Source of the DNA: Opitutaceae bacterium
Lineage (GTDB): Bacteria; Verrucomicrobiota; Verrucomicrobiia; Opitutales; Opitutaceae
Assembly (NCBI GenBank): GCA_028280945.1
Contig: JANQKV010000030.1
Location: 100,275-164,274, forward strand
Length of the DNA: 64,000 nucleotides
Direction: 5' to 3'
The translations under genes were made by a program, and so were the position numbers. Positions 1 through 64,000 of the stretch are shown one piece after another. The notes under the pieces were generated by a model. That model was not told where the DNA came from and did no database searches. It saw only the letters and a list, made by a program, of their open reading frames with translations. Numbering within the stretch: position 1 is the stretch's first letter; each line of letters opens with the position of its first letter.

Positions 1-423
1 GCCGACCTTGGGGGCGACCTTGCCCGCGGCTGGGGCGATCGAGCCAGCGTGGCGCGCGATTACCTGTTTGATGAAACCGTCCAGCTCGGCACCAACCGTG
101 TCGGTCCGGATTTGCGCAACGTGGGTTCGCGATACGAAGATGAAAATGTCTTCTATCAAATTCTCTATGCTCCCGACCAGGCTTTGCCGGGGGCCAACAA
201 ACCCGCCTACCGCTTCCTTTTTGAAGAGACAAAGATTGTGGGTGAGCGCTCAGACCTCGCGCTCAATGTGGCCGTGCCGGAAGGTTACCAAGTTGTGCCC
301 ACCGAACGCGCTCGGTCACTGGTGGCCTACCTGAGCCATCTGCACGACACTTACGAATATCCGGAAACCAAGTTTGTCCCTCCCGCGAAAGAAGAGGAGA
401 CCACCGAGGAGGAGGGCGAATAA
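1..423 (+). CDS. ccoO: cbb3-type cytochrome c oxidase subunit II-like protein, C-terminal part (5' end outside window)
   Basis: Frame open from base 1: ...DLARGWGDRASVARDY...QLGTNRVGPDLRNVGSR, matching the CcoO G.KRTGPDL..VG.R motif; followed by a c-type cytochrome gene. Confidence 0.7.
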   Translation, partial: ADLGGDLARGWGDRASVARDYLFDETVQLGTNRVGPDLRNVGSRYEDENVFYQILYAPDQALPGANKPAYRFLFEETKIVGERSDLALNVAVPEGYQVVPTERARSLVAYLSHLHDTYEYPETKFVPPAKEEETTEEEGE

Positions 424-424
424 A

Positions 425-1093
425 ATGAGTCAGCACGAAAACAATGATTCTCGACGGGAGATGTCGGGAGCTTCTGATCACGACATCCAAACCGTTCATG
501 GCGATATTATCGCCAAGCAGAAGGAGCCCAAGGAGGGCTACCAAATCATGCCGCTGTTCATGCTGGCTTTCGTGTCGACCATGGTGTTCGTCGTGGCCGT
601 CTACTTCATCCACAACCGTGCGGGGCTGGACGAAGGATTGGGACTGGCGACCACCATTCAACACAAGGGCTACAATCCCGATAAGCATGCGGTGGAAGAG
701 GGACCTGTAATCGTGGATCCGATCGCCATGGGCAGGCGCCTTTACAACAACTGCGCGGCCTGTCACCAACCGACGGGCATGGGGCTGCCGGGAGCATTTC
801 CACCTTTGGTGGGAACCGATTGGGTGACCGGTGATGAAGAACGTTTGGTGAAGATTCTGCTCCATGGCCTGCAAGGTCCGATCGAGGTCAATGGCAACAC
901 CTACAACGGGGCCATGCCGGCTTTCGGATCCAGCGGAGCTTTCAACTGGAGTGATGAGCAAATATCCTACGTGCTCACCTACATCCGGCAGGAGTGGGGT
1001 AACGCGGCGGGGCCCATCGTACCCGAACAGGTTGCCGAAGTGCGCGCGGCCACCACGGATCGCACCACCCCCTACACCGTTTCCGAGCTATAA
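425..1093 (+). CDS. membrane-anchored monoheme cytochrome c
   Basis: One TM helix, CAACH heme motif, GAFPPL and YNGAMPAF (Met ligand); ATG at 425 just after the upstream stop. Confidence 0.9.
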   Translation: MSQHENNDSRREMSGASDHDIQTVHGDIIAKQKEPKEGYQIMPLFMLAFVSTMVFVVAVYFIHNRAGLDEGLGLATTIQHKGYNPDKHAVEEGPVIVDPIAMGRRLYNNCAACHQPTGMGLPGAFPPLVGTDWVTGDEERLVKILLHGLQGPIEVNGNTYNGAMPAFGSSGAFNWSDEQISYVLTYIRQEWGNAAGPIVPEQVAEVRAATTDRTTPYTVSEL

Positions 1094-1147
1094 CTGTCAC
1101 CGGAGCTTCTTTTGATTCCCGACCGCCAGCAACAAAGCCGACGGTTT

Positions 1148-1951
1148 TTATTTGCCGGACGCCAACTCTTCCGAACGTGTTTTGGCGGCGGCAACAACTT
1201 CACGCATGGTTGCGCGAAACTCCCTGGCCTTCAAAACCTGCAAACCCGCATAAGTGGTGCCGTTCGGGGAGGTGACTTGGTCGCGGAGCTCTTCCGGTGA
1301 AGCATCCGTGCGGGCCATCAATCGAGCCGACCCCAGCACGGTTTCCACGGCGAGAGTTTCAGCCTCTTCAGGCGTAAGTCCGGCTGCGATGCCTGCGTCG
1401 CGCAAAGCACCGGTAAACTCAAAAACAAAAGCAGGACCGCAACCGCTCACCCCCATCAAAGCATCAATCTTGTTCTCCTGAATCTCCAGCTCCTGCCCGA
1501 TGGCGCCGAGTGTTCCCACCACGATCGATCGATCCGACGCGGAGAGCGGGGTGCGGCTGCACCAGCCGGTGATGCCGGCCCCGATCGCACTCGGAGTGTT
1601 CGGCATCGTGCGGACCAGGTTGCGGGCGTGGGGAAAAACGGCGGCGAGATGATCGATGGTCTTGGCGGCCAAAACGGACAAGACCAGTTTGCCGCGGGTC
1701 AGCGCCATCAGCCGGTGATCCGCCGTGTCGAGGTGTTGGGGCTTGAATGCGATGATCACCAAATCGGCGTCGGTGCAGGCCTGCTCAAGTGTCTCGGCTT
1801 TTTGAATGTGGGTCCGAGCCGCGAGAGCAGCCGCAGTTGTCCCGCTGGCACTGAAACAGACGAGATCGGTGGGCTTGGTCCCGGCGGCGAGCAAACCATC
1901 AACGATGGCTGATGCCATGCGTCCCGCGCCGATGAATGCGATCCTAGGCAT
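1148..1951 (-). CDS. proC: pyrroline-5-carboxylate reductase
   Basis: FIGAGRMA, VRTMPNTP, SPNGTT motifs. Confidence 0.95.
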   Translation of the reverse strand: MPRIAFIGAGRMASAIVDGLLAAGTKPTDLVCFSASGTTAAALAARTHIQKAETLEQACTDADLVIIAFKPQHLDTADHRLMALTRGKLVLSVLAAKTIDHLAAVFPHARNLVRTMPNTPSAIGAGITGWCSRTPLSASDRSIVVGTLGAIGQELEIQENKIDALMGVSGCGPAFVFEFTGALRDAGIAAGLTPEEAETLAVETVLGSARLMARTDASPEELRDQVTSPNGTTYAGLQVLKAREFRATMREVVAAAKTRSEELASGK

Positions 1952-3062
1952 GGCCCTTCACCGGGTTGATCGGGTGTTTGGCGATGGCCACAGTGCCGCC
2001 TCCCGGACGATCCTCCAAAATCAAATCACCGCCCAGGTGGCGCATGGCATGGCGGGCCATGGTCAGCCCCATGCCGACGCCCACCGTGTGTTTGGAACTG
2101 ATGAACGGTTCGAACATGTGATCACGAATGTCGTCCGGAATGCCGCGTCCTTGATCCTCGATGTGGATTTCGATCATCGGGACATCACCTCCGTCAATGA
2201 TCGCCACGGAAAGCCCCACCGTCCGGGTGCCCTCATGCGTTTCCCCGTAGGATTCCCAGGCGTTGTGCAACAGGGCGGCCATGGAGCTTTCAAATACCTC
2301 CACGTGGCTGGCGATTTCCAGGTCACCGGCGGGATTGTCAATAAACACCGCCTCCTGGAGATTGCGTTCCATTTCAAATCGCTGGATGGCGCCTTCGATC
2401 AGTTGGGAGAGGGGAAAACGCTGTGTCGCCAAACGGGTCTTGGTGACCACCAGGTTGAGCTGTTTGATGATGTTGACGATCCGATCGATCGCCTTCTCCA
2501 CGTGCTCGGTGTTCTTGCGCACCGCATCGGGATTCTCCGCCACGGTTTTGATGAGATCGAGATAGCCGATCACCACCCCCAGCAGGTTGTTGAGGTTGTG
2601 GGCGATCCCTTGCGTGACGGCCCCAATCGTGGCGCTGCGGCGGGCCTCGACCAATCGGCGCTGCAGGTCGACCATTTCACGGTTGATGCTGACAAACCGC
2701 AATTGGGTCTGCACCCGGGCCAATGTTTCATCCAGATCGATGGGTTTGGTGATGTAATCAACGGCTCCAACGGCCAGACCCTCTATTTTGCCCTCCTTGG
2801 TGTTTCGCGCCGTGATAAAGATGACCGGAATCGAACGGGTGTCTTCGCGAGCCTGCAGCCGCCGGCAGACCTCGATCCCGTCCATTTCGGGCATCATCAC
2901 ATCGAGCAGAATCAGGTCCGGTTTTTCGGCATTCACCGCGTCAAGCGCTTCCTGTCCGGAATAGGCGGAGATCACCATCATGTTGTGCCGCTCAAGCTTG
3001 CGCTTGAGCAGCTGCACATTGATGAGCTGGTCATCAACAACGAGGATGCGAGGCACGGACAT
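1944..3062 (-). CDS. hybrid response regulator / histidine kinase (REC-HisKA-HATPase)
   Basis: LVVDD...LLDVMMP...KP receiver domain; AHNLNNLL H-box; DQGRGI and GVGMGL G-boxes. Confidence 0.9.
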   Translation of the reverse strand: MSVPRILVVDDQLINVQLLKRKLERHNMMVISAYSGQEALDAVNAEKPDLILLDVMMPEMDGIEVCRRLQAREDTRSIPVIFITARNTKEGKIEGLAVGAVDYITKPIDLDETLARVQTQLRFVSINREMVDLQRRLVEARRSATIGAVTQGIAHNLNNLLGVVIGYLDLIKTVAENPDAVRKNTEHVEKAIDRIVNIIKQLNLVVTKTRLATQRFPLSQLIEGAIQRFEMERNLQEAVFIDNPAGDLEIASHVEVFESSMAALLHNAWESYGETHEGTRTVGLSVAIIDGGDVPMIEIHIEDQGRGIPDDIRDHMFEPFISSKHTVGVGMGLTMARHAMRHLGGDLILEDRPGGGTVAIAKHPINPVKGHA

Positions 3063-3083
3063 GGGCGGTAGTAATGCGCTGCG

Positions 3084-3956
3084 TTAGCTTTGATGCAACC
3101 GATAGGCTTTGACGGTGTTTTTCATCAACATCGCGACGGTCATCGGGCCCACGCCTCCCGGCACGGGCGTGATCTTGGCCGTTTTGGGGCTTACCGCGTC
3201 GAATTCCACGTCGCCAACCAAGCGGTATCCGGATTTTCGAGACGAATCGGGCACCCGGTTGATACCGACGTCGATCACTACGGCACCATCCTTGACCATG
3301 TCGGCGGTCACGAATCCGGCCCGGCCGATTGCCGCGATCAACACGTCGGCCTGACGGGTGATGGCCGGCAGATCGCTGGTCGCGGAATGGCAGATCGTGA
3401 CCGTGCCGTTGGCGCCGGCTTTCTTTTGCAGGGCGAGTAAAGCGACAGGTTTTCCCACAATCAATGACCGGCCCACGACCACGACATGCTTGCCGCGTAA
3501 ATCCACTTCGCTTCTTGCCAGCATCTCCATGATGCCTGCCGGCGTGCAGGACGCGAACCCGGTGTCGTCCTCCTGCGCGAGTTTCCCGATATTGACGGTG
3601 TGAAATCCATCCACGTCTTTCGCGGGCGAAACTCGCCGGAAGATCGCGAGTTCATCGAGGTCGCCGGGCAGGGGGGACTGGACCAAAATACCATCCACCC
3701 CGTCGTCAGCGTTTAAATCGTCGATCAGTGTCTCCAGCTCGCTTTGCGTGATCGTTTCGGGAGGCAGAATGATGCGGCTCTCCACCCCGATCTCAGCAGC
3801 GGTCTTCTCTTTCTTCTTCACATACGACACTGACGCCGGATCGTCGCCCACCCGGACCAAGGCCAGGCAGGGTTTGCGACCGGAAAACGAAGCAACCTCC
3901 GTTTTCAATTCATCGATAATATCGGCAGCTATCTGATTTCCGCTGATGAGTTCCAT
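3084..3956 (-). CDS. folD: bifunctional methylene-THF dehydrogenase/cyclohydrolase
   Basis: [28 protein letters not shown]; start taken at MELISGNQ. Confidence 0.95.
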
Positions 3957-3972
3957 GGTGGTGAGGGAAGGC

Positions 3973-4773
3973 TTATCGGAGTTGGAGCGATTCGACCGTA
4001 ATGACGATGTCCTTGGTGTCGGGAATGGGCCGGGCGACACCGTAGACGACAACGTCACGATTCAAATAGTTTTCCACGGGGGTTCGGAGTAGAATCCGGG
4101 ACAGGTTCAAGTAAGCAAAGCGGGTGCCGTCCGCGGTTTCCAAGGCAAAGTCATACGGTCGACGGGGACGCAGCGGCACGCGGGTCGAAGACAGCACGCC
4201 TTCAAAAAGTCGAGGCAAGTCAGCGAGACTCTCGCGTTCCTCGGCCGTGCGATCAACCGGTTCTCCGGCGGTGGGACTGGGGGGAAGGGCGGGCGTGGTG
4301 GTGGTGGAGACGTCTTGGACCGGGGTGGAGGTCACGAGCGGCGCGGTCGTGCCGCTGGCTGCGGCGGGGGCACCAAAAATGTAGCCCGTCACGGGTTGGT
4401 CCAGCGAGAGCTGGGTCCACCGTCCCCGCAGCCCCGTGATCTCGTATTTGTCGTCGACGGCCGCGTTGGTGAGAACCGGCGAATCGGCATTCGCTTCCGT
4501 ATGCAACGGCGAGCCGGGTTTCACATCCAGATCCTTGGTGATGTATTTGTTGTTTACGAACACCTCGTGCGGGCCGGGCACGCTGACCGCACTCCAGCCC
4601 GCCGGAACGCCGCGAATGGGGGCGGGCTCAGGTAAGCGCTCACCCGCCTTGACCAACACGATCACCGCCGAGCCCGAATCCGGGCGCGTGTGCACGGTCG
4701 TGGCACGGGTGGCAATCTCCGCCTGGGCGAGAAAGGTGGAGAACAGGAGCAAGCAAACGATTCTAGCGATCAT
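3973..4773 (-). CDS. secreted hypothetical protein with two SH3b-like segments and a Pro/Thr linker
   Basis: Signal peptide ([11 protein letters not shown]); two HT.P/A.S.S.V...GW-type segments; domain call by pattern only. Confidence 0.6.
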
Positions 4774-5560
4774 GGCGGGGAAGGGTTGGCTTTATGACGA
4801 TGGCGTCATGATCCGGTCGAGGAGCGGTCGGATTCTGGAAAAGACGGGCGATGTCTTTGTTAGAAAGCTGCTTCACGGCGCGCAATGGGATTCCCCGCAA
4901 AGGGAAGCCCCCGATTTGATAGCGCCGCAGTTTTTTGACGGGGTGTCCGAGAGCGAGAAAGAGTTGGCGAATCTCCCGCTTCTTGCCGTGGTGCATCCAC
5001 ACATCCATTTCGACGGCGGCATCATTGCGGGGACGGATCAGGGAGGCGCGCTCGACACGATACCAATCGTCCTCGATTTTCACCCCCCTGATCAACCGTT
5101 GGAGACGGGACCGGGGGTAGGGCTCTTCCAAGCGGACATAATAGCGTTTCACTACCACATTGCGAGGATGCATCAGCCGATTGGCCAGGTCACCGTCGGT
5201 GGTGAGGATCACCAGTCCCTCGGAATCCTTGTCGAGCCGGCCAGCGCAGAAAAAGCGGCGATGGGCCAATTGAGGGGGGAGCAGGTCAAACACCGTGCCG
5301 GGATTGTGCGGATCATCGTTGGAGCAAACCAAACCGCGCGGTTTGTGCACCGCAACCGTGAGGGGGGCGGCCCGGGGAAGACGGATGCGCCGGCCTTCGA
5401 CCTTCACCTCGTCAAACCCGGGCACAACCTTTTGGCCGATTTGGGCAACTTGGCCGTTTACCGTGATTTCCCCTGCCGCGATCAACGCTTCGGCGGCTCG
5501 ACGAGAGCACACCCCGGCCTCAGCGATGAATTTTTGCAGGCGAACTTCCTCGGGCTTCAC
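4763..5560 (-). CDS. pseudouridine synthase, RsuA/RluB family
   Basis: RLQKFIAEAGVCSRR S4 domain, HKPRG, GRLDKDSEGL catalytic motif; GTG start at 5560 preferred over TTG 5581. Confidence 0.9.
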   Translation of the reverse strand: MKPEEVRLQKFIAEAGVCSRRAAEALIAAGEITVNGQVAQIGQKVVPGFDEVKVEGRRIRLPRAAPLTVAVHKPRGLVCSNDDPHNPGTVFDLLPPQLAHRRFFCAGRLDKDSEGLVILTTDGDLANRLMHPRNVVVKRYYVRLEEPYPRSRLQRLIRGVKIEDDWYRVERASLIRPRNDAAVEMDVWMHHGKKREIRQLFLALGHPVKKLRRYQIGGFPLRGIPLRAVKQLSNKDIARLFQNPTAPRPDHDAIVIKPTLPRHDR

Positions 5561-5684
5561 AGAGGGGCGAGTTGGTTGCAATTCGTGCCTTGAGGCAAGC
5601 GAGCATCGGCGGATTTGTTGGTTTCACCAGTCCACAAACTAAGGCTTGCCCCCGGGCCCGCCGGCCTTGCTCAATCGGGCACAC

Positions 5685-6857
5685 ATGTCCGCATCCAACG
5701 AAGCCTCTCCTTACTCGAAGACGAATCCCTATCCCGCCCGGATCTCGGAGAACCGGCTCCTTAACGCCGAGGGCTCCGCCAAGGAAACCCGCCATTTCGT
5801 GGTGGATATCGCCGGCAGTGGGCTTTCCTATACCGTGGGCGATTCACTGGGGGTGTTTCCGACCAATCGGGTGGAGGAAGTCGAGGAGTTGTTGCGGGCG
5901 GTGGGAGCCAGCGGCGACGAGTTGGTTTCACCCGCCATGCTCAAGCTTGAGCAACCGATTTCCCTGCGCGAGGCCTGGACCAGTCGCCTGGCCCTGGCCG
6001 GACCGACTCCCAAGCTCCTCAAAGCCGTGGCGGAAAAGGCCACCGATGAGGTGGAGCAGGCTCAGTTGGCCGACTTGCTGAAGCCGGAGAACAAAGACGC
6101 GCTCAAGCCGTGGCTCGAAGAGCGGCACTACATCGACATTCTGCAAGAGTTCCCCAGCGCCAAGTTTACCCCGCAGGAGCTGGTCGACCTGCAACGTAAA
6201 TTGATGCCCCGGCTCTACTCCATTGCCTCCTCCCCAAGCGTGTCGCCCGAAGACGTGCACCTCACCGTCGCCATCGTGCGCTATGAGACCAATGGCCGTG
6301 ATCGTGTTGGCGTGGCCTCGTCGTTCTTGGCCGACCGGGTCAACGTCAACGAGACGCCGGTGCCGGTTTTTGTTTCCAATTCCCACTTCGGCCTGCCGGA
6401 AGACCATGCGGACAAAGACATCATCATGGTCGGTCCGGGCACGGGCATCGCTCCGTTTCGGGCGTTCGTGCAAGAGCGCGCCGGCCAGCCCGGCGAGGGA
6501 CGCAACTGGGTGTTTTTTGGCGACCAGCATGAAGCCACCGATTTTCTATATGGCGACGAGTGGAGGGACTATCTCGCCAACGGAGATGTCGACCGGCTCG
6601 ACCTCGCGTGGTCCCGTGACCAAGCCGAAAAGGTTTATGTGCAGGACAAGATGCGCAAGGCCGGGGCTGAGATGTGGTCGTGGCTGCAGGGTGGTGCCAT
6701 TTTCTACGTGTGCGGTGACGCCAAGCGCATGGCCAAGGACGTGGACCGGGCGTTGCATGACATCGCCGCGGAGCACGGTAACATGTCCGAAGATGAAGCC
6801 GTGGCCTTCGTGAAACAGCTCAAGAAGGACAAGCGCTACCAGCGTGACGTTTACTGA
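5685..6857 (+). CDS. CysJ-like FAD/NADPH oxidoreductase lacking the flavodoxin domain
   Basis: RLYSIASS, GVASSFL, MVGPGTGIAPFR, YVCGDA, RYQRDVY; no N-terminal FMN-binding domain. Confidence 0.85.
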   Translation: MSASNEASPYSKTNPYPARISENRLLNAEGSAKETRHFVVDIAGSGLSYTVGDSLGVFPTNRVEEVEELLRAVGASGDELVSPAMLKLEQPISLREAWTSRLALAGPTPKLLKAVAEKATDEVEQAQLADLLKPENKDALKPWLEERHYIDILQEFPSAKFTPQELVDLQRKLMPRLYSIASSPSVSPEDVHLTVAIVRYETNGRDRVGVASSFLADRVNVNETPVPVFVSNSHFGLPEDHADKDIIMVGPGTGIAPFRAFVQERAGQPGEGRNWVFFGDQHEATDFLYGDEWRDYLANGDVDRLDLAWSRDQAEKVYVQDKMRKAGAEMWSWLQGGAIFYVCGDAKRMAKDVDRALHDIAAEHGNMSEDEAVAFVKQLKKDKRYQRDVY

Positions 6858-6889
6858 GCAGTCCCGGTTCCGCCATCCACTCAACCCGA

Positions 6890-8815
6890 TCAGCTGGAGG
6901 CCTTGAGGAAGGCCCCGCCCATCACGAACAGGATGGCGGCGAGCGTCAGGTAGGCAAAGGCGTTGGCGCCGCCGTAGAGGGCAAGAAAAACCAGCGGCAC
7001 GACGGCCAGGCCGACGGCGCTCCACCCGATGATGCGATTGGGGCGGCCCTCCTCAAGGTTTTCGCCGACCTCGGTTGCGACGTCGACCGGGCGCGCGATG
7101 CGTTTGTAGAAATCGGCGGTGCGTTCGGGCAAAGCAGTGATGTCGCGGCCGTAGACCGGCGTGAAGAGAAAGCTCAGCACCGCGATCCCCACCGAGGTGA
7201 TGCCGAGCCAGAGTGCGGTCGCCTCGCTCCCGATGATGCGCGGTACCCAGTTTCCGGTCATGTCATGGGTGGAGACCATGCCCAGGCATAAGAACACCAC
7301 GCCGCCTATCGCCGCACAGCCCAATGCCGCGTGAAGGCGACTCTGATTGTGCAGACTGCCTAGCCAACGTGAGAGCATCAGGACGCCAAAGGTGGTCAGC
7401 ACAACGGCGATGTATTGCGGGCCCAGTTCCCAATTAAAATCGAAGCGCGTGAGTGCGGCCACGGCGATGCCGCTGAGAATCGAGGGGATGGCCGCCCAGG
7501 TGGACGGGATCTTGGTGATGACACCAACAAGCAGTGGCACGCTCACCGGGATGCCGACCAGACCCAGCACAATGTTGGCAAAGGTAAAGAGACCCCACGT
7601 GCTGTTGACGATGATGATCGCCATGGCGATGGCGGCCAGGGCGAGGCAGACCACCACGATGCGGCCGACCCACAACAGCTCCTTTTGAGAAGCATCCTTT
7701 CGGAAGTGGCCCTTGTAGAGATCGATCGAGATGATGGAGGAGAGGGTGTTCCACACGCTATCCAGAGCGGACATCGAGGCGGCGATCATGGCGGCGATGA
7801 ACAGTCCCACAATGCCCGCGGGCAGGTAGTGCACGACAACGGCGATGAAGATGGATTCCTCGGGTTTGGAACTGCCGGCGAAGGCCACGAGTTGGCTGAT
7901 TTCCGGCCAGAGGAATTTGCCGACCAAGGGCGGGAGACCAAAAAGAAAGGGTGACATGGCGTAGAGCGCGATGGTCATCCAACCGGTGCGCTTGGCTGCC
8001 TTTTCATCCTTCACCAGGAAAAAGCGCTGAGCCTTGTCGCCCACCGCGTTGCCAAAAATGGCATGAGCGACGAGTCCGATAAAATAAAGGGGCGTGTAAT
8101 ACGCCCCGTTGGGCAGGGTATGTTCCCAGGTCAAGGGCGGCAGACCCGCCACCAGCTGCGCCGGGCTTATGGGGGCGGCGCCAAAAAAGACCACCAGAAG
8201 CAGGACCACGCAGACCGAGAGCAGCACAATGAACTGCAACACATCGGTCATGCTCACCGCCCAGATGCCGCCGGCCACGGAGTAGAGCAAAACGAAGAAG
8301 CCAAAGAAGATGATCAATCCGTCGACTGCCCAGGGCACATCCGGGAAAAGGGCGGGTGCGGAGATGCGGGCGACAGCGGCCAGGTGTTGTCCCGGCCAAT
8401 ATAGCATGCTCACCAGCAGGACCCCGCCAATGACGAGGCGCGTGGTGTGGTTGTAGCGTTCCTCCACGTATTCAACCGGTGATGACAGGCGGGCGCGCCG
8501 CCACTTTACAGCGGAGAGCAGGAAGCCGATCACAAAACCCAGCGGGTTGGCCACGAAGAACAGGATGCCGAACCAACTCGTGTTGTAGACGAAACTGGCG
8601 GCACCGGTGAACATCCAGGCCGAGAAAGTCGACATGTAGAGTGACACGCCTGCCGCCCACCAGGGGATGCGATTGCCTCCAACAAAGAAGTCTTTGCCCG
8701 ACTTGTTGTTCTTGGTGAAGAGAAAGCCGGCGCCGAAGACGGCGATGAGATACAGCGCCACCACAAAATAATCGGACAGGTCGAGGCCGGAGAAGCTGGG
8801 TTCGGGAGTTTGCAA
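6890..8815 (-). CDS. sodium:solute symporter family protein
   Basis: DFFVGGNRIPWW...SLYMSTFSA; many TM helices; AAMIAASMSALDS; start (TTG) uncertain. Confidence 0.9.
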   Translation of the reverse strand: MQTPEPSFSGLDLSDYFVVALYLIAVFGAGFLFTKNNKSGKDFFVGGNRIPWWAAGVSLYMSTFSAWMFTGAASFVYNTSWFGILFFVANPLGFVIGFLLSAVKWRRARLSSPVEYVEERYNHTTRLVIGGVLLVSMLYWPGQHLAAVARISAPALFPDVPWAVDGLIIFFGFFVLLYSVAGGIWAVSMTDVLQFIVLLSVCVVLLLVVFFGAAPISPAQLVAGLPPLTWEHTLPNGAYYTPLYFIGLVAHAIFGNAVGDKAQRFFLVKDEKAAKRTGWMTIALYAMSPFLFGLPPLVGKFLWPEISQLVAFAGSSKPEESIFIAVVVHYLPAGIVGLFIAAMIAASMSALDSVWNTLSSIISIDLYKGHFRKDASQKELLWVGRIVVVCLALAAIAMAIIIVNSTWGLFTFANIVLGLVGIPVSVPLLVGVITKIPSTWAAIPSILSGIAVAALTRFDFNWELGPQYIAVVLTTFGVLMLSRWLGSLHNQSRLHAALGCAAIGGVVFLCLGMVSTHDMTGNWVPRIIGSEATALWLGITSVGIAVLSFLFTPVYGRDITALPERTADFYKRIARPVDVATEVGENLEEGRPNRIIGWSAVGLAVVPLVFLALYGGANAFAYLTLAAILFVMGGAFLKASS

Positions 8816-8921
8816 AACGGATGGGGATCTGAGGAGGAGGAAAGGGATTCGATCTCGCGAACAGCAGGCACGAAGATCTAGGAGTGGAGAGACTCAAGAC
8901 GGTTCGGACTGAAAAATCTGC

Positions 8922-9872
8922 ATGAATATTTCTGAAAAATTCCCCGAGAATTGGTCGTTCGTTTACGTTGCGGACATTCACGTCGGATCACCGCGGTCAT
9001 ATCGTTATCAGCCATCGTGGAACGAGAACTGGCAAACCGCCCGCCGACAGATAGTTGATTTGGCACCGGATCTTTTGTTGGTGGGAGGCGATCTCACTCG
9101 GGATGGCGCGACGCACACCGAGGAGCTTCAGTCCATCAAAACCGACTTGAGCAACCTGCCGATGGAATCGCTGGTGATTCCAGGCAACCATGAGGTGGGC
9201 AACAAGTGGTCGGCCACCTCACCGGTCGCCATTAACTCTCGCTACCTTGAGCATTACCGCTCTGTCTTTGGTCCCAGCGAATGGACCGCGCTTCGTGGTG
9301 AAGGCCTCAATCGCGTCCGGTTCACTGGCATCGATGCGTTTAAGCTGGGCAGCGGATTGCCGGAGGAGGCAGACCTGAAACGATGGTTGGAGGCCCTCAG
9401 GCCGGAGCCGGATTGCCCCCACCACGTGTGGATCATTCATCCGGCTCTGTTTGCCGATCACTTCGATGAGAATGACTACGACCCGGCCGATGATCGGGTT
9501 GCGTGGTATTTTGGACTCAACCGGGGGGACCGCCTCTACCTTTGGGAAATCATGAAATCGCTCGGCGTGACCCATGTGGTCAGTGGCCACATCCACTGTC
9601 GACGGGTCGTGGAGGTGGATGGGGTGCAGATTCACCTCGCCCCGGCCACGGCGTTTCCCCAATGGGGCGACCGCTGGCCCGATGGTGATGATACTTTGGG
9701 TTTTCTGCGGTTTGAGGTGGCCGATGGCCGGATAGGTTCGGAGTTCGTGCCTTTGGACCGGCGATCTAGCTTGGTGGGCTATGGCCCGGGCGGCAACCCG
9801 CCGGTCAAAGGCCGGGACTATTCCGTGGCCTGGGAGCAACCGCCGCTAAAACCGGTTGTGGATGACGGGTGA
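8922..9872 (+). CDS. calcineurin-like metallophosphoesterase
   Basis: ADIH, GGDL, PGNHE, SGHIH motifs. Confidence 0.85.
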   Translation: MNISEKFPENWSFVYVADIHVGSPRSYRYQPSWNENWQTARRQIVDLAPDLLLVGGDLTRDGATHTEELQSIKTDLSNLPMESLVIPGNHEVGNKWSATSPVAINSRYLEHYRSVFGPSEWTALRGEGLNRVRFTGIDAFKLGSGLPEEADLKRWLEALRPEPDCPHHVWIIHPALFADHFDENDYDPADDRVAWYFGLNRGDRLYLWEIMKSLGVTHVVSGHIHCRRVVEVDGVQIHLAPATAFPQWGDRWPDGDDTLGFLRFEVADGRIGSEFVPLDRRSSLVGYGPGGNPPVKGRDYSVAWEQPPLKPVVDDG

Positions 9873-9918
9873 TTTTTCCCTCGCCCCTGCTCCGGGATGT
9901 TTCGCACCTTGTCGGCTT

Positions 9919-10659
9919 ATGACGTTTAATGATCGCACTGCACTCGTGACCGGAGCTGGGCGTGGCATCGGCAAAGCCATCGCGGAGAACCTTGCAGCCA
10001 AGGGCGTGAAGCTCATCTGCGTTTCCAAAAACCCCGACAGTTGTGGTGCTGTGGCTGATGCGATCACGGCGGCAGGTGGTTCGGCGGTGGCACGGGCGAT
10101 TGACGTGTCCGATGGCCCGGCGGTCGAGGCTGCCGCGGCCGACCTGCTCAAGGAATTCAAGCAGATCGATATTCTCATCAACAATGCCGGCATCACCCGC
10201 GACGGGCTGCTCGCCCGCATGTCCGAGGAGGACTGGAACTCCGTGATTCAAACCAATCTGTCCAGCGCCTTCCATTGGACCAAGGCCATCGGCTGGCCCA
10301 TGTGCCGCAACCGTTGGGGCAGGGTGGTTAACATTTCTTCAGTGTCCGGGATCATGGGCAATGCCGGCCAAGCCAACTATTCCGCAGCGAAGGCCGGCTT
10401 GATCGGATTCACCAAGACCGTGGCGAAGGAGTTTGCCCGCCGCAATGTCACCGCCAACGTCGTTGCTCCGGGCTTCATCCAGACCGACATGACGGCCGAG
10501 CTGAACGAAGAGGTTCAGAAAGCGGTCACCGAGTTCATCCCCATGCGTCGCTTCGGTCAGGTTGACGATATCGCCCATGCGACTTCTTTCCTCTGCTCCG
10601 AAGAAGCATCCTATATCACCGGTCAGGTTTTTACCATTGACGGCGGTATGGCGATGTGA
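9919..10659 (+). CDS. fabG: 3-oxoacyl-ACP reductase
   Basis: TGAGRGIG, NNAG, YSAAK; upstream of acpP and fabF. Confidence 0.95.
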   Translation: MTFNDRTALVTGAGRGIGKAIAENLAAKGVKLICVSKNPDSCGAVADAITAAGGSAVARAIDVSDGPAVEAAAADLLKEFKQIDILINNAGITRDGLLARMSEEDWNSVIQTNLSSAFHWTKAIGWPMCRNRWGRVVNISSVSGIMGNAGQANYSAAKAGLIGFTKTVAKEFARRNVTANVVAPGFIQTDMTAELNEEVQKAVTEFIPMRRFGQVDDIAHATSFLCSEEASYITGQVFTIDGGMAM

Positions 10660-10688
10660 AGCCTCCTCACTTTTAGTAGAACCTCCAC

Positions 10689-10952
10689 ATGTCCGACCAA
10701 AAAACTATCGACCAACGGGTTAAGGAAATCATCGTTAACCAACTCAATGTGAACGAGGAACAAATCACGCCGGAGGCGTCATTCCTCGACGACCTTGGTG
10801 CTGATTCTCTCGATACTGTCGAGCTGATCATGGCTTTCGAGGAAGAGTTCAAGGATGAGATTCAGGGAGAAATCCCGGAGTCCGATGCCGAGAAGCTGCA
10901 GACCGTCGGTCAAGTCACTGACTACATCAAAGGCAAAGCGGGTAGCAGCTAA
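10689..10952 (+). CDS. acpP: acyl carrier protein
   Basis: [13 protein letters not shown] phosphopantetheine site. Confidence 0.97.
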
Positions 10953-10974
10953 GGCGCCCGACCAATCAGTTTAG

Positions 10975-11021
10975 GGCGTCCTACCCGGTCTCGTGAGAGC
11001 CTGTCGGTAGGGCGCCTTTTT
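10975..11021 (+). terminator. intrinsic terminator-like hairpin between acpP and fabF
   Basis: GGCGTCCTACC ... GGTAGGGCGCC stem (one G-U pair) followed by TTTTT. Confidence 0.7.
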
Positions 11022-11048
11022 ATTTCATCAATTGCTTAGGTTCTAGCG

Positions 11049-12302
11049 ATGTCTACATCCCTGCCTGATTCTCAACGTGTGGTCGTAACCGGTATTGGTG
11101 CCATTCACGGCCTCGGACACAACGCCGACGCTTTTTGGTCCAGTCTCAAGGCCGGCACCCCGGGTATCGATCGGGTTTCCCAGTTCGACCCGGAGCCCTT
11201 TGCCTGCCAGATAGGTGCCGAGGTGCGCGACTGGGATGTGACCCAGCACATGGATCCGAAGGAGGCCCGCCGGAACGACCGCTATACGCACTTCGGTTAC
11301 GTTGCATCGCAGCAGGCGGTGACTGACTCCGGTTTGCAGATGGACCAGGAGAACCCGGACGAGATTGGTGTTCTGGTGGGATCGGGCATCGGAGGCATGC
11401 AGACCTACGAACAACAGCTGCGCCGGCTGGTGGAGTTTGGTCCGCGTAAAGTCTCGCCGTTCACCATTCCGGCGCTGATCGGCAACATCTGTTCGGGCAT
11501 GGTGGCGATTCACTACGGTGCGCGGGGGCCCAATTTTGGGGTGGTTTCCGCCTGCGCCACCGCCACGCATGCGATTGGTGAGGCCATGCACATGATCCGT
11601 CGCGGTGATGCCCGGGTCATGATCGCGGGTGGTGCCGAGGCGTCGATTACACCGTTTGCCTATGCGAGCTTCTGCTCGATGAAGGCTATGAGCACGCGCA
11701 ACGACGATCCCCCAACCGCCAGCCGGCCCTTCTCCCTGGGACGCGATGGTTTTGTGATGGGGGAAGGAGCGGGGGTGCTCGTGCTGGAAGCCTTTGACCG
11801 GGCAAAGGCGCGGGGTGCCAGGATTTATGGTGAGGTCGCCGCCTACGCCGCGACGGCCGATGCCCACCACATCACTATGCCGGATCCCGAAGGCAAGGGT
11901 CTGGGCATGGCCATGAGTCGCGCGCTTCGAGGAGCCGAGTTGGCGCCCGGCGATATTGACTACGTCAATGCTCACGGCACTTCCACGCCCTACAATGACA
12001 AGTTTGAGACGCTGGCGATCAAACGGCTCTTCGGTGATCATGCGGCTCAAATGCCCGTCTCATCCACAAAATCGATGACCGGTCACCTCTTGGGAGCGGC
12101 GGGAGGGATCGAAAGTGTCGCCTGTCTGAAGGCGATAGACGATCAGGTGCTGCCGCCTACCATCAATCTCATCGAACCCGACCCGGAGTGTGATCTCGAT
12201 TATGTGCCCAACGAAGCCCGCGAGGCCAAGGTGGACGCTGTGTTGAGCAACAACCTCGGATTCGGAGGCCAAAACGCGGCCGTCGTCTTCCGCAGGGTGT
12301 AA
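11049..12302 (+). CDS. fabF: beta-ketoacyl-ACP synthase II
   Basis: SACAT, NAHGTST, GHLLGAAG catalytic motifs. Confidence 0.95.
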   Translation: MSTSLPDSQRVVVTGIGAIHGLGHNADAFWSSLKAGTPGIDRVSQFDPEPFACQIGAEVRDWDVTQHMDPKEARRNDRYTHFGYVASQQAVTDSGLQMDQENPDEIGVLVGSGIGGMQTYEQQLRRLVEFGPRKVSPFTIPALIGNICSGMVAIHYGARGPNFGVVSACATATHAIGEAMHMIRRGDARVMIAGGAEASITPFAYASFCSMKAMSTRNDDPPTASRPFSLGRDGFVMGEGAGVLVLEAFDRAKARGARIYGEVAAYAATADAHHITMPDPEGKGLGMAMSRALRGAELAPGDIDYVNAHGTSTPYNDKFETLAIKRLFGDHAAQMPVSSTKSMTGHLLGAAGGIESVACLKAIDDQVLPPTINLIEPDPECDLDYVPNEAREAKVDAVLSNNLGFGGQNAAVVFRRV

Positions 12303-12361
12303 ACTCGGCCAACAGGCGCCGCGGGCGCCGGCGAGCGTCCTTTCGATTGGAAATGAAACAC

Positions 12362-12389
12362 AAAAAAGCCGTCCTTCACGAGGACGGCT
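12362..12389 (-). terminator. intrinsic terminator downstream of rpmB
   Basis: Perfect 9-bp stem AGCCGTCCT/AGGACGGCT with an A-run on the + strand, giving a U-tract on the - strand. Confidence 0.8.
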
Positions 12390-12418
12390 GGAAGTGGATG
12401 AGAGGTGGGCTTTGGGAC

Positions 12419-12649
12419 TCAGACCTTCTGCACGAGGCCGGCTTTAAGAGCCTTCACCGAAACCCAAACGCGCTTGATGGAGCCATTGGGCAATTTGACG
12501 CGAACCCGCTGCACGTTGGGTTTAAAACGGCGTTTTGTCGTCTTGGTAACGTGCGTGCCGATGCCGCCGCTTTTCTTAGCGACACCTTTGCGGTGAATGA
12601 TGCGACCCGTGGTCGGGCGTTTTCCAGTGATGGCACAGATTCGGGACAT
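12419..12649 (-). CDS. rpmB: 50S ribosomal protein L28
   Basis: MSRICAITGK...TKRRFKPNVQ. Confidence 0.95.
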   Translation of the reverse strand: MSRICAITGKRPTTGRIIHRKGVAKKSGGIGTHVTKTTKRRFKPNVQRVRVKLPNGSIKRVWVSVKALKAGLVQKV

Positions 12650-12713
12650 GGCGTTTTCTCGTGTTAAAAGGACGGGAATTAAGGGTTTGGCGAAGGGCGG
12701 GGCAAGGGGAATC

Positions 12714-13709
12714 TCAGGATTTGTCCCGCCACGCGCTCAGCACTTGGAATTTCTGCCCAAGTGATGACGGATGAAGGAGTTGCATGAGTCCTGCCTTTCG
12801 TGGACTCATTTGGCCCGCTTCTGCAGTCATGATTTTTGACAAGGTTTGATCGGCATTTTTGACCAAAAAAGCCTCTTGGAACACCACCGGCTGACTGAAA
12901 AAGCCTGCGTTCGTGAGAGCTTCGGTGAGGTGGTCCCAGCAGATGTGACAGGTGAGATCCTGCTGCCCCATGTTCGCGAGCACGTCGGTGGATTGGCGAT
13001 GGTTTTGGTAAGCTCGGACCGTGCCTTGAGGCGTTTCGCTCAGGAGTTCCTGCCGGGACTTTCCGTAATCGAAGGCCAGAAACAGTCCGTGCCACGGGTC
13101 ATGGGCAAGTCGTTTGATCAGCTCGCGGGCACCGGTTGGGTAGTCGACATGGTAACCCGCGGGGCCGCAGGTGGGCAAATCGGGAGGCAGGTCGATTGCA
13201 GTCACGACCGTTTCCGAAATTCCCTCTTCCGTCAGGCCAACGCCGATTTCCTGCCAATTTTCACCATCGCCGCGAAAACGGCGGCAGGGTTGGGCGTCAA
13301 ACAGCTCGTTGGAAAAAACGATACAAGCCCCCGAGAGTGCTGTATCGTCGTCCGGACCGCGGGTTTCGACGGACTCAAACGGGTGCGTTACGCCATCCAA
13401 CACGCTGCGACCGCCCTCTGCGCCGAGTTCGATGAATCGAAACATCGACGCATCATTCGGTCCCAACAACTTTTCGACACTGGCGGCCACCAACTCCCCA
13501 AAAACGGGACCGAACGACGAGCTGGTGAAAAAGTCGGTTTTCGGGTCGCGCCCTATTCGATCCCGATTTCGCCGGTAGTACCCTTCGGTCGGGTGGTAGA
13601 GCGCCACCTCCATAAACGCATCAAATCCGATGAAGCCCTGCTCATCAGCGTGCGTTTGAAGGGCTTCCCGTTGGGCCGGGGAAACCGGGCTGGTTTTGGA
13701 TGAACCCAT
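12714..13709 (-). CDS. SAM-dependent methyltransferase, MidA/NDUFAF7 family
   Basis: FMEVALYHPTEGYY, DFFTS, IELGA, SNELFDA, FDYG, QDLTCH. Confidence 0.8.
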   Translation of the reverse strand: MGSSKTSPVSPAQREALQTHADEQGFIGFDAFMEVALYHPTEGYYRRNRDRIGRDPKTDFFTSSSFGPVFGELVAASVEKLLGPNDASMFRFIELGAEGGRSVLDGVTHPFESVETRGPDDDTALSGACIVFSNELFDAQPCRRFRGDGENWQEIGVGLTEEGISETVVTAIDLPPDLPTCGPAGYHVDYPTGARELIKRLAHDPWHGLFLAFDYGKSRQELLSETPQGTVRAYQNHRQSTDVLANMGQQDLTCHICWDHLTEALTNAGFFSQPVVFQEAFLVKNADQTLSKIMTAEAGQMSPRKAGLMQLLHPSSLGQKFQVLSAWRDKS

Positions 13710-13742
13710 TTACATCTGCGATGCATTGTCCACAGTCTCCGG
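13709..13742 (+). promoter_or_regulatory. putative promoter for leaderless ctpA-tsaD transcript
   Basis: TTTACA (13709-14), 16 nt, CACAGT (13731-36), 6 nt, GTG start. Confidence 0.4.
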
Positions 13743-15008
13743 GTGCACAAACGCATTTTATCGATCTTGCTGGGAATGTCGGTCGGCAGCCTGCTGGCGA
13801 TGGGCCTGCTGCAACTCGCGCAGTTGATCGGCTGGGTGGGCGATCGGGAAGTCTCCTCTTCCGCCCGCTACTATCGCGAGGTCATGAATCTGGTGCGGGA
13901 CCGCTATGTGGATCCCGAGGCGGTGCAACCCAAGGCCATGACCCGCGATGCGCTTCGTGGCATGATGCGCAGTCTCGACGCCAATTCGGACTTCATGGCG
14001 GTCTCCGACTACGAGCATTTGCGTGAGGATCTCGAAAGCAACTTCGGCGGGATCGGGGTGCAGATTGAGTTTCGCGATGGTTTTGTGGTGGTGATTGCTC
14101 CGATTGCCGGAACACCCGGTGAACGGGCGGGCATCCTGCGGGGAGACCGGGTCATTGCGGTGGATGGTGAATCGATGGTGGGAGCGTCGATCAACCAGGT
14201 TGTGGAACGCATGCGCGGCATACCCGGCACGGACGTTCAGATTACCTTTAACCGGCCCGGTCAGGAAGAGCCCATCGAGGTCACCGTCACCCGCGAAATC
14301 ATCGAAGTGGAAAGTGTGGCCAATATCGAGATGCTCGATGGGCAGATTGGCTACGTGCGAGTGGTGCAGTTCGCCGAGCCGACCGCCGATGAGTTTCGTG
14401 CCGCCATCGAATCGCTGATCCTCCAAGGCATGCAGGCGCTCATCATTGACGTGCGCAACAACCCGGGGGGCATTCTCACCGTGGCCAAAGAGATGTTGGA
14501 ACCGTTTTTTCCTGAGGGGGAGTTGATGGTCTATACCGAGGGACGTGACTCCCTGGACCGGGAGGAGTTTCGATCGACCAACACCGGCGAGGTATGGACC
14601 TTTCCCATTGCCGTCCTGATCAACGGCGGGTCAGCCAGTGCCTCGGAGTTGTTGGCGGGTTCGCTCAAAGACACCGATCGGGCGGAAATCATCGGCGAGC
14701 AGTCATTTGGCAAGGGTTCGGTGCAGTCACTGATTCGACTGCGTTCCGGCGAGGCCCTGCGATTGACGACGGCACGGTTTTACACCCCGTCGGGCCAGAC
14801 TTTGGACAAGGTGGGCGTGACTCCTGATATTGAGGTGGTGATGACTCCGGCTGATGACTTTAACATCGCCCTGCAGCGCAATCGTCCGGATTTGGATGAT
14901 CCGGAGGAATTCAATGAGCGTTTTGGGTCCTACCCGGTGGATGACGAGCCGCTTGAGGCCGCCGTCGCCGCGCTGACCGAAAACATGGCGGGCGTCGCCA
15001 CCCCATGA
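13743..15008 (+). CDS. ctpA: carboxy-terminal processing protease, S41 family
   Basis: N-terminal TM; FGGIG PDZ domain; DVRNNPGG; SASASE; GKGSVQ. Confidence 0.9.
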   Translation: MHKRILSILLGMSVGSLLAMGLLQLAQLIGWVGDREVSSSARYYREVMNLVRDRYVDPEAVQPKAMTRDALRGMMRSLDANSDFMAVSDYEHLREDLESNFGGIGVQIEFRDGFVVVIAPIAGTPGERAGILRGDRVIAVDGESMVGASINQVVERMRGIPGTDVQITFNRPGQEEPIEVTVTREIIEVESVANIEMLDGQIGYVRVVQFAEPTADEFRAAIESLILQGMQALIIDVRNNPGGILTVAKEMLEPFFPEGELMVYTEGRDSLDREEFRSTNTGEVWTFPIAVLINGGSASASELLAGSLKDTDRAEIIGEQSFGKGSVQSLIRLRSGEALRLTTARFYTPSGQTLDKVGVTPDIEVVMTPADDFNIALQRNRPDLDDPEEFNERFGSYPVDDEPLEAAVAALTENMAGVATP

Positions 15009-16033
15009 TTCTGGCCGTCGAGAGTTCGTGTGACGAAAGCGCGTTGGCGTTGTTCGACCCCGCGGTGGGCCTGGTGGGGGAGTGGATTCATAGTCAGATG
15101 GAGGTTCACCAGGACTACGGGGGGGTCGTGCCGGATATCGCAACGCGAGAGCACTTGCGGACTTTTGCGCCCATGTTGACCCGGGTGCAGGCTGAGCACG
15201 ACTTGAACCGGGTCACTCGAATCGCGGTCACCTGCGGTCCCGGGCTGGCCGGTTGCCTGGCGATTGGCGTTGCTGCCGCCAAGGCCCTGTGCGTTGCGCT
15301 GGAAACAGAGTTGGTTGGTGCGAACCACCTGCGCGGCCATGCCTGGTCACCCTTCATTCCTGTGCACGCCGAGGCCCCGGCCGGGTTTGACGCTCGGTTG
15401 GCCGAGCTCTTGCCCCACTTGGGTTTGATCGTTTCGGGAGGGAACACACTCCTCTGCAAGATCGATGCCCAGCGCACAATCTCCGTGCTGTCTTCGACGC
15501 GTGACGATGCGGCGGGCGAGGCGCTCGACAAAGGGGCAAAACTCATGGGACTGGCTTATCCTGGTGGCCCGTTGGTGGAAAAACTGGCCCGCTCGGGCGA
15601 TTCGGCGGCCTTCAATTTTCCACGGGGCATCGGCCGCAAGGCCGACCTGGATTTCAGTTTTTCCGGATTGAAGACCGCCTTACGTTATCAGTTGGAGAAA
15701 ATGTCGCCGGAAGAAATCGAGACGGCCAAAGCCGACTTGTGCGCGAGTTACCAGCAGGCCGTCATCGATGCCCTGGTGCGCAAGACGGAGTCGGCGGTAC
15801 GAACGGATGCGTTTCGCAGTGTGGGGCTGTCCGGTGGGGTGGCCAACAATGCGTCCCTGCGCCGAGCCCTGTCTGAATCAATGCAGCGCCGTCAGCTTCC
15901 GTTGTTGGCGGCCGAGCCGAAGCACACCGGAGACAACGCCGGCATGATTGCGTTCGCCGCCTGGGTGGACCCGGGCGTGCAGCCGAGTTCGCCGGCGCAA
16001 TTGGAAATCGCGCCGGGGGCGCCGCTCGCCTGA
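15005..16033 (+). CDS. tsaD: tRNA N6-threonylcarbamoyltransferase
   Basis: LAVESSCDE, NHLRGH, DDAAGEALDK, FSFSGLKT, DNAGMIA; ATGA overlap with ctpA. Confidence 0.95.
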   Translation: MILAVESSCDESALALFDPAVGLVGEWIHSQMEVHQDYGGVVPDIATREHLRTFAPMLTRVQAEHDLNRVTRIAVTCGPGLAGCLAIGVAAAKALCVALETELVGANHLRGHAWSPFIPVHAEAPAGFDARLAELLPHLGLIVSGGNTLLCKIDAQRTISVLSSTRDDAAGEALDKGAKLMGLAYPGGPLVEKLARSGDSAAFNFPRGIGRKADLDFSFSGLKTALRYQLEKMSPEEIETAKADLCASYQQAVIDALVRKTESAVRTDAFRSVGLSGGVANNASLRRALSESMQRRQLPLLAAEPKHTGDNAGMIAFAAWVDPGVQPSSPAQLEIAPGAPLA

Positions 16034-16038
16034 TTTAA

Positions 16039-17589
16039 TCAGTTGGCGTTGAAATTGATCGGTTCGTCGACGACCAGCGGATCGGGGAAGTCAGCGGCCT
16101 TTTTGCCGCCCCGGGGGCCGAGTCGTTTGTTGGCGGAACGATGGCTGGGCGGATTGAGCGGGATCTCCATGCCACCCAGTTCGTCCATCATGGCGTAGAG
16201 TCGATCCTTCAGGTCGGCAGCGATGTCCGCATAACCGTCCGTGTAGAGCAGGTTGGTGGTTTCGTCCGGATCGGCCTGCAGGTCGTAAAGCTCATCCACA
16301 TCCCAAAGTCCGTAGTAGTTGATGTATTTGTAGCGATCCGTGCGCAGGGCGAAGACCGTGGGGGACTGCGGAAAATTCTTTTCCCAGTAATACACGTAGA
16401 GGAAGTTTTCGCGCCAGGGAATGTCCTCGCCTTGGGCCAGCGGGATGAAGCTTTGGCCGTCCATGTGCGGCGGGGTGGCGAGTCCCATCGCGTCCATGAT
16501 GGTGGGGCCGATGTCGATGTTGGCGACGACCTCGTCGACCACCGTTCCGCTCGCAAAAAGCTCCGGGCAGTGCATGAGCAGAGGCACCCGGATGGACGTG
16601 TCGTAGGCGACGCGTTTGTCGATCAGCCCGTGTTCACCGAACATGAATCCGTTGTCGCCCATGTAGATGACCAAGGTCTCGTCGGCGATGCCCATGGACT
16701 CGAGCTGCTCCATGACCCGCGCGATGCTGTCGTCCACGCTGCGCAGCGACTCGCAGTAGCGTTTATAGTAACGCTCGATGTCGAGGTTGCTGTGATAGGG
16801 GAAGTCCACGCCATGCCAGCTGTTGCGCTGGTCGCGCAGCCAGCGGGGGCGGTGGTGATAGTTTTCCGGAGTGTCTGCCTCAGTCGCGGGCCGGTCATAG
16901 GGCCGGTCGGCCAGGGTGTCCTCGTATTTTTCCTCGGGAGTGAAGTTGGCGTGAACCGCCTTGTGCGAGAGGTAGAGGAAGAAGGGGTGGTCGGAGTCGC
17001 GCTGCTCCTCCAACCAATCCACCGCATAATCGGTGAGTTCGGTGGTGATGTAGCCTTTTTGCGGAACGTCCACGCCGTCGACATTGAGGGTATTGCCGGT
17101 GGGCAGATACTGGCCCTGGCCCCGGAAACTCACCCACCGGTCGAAGCCGGGACGGGGATCGTCGTTGTGATCTCCCATGTGCCACTTGCCAACGTAGGCG
17201 GTCTTGTAACCGGCCTTTTGAAGATATTGCGGAAAATACAGCGTGCCTTCCGGCACCGCCCGGTTGTTGTCGATCACCCGGTGCCGAAACGTGTAAAGGC
17301 CGGTCAAAATCGAGGCGCGGCTGGGCGAACAAAGCGAGGTGGTGACAAAGGCGTTTTTCAGATGCACCCCATCCCGGGCCATGGCGTCCATTTGAGGCGT
17401 GATTGCCAGCGGGTGCCCCATGAATCCCATGGCATCGTAGCGGTGGTCATCGGAAAGGATGAAGACCACGTTTCGCGGTTCAGCCTGGGGCTGAAACTCG
17501 GGCTCAACGGTATCGGGCACGGGGACGATGCCGGCAACAATCGCGACAGCTGAAGCCGCCGAAGACAGGACAGATAAGAACGGTTTCAT
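16039..17589 (-). CDS. secreted sulfatase (S1, Cys-type)
   Basis: Signal peptide; ILSDDH, SLCSPSRASILTG (CxPxR), GKWH, GDNG. Confidence 0.95.
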   Translation of the reverse strand: MKPFLSVLSSAASAVAIVAGIVPVPDTVEPEFQPQAEPRNVVFILSDDHRYDAMGFMGHPLAITPQMDAMARDGVHLKNAFVTTSLCSPSRASILTGLYTFRHRVIDNNRAVPEGTLYFPQYLQKAGYKTAYVGKWHMGDHNDDPRPGFDRWVSFRGQGQYLPTGNTLNVDGVDVPQKGYITTELTDYAVDWLEEQRDSDHPFFLYLSHKAVHANFTPEEKYEDTLADRPYDRPATEADTPENYHHRPRWLRDQRNSWHGVDFPYHSNLDIERYYKRYCESLRSVDDSIARVMEQLESMGIADETLVIYMGDNGFMFGEHGLIDKRVAYDTSIRVPLLMHCPELFASGTVVDEVVANIDIGPTIMDAMGLATPPHMDGQSFIPLAQGEDIPWRENFLYVYYWEKNFPQSPTVFALRTDRYKYINYYGLWDVDELYDLQADPDETTNLLYTDGYADIAADLKDRLYAMMDELGGMEIPLNPPSHRSANKRLGPRGGKKAADFPDPLVVDEPINFNAN

Positions 17590-17679
17590 AGGGGAGGATT
17601 CTGGGACCGGTCAGGAGATCAGAAGTCTCTGGGCCCGTCCACCCCTGTTCCAGTTATCAGGTTAACCGGTGCGCAAAAA

Positions 17680-19152
17680 TCAGGCGTATTCCCGCCGCAG
17701 GTTGCTGGGCAAAAGCCCGAGTTCCTCGCGATATTTGGCCACGGTGCGTCGCGCGATCTTGAGGCCCTTTTCCTGCAACTTTGTCACCAGTTCCTGATCG
17801 CTGAAGGGGCGGCTCTTATCCTCGGTTTCGATCAACTCATTGATCATTTCCTTTACGCTGGTGTTGGAAACCTGGGCACCGCCCTCGGACTGGTAGCCCG
17901 GCGTGAAGAAGAATTTAAAATCAAAAACCCCATGGGGCGTGCGAATGTACTTGTTGGCGATCGCGCGGCTGACCGTCGTTTCATGCACGCCCACGATGTC
18001 CGCGATCTGCGTCATGGTAAGGGGCTGCAGTTTGGATACGCCTTCCTCGAAGAAGGGCTCCTGCGCTTTGATGATCTCCCGCGTGATCCGCTCGATCGTC
18101 TGTTGGCGTTGCTCGATCGAGTTGATCAGGAAGCGGCCGCTGCGCATGCGTTCCCGCACATAATCGCGTTCCTGCCGGGTGAGCGATCCTTTGGCGATCA
18201 TCTCCTTGTAGGTGTTCGATATACGCAGACGTGGAATGTAGTCGCTGTTGAGGTGGATCTTCCATTCGTCGCCGTCGCGCTCAACGGTCACATCGGGAAC
18301 GACCACGCGGTTGTTGTCCTCGGCGAAACGGCGCCCGGGGGCGGGGTCGAGGGTGCCGATTTCTTCCACCGCGGATTGCACGTCTTCCAGCGGAGCCGCC
18401 GCCCGGCGGGCGATGTCGGGTATACGGCGGCGGATAAGCAGGGGAAACTGATTGCGGATAATGCGTCCGGCCAGGGATTCCCCACGGCCTTTGGCGACCA
18501 GCTGCAGCAGCAGGCACTCCTGCAGGTCCTTCGCCCCGATGCCCGCCGGTTCAAAGGTCTGGAGCAGGGCGTGGGCGGTCTGCACGGCCTCCAGTGGCAG
18601 AGCGGTCTGAAGCGAGATGTCGGGAATGGACTGCGTGAGGAAACCGCGATCGTCCAGACTGCCGACCAGAAAACGCATTGCCTCCATGCTGTCGTTGTCG
18701 AGGTCGGACATCTCGGCCTGACTCATGAGGTGCTCCTGCAATGACGTCTCACTGACGAGCGAATCGAAGAAGTGCTGGCGCTTTTCATCGTCTTCGACCG
18801 TGGGCGTCTGGTTGCCGCCCGCATTGGCCATATAATCGCGCCAGTCCTGATCGAGCTTGGTCAGGATCTCAAACTCCTTGGAGAAATCGAGCTCCTCGCC
18901 GCCGGTCTCGGTACTATCCGCGTTTGCCGGGGTGTCATTGTTGTCGGAGTCGGCCTTCTCCCGATCCAGGCTCACGCCTTCCATCGGCAGTTCCTCGAGC
19001 GTGGGGTTTTCCTGCAGTTCCTCTTGGATGACGGTGCGGAGGTCCAGAGCGGCCACCTGCAGGATCTTCAACGACTGGCGCAACTGCGGCGCCAGCACCA
19101 GCGACTGCGTTTGTCGCTGACTCAGCCCTTGGGAAAATCCAGGTCCAGCCAT
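17680..19152 (-). CDS. rpoN: RNA polymerase sigma-54 factor
   Basis: Gln/Leu-rich region I, HETTVSRA HTH, ARRTVAKYR RpoN box. Confidence 0.97.
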   Translation of the reverse strand: MAGPGFSQGLSQRQTQSLVLAPQLRQSLKILQVAALDLRTVIQEELQENPTLEELPMEGVSLDREKADSDNNDTPANADSTETGGEELDFSKEFEILTKLDQDWRDYMANAGGNQTPTVEDDEKRQHFFDSLVSETSLQEHLMSQAEMSDLDNDSMEAMRFLVGSLDDRGFLTQSIPDISLQTALPLEAVQTAHALLQTFEPAGIGAKDLQECLLLQLVAKGRGESLAGRIIRNQFPLLIRRRIPDIARRAAAPLEDVQSAVEEIGTLDPAPGRRFAEDNNRVVVPDVTVERDGDEWKIHLNSDYIPRLRISNTYKEMIAKGSLTRQERDYVRERMRSGRFLINSIEQRQQTIERITREIIKAQEPFFEEGVSKLQPLTMTQIADIVGVHETTVSRAIANKYIRTPHGVFDFKFFFTPGYQSEGGAQVSNTSVKEMINELIETEDKSRPFSDQELVTKLQEKGLKIARRTVAKYREELGLLPSNLRREYA

Positions 19153-19176
19153 GATCAGAAGGCGCGTTGGGCGTCG

Positions 19177-20166
19177 TCAGCCTTGTTGCGGGTGGGTGGG
19201 CGGCACATTGATGGGGGAGCGGGACCCCGGGGGAGCATAGCCCATCAATTCACGCAGGTAGACACCGAGCTTTTCGTTGGTGGGCCCGTAGCCGTCCGAA
19301 TAAAGGTAGAGTTCGAGTTCGGTGAGGACTTCGAAGGAGGTTTGGAATCGTTTGTCGCGGTCCCGCTTCAGGAGCCGTTGAATGATGTCCTCCAGCTTTT
19401 CATCGACCTCCGGCCGGAGGTCACCGAAACGCGGAATGGGCATCGTCAGAATGTTGCGGCGGGAGTCCAGGCGGTCGGGCGCGCGGAAAATGTTTCTCGA
19501 GAGGAGCTGTTCCGTGAGCACGATGCCGAGGGCGAAGAGGTCGGCACGACCATCGGTCACCGCGTAACTCGCCTGTTCCGGGGAAAGATATTCGTCTTTG
19601 CCCGCGATAACCTTGCCTTCTTCATTATACATCAGGTCGAGGGCCTTCGCGATGCCGAAGTCGGTCAGCTTCACGTCACCCTCCCAGGCCAGCATGATGT
19701 TCTTGGGACCGATGTCGCGATGCACGATGCCGAGAAGGCGGCCCTCGCGGTCGCATTTTTGGTGTGCGTAGGCCAGGCCGCGGGCGACCCGGGAGCAGAT
19801 GAACACCGCAATATCGACGGGGATAGGCCGGTTGAGCTCGCGGTGTTTCTCCAGAAATTGATCCAGGCTCACTCCGTTCACGTACTCCATGACCATGAAA
19901 TACTGATTGTTGGCCTGGCCGAGATGATAGGTCTGAACGATGTTGGTGTGGATCAAGTCCGCCACCAATCGCGCCTCACCGATGAAGTTCTTCTGAAACT
20001 CCGGGATGGATGAATACTCCTCCCGGATGAGTTTGATCGCCACGCTTTTGCTGAACTGACCGGCTCCCTTTTGCAGCGCCTCGTAAACCAAGCCCATGCC
20101 GCCGTCGGCGATCTTGCGGACCATCTCGTAGGAGACTTCGTTGGAAAGGTTTTGCAACGCGTTCAC
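19177..20166 (-). CDS. soluble Hanks-type Ser/Thr protein kinase
   Basis: GGMG loop, [20 protein letters not shown]; no TM segment. Confidence 0.9.
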
Positions 20167-20250
20167 CCGAGCAGCAAAAAAGGGGAAAGAAGGGGAGGCA
20201 AGAAATCAAAATGCGGTCTAGCATGAAAACTGCTGTGGTCCGGCAACGAT

Positions 20251-20285
20251 TTGACAGCGCCTTCAGGTGGCACAGGTTTTGCCTC
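20251..20285 (+). promoter_or_regulatory. putative promoter for leaderless iscA/erpA transcript
   Basis: TTGACA (20251-56), 16 nt, CAGGTT (20273-78), 7 nt, ATG. Confidence 0.5.
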
Positions 20286-20603
20286 ATGATCACGTTGTCA
20301 GAACGCGCTGCTCGCAAAATCGAATCGATGCATGCCGAGGCTGCCGCCGGCGACAAGCTGCTGCGGGTTCTCGTGGAGACCGGAGGCTGTTCCGGCTTCC
20401 AATATGGCATGTCCTTCGACGAAGTGAAGGAGGACGACGAAAAGCTAGAGAGCCACGGCGTCACCTTTGTGGTGGACCCCGCCAGTCACGCCTACCTCGA
20501 CGGCTGCAACATCGACTTCGACGACGGCCTGCAAGGCAAGGGGTTTGAAATTCAAAACCCGAACGCGCAAAGCACCTGCGGCTGCGGCAAGTCTTTTAAC
20601 TAG
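20286..20603 (+). CDS. A-type Fe-S carrier protein (HesB/IscA/ErpA family)
   Basis: GGCSGFQY and NPNAQSTCGCGKSF motifs. Confidence 0.92.
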   Translation: MITLSERAARKIESMHAEAAAGDKLLRVLVETGGCSGFQYGMSFDEVKEDDEKLESHGVTFVVDPASHAYLDGCNIDFDDGLQGKGFEIQNPNAQSTCGCGKSFN

Positions 20604-20677
20604 GGCGACAGACGGAATAGAAGAGAGGTCGAGCCTCGCCATGGGGCGACGCGACTTGGCCGCCAAGACTTTGTTTC

Positions 20678-20743
20678 TGAGTAGTGTTGAGGTCTGGCGA
20701 CAGCGCGGCATGAGCCGACGTTACCAGCACCGTCTTGTTCGAA
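20678..20743 (-). repeat. attC-like site with degenerate R'
   Basis: - strand: TTCGAAC, 5 nt, GGTGCTGG ... CCAGACC, 6 nt, no GTT. The L boxes pair perfectly with one extra G; site begins 1 nt after the SnoaL stop. Confidence 0.65.
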
Positions 20744-20744
20744 T

Positions 20745-21104
20745 TCACTCTGTTGGAAGAGGTAGACCTTGTGCTCTAAGAAATGTGAGTTGATCCCAAT
20801 ATCCTCGTTGTAGCTTTATCTTTGATCCTTGGAACTCGAAGAAACCGCAGCCTCTTAGACCGTTCGGATCTTTCCACTCGAGAATTCCCCAGTTTTCGTC
20901 GGAAAAGACGCTCTCAACGATGCAAACCATCTTTGCTCGTGAAAATTCGTCTCTGAACATTTTCCTTATGTTCTCCTTTCCTGACACCGGTTCCAATGCC
21001 ACTTGGTGATTCACTGCGTCTTCGTGATACATTTCCGAAAGTGCATCGTGATCTGCTCGATTAAAAAGTTCTACCCAAGTCCGGATCAGTTCTTTGGGAT
21101 TCAT
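20745..21104 (-). CDS. SnoaL-like / NTF2-fold protein (gene cassette)
   Basis: 119 aa, W..LFN..D...L...Y.EDA pattern; visibly AT-richer than neighbours; attC-like sites on both sides. Confidence 0.75.
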   Translation of the reverse strand: MNPKELIRTWVELFNRADHDALSEMYHEDAVNHQVALEPVSGKENIRKMFRDEFSRAKMVCIVESVFSDENWGILEWKDPNGLRGCGFFEFQGSKIKLQRGYWDQLTFLRAQGLPLPTE

Positions 21105-21114
21105 ATCTATATTT

Positions 21115-21188
21115 TCGAAACGATTTAGCTCAGCCGCGAGCGCCGACGCGGAGCGGCAGTGCTTGTTGGCTCGGGCGATTGGTTAGGC
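21115..21188 (-). repeat. attC-like site
   Basis: - strand: GCCTAAC, CAATC, GCCCGAGC ... GCTGAGC, TAAATC, GTTTCGA; canonical R''-5-L''...L'-6-R' spacing. Confidence 0.75.
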
Positions 21189-21355
21189 ATTTTGGGGATT
21201 ACGAGTGTTATTCGGGATGCGAGGCCTATGGAATCACGTTTCTTAATTGGGACAGAGCTGGTGATTAACTGTCTGTTTATCGTAGTTCCATTTGTGGAGA
21301 TCAAATCCGTGAGAAGATAGCACTTCTTTATAACTGAGTGCTGACTGCTGGGCGC
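21125..21355 (-). pseudogene. 5'-truncated cassette ORF remnant reading into the attC site
   Basis: Stop-free AT-rich frame with no start codon, ending ...LVIPKMPNQSPEPTSTAAPRRRSRLS*. Confidence 0.45.
21334..21354. repeat. 7-nt-period short tandem array
   Basis: CTGAGTG CTGACTG CTGGGCG immediately after the menG stop. Confidence 0.5.
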
Positions 21356-22057
21356 TCAGTTCGCTTTGTGTCCGCCATGCAGTGCCACAATGCCACCGGT
21401 GAGTCGCTGCACGGACACCGACGCAAAACCGGCGGTTTTCATTTCTTCAGCGATGCCGTTGTGGGTGGGGAACTCCTCAATGGAGCCGCAAAGGTAGTCG
21501 TAGGCACTTTTGTCACCGGTAACGACCGCAGCGACCAGGGGCAGGATATGACGGAGATAGAAGTAATAGAAGGGACGCAGCCATTGTCGCGGTTGCGAAA
21601 ACTCCAGAACCCACACGCTGCCACCGGGACGCAACACCCGGTGCAGTTCCGTCAGACAGCGGTGCCGGTCCGCCATGTTGCGCAATCCGAACGAAATCGT
21701 GGCGGCGTCGAACGATGCGTCTCCACAAGGCAGGTTCAGTCCGTCGCCTTCGCGAAAGGTGATGTGCGACGATCGCGGCATGTCAGGTTGTTTTTTCTCC
21801 GCTTCGTCCAGCATGGGCCGGCAGAAATCCATGCCGGTGATCGGCGTGCCTTCCGGCAGACCTTTGGCCAGGGCGAACGCGACGTCGCCACTGCCGGTGG
21901 CCAGGTCGAGCACATCCCGGGGTGATTCCGCGGCGACCGATCGGATCAGTCGTCGTCGCCACCACAAGTCGATACCGCCGCTGAGCAAACGGTTGGCCAC
22001 GTCGTAGCGTCCCGCGATGCGGGCAAACATGGAATTGACGGCGGCAGGATCAGGCAC
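21356..22057 (-). CDS. menG: demethylmenaquinone/ubiquinone methyltransferase (UbiE/MenG)
   Basis: MFARIAGRYD, LDLATGSGD, SFGLRN, LEFS; GTG start at 22057 preferred. Confidence 0.9.
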   Translation of the reverse strand: MPDPAAVNSMFARIAGRYDVANRLLSGGIDLWWRRRLIRSVAAESPRDVLDLATGSGDVAFALAKGLPEGTPITGMDFCRPMLDEAEKKQPDMPRSSHITFREGDGLNLPCGDASFDAATISFGLRNMADRHRCLTELHRVLRPGGSVWVLEFSQPRQWLRPFYYFYLRHILPLVAAVVTGDKSAYDYLCGSIEEFPTHNGIAEEMKTAGFASVSVQRLTGGIVALHGGHKAN

Positions 22058-22067
22058 GGATGCGAAG

Positions 22068-22102
22068 AAGTAACAAGTATCAGGAATCAAGTAACAGGAG
22101 CC
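22068..22102. repeat. 7-nt-period short tandem array
   Basis: AAGTAAC AAGTATC AGGAATC AAGTAAC AGGAGCC between the clpX-like stop and the menG start. Confidence 0.7.
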
Positions 22103-22144
22103 ACCGACTCAAATCGCCGAGTCTCCTTCGCTTGCTATGGAGTA

Positions 22145-23791
22145 TCATCGCTGGCGCTCGGTGGGCGGTTCCGGTTTTGTAACCTCGGTAGGGTTGTTGG
22201 ACTCGGTGGGCGTCTCACTGCGGAAACGATCCACGACCCAACGGGAGAGGGCCTTTTCGGGGTCGGCCACAACCTCCGCGTTGATCTCGAAGCTTTTTTC
22301 GGGATCATCCTTCGCAAGCAGAATCAAGCCATGATGGAAGTTGCGGAAACGCTCCTCACAGAGCGCCCGAATGGTCTTGTCGAGATCGAGGCTGCTCTCG
22401 ATCAATGAGGTGACTGCGTCTTCGGTGAATTCCAGCTTGAAGCGGTAACTTTCCTGGAAGCGATCGGCAAACGCCTGCACCTCGGCCCGCAAAACCTCCC
22501 GTTGATCGGAAGCGTTGGCCTCAAGCAGTTCGCGCAAGGTCCGGCCGGGTTCGCTCACGGTGTCGGCATCGATTTTGAAGGAACGGATGGCGGTGGAGGG
22601 GAGTTCGAATTTGAAGTCCCGGAACACCTCCTCGAGCACGGTCATCAGACCGCGGGCACCTGTATTCTGTTTTTGGGCACGTTCCGCCACCTCGGTGATC
22701 GCGTCGGAGGTGATATCGAAGTCGATGTTGTAGCCGGCAAAGTCGGCCCGGTATTGTTGGAGAATGCTGCCTTCACTGGTGGTGAGGATCTGTTCCAAAT
22801 CGCCAGCGGTGAGGGACTGGCAGGCGACGCGGACGGGGAGGCGTCCCACAAATTCGGGTTCCATGCCGTAGTCGATGATGTCACGGGATTGGGCGTGTCG
22901 CAGGAAATCGCTGTCGGGCCGGTCGTCGTCTTCCGAATTGGCGGCAAAACCAATGGATGCACTCTGCACGCGTTTTTTGACGGAGGCCGCCAGCCGGTCA
23001 AATGCCCCTGAGACAATAAAGAGAATGTGCCGGGTGTTGATCGTGCGTTTGCGGGGTTTGCCTCCGCGTTGCATGTCGAACATGGCCTGCATCTGGGAAG
23101 CGATGTCGTTTTGGCTCGTGAGCGAAACGTCGGTTTCCTCCATTAATTTGAGCAGGTTGATCTGCACGCCCCGGCCGGAAACATCGCGTCCACCCGCTCC
23201 GGTCGAGGACTGGGCGATCTTGTCGATTTCGTCGATGTAGATGATGCCGTATTGCGCGAGCTCGACGTCGCCGTTGGCGGTTTTCACGAGGTCACGCACA
23301 AGATCCTCCACATCACCCCCAACGTAGCCGGTTTCGGAAAATTTGGTTGCATCGGCCCGCACAAAGGGCACGCCGATCAGCCGCGCGATACAGCGCATCA
23401 GGTAGGTTTTGCCGACGCCGGTTGGGCCCAGAAGCAGGATGTTCTGCTTGGCGTAGTCCTGCCCGCGCAGCGCTTCATTTTCCAAACACTGCCGAACGTG
23501 GTTGTAGTGGTCGCAGATGGCGACGGAGAGGACCTTCTTCGCCTCGTTCTGTTGGATCACAAATCGGTCCAGATGATCGCGGATCTCGCGGGGCTTGAGA
23601 TTGAAGGTGCGGATTTTTTCCAGGGTTTCATTGCGCTCCTTGTCGGTAGAATCCTCTGGCGTGGAGGGAGATCCCGAGCTGGCCGGAGTGGCCCCGGATG
23701 CAAACGCATTGGCGAAAGGTCCGGATCGCAGTAAATCCTGAAATTGCTTAGGTAGTTGATCGATAGGATCTTGTGGAGGTTTGTCGCTCAT
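22145..23791 (-). CDS. ClpX-like AAA+ ATPase without zinc-binding domain, with C-terminal extension
   Basis: GPTGVGKT Walker A, YIDEIDKI Walker B, RDVSGRGVQ, IGF loop, GRLP, GARGL; no CxxC N-domain. Confidence 0.88.
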   Translation of the reverse strand: MSDKPPQDPIDQLPKQFQDLLRSGPFANAFASGATPASSGSPSTPEDSTDKERNETLEKIRTFNLKPREIRDHLDRFVIQQNEAKKVLSVAICDHYNHVRQCLENEALRGQDYAKQNILLLGPTGVGKTYLMRCIARLIGVPFVRADATKFSETGYVGGDVEDLVRDLVKTANGDVELAQYGIIYIDEIDKIAQSSTGAGGRDVSGRGVQINLLKLMEETDVSLTSQNDIASQMQAMFDMQRGGKPRKRTINTRHILFIVSGAFDRLAASVKKRVQSASIGFAANSEDDDRPDSDFLRHAQSRDIIDYGMEPEFVGRLPVRVACQSLTAGDLEQILTTSEGSILQQYRADFAGYNIDFDITSDAITEVAERAQKQNTGARGLMTVLEEVFRDFKFELPSTAIRSFKIDADTVSEPGRTLRELLEANASDQREVLRAEVQAFADRFQESYRFKLEFTEDAVTSLIESSLDLDKTIRALCEERFRNFHHGLILLAKDDPEKSFEINAEVVADPEKALSRWVVDRFRSETPTESNNPTEVTKPEPPTERQR

Positions 23792-23890
23792 TAAAAATCG
23801 TGAAAAATCAGTGGATGGGATTGACCGGGGTGCTTTGTTGGAACTAACTTAAATCTATAACCTGACGTAACTTCTAAAGGATCGAATCAA

Positions 23891-24211
23891 ATGCCCTCGA
23901 ATCTACCCAATCTCACCAAGCGTGAAATCGTGCTGCAAATCTACGAAAAAACCGGTTTCCCGCAAAAAGAGGTCGTTTCGACCGTCCAAATGACTCTGGA
24001 CATCATCATGGCGGCCTTGGCAGAGGGTCGCAACGTGGAGCTGAGGAATTTCGGAGTGCTCGAGGTGCAGCGCCGCAAGTCCCGCATCGGCCGCAACCCG
24101 AACAAGCCCGCCGCCGAGGTGGTCATTCCGGAGCGCGCGGTGGTGAAGTTCAAGTCCGGCAAGATCCTGAAGCAGAAGCTCAAGAACTTGGATATCGAGA
24201 CCATCAACTGA
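23891..24211 (+). CDS. HU/IHF family DNA-binding protein
   Basis: LRNFGVLEV..RKSRIGRNP...IP..VVKFKSGK. Confidence 0.93.
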   Translation: MPSNLPNLTKREIVLQIYEKTGFPQKEVVSTVQMTLDIIMAALAEGRNVELRNFGVLEVQRRKSRIGRNPNKPAAEVVIPERAVVKFKSGKILKQKLKNLDIETIN

Positions 24212-24244
24212 GTCTGCCGGCGTTCAACCGCCATCTGACTTTCC

Positions 24245-24270
24245 GCCGGATCTTCGGATCCGGCTTTTTT
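24245..24270 (+). terminator. intrinsic terminator after the HU gene
   Basis: GCCGGATC-TTCG-GATCCGGC-TTTTTT. Confidence 0.9.
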
Positions 24271-24296
24271 ATGCCCGGGAGGCGCGATCGGGTGAA

Positions 24297-24368
24297 TGGG
24301 GTCAATCCGCAAAGTAACTTCAGCCTGCCAAGCAGGCCTATGTTCACACTTTTTGCGGCATGACCCCA
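24297..24368. other. 72-nt imperfect palindrome upstream of hisS
   Basis: TGGGGTCA/TGACCCCA ends, CCGCAAAG/CTTTTTGCGG middle, GCCTGC-CAA-GCAGGC inner stem. Confidence 0.55.
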
Positions 24369-24590
24369 CACTTCTTCGCTTCGCAATAATTCAGCCGCCT
24401 GTCGGCCACGTGGCCTTGCTGATCTTCTCTGGGCGCTCTGTGTCGATACCGCACTGTTCCTTCTCTTTGTTTCCTTCTGTAATCCAATCAGTGGAGTGTT
24501 GGTTGACTGCTGAGATCGGGCCCCTGACCGCTTTCCGTCTTCAGATTTCGCTTGGCGCGGCGTGAGGCGCGGCACCAACGTTTTGCTTCC

Positions 24591-25901
24591 ATGGCATCGT
24601 TCAAATCACTGCCCGGCTTCCGCGACTTCTATCCCGAGGATCTCATCCCTCGCACGCATCTGTTTCGCCAGTGGCGCCGGGCCGCGCATGCCTACGGTTT
24701 TCAGGAATACGATGCACCCGTCCTGGAATCGCTTGATCTCTACAAGGCCAAGTCGGGCGACGAGATTGAAGGCCAGCTTTTTAATTTCACCGACAAGGGC
24801 GACCGCGAGGTGGCGCTACGTCCGGAGATGACACCCACGGTCTGCCGCATGGTTGGCGCCAAGGCCAACGCCCTCAAGCGACCGATCAAGTGGTTCAGTA
24901 TTGCCGAGTTCTTTCGCTACGAGCGCATGCAGAAAGGCCGGGGACGCTGCTTCGCCCAGTTTAACGCCGACATCTTTGGCGAGGCGGGGCCGGAGGCGGA
25001 GATCGAATTGGTCGGCCTGCTGGTGCAATGCCTGCGTGGTCTTGGCCTGACGGCGGAGGACTTTTATGTGCGTCTCAGCGACCGCAACCTCTGGTTCTAC
25101 TATCTGGGAGCCCTCGGTTTGGACGAGATCCAGACCAAGGATATGCTGGCCGCGATCGACAAGTTCGAGCGATTGGGCGAGGACGCATTCAAGATCTACA
25201 CCGATGCCCACGGGGAGTTGAGCGATGAGGTGCGCACCAAGGTGCTCGCATTGCTCGCCATCAAGTCGCTGGCGGATCTCGAGGCGTTGGTGGATGGGCT
25301 TGCTTCGGAGGATCTCACGGCACGCCTGACGGATTGGCGGCAATTACTCGACGGACTGACAGCGATGGGGCTGGCCGACTTCGTCAGTGTGGACCTCGGC
25401 GTGGTGCGTGGCCTGGCCTACTATACGGGTTTCGTCTTCGAAGCCTTCGACCGAAAGGGTGACTTGCGGGCACTGGCCGGCGGCGGACGCTACAATGACC
25501 TGGTGGGCAAACTGGGTGGGCCGGATTTGCCCGCGGTGGGTTTTGCCATCGGCGACATGACCATGGAGTTGCTCCTGCGCCAACGTGGACTGTTGCCGGA
25601 GATTCTCAGTCAGCCCGACGTGTATGTTGTGGTGGGTGGCAGCGACGAGCGTTTGGCGGCCTTTGGTGATATCGCCGAGCTTCGCAGTTTTGGCTATCGG
25701 GTGGACTACCCGATGAAGGACTTGGGCTTCGGCAAACAGTTCAAGAATGCCACCGAGAGCGGGGCGAAGCTTGCGCTCATCTACGGAAGTGACGAGTTGG
25801 CCAAGGGTGTGGTTAAACTGCGCGACCTGGCCAAGCGAGAAGAAGTTGAGATCCCGCGCGATCAGGTCACTGCGGCTGTCGCGGATTTTCTCAGTGGATA
25901 G
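24591..25901 (+). CDS. hisS: histidine--tRNA ligase
   Basis: LRPEMTP, FRYERMQKGR, RGLAYYTG, GGGRY; C-terminal anticodon-binding domain. Confidence 0.95.
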   Translation: MASFKSLPGFRDFYPEDLIPRTHLFRQWRRAAHAYGFQEYDAPVLESLDLYKAKSGDEIEGQLFNFTDKGDREVALRPEMTPTVCRMVGAKANALKRPIKWFSIAEFFRYERMQKGRGRCFAQFNADIFGEAGPEAEIELVGLLVQCLRGLGLTAEDFYVRLSDRNLWFYYLGALGLDEIQTKDMLAAIDKFERLGEDAFKIYTDAHGELSDEVRTKVLALLAIKSLADLEALVDGLASEDLTARLTDWRQLLDGLTAMGLADFVSVDLGVVRGLAYYTGFVFEAFDRKGDLRALAGGGRYNDLVGKLGGPDLPAVGFAIGDMTMELLLRQRGLLPEILSQPDVYVVVGGSDERLAAFGDIAELRSFGYRVDYPMKDLGFGKQFKNATESGAKLALIYGSDELAKGVVKLRDLAKREEVEIPRDQVTAAVADFLSG

Positions 25902-25911
25902 GGCAGGGTGA

Positions 25912-26295
25912 ATGGAGCCTTTGCGCTACATCTGGTTGGCAGAACCACTTGCGGTTTGCCGGATGCCGTCCACCGCGGCGGTGCCGGGCTGGCTGCCTGC
26001 CGAGGGCTTCACGACCGTGAGCCGCACGGCGGACGAGCTTTCCATCGTCTGCTCCGAAGCCGCGGTTCCGGCCGGTGTGCAGGTCGAACCTGGTTGGCGG
26101 GCGCTGCGGGTGTTGGGTCCCTTGTCGTTTGATGCGGTTGGTGTGCTGAATCAAATCACGGGTCCCTTGGCGAGCGCCGGGATTCCCATCATCGCGATCG
26201 GCACATTCGACACCGACTACGTGTTGGTGCGGTCGTCCGATCAGATCCGCGCCGACGAAGCGTTGCAGGCGGTTGGATTGGTATCGTTGGGCTGA
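25912..26295 (+). CDS. tandem ACT-domain protein (CASTOR/ACT_7-like)
   Basis: SRTADELSIVC, GPLSFDAVGVL, GTFDTDYVLV. Confidence 0.85.
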   Translation: MEPLRYIWLAEPLAVCRMPSTAAVPGWLPAEGFTTVSRTADELSIVCSEAAVPAGVQVEPGWRALRVLGPLSFDAVGVLNQITGPLASAGIPIIAIGTFDTDYVLVRSSDQIRADEALQAVGLVSLG

Positions 26296-26347
26296 GGCAG
26301 CGGTTGATTCGTATTCTCTGAATACGATCTCGCGGAGTGCTTCGCAC

Positions 26348-26968
26348 TCACCGTTCGGTGGCTCCCTTACCAGCGATGATTTTACCACGAAACTTCTCTA
26401 TTCTGGCCCTTCGGGTGACAGATTTCTTCGCCGAGTTGAGGTTGATTACATAACTTCTCTGACGTCCCGGAGTGAGAAGCTGAAAGGCTTCATTTAACTC
26501 GGAATCCGCCTGCAGGGCTTCGGATAACTCATCCGGCAGTTCGAGCTGGTATTCTTCCTTTGGCGGTCTGAGCCCGGCGTCCGCATAGCCCATGGCTTCC
26601 TCCAAATAGGCTGCGATGACCGGTCTCAATTCCACGACCTGGCTGTTTTTCGTAAAACGAATCATGTCGGGGTGCCGGGTATTTGGACCCTGCTTTTCAA
26701 GGATGCCCGCCGGGTCCTTCATCAAGGCGGCGTCAAAGAAACTCAGACGAAAATCGGCCCGAAATGCTCCCATGATCGCGATATTGCGACCACCATGTGA
26801 GTAACACGGATGTCCCCATTTGACCGCCTCGGAAAGTTCTGCCCCCCGGCAGATTTCGCGCAGCTCGGCCAAGCCTTGGATCCATTGACGCGTAGAGCAA
26901 TCCTCGGTCGCGAATCGCTCACAGCGCCCACAACCCTTGGCGAAGTAATCCTCTATTTTAGTAATCAA
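26348..26968 (-). CDS. YdeI/OmpD-associated family protein
   Basis: LSEAVKWGHPCY, RLSFF, AFQLLTPGRQRSY, TRRARIEK; TTG start. Confidence 0.85.
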   Translation of the reverse strand: MITKIEDYFAKGCGRCERFATEDCSTRQWIQGLAELREICRGAELSEAVKWGHPCYSHGGRNIAIMGAFRADFRLSFFDAALMKDPAGILEKQGPNTRHPDMIRFTKNSQVVELRPVIAAYLEEAMGYADAGLRPPKEEYQLELPDELSEALQADSELNEAFQLLTPGRQRSYVINLNSAKKSVTRRARIEKFRGKIIAGKGATER

Positions 26969-27041
26969 CGCGAGAGAATGAGTTGCATACTCCTTGTCTG
27001 AGCCGGCCGGTTCGACTGAATTGCACGTCGCTTTGTTTTGC

Positions 27042-27464
27042 TCACGGGACTGACTTTTTCGCAGTTAGCCAACCGGTGAGGACGAACAACGGCGCTTGAA
27101 ACAGTAGATACAGACTGAAAATGAACCGCTGCCTCAGGCGAAGGTGCACCCAAGTTTCTCCCTCTTTTCGGGTGATCCAATACACGTAGATTCTGTCAGG
27201 CTCTCCATCGATCCCCATGATTTTCAGATGCAACTCTTGATCAGGTATGAGCTTGGTGAGCTTTGCTTCAACCGGCCGACCACTCATGATCCAAGCTCCT
27301 TCGAGCGAAGAACCTTCAGCAGGCGGGGGATTGACGAGTTTGATCGCTAGTCCGGGAAGTCCAGAACTCTTTCCTGGCGAGGCGCCTACAAAGTCCATGA
27401 GGTTGCGCCAGTAGTCTTCCAATGATCCGGTGACTCTCTTCTTTGCTCGGGCGTCAGCATACAT
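27042..27464 (-). CDS. cassette protein, possibly SRPBCC-like
   Basis: 140-aa ORF starting 20 nt after R' GTTGGCA; its own downstream attC not found; fold call weak. Confidence 0.5.
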   Translation of the reverse strand: MYADARAKKRVTGSLEDYWRNLMDFVGASPGKSSGLPGLAIKLVNPPPAEGSSLEGAWIMSGRPVEAKLTKLIPDQELHLKIMGIDGEPDRIYVYWITRKEGETWVHLRLRQRFIFSLYLLFQAPLFVLTGWLTAKKSVP

Positions 27465-27483
27465 AACGGTGAACTCCGGATTG

Positions 27484-27600
27484 TGCCAACGTTAGAGGCG
27501 AGGCACGGCGGCTAGCGACTGTGAAATCATGATCGGATTCACTGTGGGTGACGCGACAACGGCGGCTCTGGCTAATGTTGTCTCTAACGGTTGGTTAGCC
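27484..27600 (-). repeat. attC-like site
   Basis: GGCTAAC (contains the toxin stop), CAACC, GTTAGAGA ... CCTCGCC, TCTAAC, GTTGGCA; 117 nt. Confidence 0.75.
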
Positions 27601-27903
27601 TCTTTCACTCAGTTCCTTTCTGATCCACGCCGGGTAACGCCGCATATCCAAGATGGCGGCGACGCGGATAATCTCGTCAGTGACGTCATAGTAGATGGCA
27701 AAAGGGAAACGCCGGGATAGGGCCCGGTGAAATCCGAAGTGAATCGAATGGATCCCACCGTAGAGTCGAAGCGACTCCAGATCGGAAATCAGGCTATCGA
27801 TGAAATAGCGACCGATGCCGAGTTGTCTTTCGTCGTAAAAGGCACGACCCGCCTCCAAATCTCCGGCGGCCTCCTCAAGGACAATGACCTCCCGGCTCCG
27901 CAT
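27595..27903 (-). CDS. type II toxin, RelE/ParE family
   Basis: A..DL.....FY.....G.G..F...RALSRRFPFAIYY...V.AILDMRR.P; coupled to the antitoxin stop. Confidence 0.85.
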   Translation of the reverse strand: MRSREVIVLEEAAGDLEAGRAFYDERQLGIGRYFIDSLISDLESLRLYGGIHSIHFGFHRALSRRFPFAIYYDVTDEIIRVAAILDMRRYPAWIRKELSERG

Positions 27904-28106
27904 CAACGGAACTGGTCGCGAATTTGGTCGAGCGTGTAGAAATGGGCTTCGGAGGAATTCATCCGCTTACGCCGCTGCTCCAAGACATCACGATGCCAAC
28001 TGGGTGAAGCTGGCTCCTGTCCCTCGTGGCAGAGTGCGTCCCAAAGCTGTTCCATGGCGGAGAGGCGTTCACTGGTGGACATCTTCTTAATCTCTGCGGT
28101 GCTCAT
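27903..28106 (-). CDS. addiction-module antitoxin component
   Basis: MS..ERL..ME.LWD.L....SP.WH..VL..R pattern directly upstream of the ParE-like toxin. Confidence 0.85.
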   Translation of the reverse strand: MSTAEIKKMSTSERLSAMEQLWDALCHEGQEPASPSWHRDVLEQRRKRMNSSEAHFYTLDQIRDQFR

Positions 28107-28141
28107 GACAGCAAATGTGGGGAAATCCGACGGTTTCGCAA
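28107..28141 (-). promoter_or_regulatory. putative internal promoter of the TA cassette (leaderless)
   Basis: - strand: TTGCGA, 16 nt, CACATT, 7 nt, ATG. Confidence 0.45.
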
Positions 28142-28154
28142 GCGGGTGGTTTCT

Positions 28155-28271
28155 GGCTATAGTTAGAGGCGAGGCACGGTGGCCAGCGAATGTGAAATCA
28201 AGACCACATTCAGGACGAGTGACCCGACAAAGACGGCCCCGGCCGACTTTGTCTCTAGCGGTTGGTTAGAG
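28155..28271 (-). repeat. attC-like site with mutated R'
   Basis: CTCTAAC (contains the CdiI-like stop), CAACC, GCTAGAGA ... CCTCGCC, TCTAAC, TATAGCC; 117 nt; 38/42 identical to the 27484 site over the R'-proximal arm. Confidence 0.75.
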
Positions 28272-28541
28272 TCTTCTTTCTGCATGGTTAACTGCCTCCC
28301 GAAGCTCTCCATCAAAGAACTCCGTATCGTCATCAATCTGATCCCTGACCCTCTTCCTCGCTATCGGTAACAGATCGGCGACAGCGATATTCTGGCGGAG
28401 CAGAGTCGCTAACTCTTGGTTGTTCAGTTTGGTGATCGGCTTGGCCCAAGCCCGCTTACACCTCTCGATTAAGCCAGAATCGAAATCAGAATCCTCCCAG
28501 GGCCCTTCGATGTCAGCGACTGTGCGATGCGCGTGCTCCAT
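28266..28541 (-). CDS. CdiI-like immunity protein (orphan)
   Basis: T..DIEG.W...DFDS.L...C.....KP...L....L..LLRQ.I....LLP.A...D.EFFDGEL resembles CDI immunity proteins; recognised by pattern only. Confidence 0.6.
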   Translation of the reverse strand: MEHAHRTVADIEGPWEDSDFDSGLIERCKRAWAKPITKLNNQELATLLRQNIAVADLLPIARKRVRDQIDDDTEFFDGELREAVNHAERRL

Positions 28542-28544
28542 TAC

Positions 28545-28663
28545 TTCTAACGATTTAGATGAAACGCGGCTGCGTTTGAGTATAGGTTAAACGTGAATCC
28601 GCCGGAGTGGCGTCTGATGAAAAAGGTAACGGAGCAGCCGTTGTCTCGACTGGCTGGTTGGAC
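28545..28663 (-). repeat. attC-like site (second sequence type)
   Basis: GTCCAAC, CAGCC, AGTCGAGA, CAACGGCTGC ... GCAGCCGCG, TTTCATC, TAAATC, GTTAGAA; 119 nt; same TAAATCGTT end as the 21115 site. Confidence 0.7.
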
Positions 28664-29013
28664 TCTTCTTCCAGCTCTTTTTGACGCTCCTCCAAACGAT
28701 CCAAAAATTCATCTAGACTCACAGCATCCTTGTTCCACTTCAGCTCACCGGAAGACTCCACTGTAATGCTGTAGGACGGCTCTGAAGCGAAAACCCAAGA
28801 TAGAACTAGCACAGCGAAGGGGAACAAAAGTGCGGCATAACCGAGCCTGAGACTGTGCTTCGAAATCACTGGGATGCAGAGCAGGCAGGCGAGGAGACTG
28901 ACGAGACTCAACCAGTTCAAAGGTTCAAAACTCGCGAGAGGCTCGGACAACAGCTGGGCGATCGAACTCAATCCGAGCAAGAGATAAGGGATCACTAGCA
29001 GTCGTTTGTTCAT
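28555..29013 (-). CDS. cassette membrane protein, about 3 TM helices plus possible ExbD-like segment
   Basis: Hydrophobic N-half; YSITVESSGELKWNKDAVSLDEFLDRL; last ~36 codons lie inside the attC site. Confidence 0.5.
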   Translation of the reverse strand: MNKRLLVIPYLLLGLSSIAQLLSEPLASFEPLNWLSLVSLLACLLCIPVISKHSLRLGYAALLFPFAVLVLSWVFASEPSYSITVESSGELKWNKDAVSLDEFLDRLEERQKELEEESNQPVETTAAPLPFSSDATPADSRLTYTQTQPRFI

Positions 29014-29022
29014 TTAACGCAC

Positions 29023-29102
29023 GCCCAACGTTAGGGGTGAGGCACGGCGGCTAGCGACGGTGATATCATGTTCCTCGGGGGCGGATGCTGCAATGTTATC
29101 TC
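29023..29102 (-). repeat. partial attC-like site (R' and L' intact, R'' lost)
   Basis: 37/42 identical to the 27484 site; R' GTTGGGC; internal deletion, then AATGTTATCTC matching AATGTTGTCTC of the full site. Confidence 0.7.
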
Positions 29103-29260
29103 CGTTTCCTTCTGTAAAGATACGGAGACTGATGGCTCAGTGGCCTTCTGTGATCACCTCAGTGCACTCTGCTTAATAACTACCCTGGAGTAGTCTAAAT
29201 AGTGTTCTCCGCGTCTTTGCGCCTCCGCGTGAGTTGATTGCGGTGGCTGGGTTCCCAGTC

Positions 29261-29761
29261 TCAGAGGATCAATTCACGTTGGTGTTCGGTGATGTGATCG
29301 CGGGGAGGCGGTAAAGTCCCCGCGATGCCGTTGGGTTCAAATCTTTTGCTGGCGTAGAGGGCGATGGCGGGGGCGTTGTTGTCACCGACGTCGAGCAACA
29401 CCTTGGCGTGACCTTGTGACTCTGCCCAGGCCACGACTGCATCGACCAAGGCTCCCCCGACTCCGACGCCTCTCGCTTCCGGGGCCACCCACATGGAGAA
29501 GAGTCCGGCATGACCATCATAGGGCGCACTGCCGATCAGGCCCACGTCGTCACCGGCCTTGGTGGTGGCGAGAAAGGTGATCCGGTCATCACCGTTGAGG
29601 CGCTCACGCCAGTCGGTTTCGCCAAATGCCTCCTCCCGCGCCAATGTCGATCCAAACGCGTCGGGCGTGTCAGCCAACGCCCGCAGCCGGACGGGTCGAA
29701 CGCGCTCCCAGTCGTCGGGCTGCATACGAATGATGGAATACGAGAGGCTGGCGTGGGACAT
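29261..29761 (-). CDS. GNAT family N-acetyltransferase
   Basis: RLRALADTPDAF, SMWVAPEARGVGVG, N..AIALY...F. Confidence 0.9.
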   Translation of the reverse strand: MSHASLSYSIIRMQPDDWERVRPVRLRALADTPDAFGSTLAREEAFGETDWRERLNGDDRITFLATTKAGDDVGLIGSAPYDGHAGLFSMWVAPEARGVGVGGALVDAVVAWAESQGHAKVLLDVGDNNAPAIALYASKRFEPNGIAGTLPPPRDHITEHQRELIL

Positions 29762-29872
29762 GCAAGAAGGCGGTCGGTCGGATGAGAAAAGCGCGCGGAT
29801 TATTGCAAATACCAACGGCCGCGGTGGTGCGCTTGTCTACCAAAGGAACATCCCAAAATACGGGTGGAGCGA

Positions 29873-30949
29873 CTAGGGGCGAAACTCGAACAACGCGGCA
29901 AGGCGGGTCAGCAGTTGTCCCTGCTCATCCGGGGCCGAATGGAAGTAGCGGTGTTGGGATGTGGTCAGATTTTGGTCCCACCGTAGTTTTCGATCCGCTG
30001 AGATTGAGAATCCACCTTTCGTTCGAGTCACCGTTCCCGGTGCATTGCCGGACCGATCCATCACGGTGAAAAACACACCGAGGGGATCGCCGTAGAGGCT
30101 GACCGCATCGGGCACTTCGGCGGTATCCCGCCAGGGCGGAGGCGTTTGTGTGTAGTAGTGCACATAAGCCATGGTCACCGGATCGGTTTGGCTGGTTTCC
30201 TTGAGCTTGGTGGGAACATGGGCTTCGGCCGGCGCGGCCGTGTTGCCGGTCACCGTGCCCGTGAAGGTTTTTAGCCAATTTTCCAGTGCTGAAGGTTGGG
30301 ACGATTCGACATTGGTCCAATCGGGACAGTTTTCTGACACGCCCCCGTTGGGCAGGCACGGCGTGTAGGATACGATCTCGTCGATCTTCGCATCGACCAG
30401 ATCCGATCCGGGCAAGTCGCTGATGGCATCGGCGGGGGATTCCCAAAGCGCGTCGAAGCAAAGATACTCCCAATGTGCAATGGTATCGGCGTGCACGTAG
30501 ATGATGGTGTCGGTTTCGGAAGCTGCGGTCAGGATCTTCCGCAAGAGCCAGGCGGCGGCGGGAGCGGAGGCACTGGTCTGGTCGTGGGCAAACTTCGCGG
30601 TGACGAGACGGGCATAGCTGTTTTGATCAATGATCAGGTGGTGGTTGCCGCCTTTGATACCGATCGGAACGTCGGGATGGCCGAACGTCGTGTTCATCAC
30701 GTCGATCATGCCTACCACGGTATCGGAGCGCGTACTCGTCACTACGGCGAGGATTTCGCAATATCCCTGCGCGGCGAGGGCATTGAGAATGGTGAGCGCT
30801 CCAAGATCATCAATGTCGGAAGCAGAGGTGCCGTCCGCTGCCACACGGGCGATGTCGGTATCGAAAATAATCTTGGGCGGATCAGCCGGAACGGCGAATA
30901 AGCCGAAAGCCAATCCAAGGCAGAACGTGACTTTTAGTGCCGTCTTCAG
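29873..30949 (-). CDS. secreted nucleoside-hydrolase-fold protein
   Basis: KIIFDTD...DIDDLGAL, PDVPIG; signal peptide complete only if started at CTG 30949 (TTG 30913 is the alternative). Confidence 0.65.
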   Translation of the reverse strand: MKTALKVTFCLGLAFGLFAVPADPPKIIFDTDIARVAADGTSASDIDDLGALTILNALAAQGYCEILAVVTSTRSDTVVGMIDVMNTTFGHPDVPIGIKGGNHHLIIDQNSYARLVTAKFAHDQTSASAPAAAWLLRKILTAASETDTIIYVHADTIAHWEYLCFDALWESPADAISDLPGSDLVDAKIDEIVSYTPCLPNGGVSENCPDWTNVESSQPSALENWLKTFTGTVTGNTAAPAEAHVPTKLKETSQTDPVTMAYVHYYTQTPPPWRDTAEVPDAVSLYGDPLGVFFTVMDRSGNAPGTVTRTKGGFSISADRKLRWDQNLTTSQHRYFHSAPDEQGQLLTRLAALFEFRP

Positions 30950-32085
30950 GGGGTTGAGTTGTGGTTGCGCTTCAATTCCACCAACGCATGGAAGGCGCTC
31001 TTGGGTTGGTTTTGGCGGTCAAAGATGACCGGGTAGTCGGTGCGGCCGCGCATCGGCCAGTTGTTTTTCCAGCTGGAGCCGTCGTTGAGGTTCCAAAACG
31101 TCACCCGGCCCATCACGCTGCGGTGGCGCAGGAAGACGGTGAACAGGTCCCGGAAGTGAGCGTCCTGCTCGGCCTGCACTTCGGCAGGCAGGCCGTCGAC
31201 GTAGGGGTTCATTTCGGCGGAGAGTTCAAAGTCGACGGACAGGTCGGCGCCCCACAGGCCTTCTTCGGGGAAGGGCAGCACGGATACGTCGAGCTCGGTG
31301 ATCATGACTTCCACACCAAGCTCGCCGAACGCGATGATCGCGTCCTCAAGCAGGTCCAACGGTGGATGCCCCAGTCCGTAGTGGCCCTGGATGCCGATGC
31401 CATGTACGGGGATGCCGCGTGCCTGCAGGTCCCTGACCAATGCCACAACGGCGTCGCGCTTAGCCGGTTTGTAGAGATTGTAGTCGTTATAGTAGAGCTT
31501 CGCCGACGGATCGGCGGCACGTGCCATCGCAAAGGTCTCGGCGATGTAGTCATCACCAAGGATTTCTCGCCAACGGGTGTCTCGCCAGGAACCATCCTCG
31601 TTAAAAGCTTCGTTAACCACATCCCAACCGTGGATGCGCCCGGCGTAGCGACCCACCACGGTTTTAATGTGGGTGTGCAGACGTTGTCGGAGCAGTTCGC
31701 GGCTGGCGGGTTGGCCATCCTCATCTTCAAACACCCAGTCCGGCGTCTGATTGTGCCAGAGCAAAGTGTGCCCGATGACGGTGGCATCGTTGCGTTCTCC
31801 CAGTGCGACCAAGGCATCGGCGGACGCGAAGTTGAATTCACCTTCCAGCGGCTGCATGCGCTCCCACTTCATTTCATTTTCCGCCGTGTAGGAATTGAAG
31901 TGCGTGTTGATGACCTGCCGATCCGACGAGACGTCGCCCGCGATCTGGCTGGCATTGAGAGCAACGCCGAGTCGGAAACTGTCGGCATAGAGTTCGGCGA
32001 GGGAGGGCACGGTTGAGGGAGTTACGGCCCACAACAGGTTCGCCGCGAGCACCATTCCGCCGAGAGCGAGGGGTAATCGTTTCAT
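30946..32085 (-). CDS. GH10 endo-1,4-beta-xylanase
   Basis: ENEMKW, GHTLLWH, WDVVNE, YNDYN, IQGH, ITELD, VTFW; signal peptide. Confidence 0.95.
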   Translation of the reverse strand: MKRLPLALGGMVLAANLLWAVTPSTVPSLAELYADSFRLGVALNASQIAGDVSSDRQVINTHFNSYTAENEMKWERMQPLEGEFNFASADALVALGERNDATVIGHTLLWHNQTPDWVFEDEDGQPASRELLRQRLHTHIKTVVGRYAGRIHGWDVVNEAFNEDGSWRDTRWREILGDDYIAETFAMARAADPSAKLYYNDYNLYKPAKRDAVVALVRDLQARGIPVHGIGIQGHYGLGHPPLDLLEDAIIAFGELGVEVMITELDVSVLPFPEEGLWGADLSVDFELSAEMNPYVDGLPAEVQAEQDAHFRDLFTVFLRHRSVMGRVTFWNLNDGSSWKNNWPMRGRTDYPVIFDRQNQPKSAFHALVELKRNHNSTP

Positions 32086-32112
32086 ACAGAAGGGTCCCCG
32101 CCGCCGACCCGG

Positions 32113-33327
32113 CTAGTAAGCCTGCATCAGTTCTAACAGTTTACGGTCGAGCTGGTGCCCATGGTAATCTTCGTAGGCGACGTCGGTTCTTTCGCTGTCG
32201 AGAATGCCAAAGCTGCCGCGCAGGTTCCACAGGCCGAAGCCCCAGCCCGCCCGCTTCCATTCGGCAAGGTTGTCCTCGAACCAACTCAGGAACACGTCGT
32301 GCGGCGTTTGGTTGTAGCAGCCGCATTCGCCCACGTGCACACCCACCCCCATCGACTCGAGTTCCTGCCAGGGTTCAATGTTTTCCTCGCGCAGGTTGGC
32401 GCGGTCCAACGGACCGGGTGGAGTGGGGTTGGCGAAGCGGGGTTCGTAGATGGTGTTGGCGGAAAATACACCCCGCAGGCGTGCCCATTCGGCGGCCTTG
32501 GACTCAATCGTCTGGCCTGACTCCATCGGCCAAGTCGGCACATCCCATTCATCGGAGCCACCCACCCAGCTGGCCTTGTAGTGGGTCAGTCGATGCGGGT
32601 GATAGCCGCGGGTGCTCTGAGCCACGTTCAATTCGGCCAGCATGGGAACACCAACACGTCCCCAGCCGAGCCCATCGGCGATGATCAGGCGCTCGGGGTC
32701 GTGTTCACGAATCGCCTCGACCAGCGCTTTGACCACGCGGTGGTAGGTCACATCGTCGAGCCACTCACCGGTGTCCCAATCCATGACGGCGGGCTCGTTC
32801 ACGAGGTCGAAACTCAAGTGTGAGCTGGGGATGCCTTTAAACCGTTCGGCAAAGGCCGCCCAGTGATGCACGCAGGCGTCGAGGGCCTCCTGATCCTTCC
32901 AGAGGTTAAACGGCTCGGTCTGGCCGCGATCCACGGAGTAACCCGGAGCGCGATGGAAATTGATGGAGATGTGGACATTGTGCTGGCGTCCATACTCGAG
33001 GGCCTGGTCGATTTCCTGCAGCACACTCTCATCCATCTCCTGCCAGTTGTCCGGGGTCGACCAGCAGCGGTAGGACATTGGCAGGCGGGCGAAATCGAAA
33101 CCGAGGTCGGCAATCATTTCGAAGTCCGATTCAAAATAGGCGCGGTTCAGGTCCGGGACCCGGGCAATGAATTTTTCGAGCAGATTAAAACCGCGCCAAC
33201 GTGGCAGCTTTGCTGGTGAGGGCATGGGCAGGCCGGATTCGGTGGCAGGGGCGCAACCACTGAGTCCCACCAAGCTGGAAGTCGCGGCGGCGGCCGAACA
33301 CGTTTTGATGAAGTCGCGTCGTTTCAT
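32113..33327 (-). CDS. GH5 glycoside hydrolase, Tat lipoprotein
   Basis: MKRRDFIK Tat motif, LSGC lipobox, RGFNL, DLVNEP acid/base, VGECG nucleophile. Confidence 0.9.
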   Translation of the reverse strand: MKRRDFIKTCSAAAATSSLVGLSGCAPATESGLPMPSPAKLPRWRGFNLLEKFIARVPDLNRAYFESDFEMIADLGFDFARLPMSYRCWSTPDNWQEMDESVLQEIDQALEYGRQHNVHISINFHRAPGYSVDRGQTEPFNLWKDQEALDACVHHWAAFAERFKGIPSSHLSFDLVNEPAVMDWDTGEWLDDVTYHRVVKALVEAIREHDPERLIIADGLGWGRVGVPMLAELNVAQSTRGYHPHRLTHYKASWVGGSDEWDVPTWPMESGQTIESKAAEWARLRGVFSANTIYEPRFANPTPPGPLDRANLREENIEPWQELESMGVGVHVGECGCYNQTPHDVFLSWFEDNLAEWKRAGWGFGLWNLRGSFGILDSERTDVAYEDYHGHQLDRKLLELMQAY

Positions 33328-33506
33328 GATGAGGAAAGGGGTGTTCTCGAAACGGATGAAACCGTCTCATCTTATCACCTCATCAGAGGCCGCTGCCGGG
33401 ACGAAAACAAGATCACTCGGCCGTTGAAGTGGTCAATTGTAGATGAAGGTTAAGCCGTTGCAGTTAAGGCGGACGTGATGCTCAAATTCACGACCGTTGC
33501 CACGGC

Positions 33507-33857
33507 TCACCACAGCACGGCGGCGGCGATGAATTCGCCGGCCACGATAATAAAAACCAGCACGATGATCGGAATGTATTCCCACTTGGTTTCAGGCTCG
33601 GCATTGGCCTCATACATCTGCAGGGCATCCGGCTCCGCTTCGTCCTGATCCAACAGACGAAGGAAAAAAACCAACAAGCCCACCAATCCGGCGAAAGCGG
33701 TAAACGCCATCACCGCAACCCGCAGATCCTGGGAACCAACATAATAAAACGTCGCTTTGATGCCGCCGAACAAAGCCGGTGCAAAGTAGGGGTTCATGCG
33801 CCGCCTGGCCGTCGCAAAGACGACAACCAGCAGCACCAGATTCACCAAGACGCCCAT
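33507..33857 (-). CDS. small hypothetical membrane protein
   Basis: 116 aa with about 4 hydrophobic segments; co-oriented behind cdd. Confidence 0.6.
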   Translation of the reverse strand: MGVLVNLVLLVVVFATARRRMNPYFAPALFGGIKATFYYVGSQDLRVAVMAFTAFAGLVGLLVFFLRLLDQDEAEPDALQMYEANAEPETKWEYIPIIVLVFIIVAGEFIAAAVLW

Positions 33858-33872
33858 GCGTCGCTCTGCTGC

Positions 33873-34289
33873 TTACGTGACACCGGTCTCGCCGAGGTTA
33901 TCCGGACCGAAGGAGTCGGGCAAAAGTTCGGACAATGTGGTTTCGATCCGCTCGGGTCCCTTGCACGTGGCGATGATTTTGATGTCGGTACCGAACTCGC
34001 GCATCACTTGGCGGCAGGCTCCACAGGGGGCCGTGGGTTTGAGCGTGGGCGTATGGATGGCCACGGCGGTGATCTTGGTTTCGCCCGCGGCGACGGCGGC
34101 AAAGATGGCGGCGCGCTCGGCACAAATGGTGAGGCCGAACGAGGCGTTCTCGACGTTGCAGCCCGAAAACTGGGTGCCGTTCGCCGTCAGCACCGCGGCT
34201 CCAACCGGGAACTTGGAGTAGGGGGCATAGGCGTTTTCGGCGGCGCGTTGCGCGGTCTGTTCCAGGGCGGCGAGCGAGAGGGGGTTCAT
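33873..34289 (-). CDS. cdd: cytidine deaminase
   Basis: AYAPYS.FPVGAA, NVENAS, CAER, PCGACRQ. Confidence 0.95.
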   Translation of the reverse strand: MNPLSLAALEQTAQRAAENAYAPYSKFPVGAAVLTANGTQFSGCNVENASFGLTICAERAAIFAAVAAGETKITAVAIHTPTLKPTAPCGACRQVMREFGTDIKIIATCKGPERIETTLSELLPDSFGPDNLGETGVT

Positions 34290-34380
34290 GGGGATTTTCG
34301 AATTACGATTTACGAATGACAAATTCTCAACCTGCGGAGGCAGGTTCGCCGTCGCTGTAAGAGTGGTTGGTGAGGCCGAT

Positions 34381-35571
34381 TCAGATGCCGAATTCGGCTT
34401 TCACTTTCGTGAAAGCGGCGATGGCGCGGTCGAGTTGATCGCGGGTGTGGGCGGCGCAGACCTGGGTGCGAATCCGGGCCTGACCGCGGGGCACAACCGG
34501 GAAAAAGAATCCGATGGCATAGATGCCGAGCTCGAGCAGTCGGGCGGAGACTTTTTGCGAAAGGGCGGCATCGCCGACCATGACCGGCACAATCGGGTGC
34601 TCCCCGGGTTGCAAGGTGAGTCCGGCTGCCTCGAGGCCGGCGCGGTAGTAGCGTGTGTTTTCCTCAAGACGATCACGCAGCTCGGTAGAGGTAGTGAGCA
34701 TCTCCAGGGCCGCCAATGAGCCGGCGGCGATGGTGGGAGCGAGGGTGTTGGAAAACAGGTAGGGACGGGCGCGCTGGCGCAGCAGGTCGACGATTTCCTT
34801 GCGACCACTCACGTAACCACCACTGGCCCCGCCGAGAGCCTTGCCCAGCGTGCCGGTGTTGATGTCAATGCGGCTGACCATGTCATGGTGTTCCGGAGTA
34901 CCGCGCCCGGTGCGGCCGAGGAAGCCCGCCGCATGACAGTCGTCGATCATCACCATGGCATCGTAACGCTCGGCAAGGTCGCAGATCTCGGGCAGCGGCG
35001 CGATGAAGCCGTCCATCGAGAACACCCCGTCGGTGACCACCAATTTGAAGCGCGCCCCGGCCGCGTCGGCGGCCTGCAACTGGGTCTCCAGGTCGGCCAT
35101 GTCGCGATTGGCGTAGCGGTAGCGCTGAGCCTTGCAGAGTCGAATGCCGTCGATGATCGAGGCATGGTTGAGGGCGTCGCTGATCACGGCGTCCTCCTTG
35201 GTGAGCAGGGTTTCGAAGACCCCGCCGTTGGCGTCGAAACAGGACGAAAACAGGATGGTGTCCTCAGTGCCGAGGAAGGCGGTCAGGGTGTTCTCGAGTT
35301 CGCGGTGAATTCCCTGCGTACCGCAGATGAAGCGCACCGACGCGGCGCCGTAGCCCCAGCGGTCGAGGGCGGCATGCGCGGCCTCGACCAGGCGGGGATC
35401 ATTGCCGAGGCCGAGGTAATTGTTTGCGCAGAAATTGAGCACGGTGCGGCCATCATCGAGTTGAACCTCGGTGCCTTGGGGGGAGCCGATGATCCGCTCC
35501 GTTTTGTAGAGCCCATCAGACTCGATCGTCGCGAGGATCGATTGCAGGTGTTGGCGAAATGCGTCGTTCAT
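34381..35571 (-). CDS. kbl: 2-amino-3-ketobutyrate CoA ligase (glycine C-acetyltransferase)
   Basis: [34 protein letters not shown]; downstream of tdh. Confidence 0.96.
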
Positions 35572-35643
35572 AAACTTGGATTTTTTAACCGCAGATGGAC
35601 TCAGATAAAAAGGAAGGCTCCAGCTAAGCACCATTCACTGAAA

Positions 35644-35685
35644 TCTGATTTCCTCCTTCTGACTTCTTACTTCCTTTATCCTCCT
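35644..35685. repeat. 7-nt-period short tandem array between tdh and kbl
   Basis: TCTGATT TCCTCCT TCTGACT TCTTACT TCCTTTA TCCTCCT. Confidence 0.65.
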
Positions 35686-36728
35686 TCTTCCCAGTCGAGG
35701 ATGATTTTGCCGGATTTGCCGGAGGCCATGAGTTCAAAGCCGTAGGCAAAGTCCGTGCAATTGAGGCGGTGGGAAATGACCGGGCTGATATCGAGACCGG
35801 CCTGAATCAGGGCGGTCATTTTATACCAGGTTTCATAAATCTCGCGGCCATAAATGCCGCGCAGGGTCAGCATGTTGAAGACAACCTTGTTCCAGTCGAT
35901 GGCGGCTTCCCCGGGCATGATGCCGAGCAGGGAAATCCTTCCGCCGTGGGCCATGTTCGCGATCATGTCGCGCAAGGCGACGGGGTTGCCCGACATCTCC
36001 AGGCCGATGTCGAAACCCTCCTTCATACCGAGGCTTTTTTGAACATCGGCCAGGCTGGCATTTCGCACGTCGACGGTGGTGATTGCCCCCATGGAATCGG
36101 CGATGGCGAGCCGGTCGGGATTGACGTCTGTGATGACGACATGGCGGGCGGCGGACTTGCGCGCAATGGCGGCGGCCATGCAACCGATGGGTCCGGCGCC
36201 GGTGATCAGCACGTCTTCCCCCACGAGGTCCCATTGCAGGGCAGCGTGCGTGGCGTTGCCCAGTGGATCGAAACAAGAAAGCACGTCGAGCGGGATATCG
36301 GGATCGACCTTTACCACATTGGTGGCGGGAATGCAGAGGTAGTCGGCGAATGCCCCATCCCGATTCACGCCGACTCCCTTGGTGTCGTTGCAAAGATGCC
36401 GCCGTCCGGCGTGACAGTTGCGGCATTGCCCGCAGGTGATGTGGCCTTCGCCGTCGACCAAGTCACCAACATCCACTTCCACGACTTGATCTCCCTTGGC
36501 CACAACTTCCCCAACAAATTCGTGACCGATGATCATGGGTGGTTTGATCGTCTGTTGAGCCCAACTGTCCCACTGGTGGATGTGCACGTCGGTGCCACAG
36601 ATCGACGTGCGTTTCACGCGGATCAATACATCCGTCGGACCGGGCTCGGGCACGGGAGCCTCGATCATCTCGAGCCCGGGAGCGGGCGCGAGTTTGGCCA
36701 GAGCGCGCATGCTGGAAGGGAGAGTCAT
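35676..36728 (-). CDS. tdh: L-threonine 3-dehydrogenase
   Basis: ICGTDVH, GHEFVG, CGQCRNC...[16 protein letters not shown]. Confidence 0.96.
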
Positions 36729-36850
36729 GCCTGCAGGCTATGACGCCAACCGGGCCAAACAACGGGAATTCTGAAAATAAGTCATCTTTTCTCCTGAAAT
36801 TTCAGAGACAGGAGGAGGGTAGCGAGCAGGCGTTGCGAGTGGGCTGACAG

Positions 36851-37486
36851 CTAGGCACTATCCGGCAGGTCGGTCTTGAGGGAGCGCCAGAGATACCAAC
36901 AGGCAACGCTGCGCCACGGGCGCCATTTCTCGGCATGACGGATTAGCTGAGTGGGCGTGATTTTGCGGCCGCGGCGAAAGAACCGGCTGAACGCGAGGCG
37001 GATGGCGAAGTCTCCGGTGGGCAGCACATCGGGCCGGCCCAGTTTAAACATCAACAGCATGTGCACGGTCCACGGACCGATGCCGCGCACTTGGGTCATA
37101 CACTCGACCAGTTCATCATCAGACATGCGGGCGGCGGCCCGTCCGGTGGGCACGATGCCCTGTTCAGTTTTGGCGGCGAGATCGCGAATGGCGCGCAGTT
37201 TTGCGGCGGAGAGCCCGGCGGCGCGCAACGGTTCGTCATTGAGGGCCATGATCGCCGCGGGTGTGGGCGGTGTGCCGGTCAGCGCGAGCATGCGGCGATG
37301 AATGCTGCGAGCGGCTTTGCCATGGAGTTGTTGGCCTACAATGGCACTCAACAAGGATGGGAAAAGCCCGCTGCTGCGATGAAGCTGGAGTTCAAACGGA
37401 CCGCAACGATCGATGATTGCGGCCAGCTTGGGATCAGCTTGCCGGAGATGAGTGATCGCTACCGAGCTGTCATAGCGGGGTTTCAC
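36851..37486 (-). CDS. alkA: DNA-3-methyladenine glycosylase II (AlkA-like, HhH-GPD)
   Basis: IVGQQ, GLS..K, RGIGPWT, DVLPTGD, W.PWRS; GTG overlapping the ogt stop. Confidence 0.85.
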   Translation of the reverse strand: MKPRYDSSVAITHLRQADPKLAAIIDRCGPFELQLHRSSGLFPSLLSAIVGQQLHGKAARSIHRRMLALTGTPPTPAAIMALNDEPLRAAGLSAAKLRAIRDLAAKTEQGIVPTGRAAARMSDDELVECMTQVRGIGPWTVHMLLMFKLGRPDVLPTGDFAIRLAFSRFFRRGRKITPTQLIRHAEKWRPWRSVACWYLWRSLKTDLPDSA

Positions 37487-37962
37487 ACCGCGAACAGTTG
37501 GTTTCCTTCGATGGCGAGCAATTTGAGTTTGGTGTCGATGCCTCCCGGGGCGGAGAACCCGGTCATTTTGCCGTTGGCCCCAACAAAACGATGGCACGGC
37601 ACCAGGAGTGGCCAGGGGTTTTGCCCGAGGGCCACGCCTACCGCGCGGCTGACAGCGGGTTCCTCGCCGATCGCCTTGGCGAGATCGCCATACGTGGCCG
37701 TGTGACCGGATTTTGTCTGCAATGCCGCCTGGTAAACCCGCCGCTGAAACGGGGTCACCGCGGTCCACGCCAGCGCGACATCGGCGAAGTCCTCACCTCC
37801 GGTTTGCAGGTGCTTTTGCACCCGGCTGATGACCGGCTGCAACCAAGCTGGTGGGTCGACGGAGTCCTGCTCCGTCGTAAGCAGCATGAATCGGGTGACG
37901 GATTCTCCGTCCCACCAAATCGAGCAGGGACCGATGGCGGTCGGGAAGGTGTGAACAAGCAT
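37483..37962 (-). CDS. ogt: methylated-DNA--protein-cysteine methyltransferase
   Basis: TYG..A, SRAVG, NP...VPCHR, K..LLAIEG. Confidence 0.92.
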   Translation of the reverse strand: MLVHTFPTAIGPCSIWWDGESVTRFMLLTTEQDSVDPPAWLQPVISRVQKHLQTGGEDFADVALAWTAVTPFQRRVYQAALQTKSGHTATYGDLAKAIGEEPAVSRAVGVALGQNPWPLLVPCHRFVGANGKMTGFSAPGGIDTKLKLLAIEGNQLFAV

Positions 37963-37996
37963 GGGGTCAGGATGTCGGCCGAGGCGAACTTGTCCA
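37963..37996 (-). promoter_or_regulatory. putative promoter for leaderless ogt-alkA transcript
   Basis: - strand: TGGACA, 16 nt, CATCCT, 6 nt, ATG. Confidence 0.5.
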
Positions 37997-38189
37997 GATG
38001 CGCGACCGCTGATTTTCAGGCAGGGATGTTTTTGAAATACGAGGGACGATTTACGAAAGATAAATGCGGTGGGGCAGGCGGGAGATGCGCGATGCCGTTT
38101 ATCCTGCTGGCTTAGGCAAGAAGGTCGCGAAGAATGCCAAGAGAGATGAAGCCACTCTTTCGATAAAGGAAAGGTTGGGGTATGCTTCG

Positions 38190-38873
38190 CTATGGATGGG
38201 TAATTTGCAGCATCTCGTTGGCGCCAATAGCGAACTCGTAATTTACCGGCACAATGTTGGCCTGGAAGTGGTGTGTCGCCAGCGATTGCACAACCGGTTC
38301 CAGCCAGGCTGATCTTTTGCCCTGCAGGTCAAGCAGCGGGAAGATGCGCACTTCACCCGCAACCCGGCACAGCTCTTTTACTGACCGGAGATGAAATTCG
38401 AGACCGAGCATTGAACTGTAGAGAAACAGAAGGTGGGAGGAGAGGGCCAAATCGAACTGGGCGTCTTCGAAAGGCAGATCCGGCAATTCACCCTTCACGT
38501 AACGCGTGGTGGCATCGGGACTGCGGTAGTCCTCCAAAAACCGGTCCATGGTTTGGCGTCGCTGGTGGCCGAGGTCTTCCACAGACGAGAATTCGGTCCA
38601 TTTAAACTGCTGCTGATTGAGTCGGGTTTGCCCCAGGACTTCATCGGCTGTCGCTTTGATGCGGGTCGTGATTTGATCAGCGGAGAACGCATAGATCGGA
38701 TCAACCGAGATGTAGTTGCCGGCTTTCCCTGTGACCTCGGCGTTCACGCTGGCGGGACCATCGCCACAGCCCACGATCTTCTTGGCGAGGTCGTCCCCGG
38801 TCAAAGCGAACATCCGCTGGTATTCATCGAGCGAGCGGCCCCAAGGCACTACGTCTGACAATTCAAAGCTCAT
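38190..38873 (-). CDS. class I SAM-dependent methyltransferase
   Basis: GRSLDEY..MF, CGDGPAS, LPF....FDLALSSHLLF, EVRIFPL; start uncertain. Confidence 0.75.
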   Translation of the reverse strand: MSFELSDVVPWGRSLDEYQRMFALTGDDLAKKIVGCGDGPASVNAEVTGKAGNYISVDPIYAFSADQITTRIKATADEVLGQTRLNQQQFKWTEFSSVEDLGHQRRQTMDRFLEDYRSPDATTRYVKGELPDLPFEDAQFDLALSSHLLFLYSSMLGLEFHLRSVKELCRVAGEVRIFPLLDLQGKRSAWLEPVVQSLATHHFQANIVPVNYEFAIGANEMLQITHP

Positions 38874-39121
38874 CACATGGGTGTCGCGGTCCATGAAGGG
38901 AACGGACATCCCACTTGTCTTTACAAGACTGAGAGAAGGTTTGGCTAAACGGATGGGGTCCCGCCGGGGCCAAGGCGGATGTGTGCACAACGCGGTGCGT
39001 TGAGCCGAAAGGGGATCATGCCGGAAAAAGTGAACTACGCCTGCGGTTTCGTTGCACCTTTTAGCGGCATGACTCCGTGGGTTTGGAAACCCTTGTTGAT
39101 TTCGTTGCCTTCTGTAAAACC

Positions 39122-39140
39122 ACAGGCTGACGGCTCCGTG
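39122..39140 (+). repeat. 19-bp direct repeat, copy 1
   Basis: ACAGGCTGACGGCTCCGTG; 18/19 identical to 40920-40938. Confidence 0.6.
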
Positions 39141-39175
39141 CGTTTTGGATAAAGATGCCGCAGCGTCGCAGGCGG

Positions 39176-39772
39176 TCACTCCACCGGTTGGCGCAGGATG
39201 GTTTTGAGGCGGGCGGGTTCGACACGGCGGGGGTCGGAGATATAGATCTCGTGGGGTGCGCCGGTCACCGCCAAACCCTCGGCCTCCGCAAATTCAGTCA
39301 TGATGGCGAAGGATGCCGGTTCGTCCTCATAAGGCCCCACGTGCAGCATCTGCACGCAGCGGCCTTCGTGGAGCGATTCGAGTGCCACGTCGTTCACGGT
39401 CGGGGGTTTTTTCTTGGCCAGCAGGGCGGCCACGGCTTCGTCGCGATGGGCCGCCGTAACGAACTCCGGGACCCGGATGAGCAATTGCCAGTGCCAGCCT
39501 TCGGTGGCCTCCCGGGTTTCGGGCAGGCCGTGCCACCGGCATTCCAGTTTGGCCACCGTGTAGTCGACGTCGTGGTCGCGTTTGTAGCGCATCTTGGTGG
39601 TGTAGGCGACGGCGTAGAGGGCGCCGACCCGATCAGAGAACGAGTCTCCCCCGGGCATGCCGTCGCCGGTGATGCTCAGGTAGTGCCCCGGAGTCGTCTC
39701 GATGAGAGCGGGAACCGGTTTGGCGGCGTATTCAGATTTCAGTGACTTGAACAGGTCGATCTTGGCAGGCAT
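39176..39772 (-). CDS. GyrI-like small-molecule-binding protein
   Basis: LY.VAY..K, KLE..W, W.LLI..P, VQMLHVGPY..E, HEIYISDPRR. Confidence 0.85.
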   Translation of the reverse strand: MPAKIDLFKSLKSEYAAKPVPALIETTPGHYLSITGDGMPGGDSFSDRVGALYAVAYTTKMRYKRDHDVDYTVAKLECRWHGLPETREATEGWHWQLLIRVPEFVTAAHRDEAVAALLAKKKPPTVNDVALESLHEGRCVQMLHVGPYEDEPASFAIMTEFAEAEGLAVTGAPHEIYISDPRRVEPARLKTILRQPVE

Positions 39773-39784
39773 GGCAACGGTGGA

Positions 39785-40687
39785 TCAGGCGAGGGGAATA
39801 TAGATGTCGGTGATGAGATCTTCCGGCTCGGTGGAGCCGGGGTCGTTCAGGTATTCCTCAAAACAGGGCGTATCGGCGACTTCGCGGCCACTGCGCGGGA
39901 TCCATTGGCCAAACAGTTTTTCGTAAGCAGCGGCGAGTCCGTCATAGGATCCCTGGTGAGTGTAGACGGCGTAGTCGCCGGAGGCGATTTCGCGCATGGT
40001 AATACCATCCGGAGCGACAAAGTCATCGGATACCGTCACCGAGGCATCGTAGCGCAATTGATCGGCGGGCACGGCGGCGGGATCGTCGTAGCTGATACCA
40101 AGTGTGCGGGTGCCGGGTCCGAGGTCGCCTTCGGCGCCGAGTTTGGCCATGAGTTCTTCCCAAGCTTCGCCACATTCGTTGTAGGGGCCAATGTGGCGGA
40201 TGGAGGCGACTTTTAGGGTGGGGATGGATTTGATGGATGCGTTCATAAGATAGGGGGGTGGAGGTTGAGGGTGAAATTGAAGAGGAGACTGATCGGGAAG
40301 ATAGTGGATACCGGAGGTGTTGGGCAGAAGCGGACGGCTGTCGGTATTCTGGCGGAACGTGCGCGGGTTGGTGTGAAAGTGTTGACTGAAGCTTCGGCTG
40401 AACGATTCCGGTGTTTGGTAGCCTGCGCCGAGGGCGATTTGTACGACGGACTCCGTGGTTTCACGCAGTTGCCAAGCGGCGCGTTCGAGGCGAAGCCGCC
40501 GCACCAGTTGATGCAGGGATTCACCCATCATGCCCGAGAAGATCCGGTGGAAATGAAACCGGGAGAGCGACGCGATGGCGGCGAGGTCGTCGAGCGCGAG
40601 TTCCTCATCCAAATGCGCGTGAATGTGCTGCAGGACCCGCAGGATGCGGGTTTGGTAATCCTCAAGGGTGGAGGTCTTTGCGGGCAT
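39785..40687 (-). CDS. AraC family regulator with C-terminal GyrI-like effector domain
   Basis: LA.IASLSRFHFHRIF, RLRLERAA, GY..PESFSRSF; RHIGPY, H.GSY..L, E.YLNDP. Confidence 0.92.
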   Translation of the reverse strand: MPAKTSTLEDYQTRILRVLQHIHAHLDEELALDDLAAIASLSRFHFHRIFSGMMGESLHQLVRRLRLERAAWQLRETTESVVQIALGAGYQTPESFSRSFSQHFHTNPRTFRQNTDSRPLLPNTSGIHYLPDQSPLQFHPQPPPPYLMNASIKSIPTLKVASIRHIGPYNECGEAWEELMAKLGAEGDLGPGTRTLGISYDDPAAVPADQLRYDASVTVSDDFVAPDGITMREIASGDYAVYTHQGSYDGLAAAYEKLFGQWIPRSGREVADTPCFEEYLNDPGSTEPEDLITDIYIPLA

Positions 40688-40919
40688 GGATACGTTTTAG
40701 CAGATTCGGTCTTACGCATCTTGATCGTTCTTGCGGAATTGAACGAAATTTTCGGGGTTCTGTTTTTGTAGAGGGCGTCTGAGGCGATCCAAACATCGGT
40801 ATGACAAGGCGGTATGTCCTCGGCTCGCTGGTTTAAACACGCAGGTCGCGAAGAGCACGAAGAGATATGAAAAGGAGGTCTGGGCAGAGCGGAAAAACCG
40901 GCCGGCTTTTCGGTTTCTT

Positions 40920-40938
40920 ACAGGCTGACGGCTCGGTG
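40920..40938 (+). repeat. 19-bp direct repeat, copy 2
   Basis: ACAGGCTGACGGCTCGGTG. Confidence 0.6.
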
Positions 40939-41100
40939 TACTCAGTGACCACCTCTGGGCTCTCTGGGACAAAAAAGCGGTGGAGTAGTTAGTGATATAA
41001 GAAGGGAGGGCAGGCCTGTTCCGGACGAAGCCTTGGGTTGATTGCGAACGTTCAGGTTTGAGAGATTGGATTTCGACCAGAGTTTGTTTTGGTCGGAAGG

Positions 41101-42549
41101 ATGCTCCGAAGAACTCTTGTTTGTCTGGCAGTGATGCTGCTGAGCGTGACCGGGATTGCCGCGCAGGAAACCGCGACTCCACCCAACATCATTTTTATTC
41201 TGGCCGACGACCTGGGATATGCCGAGTTGGGTTGCTACGGACAGGAGACGATCAAGACACCACGACTCGATCAGATGGCGGCGGAAGGGATGCGGTTTAC
41301 CCAGCACTACACCGGCTCTCCGGTCTGTGCGCCGGCGAGATCCGTGCTGATGACCGGACAGCATAGTGGCCACACTTACATTCGCGGCAATGGCCAGCGG
41401 CGGGATGGATCCGGTCAGCTACCGATTCCACTCGAAACCGTCACAGTCGCGGAGTTGCTCCAGGAAGCCGGTTATGCGACGGGTATGTTCGGCAAATGGG
41501 GTTTGGGCAACGAGGACACCACCGGGGATCCGCTCAAGCAGGGATTCGACACCTACTACGGCTACCTCGACCAGGTGCTGGCGCACAACTACTACCCGGA
41601 GTATCTCATGCGAGATGGTGAGCGGGAGTATCTCGACAATGTGGTGAAGTATCTCGACCCGGAAGCGTGGCACCGGGGGTTGGGCAGCTATTCCACCGGC
41701 AAGAACATCTACTCCCACGACCTGATTTGGGCTGAGGGAATGGCATTTGTGGAGGCTCATCGCGACCAGCCGTTTTTCCTCTACCTGCCGATCACGATTC
41801 CGCACGACAACGGCGAGGCTCCGGAAGGCGAGAAGTTTGAAGTGCCGGACCTGGGGATCTACGCGGATGAGAATTGGGACGGTGAGTCAAAGGCATACGC
41901 CGCCAAGATCACCCGGCTTGATCGCGACGTCGGTCGATTGCTCGACCAACTTGAAGACCTGGGCATCGCCGAGAACACCCTGGTGATCTTCACCAGTGAC
42001 AATGGTCCCATGCCGGAGCGCGTCGTGCCGACCAAACGGTTTGACAGCAACGGACCGCTGCGGGGGGCCAAGCGCGACCTGTTCGAGGGCGGGATTCGAG
42101 TGCCGATGATTGCGTGGTGGCCCGGGACCGTGGAGGCGGGAAGCACCTCCGAACACATCAGTGCGTTTTGGGATTTCATGCCCACCGCCTTGGAAGTCGC
42201 CGGTGCGAAGCCATCTGAATTGACCGACGGCATATCCTTTCTGTCGGAGTTAAAAGGACGGAGGCAAATGGTGCACGAATCGCTCTATTGGGAGTTTCCT
42301 CTCCAATGGGCAGGCAATGGCTACGGTTTCCAGGTCGCCGTGCGGATGGGTGACTGGAAGGGCATCCGCACCAACTTGCGGGAAGCCCCGGATGCGCCGA
42401 TTCAGCTCTACGATTTGGAAAACGATCCAAGTGAGACGAACGACGTCGCTTCCCTTTATCCGGGCATAGTGACGCGGATGGCCAGGATCATGCGCGCGAG
42501 CCATGTGCCGTCTGGGCACTTCGCGTCTCCGCCGCCACCGGTCGAGTGA
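41101..42549 (+). CDS. secreted arylsulfatase-like protein (S1, Cys-type)
   Basis: PNIIFILADDLG, VCAPARSVLMTG, GKWGLG, SDNG, EGGIRVP. Confidence 0.95.
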   Translation: MLRRTLVCLAVMLLSVTGIAAQETATPPNIIFILADDLGYAELGCYGQETIKTPRLDQMAAEGMRFTQHYTGSPVCAPARSVLMTGQHSGHTYIRGNGQRRDGSGQLPIPLETVTVAELLQEAGYATGMFGKWGLGNEDTTGDPLKQGFDTYYGYLDQVLAHNYYPEYLMRDGEREYLDNVVKYLDPEAWHRGLGSYSTGKNIYSHDLIWAEGMAFVEAHRDQPFFLYLPITIPHDNGEAPEGEKFEVPDLGIYADENWDGESKAYAAKITRLDRDVGRLLDQLEDLGIAENTLVIFTSDNGPMPERVVPTKRFDSNGPLRGAKRDLFEGGIRVPMIAWWPGTVEAGSTSEHISAFWDFMPTALEVAGAKPSELTDGISFLSELKGRRQMVHESLYWEFPLQWAGNGYGFQVAVRMGDWKGIRTNLREAPDAPIQLYDLENDPSETNDVASLYPGIVTRMARIMRASHVPSGHFASPPPPVE

Positions 42550-42615
42550 TTGCCCGCGCATGGGCAGAGCGCCCGTTCCTGCTATCCAACCGAGTAAGGC
42601 TTCGTCGCGCCGGCT

Positions 42616-43650
42616 CTAGCGGACGTCTTCAGCGGCCTTGAGCATTGCGACGTAGTTTTCCACCGGCACGTAGTCGGTGATGCTGTTGCCGGCGCCGAGG
42701 GCATAGCCGCCGCTAGGCATGGTTTTTTCCACGATGCTCACACAGCGACGGTAGACTTCGTCCGGCGTCGACGTCGCGAGGAAATGAACGTCGATGCCGC
42801 CAAGTATCGCGATGCGTTCACCCCATCGCTCGTAGACCTGTTCCACCGGAATGATGTTATCCTCATAGGAGTGTTTTCCGTCGTAACCGATGTCGTCGAT
42901 GATGGGGGCCATCACGAGCTCGGGATTGCCGCAGGAATGCAACAGCGCCGCCTTTCCTTTCGCATGCACACAGTCGACGATCTTTTGGTGCCAGGGGTAG
43001 ACATATTGAGCCAGCAATGAGGGCGACAGCATGGGCTGGGTTTTAAAGCCCCAATCGTCGGGATGCATGATCGCTCCCACCGCCTCAATGTCGCTGAGGT
43101 TGTCGTAGAAGCGCAGCAAGCGGGCCCCGACTTCTTTGAAGACCTGTTCTACTATTTCATCTCCTTCTATGGCCATCACACACAGATCTTCAAAGCCACA
43201 GATCAGGATGGCTGACTCCAGCACGCCACCATAACCACAGGGAATGAACTTGGCCCCGTCGGGCAGTTCCTTGGCGAGGCGAGCGATTTTGTCGTAATCG
43301 AATGCATCGGGATCGGGCCAGGCGTAATGCTCAAGACTCGCCTCGTCGGTGATCATGGCACCGGCGTTGAGTGAAATCGACTCAGCCGACTCCTGGTCCA
43401 CGTGAGGAAAATTGGGGTAACCCGCCCCCCATGCGGGAACGACGGCAAAGTCGTAGCCTGCGTTCAGGAACCCTTGCATATAGATGCGCATGTCACGCAG
43501 TTCGTCATCGCGTTCGTAGGCCTCGGGATTGGCGAAATGGCGAATGGCGGACTCGCTGACGATGAATTCAAAAAGTACGGGGCGTTCGGTGGGCTCGCGC
43601 CGCAGGGTTTTCAGGAACTGATCGAAGTCGGGTCGGGTTTTCCGGTTCAT
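42616..43650 (-). CDS. uroporphyrinogen-decarboxylase-fold protein (URO-D/MtaA-like, not HemE proper)
   Basis: DDWGFK, LLHSCG, ILGGIDV, GGYALG.GN; lacks the HemE MRQAGR motif. Confidence 0.8.
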   Translation of the reverse strand: MNRKTRPDFDQFLKTLRREPTERPVLFEFIVSESAIRHFANPEAYERDDELRDMRIYMQGFLNAGYDFAVVPAWGAGYPNFPHVDQESAESISLNAGAMITDEASLEHYAWPDPDAFDYDKIARLAKELPDGAKFIPCGYGGVLESAILICGFEDLCVMAIEGDEIVEQVFKEVGARLLRFYDNLSDIEAVGAIMHPDDWGFKTQPMLSPSLLAQYVYPWHQKIVDCVHAKGKAALLHSCGNPELVMAPIIDDIGYDGKHSYEDNIIPVEQVYERWGERIAILGGIDVHFLATSTPDEVYRRCVSIVEKTMPSGGYALGAGNSITDYVPVENYVAMLKAAEDVR

Positions 43651-43720
43651 GATGGGGAGCAGGAGTTTTCCTTGTTCCACTCCTCGTGCCCGGGCAACCC
43701 ACCGACCTCCCCAACGTTGA

Positions 43721-45763
43721 TCAACCTGGAGCCGGGCCTGAGGCCTGTAAACGTCGGCTCAGTCCGCCCAGGATAACCACCCCCAGCCCCGCCAGTGCCA
43801 GTCCCGTCCGTCCATGCGGCGGACGATAGGTCCAAACAATCTTGTGTTGGCCGGCGGGAAGCGCGACGGCGCGTTTCCAGTCGTCCACGATGAGTGCGTT
43901 TTCCGAAGAACCGTTCGCTTCGACCTTCCAGCCATCCGCGTAGGCTTCGCCCAAAATCACCGTCGCGGGAGTCGGCAGGTCAGCAGTCAGGGCCACGCGA
44001 TTGAGTGCGAAGGACTCGATCTGGACCGAACCCACGGTGGCACCACTTTCGCTGCGGGCGAAGGCCCGGGGCGAAGGGTTGGGCGCAAGGGCCATTCGGC
44101 CGGTTTCCGGGTCAAATCCGAAGGCCAGACTCATGCCATCAAATATGAACGGGGAACGTTCCCAGATTCGAACGTCGGGAAAACTGGTGAGCATCTGTGG
44201 CACGGGCAGGTCGGCTTGCGCGTGGATCGTTCGCCACACTCGTTGGTCGTAGAGTGAGGTGTAGCCGTTGAACGTGCTGTATCCGGCAATCATGCCGAAG
44301 TTTTCCCGGGCCCATCGCGCGGAAAGATTGATGCGAGGCGGGGCAGGGTGGCCCTGTTCGGCTCGCAGCTCCTGCACGAGTCCGGGAAGGAATGTTTCGG
44401 CGGGAAATTCCTGGGGGATCACATACCAGTCCCGCAAAACCGTCCAATGACGAGAGGTTTCGCCGATCATCAGGACGGCGATTCCAGCTGCCAGCAATCT
44501 CTCACCGACTCGTGCCCTCACGCTCCAGACGCCCAACGTAATCCCGCTGAATCCGAGCGTCCAAACCAGATGCGGCCACCTCGTGGAAACATCACCCAAA
44601 CTCCACAGGAGCACCACCAGAACCAGCGCTCCCATCCAGCACCCCAGGGAGGCCAAGGAAATCCGGGTTCGGTTTTCCCAGGCGTACCCTGCCACCAGCA
44701 AGGCACCGAACACGACCAACACCCCAAGGCGGGCAGGCATGCGGAAGCTGCCGAATCCGGGAATGGCCAGTTTCGCCACATCCGTGGCTCCGGGCCAGGC
44801 ACTGGCGAGCAATCCAGCCCCGAGCATGACTCCGAGCAGTCCGCGCCAAGGTCCCCCCGCATTCCACGCCAGGCGCAATCCCACTCCTCCCAGCAACAGC
44901 ACGGGAATGCTTAGATGGAGTTGGTTTTCGGTATCGGCCAGAAACCCGTCCCGGCTCGGCAATACCAGGGCAAGCCAATCGGTTGGTCGCAGCGCGCCGA
45001 TTTCCATCAAATGCGCTCCCCCCCAACCCCGGCTGCTGGCGGCAATCATGGATGCAAAGGGCAACCACACCGAGGCGGTTAAGAGCGCCGTGATGACCAT
45101 CAACCCCGCCCAGCGCAGCAGCACGGACAAACGGTTCCGGGTCACCAACACCAACCAGCCTGCCACAGCCAAGTGGGTGAACCAGAACACCTGGGGATGT
45201 CCCGCGAGGAACTGCAAACCACTCACTGCCACCACGGCGACCGTCGCACGCGGGGTCGCATGTTTACACCACGAACTTACCGACCAGAACACCAGCGGCA
45301 GCCAGGCCAGCGAATCCACGTAGTGAATCTGCCCGATCAAAATCCGGACCGACATGGGCACCCCGATGATCCAAGCAATCCCGACCGCAATCGCGGTTCC
45401 CTTTTGCAGGCCCCAGGCACGGGCCAAACCGGCCATGCCCCAGCCCGACAGCCAGAGGTGAAGCCACAGGTTGAGTGCTGTGCCCCAGGTGGTGCCGGCT
45501 CCCAGCAAAAGCCACGTTCCGGGGTAAAACACGGCTGTCTGCAAATCCGTTGCAAACGGACGGCCGAGGGCGACGTAGGGATTCCACCAAGGAAACTCGC
45601 CGGCAAACAAGGCATCACGGAGAAACTGGCCGTTGAAGGAATAATACCGAGCGTAGTCCAACCCCTGCGCCCAGCCGGGTTCGGGACTCAGGAACAGTCC
45701 CAGCCAAAGGGCGGAGACCAAGCCGAGAATGGTTCCGGCTGTTCCCGATTTCTGGTTGACCAT
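43721..45763 (-). CDS. YfhO-like multi-pass membrane protein (putative GT-C glycosyltransferase)
   Basis: P.WNPY...G.PF..D.Q...FYP, LAGHPQ, C-terminal Y..GW...NG; many TM helices. Confidence 0.75.
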   Translation of the reverse strand: MVNQKSGTAGTILGLVSALWLGLFLSPEPGWAQGLDYARYYSFNGQFLRDALFAGEFPWWNPYVALGRPFATDLQTAVFYPGTWLLLGAGTTWGTALNLWLHLWLSGWGMAGLARAWGLQKGTAIAVGIAWIIGVPMSVRILIGQIHYVDSLAWLPLVFWSVSSWCKHATPRATVAVVAVSGLQFLAGHPQVFWFTHLAVAGWLVLVTRNRLSVLLRWAGLMVITALLTASVWLPFASMIAASSRGWGGAHLMEIGALRPTDWLALVLPSRDGFLADTENQLHLSIPVLLLGGVGLRLAWNAGGPWRGLLGVMLGAGLLASAWPGATDVAKLAIPGFGSFRMPARLGVLVVFGALLVAGYAWENRTRISLASLGCWMGALVLVVLLWSLGDVSTRWPHLVWTLGFSGITLGVWSVRARVGERLLAAGIAVLMIGETSRHWTVLRDWYVIPQEFPAETFLPGLVQELRAEQGHPAPPRINLSARWARENFGMIAGYSTFNGYTSLYDQRVWRTIHAQADLPVPQMLTSFPDVRIWERSPFIFDGMSLAFGFDPETGRMALAPNPSPRAFARSESGATVGSVQIESFALNRVALTADLPTPATVILGEAYADGWKVEANGSSENALIVDDWKRAVALPAGQHKIVWTYRPPHGRTGLALAGLGVVILGGLSRRLQASGPAPG

Positions 45764-45781
45764 GGTGGGCTCAGGTTCGGA

Positions 45782-46402
45782 TCAACTGGTTGGAGGAGGC
45801 GCTACGATCCCGGCCGCAACGGCTTGATCCAGCATATCAGTCATGCGGTCCCACAAGGCGGAGGAGCCATGGGCGACACAGTTGTTTCGAGCCACGACAC
45901 GGTCGTGGGTGATGCCGTGCTCCCGCCAGGAGGCACCGTCGGTCATGAGGTTGAGCAGCATCGGCTGGAAGCGATCACAGGCGAGGGCGAACTTGGCCTC
46001 GACGGTGGCCTGAGCTTCAAACTCGTCCCAGGCCGCGCGGAATTCGGCACCTTGGTCCGGCGGCAACATGCCAAAAATCCGGTCCGCCGCCCGGGCCTCG
46101 CGTTCGTGTTGGTCGGCCATTCCCGCTTCATCGTAGGCGAATGTGTCGCCGGCGTCTATCTCCACCAGATCATGCAGGATGACCATGCGGAGAACCCGTA
46201 AAATGTCCAAATTGGGTTCGTTGGCGTGCTCAGCCAGCAGGATCACCGCGAGAGCGAGGTGCCACGAGTGTTCGGCGTCATTCTCGTGGCGGCGCGATTG
46301 GGTAAGTCTGGATTGGCGAAAGACTTCCTTGAGCTTGTCGACCTCCACCAGAAAGGCGATTTGGCGGCCCAGGGCGTCATTTCCGAACGTGATTGCGCTC
46401 AT
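45782..46402 (-). CDS. HD domain phosphohydrolase
   Basis: ENDAEHSWH, LHDLVEIDAGD, W.EFE, DR.QP; start taken at MSAITF. Confidence 0.9.
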   Translation of the reverse strand: MSAITFGNDALGRQIAFLVEVDKLKEVFRQSRLTQSRRHENDAEHSWHLALAVILLAEHANEPNLDILRVLRMVILHDLVEIDAGDTFAYDEAGMADQHEREARAADRIFGMLPPDQGAEFRAAWDEFEAQATVEAKFALACDRFQPMLLNLMTDGASWREHGITHDRVVARNNCVAHGSSALWDRMTDMLDQAVAAGIVAPPPTS

Positions 46403-46542
46403 GCGCAGGAGTTGACGGGCGGTTGGTTGGCGAGGCAATGATGCTCTTAAGCCGGACGTTGTCTTCATCTCGTCACCCAACGCACTCAGCTTTTCCTTGC
46501 GGGGGGGAGAGGCGGACTTTTCCCTCCGGGGCGATTGTCTCC

Positions 46543-48132
46543 ATGAAAATCCTCGTAGCCGACAAGATCTCAACCAAAGGAGTCGCCTATCTGCGTGAGC
46601 AGCCGGGCTTCGAAGTTGTGGAAGCCTATGGTTCCACCCCCGAGCAGGTGCTCGAACTCGTGAAGGACGTGCATGCGATCGCGGTGCGCTCCGAGACGAA
46701 GGTCACCCGGGAGGTCCTGGCGGCGGCACCGGAGCTCAAGGTCGTGGGCCGGGCGGGAGTTGGGGTGGACAACGTTGACGTGGAGGCTGCGACGGAGCGT
46801 GGCGTCGTTGTGATGAATACCCCTTCGGGCAACACGATTGCGACGGCTGAGCTTACTTTCGCTCAGATTCTCTGCGGGGCTCGTCCCGTGCCGCAGGCGG
46901 CCGCGTCGATGAAGGCCGGCCGATGGGATCGCAAGGTCTTCGCGGGGGTGGAGCTCTTTCGCAAAACACTCGGCATTGTGGGCATGGGGCGGATCGGGGG
47001 CGAAGTGGCGAAGCGAGCGCAGGCCTTCGGCATGCGGGTCCTGGCCTACGATCCCTACCTCGCTCCCAGCCGGGCCAAGGCCATGCAGGTTGAAGCCGTC
47101 GAACTCGACGAGCTGTTGGCCCAGTCCGACTTCATCACGGTTCACATGCCGCTTACCGAGGATACCAAATACATGATCGACGAGGTGGCGCTGGCGAAGT
47201 GCAAGTCGGGTGTCCGTATCTTCAACTGTGCCCGCGGCGGCATCATCAAGGAAACCGCCCTGATCGATGCACTCAAATCGGGCCAAGTCGCCACTGCCGG
47301 CCTCGATGTTTATGAAGAGGAGCCCTTGGCGGAGGACAGCGAAATGCGGGTTTTGCCGAATTTAAACCTGACTCCCCACCTTGGCGCTTCAACTGTCGAG
47401 GCCCAGGCCGCGGTTGGCGTCGAGATTGCCGAACAGATTTCGGATGTGCTCAATCGGGGCATCATTCGCAACGCCGTCAACATGCCGTCCATCGACAGTG
47501 CCGCACTCAAAGTGCTCGGTCCTTACCTTGATCTTGGCGCCAAGCTGGGCACGCTCGTGCAGCAGATCGCTCCCTCCCCAATCGAGTCGATCCACATTAC
47601 CTACTGGGGCAAGATCATCGATCTCGACGCCAACGCCGTTACGCGTTCCGTGCAGCGCGGTTGGTTGCGCAAGATCAGCGGTGACGAGGTCAACGAGGTG
47701 AACGCGCCCTTCCTGCTGAAGCAATTGGGCGTTGAGGTTGAAGTCACCAAGTCGAATGCGGACGTCGACTACACCGAGCTGGTTGAAGTCAAAGCCACCG
47801 ATGCCGATGGCAACCAACATCGCGCCCTCGGCACATTGATCGGCAAAGCACAGGAGCCTCGCATCGTCGGGATCAACGGTCGCGAAGTTGAAGTGCTGGC
47901 CGATGGCAAACTGCTCGTGCTCGAGAATCTGGACCTGCCCGGCATGGTGGGCGAAGTCGGCACGTTGCTCGGCAAAGCCGAAGTCAACATTGCGGACATG
48001 TCCCTGAGCCGCCTGGTCCCCGGCGAAACCGCTTACATGGTGGTGCGGGTCGACAGCGAACCAGGCCCGGATGCCCGTGCGGAGCTGAAAAACCACCCGA
48101 AGATCAAACTCGCCAAGTTCGTCCAACTCTAG
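46543..48132 (+). CDS. serA: D-3-phosphoglycerate dehydrogenase
   Basis: [31 protein letters not shown]; ASB and ACT domains. Confidence 0.95.
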
Positions 48133-48159
48133 CCTCCTGTAGTCCACCCCCTCGACTCC

Positions 48160-48774
48160 ATGATCGTGCCCCTTCTCATTACCGCCGTTGTCGCCTACCT
48201 GCTGGGTGCGCTGCCGTTTGGCTACTGGGTGGCGAAAGCGAAGGGTGTCAACATCATGGAGGTTGGCAGCAAAAATCCCGGTGCAACCAATGTGAAGCGC
48301 GTGCTGGGTTCGGGGCCGGGCAATTTGGTTTTCGCCCTCGATGTGCTCAAGGGCGTGGTCGCCACGATGGTCCCACTGGTTTCCCAGGCCGGGGGCGAAC
48401 CGGGCACGATCGGTTACGATCTCGGTGGGGTCGTGGGCGTGGTGGGGGCCGTGTTGGGCCACTCGTATTCTTGTTTCATCGGGTTTCGCGGCGGCAAGGG
48501 CGTGGCCACGGCTGCAGGAGGCCTGTTCATCTTGATGCCCGTGCCGTGTCTCATCGCGGCGGTGGCCTGGGTGGTGACATTTTACGCCTCCCGGTATGTG
48601 TCGTTGGCCTCGATCGTTGCTGCGGTCGTGGTGACGGTGCTGCCGTGGTTCATGTCATTCAGCGTTGTGGTTGCGACCATGGCCTCCCTGTTGGGCGTGC
48701 TGGTGATCTTCCGGCACAAAGCCAACATCAGCCGCCTGATGGCTGGCACCGAGCACCGCTGGAACCGTAAGTAA
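48160..48774 (+). CDS. plsY: glycerol-3-phosphate acyltransferase
   Basis: GSKNPGATN, DVLKG, GHSY, FRGGKGVAT, RHKANI.RL..GTE. Confidence 0.95.
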   Translation: MIVPLLITAVVAYLLGALPFGYWVAKAKGVNIMEVGSKNPGATNVKRVLGSGPGNLVFALDVLKGVVATMVPLVSQAGGEPGTIGYDLGGVVGVVGAVLGHSYSCFIGFRGGKGVATAAGGLFILMPVPCLIAAVAWVVTFYASRYVSLASIVAAVVVTVLPWFMSFSVVVATMASLLGVLVIFRHKANISRLMAGTEHRWNRK

Positions 48775-48800
48775 GCGGTCATCCGCTGTGAGTTTCTCAA

Positions 48801-50111
48801 ATGAGCGATCTTCCCATCGTTAACATTGGTATCTGTGGCCTCGGCACGGTCGGGCAGGGCGTGTGGAAACACATCACGCGTTCAAAACCAAAACTGGAAT
48901 CGCGGCTCGGCGCCCGCCTGGTGCTCAAGCGAGCGTCGGTGCGGAACCTGGCCAAGAAGCGCGGCGTGCGTGTGGGTCCCTCCCGCCTCACCACCGATCC
49001 CATGGCCGTGGCCACCGACCCGGGCATCCAGATTGTTTGTGAGCTTATTGGTGGCACGACGCTGGCCAAGGAGATCACCCTGGCGGCATTGCGATTGGGC
49101 AAGACGGTGGTTTCGGCCAACAAGGCCCTCGTTTGCGACCATGGCCCGGAGATCTTCGCGGCGGCCCGCGAGCATGGAGGACATTACTTCTTTGAGGCCT
49201 CGGTCGCCGGCGGCATCCCGATCATCAAGGCGTTGCGCGAGGGGCTGGTGGCCAATCGATTTGGGCGCATCTACGGCATCCTCAATGGCACCTGTAACTA
49301 CATTCTCACGCGCATGGAGCGCGAGAGTTTGAGTTATCCGGTTATCCTGAAGGAAGCCAAGGCGCTCGGTTACGCCGAGGCGGATGAGGCCCTCGATGTC
49401 GAGGGCTGGGATACCGCCCACAAGGCGTCCATCATTACCTACCTGGCCCACGGTACCTGGGTGCCGACCAAAGCCATGGGGGTGGCGGGCATCACCCAAA
49501 TCGCGCAAGCCGACATCCAGTTTGCCCGCGAGCACAACCTCGCGATCAAGTTGTTGGCCGTGATCGAGCGGGATTTGAAAACGGACGAACTGGCGGTGTC
49601 GGTCGCACCGACATTGCTCTCGCGTGAGACGGCGTTGGCCAACGTAAACGACGTCTACAATGGTGTTTCCGTGAGCGGTGATGTCGTGGGCGAAACCGTC
49701 TACATCGGCCGCGGGGCGGGCCAGGATGCCACGGCCAGTGCGGTAATCAGCGACATCGTGGATGCCATTGCGCTGCTCCTGCGAGGCAACGCCGCGCTCC
49801 CGGAGCCCGTCGATCACGATTGTCCGCGGCGTTTGCCGGAGCGGAGTGTGAGTCGGTATTATCTCCGATTGGACGTGAAGGATGAACCCGGGGTCCTGTC
49901 CAAGATCTCCGCCGCCACTGCCCGGTTTAAAGTGAGCATCGCCAGTGTTCAGCAAACGGCGAGCAGCCGGAAAGGCACGGCGACGTTGATGCTCACCACC
50001 CATCTTACCAACGAAAAAGCCATCCTTTCCGCCGTGACCCAGCTACGGCGATTGGCGGGAGTGCTCGGAGCCCCCTTGCTGATGCGTATCGCGGCGTTTG
50101 AAGACGCCTGA
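48801..50111 (+). CDS. hom: homoserine dehydrogenase with ACT domain
   Basis: GLGTVG, VVSANKA, EASVAGGIP, GILNGT, GRGAG. Confidence 0.95.
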   Translation: MSDLPIVNIGICGLGTVGQGVWKHITRSKPKLESRLGARLVLKRASVRNLAKKRGVRVGPSRLTTDPMAVATDPGIQIVCELIGGTTLAKEITLAALRLGKTVVSANKALVCDHGPEIFAAAREHGGHYFFEASVAGGIPIIKALREGLVANRFGRIYGILNGTCNYILTRMERESLSYPVILKEAKALGYAEADEALDVEGWDTAHKASIITYLAHGTWVPTKAMGVAGITQIAQADIQFAREHNLAIKLLAVIERDLKTDELAVSVAPTLLSRETALANVNDVYNGVSVSGDVVGETVYIGRGAGQDATASAVISDIVDAIALLLRGNAALPEPVDHDCPRRLPERSVSRYYLRLDVKDEPGVLSKISAATARFKVSIASVQQTASSRKGTATLMLTTHLTNEKAILSAVTQLRRLAGVLGAPLLMRIAAFEDA

Positions 50112-50120
50112 ACCCGTTCC

Positions 50121-51338
50121 ATGTCTCGTATTGTTCAGAAATATGGCGGCACCTCCATGGGAGATGTGGGCCGCATCAAGAAAGTCGCCGAGCGCATCAA
50201 GCTCGCCATCGATCAAGGCAGCGAGGTGGTCGCGGTGGTTTCGGCTCGGGCGGGAGTGACCAATGAACTCATTGCGCGATCCCGTGAAATCACCCGAAAC
50301 CCGAGTGAGCGGGAGATGGACATGCTGTTATCGGTCGGCGAACAGGAAACCATCGCGCTTACGGCTTTGGCGTTGCATGAGCTGGGGGTGGAGGCGGTCT
50401 CCTTCACCGGAGCGCAGGCCGGCATCCAGACGGATGCCATCCATACCAAAGCCAAGATCCAGACGATCAACGCCGAGGTGGTGGAGGCGCAATTGCAGAC
50501 GGGCAAAGTTGTCATCGTGGCGGGGTTTCAGGGCGTCAACGAACACGGTCACATCACAACCTTTGGGCGAGGAGGATCCGATCTCTCCGCCGTGGCCATC
50601 GCGTCCGCCGTCAAAGCCGACCGGTGCGAAATCTACACGGATGTGGACGGGGTCTACACCGCCGATCCCCGGGTGGTGGCCAAGGCACAAAAGATCGACG
50701 AAATCTCCTACGATGAGATGCTCGAATTGGCCTCGTCCGGTTCGAAGGTCATGCAGTCCCGTTCAGTGGAATTTGCCCACAAGCATAATGTCGTTTTCGA
50801 AGTCCGTTCATCCTTTAACTTTAACCGAGGAACGATTGTGAAAGAAGAAGTGCCCCAAATGGAAAAAGTCGTCGTGCGCGGCATCGCCGTCGACAAGGAT
50901 CAGGCCAAGGTTATCGTCAGCAACATCCTGGATAAACCGGGGTCGGCGGCGAGAGTGTTCCAAGCCCTGGCGGATGCCAGCATCGTGGTCGACATGATCG
51001 TGCAAAATGAAGGCCGCAATGGCATCGCCAATCTCACCTTCACAGTGCCCCAGGGCGATACCATGCGAGCCCAGAAGGCGCTCGAACCCGTGCTCGACGA
51101 GTTGGGCGGCGGCCATGTCGCGGTGCATGAAAACGTGGCCAAACTCTCGGTTGTCGGCGTCGGCATGAAGACGCATTCCGGGGTTGCCGCAGACTTGTTC
51201 ACCGCTCTGGCCCGAGCCGAAGTGAACATCGACCTGATCACGACGTCGGAAATCAAAATCTCGGTTGTGGTGGACCAGGACAAGGTCGATGAGGCGGCCC
51301 GCGTCGTGCACACGGCGTTCGGGCTCGATGCGAGCTGA
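50121..51338 (+). CDS. lysC: aspartate kinase
   Basis: QKYGGTS, GRGGSD, DVDGVYTADP; two ACT domains. Confidence 0.95.
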   Translation: MSRIVQKYGGTSMGDVGRIKKVAERIKLAIDQGSEVVAVVSARAGVTNELIARSREITRNPSEREMDMLLSVGEQETIALTALALHELGVEAVSFTGAQAGIQTDAIHTKAKIQTINAEVVEAQLQTGKVVIVAGFQGVNEHGHITTFGRGGSDLSAVAIASAVKADRCEIYTDVDGVYTADPRVVAKAQKIDEISYDEMLELASSGSKVMQSRSVEFAHKHNVVFEVRSSFNFNRGTIVKEEVPQMEKVVVRGIAVDKDQAKVIVSNILDKPGSAARVFQALADASIVVDMIVQNEGRNGIANLTFTVPQGDTMRAQKALEPVLDELGGGHVAVHENVAKLSVVGVGMKTHSGVAADLFTALARAEVNIDLITTSEIKISVVVDQDKVDEAARVVHTAFGLDAS

Positions 51339-51342
51339 GGTC

Positions 51343-51374
51343 TGTCAGAGGTCAGAAGACAGAAGTCAGGGATC
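51343..51374. repeat. left heptamer array flanking the four-helix-bundle gene
   Basis: TGTCAGA GGTCAGA AGACAGA AGTCAGG. Confidence 0.75.
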
Positions 51375-51405
51375 AACAACGAGAGCGCAGAAAGGCAGGC
51401 AGCTG

Positions 51406-51819
51406 ATGAGTCAGACTTCCGGAAACCAAGGCCGAGGGAGCGGAGCAATCCGGCATTTTACCGATCTGATTGTTTGGCAAAAGGCGCACGCGGTCAGCAC
51501 GCGCATCTTCACTCTGTCCAAGTCCTTTCCGCCGGAAGAGAAGTTCTCTTTAACCGATCAAATAAGAAGATCAGCCCGTTCCATAGGAGCCAACATTGCG
51601 GAAGCGTGGGCGAAGCGGCGCTATGAAGCGGCCTTTATAGCAAAACTAACCGATTCGGACGGGGAATCGAACGAGACCGAACATTGGTTGATCGAAGCGG
51701 AGTCGTGTGAATACTTGAGCCCGGAATCGGTTTCCGAGATTCGAGGGCTGTTGTCTGAAGTGGGCAAGATGTTGGGCGCGATGATGCTGAATCCGCAGCC
51801 CTTCCTGCTCCAAAAATAG
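51406..51819 (+). CDS. four-helix-bundle protein (23S rRNA IVP-like family)
   Basis: F.DL.VWQKA, FP.EE.F.LT.Q.RRSA.SI.ANIAE, E..E..WL. Confidence 0.9.
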   Translation: MSQTSGNQGRGSGAIRHFTDLIVWQKAHAVSTRIFTLSKSFPPEEKFSLTDQIRRSARSIGANIAEAWAKRRYEAAFIAKLTDSDGESNETEHWLIEAESCEYLSPESVSEIRGLLSEVGKMLGAMMLNPQPFLLQK

Positions 51820-51839
51820 ACAGGCCGAGCAAATCAGTG

Positions 51840-51874
51840 TCTGTTCTCTGTCCACTAGTTTCTGACTTCTGATC
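51840..51874. repeat. right heptamer array, inverted relative to the left array
   Basis: TCTGTTC TCTGTCC ACTAGTT TCTGACT TCTGATC; CTGACTTCTG (51862-71) is the exact reverse complement of CAGAAGTCAG (51360-69). Confidence 0.75.
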
Positions 51875-51877
51875 AAA

Positions 51878-53239
51878 ATGAAATTCATCTCCACGCGCGG
51901 GCAGGCTGACGCCCTCGGTTTCAGCGATGCGGTGGCGACCGGACTGGCACCGGACGGGGGGTTGTTTTTGCCGGAAGAGCTGCCGCAGTTCCCGGCGGCG
52001 GACTTGGCGGCGATGGCGGAGCTGGACTACCCAAAATTGTGTGCCGCGTTTTTCCGGAGATTTGCCACCGACATTAACGACGCAACCTTCGACCGGTTGG
52101 TGGCAAAATCCTATGCGGGGTTTTCGCACCCGGAAATCGCGCCACTTGTGCCGCTGACCGACAAGCTGCACGTGCTCGAGTTGTTTCACGGCCCAACGCT
52201 GGCGTTCAAGGACTTCGCGCTGCAGTTGTTGGGCAACCTCTACGAACACCAATGTGAGGCACGCGGGCAGACGATCAATGTCCTGGGGGCAACCTCGGGC
52301 GACACCGGAGCGGCGGCGATTCATGGACTGTTGGGCAAACCGGGTACCGCTATTTTTATCCTCTATCCGGATGGGCGGGTGGCGCCGTTGCAGGAGCGAC
52401 AGATGACCTGCATGCAGGCGGACAATGTCTATCCCATGGCGATCGAAGGGTCGTTCGATGATGCCCAGGCTGCACTGAAGGAGATCTTTGCCGATCAGGC
52501 GTTTCGTATCGAGCACCGGCTTTCGGCTGTAAACTCCATCAACCTCGCGCGGGTGCTGGCGCAGTGTGTTTATTACTTGTCCGCATGGCTTCGCCTGCCG
52601 GCGGCGCAACGGGACAACGTCGAATTCGTGGTGCCCACCGGAAACTTTGGCAACGTCCTAGCCGGATGGATGCTGCAGCAGATGGGCGTGCCCATTCACG
52701 GGTTCAAGGTCGCCACCAATCAAAACGACATTCTCCACCGCTTGTTCACGACCGGAGAGTATCGGGTGGACCGGGTGGCGCCCAGTCTGGCCCCATCGAT
52801 GGACATTCAGGTGGCGTCCAACTTTGAGCGGTTTCTTTACTACAACGTGGATCGTGATCCCGGCCGGGTGCGGGAAATCATGGCCACATTTAAAACCACG
52901 GGGGTTTACCGATTTGAGAATTTCGACCGTGACAGTTTCTCCGCTTCGCGGTGTGCCGATGCCGAAATTCCGGGGATCATCAAGCGAGTGTATGACAACC
53001 ATGGATACGTAGTCGACCCCCATACGGCATGCGCCTTTGCCGAGCACGATCCGGCGCGACCCAGCGTGGTGCTCGCCACCGCCCATCCGGCGAAGTTTCC
53101 CGATACCATTAAAAGGGCCGTCGGGATTTCACCGAAGCATGATTCGCTGGAAATTCTCAAAACCCGCCCGGTTGTGAAGCACCCCGTTGCGGCCCAAGCC
53201 GACGCGATCCGGCAATTCATCCGGGATCGCGCGGTTTGA
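51878..53239 (+). CDS. thrC: threonine synthase
   Basis: GLAPDGGLF, HGPTLAFKD, ATSGDTG, NSINLAR, VPTGNFG, TAHPAKF. Confidence 0.96.
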   Translation: MKFISTRGQADALGFSDAVATGLAPDGGLFLPEELPQFPAADLAAMAELDYPKLCAAFFRRFATDINDATFDRLVAKSYAGFSHPEIAPLVPLTDKLHVLELFHGPTLAFKDFALQLLGNLYEHQCEARGQTINVLGATSGDTGAAAIHGLLGKPGTAIFILYPDGRVAPLQERQMTCMQADNVYPMAIEGSFDDAQAALKEIFADQAFRIEHRLSAVNSINLARVLAQCVYYLSAWLRLPAAQRDNVEFVVPTGNFGNVLAGWMLQQMGVPIHGFKVATNQNDILHRLFTTGEYRVDRVAPSLAPSMDIQVASNFERFLYYNVDRDPGRVREIMATFKTTGVYRFENFDRDSFSASRCADAEIPGIIKRVYDNHGYVVDPHTACAFAEHDPARPSVVLATAHPAKFPDTIKRAVGISPKHDSLEILKTRPVVKHPVAAQADAIRQFIRDRAV

Positions 53240-53261
53240 TGCGGTTTCAACCTGCTCCGAC

Positions 53262-55571
53262 CTAAAGCCCGCGGAGCGAATAAAGGTAGGCGTAGAGGGT
53301 CATTTTGCCGCGCATGGTCTGACGGGGCGTAAACTCACCGTTGGTCCAGGAGTAGCGGCTGTTAAAGTGCGCCTCCTGGCGCGGCCAACCGTCTTTCCAA
53401 GCCGGATAACCACGCTCAGTAAACCACTGGGGCATCGACCCAATGTGCGTGGTGCCCCAAGGGTTCAGGTTGTTGTAAGGCGTGTGGCCGGGATGCAGTC
53501 CGGGCGAGCCGTCATTGCGACCAGAGGTGTAGCAATTGACGATGCAGCGTTCGCCGAGGCCCGTCATTTCGACGATGTTGCCGGGGTTGCGGCCCAATGC
53601 CCAGTCGGCTTCGAGAATGAGTGATTTGAGAAAGTACTCTTTCTCGGCCGGGTCGTCCGACAAGTGATGGGCCAGCACCACGAGATCCATGTTTTGGGGT
53701 GTCACCCAATACTGGTGGTTGGTCGATCGGCGAGACGGCCGCCAGTCCATGTTGTCGGCGTAGTCGGCCCGGGCCTGCCGGAAGAGGGAAGCCCTCATGT
53801 TCGCTTGGATCTCCGGGTGTCGGACCTCGCGCTTAGTCATCAAATACGCCGCCGTCGCCCACACTTGGTTCCAGCCCTGCAGTTCGAAAATGTTGGCGTC
53901 GGGGTCCTGCGCGACGCTGTCTCGCACCAGAGCATCCTCCCACTGGACATCGCCGGTCACGTTGTAGAGGTAGGCGGCGGCGAGCTGGCGGAAATCACGT
54001 CCGCGCATCCGGTCGTCGCCGATACCCTGGATATCGTCGAGCTGCAGGTTCTCCTGCTTCTGGGCGAAGCGATAGGCCGTGATCGCTTCGCGGCGATAAT
54101 GGTCGGACATCTCACGGTTGCCGTTTACGCGAAAGGCTTCGGCGACCATGGCGCAGTTTGCCGCGTTGGCCCATGCGGCCATGGTGGTGGCGCCGGCTTG
54201 GAACATGATGGTTTTTTCCTGCGAGGGGTTGGTCAGGCCATGGGAATACGCCTCGCCGTCACGCAGGCGGAGGAACATGTCGATTTCGTTCAGCGCCTCG
54301 TCGATCAGGTCCGGGATGCCGTTGCCACTTTCGCGGATGCCCAGGTCATCTTCGTCGAGCGAGCCGCCGCTGATCAGGAACGGCAGCAGCTGCGCATAGA
54401 TGTTGGAAACGTGGGCGAGATGGCGGTCCCAATCGGCTGCATCAGAGTGACCGCCGTAGGCTTCGGGGTTTGTCGGGTTACCGGCCGGCCGGTTGGCCCA
54501 AAACATCGATTCCTCGGCGGGTTTAAAGTGATTTTCATCCCAAGTGTCGCCAGGGTGGTCATCCCACTTGGGGTGGAAGGGGTGAAGTTCGGTCAAATAC
54601 ACGGTGAAGCCGGCCGGGTCTTTTTCCGGCATGAACTGCGGCTGCCGGGGGACAGGGCGAATGTCCGTGATCGGTTCGCCCACGCGCATGTAGTAGTAAC
54701 CGCGCAGTTTGGTCTGGTAGGGGGCATAATACGCCTCATCGCTGATCTCGAATTCGACGGATCGTCCCACCCCTTCAACAACCAGACGGTAGCTGCCGGG
54801 CGTATTGAAGCCGGTGAAATCCACGTTCCAAACCGGGGATCCTGTCAGGTTCCAGTCGTTGAATTCCTTTTGACTGTCCTGCCAGAACGTGACTTCGCCG
54901 ACCTCGTGACGGGAGCCATCCTTGGTGTTGAGGAGCCAGACCCGATTGCCTTCGAAATCGCGGTAGTCGCGGGGGCCGCCGTCCCCCAACCACCGATAAA
55001 GATCGGCCGATTTGACCGGTGACTGCGTCGGATAGCCGATCAGGTTGACTTTCACCGCTTCACTGGAGTGGGCGAAAACATCAAAGGTGAAGTCGGTGGA
55101 CTCGGCTTCGATCGCGAGGTCTTCGGCCATCACCAGCTCGTAATTCGCACCTTGTTGAAGCGGGGAGGGCAGCTCAAGGAACAGCCAGTGGTCCAGTTTG
55201 AAATTCCAGCTGTGATCGGTGTTGTTTGCCTTGGCCCGGCGAAAGATGGCCACCGGGGATTTTCCGCTGCTGCCGTAGGCGGCATCATCCTCCGAACGGA
55301 TGGTCCACCTTTTCACGTCCGTGGCCTTGGCGGGATCCAGCTCTTCGCCAAACGCCACAATCTTGTCATCCCCCTCAGCGAAGGCATGGCCCTTGTAGGC
55401 ACTCTCGCCTTTGCCGTCGTCGCGAAACCATGTTTCCCCGTCCTTCAGGTAGAGCTCGAGATAACCTTGGTCCACCGGCTTCAGGTAGATCAGTTTGCTC
55501 GCGAACAAACTGGAACTGATCACAAGTGCAGCCAGAAAGCCGCACCAGAAACGGGGCGAGAGGTAGGTCAT
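53262..55571 (-). CDS. GH9-like glycoside hydrolase with N-terminal Ig-like domain
   Basis: Signal peptide; VKVNLIGY, GGHSDAADWD (DAGD-like), PDLIDEA..E, C-terminal NGEFT. Confidence 0.7.
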   Translation of the reverse strand: MTYLSPRFWCGFLAALVISSSLFASKLIYLKPVDQGYLELYLKDGETWFRDDGKGESAYKGHAFAEGDDKIVAFGEELDPAKATDVKRWTIRSEDDAAYGSSGKSPVAIFRRAKANNTDHSWNFKLDHWLFLELPSPLQQGANYELVMAEDLAIEAESTDFTFDVFAHSSEAVKVNLIGYPTQSPVKSADLYRWLGDGGPRDYRDFEGNRVWLLNTKDGSRHEVGEVTFWQDSQKEFNDWNLTGSPVWNVDFTGFNTPGSYRLVVEGVGRSVEFEISDEAYYAPYQTKLRGYYYMRVGEPITDIRPVPRQPQFMPEKDPAGFTVYLTELHPFHPKWDDHPGDTWDENHFKPAEESMFWANRPAGNPTNPEAYGGHSDAADWDRHLAHVSNIYAQLLPFLISGGSLDEDDLGIRESGNGIPDLIDEALNEIDMFLRLRDGEAYSHGLTNPSQEKTIMFQAGATTMAAWANAANCAMVAEAFRVNGNREMSDHYRREAITAYRFAQKQENLQLDDIQGIGDDRMRGRDFRQLAAAYLYNVTGDVQWEDALVRDSVAQDPDANIFELQGWNQVWATAAYLMTKREVRHPEIQANMRASLFRQARADYADNMDWRPSRRSTNHQYWVTPQNMDLVVLAHHLSDDPAEKEYFLKSLILEADWALGRNPGNIVEMTGLGERCIVNCYTSGRNDGSPGLHPGHTPYNNLNPWGTTHIGSMPQWFTERGYPAWKDGWPRQEAHFNSRYSWTNGEFTPRQTMRGKMTLYAYLYSLRGL

Positions 55572-55620
55572 GGTAGGAGCACTTCAACCTCATGCGCCCA
55601 AGTCTCGCAATCGCACGGCT

Positions 55621-55707
55621 AGACAACGTTAAGGGGAGACCGACCCGGCCGGGTAGGGTTTGCGTCGAACCGTGTCTTTGCGTGCCATCCTCCAACCGCC
55701 GTTGCCA
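55621..55707 (-). repeat. possible solitary attC-like hairpin between divergent genes
   Basis: TGGCAAC, 5 nt, TTGGAGGA ... TCTCCCC, TTAAC, GTTGTCT; right end resembles the array sites. Confidence 0.3.
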
Positions 55708-56561
55708 TGAACCTTCGTAGAAATCTAGCGTTAGTGCTATCAACCACCCTTTGCATCATGTCGTCCGCCCAAGGATTGTATATTCCCCAACCCAGTCCCA
55801 AGGCTGCGATCGAACAGACCATTGGTGTTTGTAGTGTTCGGTTGGAATACAGCCGGCCCAGTGCACGAGACCGGGAGATTTTTGGTGAATTGGTGCCTCA
55901 CGGCGAGGTTTGGCGGGCGGGTGCCAATGCGGCGACCGTCTTGGCCACGGATCAGGACATTCAATTCGGCTGCCGTCTGCTACCCGCCGGCAGGTATGCC
56001 CTGATGATGATCCCGACTGCCGAAAGTTGGATCATTATTGTGAACTCAGAATGGGAGCAATGGGGGGCCTTTAATTACGATCCATCCGAGGATGTCTTCC
56101 GTTTCACCGTTGATCCGATCGAGAGCGGGCATACGGAGATGTGCACCTATGCGTTTGAACGAGTGGACAAGACGAGCGCGCTACTGATTTTGGAGTGGAG
56201 CACGGTCCGCATCGAAATGCCCATCGCGGTCGATACCCGGGCGCAGACGATTGCGAATATCGAGTCGATGACCGGCAAGATGCGTTCCGAATGGTATACC
56301 TTCTCCAATGCCGCCAACTACTACTTCTATGAATTAAACCGGGTCGAAGAAGCGATCGAGTATGTGAATGTTGCGATCGCCCTGGATGCGCCCAATCCGT
56401 CACCCTGGATGCTCAAATCACAAATACTTGCATCGTTGGAACGATACGAGGAAGCCATCGCGTTGGCGGAAGAGGCGATAGAGATCAGCAAAAGAACCGA
56501 CCATGCGTTCGAGATCGGAGAGAATGAACGTCAGATCAAAAAATGGAGGGGAAAGCTATGA
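55707..56561 (+). CDS. DUF2911-like secreted protein with C-terminal TPR
   Basis: PQPSP, YSRPSAR.REIFGELVP.G.VWRAGAN.AT; TPR-like tail. Confidence 0.85.
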   Translation: MNLRRNLALVLSTTLCIMSSAQGLYIPQPSPKAAIEQTIGVCSVRLEYSRPSARDREIFGELVPHGEVWRAGANAATVLATDQDIQFGCRLLPAGRYALMMIPTAESWIIIVNSEWEQWGAFNYDPSEDVFRFTVDPIESGHTEMCTYAFERVDKTSALLILEWSTVRIEMPIAVDTRAQTIANIESMTGKMRSEWYTFSNAANYYFYELNRVEEAIEYVNVAIALDAPNPSPWMLKSQILASLERYEEAIALAEEAIEISKRTDHAFEIGENERQIKKWRGKL

Positions 56562-56649
56562 TTCTCAGGAACGAGTCGTGGCAGAACGCAGTCGTGATAG
56601 ATCTGTTTTCACTGAGATTCACGGACAGGCGTTTGATTATGGTGTTGTG

Positions 56650-56691
56650 CCCCACCAGCTCTTGGCCGGCGGCAACCGGCGGCTGGTGGGG
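56650..56691. terminator. strong hairpin between convergent genes (possible terminator)
   Basis: CCCCACCAGC/GCTGGTGGGG 10-bp stem plus inner GCCGG/CCGGC; no clear U-tract. Confidence 0.45.
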
Positions 56692-56774
56692 ATTCGGAAA
56701 GCGGACAGTTAATGCTGTTTCTTCGGTGATTTGCGGATCCATGTCCATCGTCCGCAGCGCGGTGTCTTTTATCG

Positions 56775-57422
56775 TTATTCCAGCGGTTGCTGTTTGGTTC
56801 GTCTACGCCTCTTGAAAACGACTGCCGCCAGCGAAAAACAACCGAACAATAACGCATACTGGCTTGGCTCCGGGACTGGGCTAGCGGAGACCGAGTAAAG
56901 ATAATCAACCGTAGCTAGCCCTACTGATGACCATGAAGCACCTTGATTCAAGGATACGGCTGAGGCGTTACCAATCGTCCAAGCCCCTGTCTCGCTGTCA
57001 TCGCTGGCATAGTCCCATAGGCTTCTCCCGTTTCCCGTTTCAGTTCCAGTGGTAAGCCAATAGGTCGTATTTGCATCCAGGAACAGACTTCCAGATGGAG
57101 TATAGACGGAGAGCCCTCCTGTAGGGTTCAGGTCACCAGTCAACGAGCCGTTGGTGACCTCGATACCTGGCAGTCCCCCGTCGTCACTGTAGATGCTAAA
57201 AAACAGGGGAGAGGAGGTGTCGGTTGCGCCATCAATACTCAAAGTTACCGAAGTCAGAAAGTAACTTTGATTGTCAGTCGTAAATGACGACGCACGGTAG
57301 TTGCCGTTCGAGATCCCACCAAAGGCGGTGGCAGTGTTGGCGAGCGAGCTAACCTGGACTTGGGCTAGGCCGGGAATGGCCAAAGCCGAGAGAAGGATAA
57401 TATATCTCAGAGATTTCATCAT
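56775..57422 (-). CDS. PEP-CTERM sorting-domain surface protein (choice-of-anchor R-like)
   Basis: Signal peptide; SFTT...LTSVTL, IYSD..GLPG; VPEPS, TM helix, KRRRR; AT-richer than the window average. Confidence 0.85.
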   Translation of the reverse strand: MMKSLRYIILLSALAIPGLAQVQVSSLANTATAFGGISNGNYRASSFTTDNQSYFLTSVTLSIDGATDTSSPLFFSIYSDDGGLPGIEVTNGSLTGDLNPTGGLSVYTPSGSLFLDANTTYWLTTGTETGNGRSLWDYASDDSETGAWTIGNASAVSLNQGASWSSVGLATVDYLYSVSASPVPEPSQYALLFGCFSLAAVVFKRRRRTKQQPLE

Positions 57423-57708
57423 GATTATGGTTGGTTTGGGTGAACGTGAGCGTCGTTTGGACGACGCCATATTTTCATTGTCCGCGGTCGGACTCACAAG
57501 CGTCGATACCCTGAACGGCGGATGCCGTATGGTGTATTAGAGACAGTGCTCAAATACCGGTTCGAACATAACCTGCCCTGTGATCACCAATTCATGGTCG
57601 GTGGATTCGGTAGAAGGCTTGAGGTGGCACGTCACCGCTTCCCCATATCCAAGGGTCGTTCAATCGAAATAGGATTATTGGAGGGCTTTTCTAACTGGAC
57701 AACTTTAA

Positions 57709-57804
57709 ATGATATCTCCACCAACCGCTCACGTGTTTCCCTCCATCATTATTGCCGCGATTATCATCATTGCCCGCCGACCCGGGCAGGTAAATTCGGC
57801 GTAG
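57709..57804 (+). CDS. putative Ile-rich attenuator leader peptide (below the ORF-track size cutoff)
   Basis: MISPPTAHVFPSIIIAAIIIIARRPGQVNSA*; 7 Ile codons within 9 consecutive codons; in-frame GTG at 57733 is an alternative start. Confidence 0.8.
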   Translation: MISPPTAHVFPSIIIAAIIIIARRPGQVNSA

Positions 57805-57868
57805 CGAGACGACGACCTCCGCCAAATTTCCTGAAACCCCGGGCTCAACTGCCGGGGTTTTTTGTTTT
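57781..57868 (+). promoter_or_regulatory. transcription attenuator (antiterminator/terminator) upstream of cimA
   Basis: Antiterminator 57781-57804 pairs with 57817-57843 (~21 bp); mutually exclusive terminator AAACCCCGG/CCGGGGTTT followed by a T-run (57834-57868). Confidence 0.8.
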
Positions 57869-57907
57869 GGCCCTCCTTCTCATCTTCCCAACCTGACCCT
57901 TCCGCAC

Positions 57908-59482
57908 ATGAACAACACCCACGTCAAAATCTACGACACGACCCTCCGCGACGGCACGCAGGGCGAAGGCATCAGCTTTTCCGTCACCGACAAGCTGCTC
58001 ATCGCCCAGCGTTTGGACGAGTTTGGAGTGGACTACATCGAAGGCGGCTTTCCGGGATCCAATCCGCGGGACATTACTTTTTTTAACGAGGCCAAGGAAC
58101 TGAAGCTGAAGCACGCCAAGCTGGCGGCATTTGGGTCCACGCGGCGGGCGAACATCAAGGCGGAGGATGATCTCCAGCTAAAGACCCTGCTCGACAGTGG
58201 CATGCCCGTAATGACCCTCGTCGGCAAAACCTGGGATCTGCATGTCACTGAGATTCTGCGCACCAACCTTGACGAGAATCTGGCCATGATCGAAGACTCC
58301 GTGCGCTACCTGGTTGCGCAGGGACGTGAAGTCATCTACGACGCGGAGCATTTTTTCGACGGCTACCGGGCGGATCCGGATTACGCGTTCAAAACCCTGG
58401 CGGCGGCCCAGCGGGGCGGGGCGTCCAACCTCACACTGTGCGACACCAACGGTGGTTCGTTGGTGGACGACTTCAAAGACATCGTTGCGAAGGCCGTGGC
58501 GGAGTTTGGATCGGAAAACGTGGGGGTGCATTGCCACAACGACGCCGGACTGGGGGTGGCCCTGACTTTGGCGGGAGTCGCAGCGGGCGGTTCGCTGGTG
58601 CAGGGCACGGCCAACGGTTATGGCGAACGCACGGGCAATGCGAATCTCATTACCATCCTGCCCAGCCTCTTCCTCAAGATGGGGCGCACGGCCAACTGCG
58701 CCCGGAATCTGGGTGAACTACGCGAGCTTTCCCTCTACTTTGATGAGCTGGCGAATCTGCGACCCGATACCAAGGCGCCTTATGTTGGCAGTTCCGCATT
58801 CGCGCACAAGGGAGGTCTCCACGCCAACGCCGCGCAGAAAGTGAAGTCCTCCTACGAGCACATCGATCCGGCCGATGTGGGAAATCACACGCGGGTATTG
58901 GTGTCGGATATGGCGGGAAGGTCATCCGTTGCCATGAAGGCCCGGGAGTTGGGATTGGAGATCGATGAAAAAGGGGACGACATCAAGGCGCTTATCGAGC
59001 GGCTCAAGGACCTGGAGTTTCAGGGTTACGAGTTCGAAGCCGCCGACGCTTCCCTCAAGATGCTCATCGCGGACCAACTGGGGCGCCGAACCAAGTTTTT
59101 CGAGGCGGAGAATTATCGGGTTATGGTGGAGCGGCACGGAAAGGAAGTTTTCGCGGAGGCCACTGTGAAAGTGAAAGTGAACGACCGGTCCTACCACACG
59201 GTGGCGGAGTGCACGGGCCCCGTGGGTGCGCTCGACAAAGCGTTGCGTCTCGCTTTGGAAGACGCCTACCCGGAACTCAAGGACATGGCGTTGCGTGACT
59301 ACAAAGTCCGTATCCTGCAACGACATGGCGATGGCGCCAACAGCCGCACCCGGGTATTGATCGAATCCGGTGCCGATAAGGAAATCTGGGGCACGGTGGG
59401 CGTGGACGACAACATCATCGAGGCCTCGTGGGAGGCTTTGTTGGACGCGGTCAATTATCGTCTCCTGCAACTCTCGTCGTAG
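57908..59482 (+). CDS. cimA: citramalate synthase (DRE-TIM, LeuA-related)
   Basis: YDTTLRDGTQGEG, IEGGFPGSNPRD, YDAEHFFDG, HCHND, AHKGGLH; the Ile leader supports CimA over LeuA. Confidence 0.85.
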   Translation: MNNTHVKIYDTTLRDGTQGEGISFSVTDKLLIAQRLDEFGVDYIEGGFPGSNPRDITFFNEAKELKLKHAKLAAFGSTRRANIKAEDDLQLKTLLDSGMPVMTLVGKTWDLHVTEILRTNLDENLAMIEDSVRYLVAQGREVIYDAEHFFDGYRADPDYAFKTLAAAQRGGASNLTLCDTNGGSLVDDFKDIVAKAVAEFGSENVGVHCHNDAGLGVALTLAGVAAGGSLVQGTANGYGERTGNANLITILPSLFLKMGRTANCARNLGELRELSLYFDELANLRPDTKAPYVGSSAFAHKGGLHANAAQKVKSSYEHIDPADVGNHTRVLVSDMAGRSSVAMKARELGLEIDEKGDDIKALIERLKDLEFQGYEFEAADASLKMLIADQLGRRTKFFEAENYRVMVERHGKEVFAEATVKVKVNDRSYHTVAECTGPVGALDKALRLALEDAYPELKDMALRDYKVRILQRHGDGANSRTRVLIESGADKEIWGTVGVDDNIIEASWEALLDAVNYRLLQLSS

Positions 59483-59581
59483 GAACTCAGTTTCGTCCAA
59501 ATTCTGTCTAGGTTTTGGGTCACAAAAATTTATACCGATTACGCTGGCACGTCGCGTAGCGGTCCGTGAGCCTTTTGCCTC

Positions 59582-60730
59582 GTGCCGTTTAAACTTCCCA
59601 ACGCTCAAATCAATTGGACCAACAGTGCCTTCCTTATCGGGATCGCACTTCTGAGTATAACCGTCGTGCCGTATCATATCTGGACGAACGGTATCGATGC
59701 ATTCCAGATCGCACTGTTCTTTGTGTTCTTCATAGCCACGGGGTTGAGCATCACGCTCGGCTACCACCGCTTGTTTGCGCACAAGGCCTTCAAGGCGAAG
59801 TGGCCGGTGCGATTGGCCACTCTGTTGTTCGGGGCCGCCACCTTTGAAAACTGTGTTCTCGCGTGGACTTCAGACCACCGGCGCCATCACAAGCACGTTG
59901 ACCACGACGACGATCCCTACGACATCAGCCAAGGTTTCTGGTATGCCCACATCGGCTGGATCCTGTTCAAGATCACGCCGGAACCGCCATGGGACAACGT
60001 GAAGGATCTGCGCCAGGATGCCTTGGTGATGTTCCAGTCCAAGTTTTACATCCCGATCGCCGTGGCCATGGGTTTTGGACTGCCGACCCTGCTGGGCTGG
60101 TTGTGGGCCGGTCCTTCCGGCGCACTCACGGCGTTTTTGGTCGCAGGCGTGCTGCGAATCTTCGCGGTGCAGCAGATGACGTTTTTCATCAATTCGCTCT
60201 GCCACACGATCGGCGAACGTCCCTACTCAAGCCGTTGCAGCGCCCGCGACAGCTGGTTCATGGCCATCTTCACTTTCGGCGAGGGCTATCACAATTACCA
60301 TCACGAGTTTCAACACGACTACCGCAACGGTGTGAAATGGTGGCAGTGGGACCCCACCAAGTGGTCCATCTGGACCCTCGAAAAACTCGGCCTGGTCAGC
60401 GATCTGCGCCGGGTGCAGGAGGAAAAGATCATCGCCGCCCAACTCATGGAGGCCCGGCGCCGGGTGCAGGATACCTTGGCCGACAAGTCCCTGAACCTGA
60501 CCGCTGCCCGCCAGGAGCTGATTCGGGCTGCCGGCGAACGCCTGGATGAATTGGCGGAACGCTGGGCGGTTTTGAAGGAGCACTATCGACACCGCGCGGA
60601 AGAGCTCAAGGAGAGCGCGGCCGAAATCAAGGACCAGAAGCTGCAGGAGGCCCGCGATGCCATCGAGGAGATGCGTCGTGAAGTGCGGGCGGCTTTGCAA
60701 CTCCTCGACGGACTGCCCGCGTCGGCCTAG
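59582..60730 (+). CDS. delta-9-type fatty acyl desaturase with helical C-terminal extension
   Basis: His boxes HRLFAH, HRRHH, HNYHH; GEGYHN; WDPTKW. Confidence 0.92.
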   Translation: MPFKLPNAQINWTNSAFLIGIALLSITVVPYHIWTNGIDAFQIALFFVFFIATGLSITLGYHRLFAHKAFKAKWPVRLATLLFGAATFENCVLAWTSDHRRHHKHVDHDDDPYDISQGFWYAHIGWILFKITPEPPWDNVKDLRQDALVMFQSKFYIPIAVAMGFGLPTLLGWLWAGPSGALTAFLVAGVLRIFAVQQMTFFINSLCHTIGERPYSSRCSARDSWFMAIFTFGEGYHNYHHEFQHDYRNGVKWWQWDPTKWSIWTLEKLGLVSDLRRVQEEKIIAAQLMEARRRVQDTLADKSLNLTAARQELIRAAGERLDELAERWAVLKEHYRHRAEELKESAAEIKDQKLQEARDAIEEMRREVRAALQLLDGLPASA

Positions 60731-60755
60731 CCGGGGACCGGAGCGGTGCGGCTGT

Positions 60756-62186
60756 TCACAACAGCGGCGCGAGCAAACGGCTAAGATCTTCCGCCAGCAG
60801 GCTGGTCCAGCGGCGCGGGATCTTGCCGGCGATGTAGGTGCGGCTGTGGCGCACGAGCTCACCGGCCCAGGATCGCATTGCGGCGACTTCCGCCGGAGTA
60901 TACACTGCGATACCAATCTCGAAATTCACGAAAAGACTGCGCAGATCAAAATTGGCGGAGCCAAACACCGCATGTTTGTCGTCCACGATGACGACCTTGG
61001 CGTGGAGCATGGCAGCTTGAAAGAGCAACACACGTGCTCCCGCGAGCTGCAGATCGCGCAGATACTGACGACGGGCGTAGTCGGTGACGGCGTGGTTGGA
61101 TTTTTCCGGCACGATGAGGGTCACATCGACTCCCGCCCGGGCTTTTACCAACAGGGATCGTTGCAGGACTTCATCGGGGATAAAATAGGGTGTGATGATC
61201 CAGACGCTCTGTTCGGCTTCCTGCACAAAGGAGACCAAGCCCTCGTAGAGCGGGTCGCCGTGCACATCGGGCCCACTCGCGATCACCTGTAAATCGCAGG
61301 TGCCTTGCGACGCCGGGCAGACGGGAGAGGCTTCCTCCCGCAGTTCCTGGATGGATTTGTCAGTGGCGAAATTCCAGTCGGCGAAAAAGACCTCATCAAT
61401 CAAGCCGGCTGCGGGACCTTCGATCACCGCGCCAAAGTCGGTCCAACGCTGATCCCAGGCGGTTGGTCCCATGTATTCGCGTGCCATGTTGCGCCCTCCC
61501 ACAATGGCGGTTTCGTGGTCGAAGACTGCGATTTTGCGGTGATTGCGCAGATTGGCCGAATGACGCGTGGAGAGGGGAGCAACCGGCATGAATCGCCGCA
61601 CGGTCCCGCCGGCCCGGCGAATCGGCTCACAGAAGCGTCCCGCTGCCACAAAGCTGCCCAGTCCATCCAACAACAGTCTCACCGTCACGCCTTCCCGAGC
61701 CCGTTTGGCCAATTCCTCCACCAACGCCTTCCCGGTTTCGTCGCGAGCCAGAATGAACGTGGTGATGTGGATCGTGCGCCGGGCCGCCCGAATCCGGGTG
61801 ACAAATTCATTGAAAGAGGCCTCGCCGGTGCGCAGCACTTTCAGGCGATTGCCCCCGATGGGAGGACCGCTGCCGTTGGCCATGATCGTGCGGTTGGACG
61901 GCAGGTGCATGACCTGCTCACGGGCCGCGGGAGCCCCCGGCAGTCGCAGCTGCATCTTGTCCTTGCGCGCGACCAGTTTTTTGATCTTACGCCCGCCGAA
62001 CAGCAGGTAAAGTGGCACTCCCAGGTAGGGGATGAGCACGATGCCCAGCAGCCACGCCATGGTGTTCCCGGGTTGCCGTTTTTCGCTCATCAGCCGGGCG
62101 ATCGCGAACACCGCCAGTAGAAAGCCGCCCACGGTCAAAAGATGTGACCAGATGCTCGTCTCAACCACATGAGTCACCTCCTCCAT
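60756..62186 (-). CDS. cls: cardiolipin synthase-like phospholipase D
   Basis: Two N-terminal TM helices; HRKIAVFD and HAKVVIVD HKD motifs; GSAN.D.RS; start uncertain (62186 or 62243). Confidence 0.88.
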   Translation of the reverse strand: MEEVTHVVETSIWSHLLTVGGFLLAVFAIARLMSEKRQPGNTMAWLLGIVLIPYLGVPLYLLFGGRKIKKLVARKDKMQLRLPGAPAAREQVMHLPSNRTIMANGSGPPIGGNRLKVLRTGEASFNEFVTRIRAARRTIHITTFILARDETGKALVEELAKRAREGVTVRLLLDGLGSFVAAGRFCEPIRRAGGTVRRFMPVAPLSTRHSANLRNHRKIAVFDHETAIVGGRNMAREYMGPTAWDQRWTDFGAVIEGPAAGLIDEVFFADWNFATDKSIQELREEASPVCPASQGTCDLQVIASGPDVHGDPLYEGLVSFVQEAEQSVWIITPYFIPDEVLQRSLLVKARAGVDVTLIVPEKSNHAVTDYARRQYLRDLQLAGARVLLFQAAMLHAKVVIVDDKHAVFGSANFDLRSLFVNFEIGIAVYTPAEVAAMRSWAGELVRHSRTYIAGKIPRRWTSLLAEDLSRLLAPLL

Positions 62187-62378
62187 GATGGTGGAATCTG
62201 GGGAAGGGTTAGCCATTGCCGGAGACCAGATTGCGTTTGGCATGCTGAAGGGTCAAATGCATGCCCACGCCAAAAGCACGAATTCGCCACAATTTGGGAA
62301 CAAAACTAATTCGAACCGGCTCTGGCCATTTGGTGGGACGATGTTCTGTTAAGTCGTTCTGCTTTGGCTCCTTCCTCC

Positions 62379-63248
62379 ATGCTTACACTCCGTGCTCTCA
62401 TCGCCTCTGCCACCTTGACCGGCAGTTTCTCCATCAACACCTTTGCTCAAGGCTCCGCCCTTGAATTTCCGGCTGCCAGTCCCACGGCGGTTGTGCAGCA
62501 ACGAGTTGGGCTCACCAATTTTGAGATCAGTTATTCCCGTCCCAGCGTGAAGGGGCGGGAGATCTTTGGCAGCCTGCAGGCCTTCGGCGAAGTTTGGCGC
62601 ACCGGTGCCAATGCGGCGACCAAGGTTACTTTTGACTCTGATATTCGATTTGGCGGCCAGGCAGTGGAGGCCGGCACCTATGCACTCTTCACGATTCCCG
62701 GGGAGTCGCAGTGGACGGTCATTCTCAATCGGGAGGCTGAACAGTGGGGCAGTTTTGGTTACGATCAATCGTCCGATGTGGCCCGCATTGAGGTCCCGGT
62801 GGACGACGATGCTCCTTTTCGGGAGACCCTGATGATCGGATTTGATGAGCTTCGCGATGAATCAGCAGAGCTCTTCATCGTCTGGGAAACCACCGAAGTC
62901 CGGGTGCCCGTCGCGGTCGATGTGGTCACCCGCCTGCAGCCCGAGATTGAGGCCACGATGTCCACGGGGGAACCGCAGCGGGACTACGTTTATTTTCAAG
63001 CGGCCAGTTTTTACTTCGATCATGGAATCGACTTCGACAAAGCGGCGGACTGGGTCGATCTCGCCTTGGACCAGAACCCCAACGCCTACTGGATGTTGCA
63101 CCTGAAGGCGAAGATCCACGAACAACTGGGCAACGAGGACATCGCCATCTCCGCGGCCGAAGCCTCCACCACCCACGCAGTCTCGCGCGAAGGACCGGGG
63201 AGCGGTTACAAGGTAATGAACGATGCGCTCATCGCGCGTCTCCGGTAA
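62379..63248 (+). CDS. DUF2911-like secreted protein with C-terminal TPR (second paralog)
   Basis: PAASP, YSRPSVKGREIFG, WRTGAN.AT. Confidence 0.85.
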   Translation: MLTLRALIASATLTGSFSINTFAQGSALEFPAASPTAVVQQRVGLTNFEISYSRPSVKGREIFGSLQAFGEVWRTGANAATKVTFDSDIRFGGQAVEAGTYALFTIPGESQWTVILNREAEQWGSFGYDQSSDVARIEVPVDDDAPFRETLMIGFDELRDESAELFIVWETTEVRVPVAVDVVTRLQPEIEATMSTGEPQRDYVYFQAASFYFDHGIDFDKAADWVDLALDQNPNAYWMLHLKAKIHEQLGNEDIAISAAEASTTHAVSREGPGSGYKVMNDALIARLR

Positions 63249-63274
63249 CCTCCCTGTTCAACCGATTCGACCGA

Positions 63275-63430
63275 ATGAGTGATTCTCCGCAACCCGTCCC
63301 GGACACCGAGGATGAAGCCCGGACAGGCCTGGCGTGGTTGTCCTCTTGGAGCGCGGTGTATCGCGCTGTGCTGGTGGTTTTTGTGATCGTCGTTTTGGCG
63401 ATGTGGGGCTTCGAGGTCTATTACGGATGA
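63275..63430 (+). CDS. 51-aa single-TM protein coupled to the SSS transporter (not in ORF track)
   Basis: MSDSPQPVPDTEDEARTGLAWLSSWSAVYRAVLVVFVIVVLAMWGFEVYYG*; ATGA overlap with the next gene. Confidence 0.75.
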   Translation: MSDSPQPVPDTEDEARTGLAWLSSWSAVYRAVLVVFVIVVLAMWGFEVYYG

Positions 63431-64000
63431 CGGCGCTCGATTACTTTGTGCTTTTCGGCACGATCCTGGGCATTGCCACCTACGGGGTGTTGGCGACACG
63501 CAAAATTGGCGGGTTCGATACCTATCTCAAGGGCGACCAACGCATCGGCTGGGGCACGATCGGTCTGTCCGTGATGGCGACCCAAGCCAGCGCGATCACG
63601 TTTCTCTCCACCCCCGGGCAGGGCTTCCAGAGTGGCCTCGGGTTCGTGCAAAACTACTTCGGGCTGCCCTTGGCGCTTATCATCGTCGCCGGTGTTTTTC
63701 TGCCGATTTACCGGCGTCTCAAGGTCTACACGGCCTACGAATACCTCGGTAAACGCTTCGATGGGAAAACCCGATTGCTGGGAGCCGCGTTGTTTTTGCT
63801 GCAGCGTGGTCTGGCGGCAGGCATCACGATTTACGCGCCGGCCATCATTGTCTCTTCTGTGCTGAACTGGCCGCTCGATCTCACCATTTTGGGAACGGGC
63901 ATCCTGGTGGTCATCTACACTGTTTCCGGCGGCAGCGAGGCGGTCAGCCTGACCCAACGCTACCAGATGGGCGTGATTCTCGTCGGCATGACCCTGGCGT
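63427..64000 (+). CDS. sodium:solute symporter family protein, 5' part (runs off the window)
   Basis: MTALDY...IGLSVMATQASAITFLSTPGQG...VYTAYEYLGKRFD...YTVSGG. Confidence 0.9.
   Translation, partial: MTALDYFVLFGTILGIATYGVLATRKIGGFDTYLKGDQRIGWGTIGLSVMATQASAITFLSTPGQGFQSGLGFVQNYFGLPLALIIVAGVFLPIYRRLKVYTAYEYLGKRFDGKTRLLGAALFLLQRGLAAGITIYAPAIIVSSVLNWPLDLTILGTGILVVIYTVSGGSEAVSLTQRYQMGVILVGMTLA

Follow-up and report, generated by a model that had tools for sequence, protein, structure and literature searches.

An Opitutaceae hisS locus with a very probable integron cassette-array fragment of the CALIN class

Downstream of hisS in a 64,000-nt stretch of an Opitutaceae chromosome (hereafter the window), small co-oriented genes are divided by repeats that a preliminary description, made from the sequence alone, took for the attC sites of an integron. 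The locus raises the question of whether these repeats are sites of site-specific recombination and, if so, where the corresponding integrase is to be found. A CALIN is defined by the presence of at least two clustered attC sites with the integron integrase absent within 4 kb, and the region at approximately 26994-29117 of the window is, with high confidence, an array fragment of this kind.

Layout of the array

The array comprises four cassettes, all on the minus strand, which encode, in order, a 140-aa protein, a PF09720 antitoxin together with a RelE/ParE toxin, a CdiI_3 immunity-like protein and a 152-aa membrane protein (table 1). Three full attC sites of 121-123 nt separate the cassettes, and the array ends in a half-decayed attC on its upstream side and in a 26-nt attC remnant on its downstream side. 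The first reading of the locus, with four attC-like repeats dividing co-oriented small genes, was borne out: the repeats are on the plus strand and the genes on the minus strand, and the four repeats are sites 1-4 of table 1, the fourth (29021 to about 29073) being distally decayed. The GC content of the array (0.52-0.56) is lower than that of its flanks (approx. 0.60).

Table 1. Features of the cassette array and of one outlying site, in window coordinates.
Feature	Position	Strand	Basis	R' box	R'' box
Lone attC of the same family, 78 nt	21113-21190	+	R1 26.4 bits, E 5e-5 in the window
attC remnant (L''-spacer-R'' end), TTGTCTGAG-CCGGCCG-GTTCGAC, short class	26994-27019	+	motif count		GTTCGAC
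ORF of cassette 4, 140 aa	27042-27464	-	ORF list
attC site 1 (of the toxin-antitoxin cassette), long class, 121 nt	27482-27602	+ (bottom strand)	R1 112 bits, E 1e-28	TGCCAAC (27484-27490)	GTTAGCC (27594-27600)
RelE/ParE-family toxin, 103 aa	27595-27906	-	homologue names
Antitoxin, 67 aa	27903-28106	-	PF09720 Unstab_antitox, 48.5 bits (cut-off 23.3)
attC site 2 (of the immunity cassette), long class, 121 nt	28153-28273	+	R1 107.6 bits	GGCTATA (28155-28161)	GTTAGAG (28265-28271)
CdiI-like immunity protein, 91 aa	28266-28541	-	PF18616 CdiI_3, 33.2 bits (cut-off 28)
attC site 3 (of the membrane-protein cassette), divergent long subtype, 123 nt	28543-28665	+	R1 71.7 bits	TTCTAAC (28545-28551)	GTTGGAC (28657-28663)
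Predicted membrane protein, 152 aa	28555-29013	-	ORF list
attC site 4, upstream end of the array	29021-29117	+	49 nt 90% identical to site 1	GCCCAAC

Each cassette opens with the TTRRRY of a core site, followed by a single ORF or by the genes of a toxin and its antitoxin, and closes with its own attC. The cassettes appear to be promoterless; expression would depend on read-through or on cassette-internal promoters. The ORFs all run on the minus strand and have short 5' leaders (9-54 nt), and a pattern search of the coding strand of the array, which is a weak test, yielded no sigma-70-like promoter match. The cassette of the 140-aa protein begins at 27489 (G↓TTGGCA on the top strand, the arrow marking the crossover point), with the ATG 25 nt past the R' crossover point; the protein has no sequence match in Pfam, NCBIfam or PDB. 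Antitoxin and toxin genes overlap by 4 nt and form a single cassette (27490-28160). Searches of Pfam, NCBIfam and PDB sequences with the toxin itself gave no match, and its identification comes from its 271 homologues, those 60-74% identical being named by NCBI 'type II toxin-antitoxin system RelE/ParE family toxin'. In the immunity cassette (28161-28550) the ATG is 9 nt past the crossover point. Two stop codons had been placed within the R'' boxes, and they are indeed found there, as TAA at 27595-27597 in GGCTAAC for the toxin gene (site 1) and as TAA at 28266-28268 in CTCTAAC for the immunity gene (site 2). The R'' of site 3 has no stop codon, so that, from the coordinates, the last approximately 37 codons of the membrane-protein gene would be read from the attC; this protein, whose cassette spans 28551-29028, gave only sub-threshold Pfam matches and none in NCBIfam or among PDB sequences. 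As judged from sequence, the cassette contents are typical of chromosomal cassettes.

At the upstream end, the R'-L' half of site 4 (29023-29073) is intact and its distal half decayed, the whole site scoring 8.4 bits with the covariance model described below (R1). The remnant at 26994-27019, which R1 misses, sets the downstream boundary of the array and adjoins the start of a YdeI/DUF1801-like gene (26348-26968, minus strand). Its motif, TTGTCTGAG-N7-GTT, occurs in 23 copies in the genome versus 0.36 expected, and the other 22 copies all lie within complete 65-nt sites. Since its R'' pairs at only one of four positions with the first bases of the last cassette, the remnant has probably been truncated or did not originally belong to that cassette. 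The possibility that 26963-27019 holds a full, degenerate attC was also considered and rejected, such a site being undetected by R1 and convincing solely in its 26-nt distal end.

The site family and the marks of recombination

The repeats are members of a site family with more than 50 copies in the genome and clusters on at least eight contigs. Two length classes, of 65 nt and 121 nt, are present, and the individual lengths (65, 67, 77-78, 104 and 121-125 nt) are accommodated by conserved ends held in common and a variable or deleted centre, R1 aligning them with the centre deleted; these values fall within the length range of attC sites (about 57-141 nt, with conserved ends). The core boxes RYYYAAC/GTTRRRY are present, the AAC/GTT columns being the most conserved ones in the more than 50 sites; on the bottom strand every site begins with ...YYAAC and terminates with GTT.... 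On the coding strand of the array the R'' boxes read GGCTAAC, CTCTAAC and GTCCAAC, and the R' boxes GTTGGCA, (C)TATAGCC, GTTAGAA and GTTGGGC. An Rfam search of the repeats returned no family. In their boxes, their variable length with conserved ends and their predicted hairpin (see below), the sites fit an attC-type model, as first proposed. The covariance model R1 was derived from 15 copies in this genome, with window sites 1, 2 and 3 among the seeds, and the scores of the window sites are thus partly circular. The evidence that is independent of R1 training is the adjacency of the sites to integrase genes in congeners, discussed in the next section, and the complementarity of the cassette ends.

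Among the window sites, the preliminary description had counted 37-38 of 42 nt shared by three of them, and the count was reproduced (38/42 for site 1 versus site 2 and 37/42 for site 1 versus site 4, at 27491-27532 and the equivalent positions); in pairwise comparison the identity of site 1-like sequences is 84-90% over 49 nt. The remaining site had been assigned to a different type, shared with a site at 21115. The first part of this statement stands, site 3 being a divergent subtype with a sibling elsewhere in the genome (C47:6145-6267, 80% over 119 nt), but the kinship with the site at 21115 is reduced to a 20-nt stretch with 80% identity. The latter site (21113-21190) is found just upstream of a SnoaL-like gene (20745-21104, minus strand; SnoaL_2, 45.5 bits), and site and gene lie between the core genes erpA/iscA and ubiE/menG. 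A second candidate attC after the SnoaL gene (20674-20745) was discarded as noise, its 9.6 bits being no better than those of matches within clpX.

If a cassette has been excised and inserted by recombination at G↓TT, its first bases (TTRRRY) become the partners of its own R''. In the genome as a whole, 20 of 41 cassette starts match the R'' of their own attC perfectly (4/4) and 34 of 41 at three of four positions or better. Perfect matches are rare in the controls (1/47 for R' versus R'' of the same site, 2/39 in the reverse direction and 5.7% for random pairs), and the genome-wide permutation test of the complementarity gave p<2e-5. The mutually complementary ends noticed initially in the window are part of this pattern, with GGCTATA/GTTAGCC paired at 4/4 variable positions and TTCTAAC/GTTAGAG and GCCCAAC/GTTGGAC at 3/4. 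At the level of sequence, own-end complementarity is the mark of past excision and insertion at G↓TT, and it offers a simple test, requiring sequence only, for past site-specific recombination.

These data also bear on the view that the repeats are a genus-specific intergenic element (REP/BIME-like, MITE or terminator hairpin) rather than recombination sites. The abundance, palindromic structure and intergenic position of the repeats would all suit such an element, as would the lack of a counterpart in Rfam and the overlap of two of the repeats with terminator-like patterns on the plus strand. However, direction-specific complementarity between the start of a unit and its own distal box is unexpected for REPs, MITEs or terminators; the orientation of the arrays strictly follows that of the genes; in five congeners they start beside an integron integrase with canonical geometry; and terminal inverted repeats with target duplications are absent. 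This view is consequently regarded as highly improbable.

From what is established for integrons, a hairpin consisting of the R box, an internal loop and a stem with bulged bases would form on the strand opposite the genes, and an integron integrase would cut it between G and TT of R', so that cassettes would leave and enter singly. For this strand of the sites, RNAalifold predicts a long-range hairpin that contains an internal loop and has its bulged bases on the 3' arm. In the short class, the 16 consensus pairs are occupied in 94% of the cells, 35 compensatory cells are present versus 10.9 in shuffled alignments (0 of 500 shuffles reaching 35), and the unpaired bases of the 3' arm are conserved. 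The long-range stem of the long class shows 92% pairing and four covarying pairs, but it has a competitor in a local 3' hairpin; minimum-free-energy DNA folds of single long sites are branched and modest (z from -1.9 to -2.8) rather than one clean hairpin. A stem formed by GTTAGAG/CTCTAAC with a 5-nt bulge was also tried and rejected, as the short class shows these heptamers to be the two sides of an unpaired spacer, and the RNAalifold stem is the better reading. The bottom-strand hairpin with extrahelical bases, the absence of which had been named initially as speaking against attC sites, is a predicted fold that is backed by compensatory changes, and the conserved bulged G and T are candidate extrahelical bases for strand selection, by analogy with known attC sites.

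The integrase, absent here and present in congeners

The preliminary description reported no intI in the window. The search was extended to all contigs of the 96%-complete assembly (HMM and tblastn) with the same outcome, not even a fragment being detected. TIGR02249 scores do not exceed 79 bits in this genome (cut-off 265), and the best matches in the IntI search are Xer-like proteins of 32% identity, in both cases far from any array, the former on other contigs. With three full attC sites within 1.2 kb, and contig C38, which carries them, lacking any TIGR02249 or IntI tblastn match, the array corresponds to a CALIN. A complete integron, with intI and attI beside the array, is not seen in this genome and is found in congeners. 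TIGR02249 integrases above the cut-off of 265 are encoded by 10 of 16 congeners, and in five of them (G001, G007, G008, G009 and G016) R1 sites are present within a few kb of intI (347-408 bits). In these five the sites are on the coding strand of intI and the cassettes divergent from it, which is the canonical geometry.

A tentative reading, falling a little short of an even chance, is that the genus keeps a chromosomal integron with a bimodal 65-nt/121-nt attC family, and that in this genome the integrase has been wholly lost and more than 50 cassettes are scattered over at least eight clusters. If true, the locus would portray a natural case of an integron in dissolution, its fragments kept in place in the chromosome by toxin-antitoxin cassettes and some single cassettes left between core genes.

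The array at hisS probably owes part of its persistence to its RelE/ParE toxin-antitoxin cassette. With no integrase nearby or in the assembly, and with both terminal sites truncated, the array would now be static, and mobilization would be possible only in trans, through an IntI gained from elsewhere.

A competing explanation is that the array is a detached part of a complete chromosomal integron, the intI of which resides in unassembled or unbinned DNA, so that the cassettes would be mobilizable within their own genome. The state of the assembly is compatible with it (75 contigs, 96.45% completeness), as are arrays that reach contig ends (C19:138117 of 138205, C47:340, C65:805) and the location of intI in the congeners that have it, as a rule within 1-2 kb of the end of a contig. 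On the other hand, the negative result on every contig applies to fragments as well, intI is a single-copy sequence that normally assembles, and two further congeners (G012 and G014) likewise have R1 sites and no intI. Detachment from an intact integron is possible, with a probability we place around one third. Since no intI is found within 27 kb, the array is a CALIN by definition under either answer.

Formation in place, as opposed to displacement or excision from a larger array, has also been considered, with an IntI inserting single cassettes at a secondary (GNT) site of the chromosome. This route is listed among the origins of CALINs (Cury et al. 2016, PMC4889954), and the lone site with its cassette between core genes (20745-21190) resembles the product of such an insertion. 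However, insertion at a secondary site should leave chromosomal sequence upstream of the first cassette, where half an attC (29023-29073) is found instead, and a truncated attC closes the other end of the array. Formation in place is thus unlikely for the hisS locus.

Relation to known integrons and occurrence elsewhere

When compared with the CALINs identified with IntegronFinder (Cury et al. 2016, PMC4889954), the array is similarly small (3-5 sites, as for 83% of CALINs), has no antibiotic-resistance genes among its cassettes and has no intI pseudogene nearby. It differs in having been called with a home-made model instead of the IntegronFinder attC model, in the truncation of both terminal sites and in belonging to a genome with many clusters (more than 50 sites on at least eight contigs) in an assembly without integrase. 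With the Vibrio cholerae superintegron (VCR, approx. 120 nt) it shares a species- or genus-specific family of highly similar attC sites with long members of approximately 121 nt, cassettes encoding toxin-antitoxin pairs, acetyltransferases, SnoaL/NTF2-like proteins and small unknown proteins, and ORFs that in some cases extend into the attC. Here, however, the host belongs to the Opitutaceae (Verrucomicrobiota), the family is bimodal (65 nt and 121 nt) with ends in common, and the arrays are scattered without an integrase platform. The attC sites of mobile integrons (59-base elements, e.g. that of aadA7) have the same RYYYAAC inverse core and GTTRRRY core, a G↓TT crossover, which in the present family is deduced from the cassette-end complementarity, and a bottom-strand arrangement of R box, unpaired spacer, L stem and bulges on the double-prime arm, which here is a predicted one; sequence similarity is limited to the core boxes, and the short class has a 7x7-nt internal loop.

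Integrons and CALINs of Verrucomicrobia are already on record in genome surveys (Cury et al. 2016, PMC4889954), so that the initial remark that integrons of this phylum are little studied is fair, but to call them unknown would be wrong. The present analysis adds a well-documented case of integron cassettes, from the Opitutaceae, to a phylum whose integrons are listed in surveys and not described in the literature searched, and it yields a genus-specific attC model. It leaves the known workings of integrons unchanged, the array being a real but ordinary fragment of a known kind of element.

An array content invariant across strains had been named as an observation that would speak against the integron reading; the content was found to vary. 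Sites of this kind are absent from all 80 hisS loci that were compared in other Opitutaceae species. Homologues of the toxin-antitoxin genes at six loci (L094-L099) were rejected as cassettes of the family, as no R1 sites flank them. The toxin-antitoxin cassette is found between R1 sites, with other neighbours, on metagenome contigs (L100/L101 and L105-L108), the likeness being 72-74% nucleotide identity and confined to 28107-27595.

Repeats and genes of the hisS-proximal array

Every sizeable ORF between 26994 and 29117 lies on the minus strand, as judged from the ORF list of the window, with core or ordinary genes on both flanks and a GC content of 0.52-0.56 over 26200-29400, compared with approximately 0.60 in the flanks (table). 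Profile searches returned no match for the 103-aa protein, which has 271 homologues; NCBI names those of 60-74% identity RelE/ParE family toxin. Site 3 has an R'' (GTCCAAC) that lacks a stop codon, and the membrane-protein ORF consequently runs on through its own attC, which encodes its last approximately 37 residues (28555-28665).

A repeat search of the window gave a 114-nt repeat of 79% identity (27491-27604 and 28162-28275) and a 49-nt repeat in three copies of 84-90% identity, one of them at 29025-29073. BLAST and iterated nhmmer found about two dozen copies in the genome of the window (G000; 5.44 Mb, 75 contigs), clustered with a spacing of approximately 0.4-1.5 kb on contigs C47, C19, C33, C65 and C10, and recovered 28547-28667 as a divergent family member. 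From 15 full copies the covariance model R1 was built. Within the same arrays R1 also picked up shorter sites of 65 nt, a second class that it aligns with the centre deleted. A dedicated nhmmer search yielded 35 of these short sites; together with the long ones (121 nt) they bring the genome total to more than 50, in at least eight clusters, several of which reach contig ends.

Features of the window, site clusters of its genome (G000) and integrase loci of congeners. Sites 1-3 are among the R1 seeds, so that their R1 scores show membership in the family of this genome and not the attC identity of the family.
Feature	Position	Strand	Match or score
SnoaL-like gene	20745-21104
Lone site	21113-21190		R1, 26.4 bits
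hisS (flank)	24552-25901		TIGR00442, 327 bits
YdeI/DUF1801-like gene (flank)	26348-26968
Downstream remnant	26994-27019
140-aa ORF	27042-27464	minus	no family match
Site 1	27482-27602	plus	R1, 112 bits
103-aa ORF	27595-27906	minus	overlaps 67-aa ORF by 4 nt
67-aa ORF	27903-28106	minus	PF09720 Unstab_antitox, 48.5 bits (Pfam)
Site 2	28153-28273	plus	R1, 107.6 bits
91-aa ORF	28266-28541	minus	PF18616 CdiI_3, 33.2 bits, over cut-off (Pfam)
Site 3	28543-28665	plus	R1, 71.7 bits
152-aa membrane-protein ORF	28555-29013	minus
Site 4	29021-29117	plus	R1, 8.4 bits
GNAT gene (flank)	29261-29815
ACT-domain gene (flank)
G000 site clusters	C47:340-11779 and 55538-61601; C19:135329-138117; C33:88458-91725; C65:805-4016
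Further G000 site clusters	C10:50649-53081; C67:36618-37208; C73
G009	sites 3075486-3090731; intI 3091876-3092796
G008	intI 1988118-1989041; sites from 1990702
G007, G016, G001			arrangement as in G009 and G008

Some 'half' sites of this genome (C19:135329-135370 and C47:11728-11779; also C33:245349 and C10:50767) retain the R'-L' part of the long class, beyond which their sequences diverge; in two of them the continuation (TTGAACGTAAAGTCCTGC.TGGGTCGGGA) is identical. They could represent a third attC subtype, or reflect a shared breakpoint or insertion.

Identity of the repeats as attC sites

Four independent lines, namely boxes, fold, complementarity of cassette ends and adjacency to integrase genes, say that the repeats are attC sites. 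On the strand opposite the genes each site opens with four variable bases and AAC and finishes with GTT and four further variable bases, the coding strand reading RYYYAAC ... GTTRRRY. The predicted fold of the short class begins with an AAC/GTT R box, followed by a 7x7-nt internal loop, a stem of 13 pairs and a loop of 4-6 nt; unpaired bases on the 3' arm of the stem are conserved. Over 30 sequences 94% of the cells are paired, and four stem positions swap C-G/G-C or A-T/C-G in 7-11 sequences each. There are 35 compensatory cells, versus 10.9 in shuffles (none of 500 as high), and pairing drops to 29-42% in slid controls. For the long class RNAalifold recovers the homologous long-range stem, 92% paired, with which a local 3' hairpin competes.

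If the units are mobilized through recombination at G|TT of R', the start of a cassette is expected to pair with R'' of its own attC. The four variable start bases must therefore pair with the R'' found one site downstream, and pairing with that of the currently enclosing site is not required. Over all adjacent site pairs the match was perfect in 20 of 41 and extended to at least three of four bases in 34 of 41, a result reached by none of 50,000 permutations; perfect matches were found in 1/47 comparisons of R' with R'' within one site, in 2/39 taken in the wrong direction and in 5.7% of random pairs. An earlier, incomplete site list had given 10/29, and adding the missed short sites removed most failures. 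The mutual complementarity of cassette ends claimed in the preliminary description is thus borne out, the three internal junctions of the window scoring 4/4, 3/4 and 3/4.

Integron integrases (TIGR02249) were found at 347-408 bits in 10 of 16 congeneric genomes, that of G009 scoring 361 bits by hmmscan on the translated ORF. In five of these genomes R1 sites lie within a few kb of the integrase gene; they share its coding strand and occupy the flank where a divergent cassette array is expected. In the congener locus L012 a 131-aa ORF separates the closest R1 site from the integrase gene and points away from that gene. In the window's own genome the best TIGR02249 match reached at most 79 bits, below the cut-off of 265, and tblastn detected no IntI fragment; the assembly is 96% complete, and several of its arrays stop at contig edges.

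A 335-aa protein encoded by G001 in at least six near-identical copies (e.g. C1:26947-27477 and 1004228-1004758), some a few hundred bases to approximately 1 kb from attC sites, scores 111 bits against the N-terminal half of the integron-integrase model, and could be a recombinase or IS present in multiple copies and tied to the arrays.

Origin and state of the array

The array is a CALIN, an attC cluster without an integron integrase, as defined by Cury et al. (2016, PMC4889954), who already list Verrucomicrobia among the phyla with integrons. The earlier remark that integrons of this phylum are little studied is fair, in that a literature search found no paper on those of Opitutaceae; the kind of element, however, is well known.

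Of site 4, at the upstream (high-coordinate) end, the R'-L' half survives, and the distal half is only faintly recognizable. At the downstream end 26 nt carry TTGTCTGAG-N7-GTT, a motif with 23 copies in the genome where 0.36 are expected; the remaining 22 all lie within complete short sites. The proximal half of this remnant is absent, the start of the YdeI-like gene directly adjoins it, and its R'' matches the start of the last cassette at 1/4 positions. Both ends therefore resemble breakpoints inside attC sites, and in our reading the array was cut or rearranged out of a longer one. This reading is preferred over serial insertions at a secondary site, which would leave no half attC ahead of the first cassette.

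As known from integron biology, the bottom strand would fold, IntI would cleave at G|TT and single cassettes would be excised or inserted. The array has broken sites at both termini and no integrase within reach, and presumably stays inert unless an IntI is acquired; what holds it in place would, as is usual, be the toxin-antitoxin cassette.

No R1 site was found in the 80 nearest hisS loci of other species (at most 85% HisRS identity, ±10 kb); in the closest of them (L014) synteny stops past the ACT-domain gene. Metagenome contigs with the same toxin-antitoxin pair are similar in nucleotide sequence to the window only over 28107-27595. The pair is bounded by R1 sites as in the window, with different neighbours, in L100/L101 and L105-L108, and is not bounded by them in L094-L099. 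An IS110-family transposase (DEDD_Tnp_IS110 and Transposase_20), reminiscent of the IS1111 group known to target attC, lies between R1 sites of the related metagenomic array in L105/L106 (975-2027).

The lone attC (78 nt) belongs to the same family and is directly upstream of the AT-richer SnoaL-like gene; set between the core genes erpA/iscA and ubiE/menG, the two have the appearance of one cassette lodged at a secondary site. A candidate second attC downstream of the gene was rejected, its 9.6 bits being at noise level.

The motif GTT(C)TCTn(C/T)GTTTCCTTCTGTAA has 12 copies in the genome (among them C2:68918, C2:42879, C57:148507 and C41:39364), two of which are in the window, at 24461-24482, upstream of hisS, and at 29096-29117, overlapping the decayed half of site 4. 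Some copies are a few tens of nucleotides upstream of plus-strand genes, and the motif could be an element of promoters or leaders.
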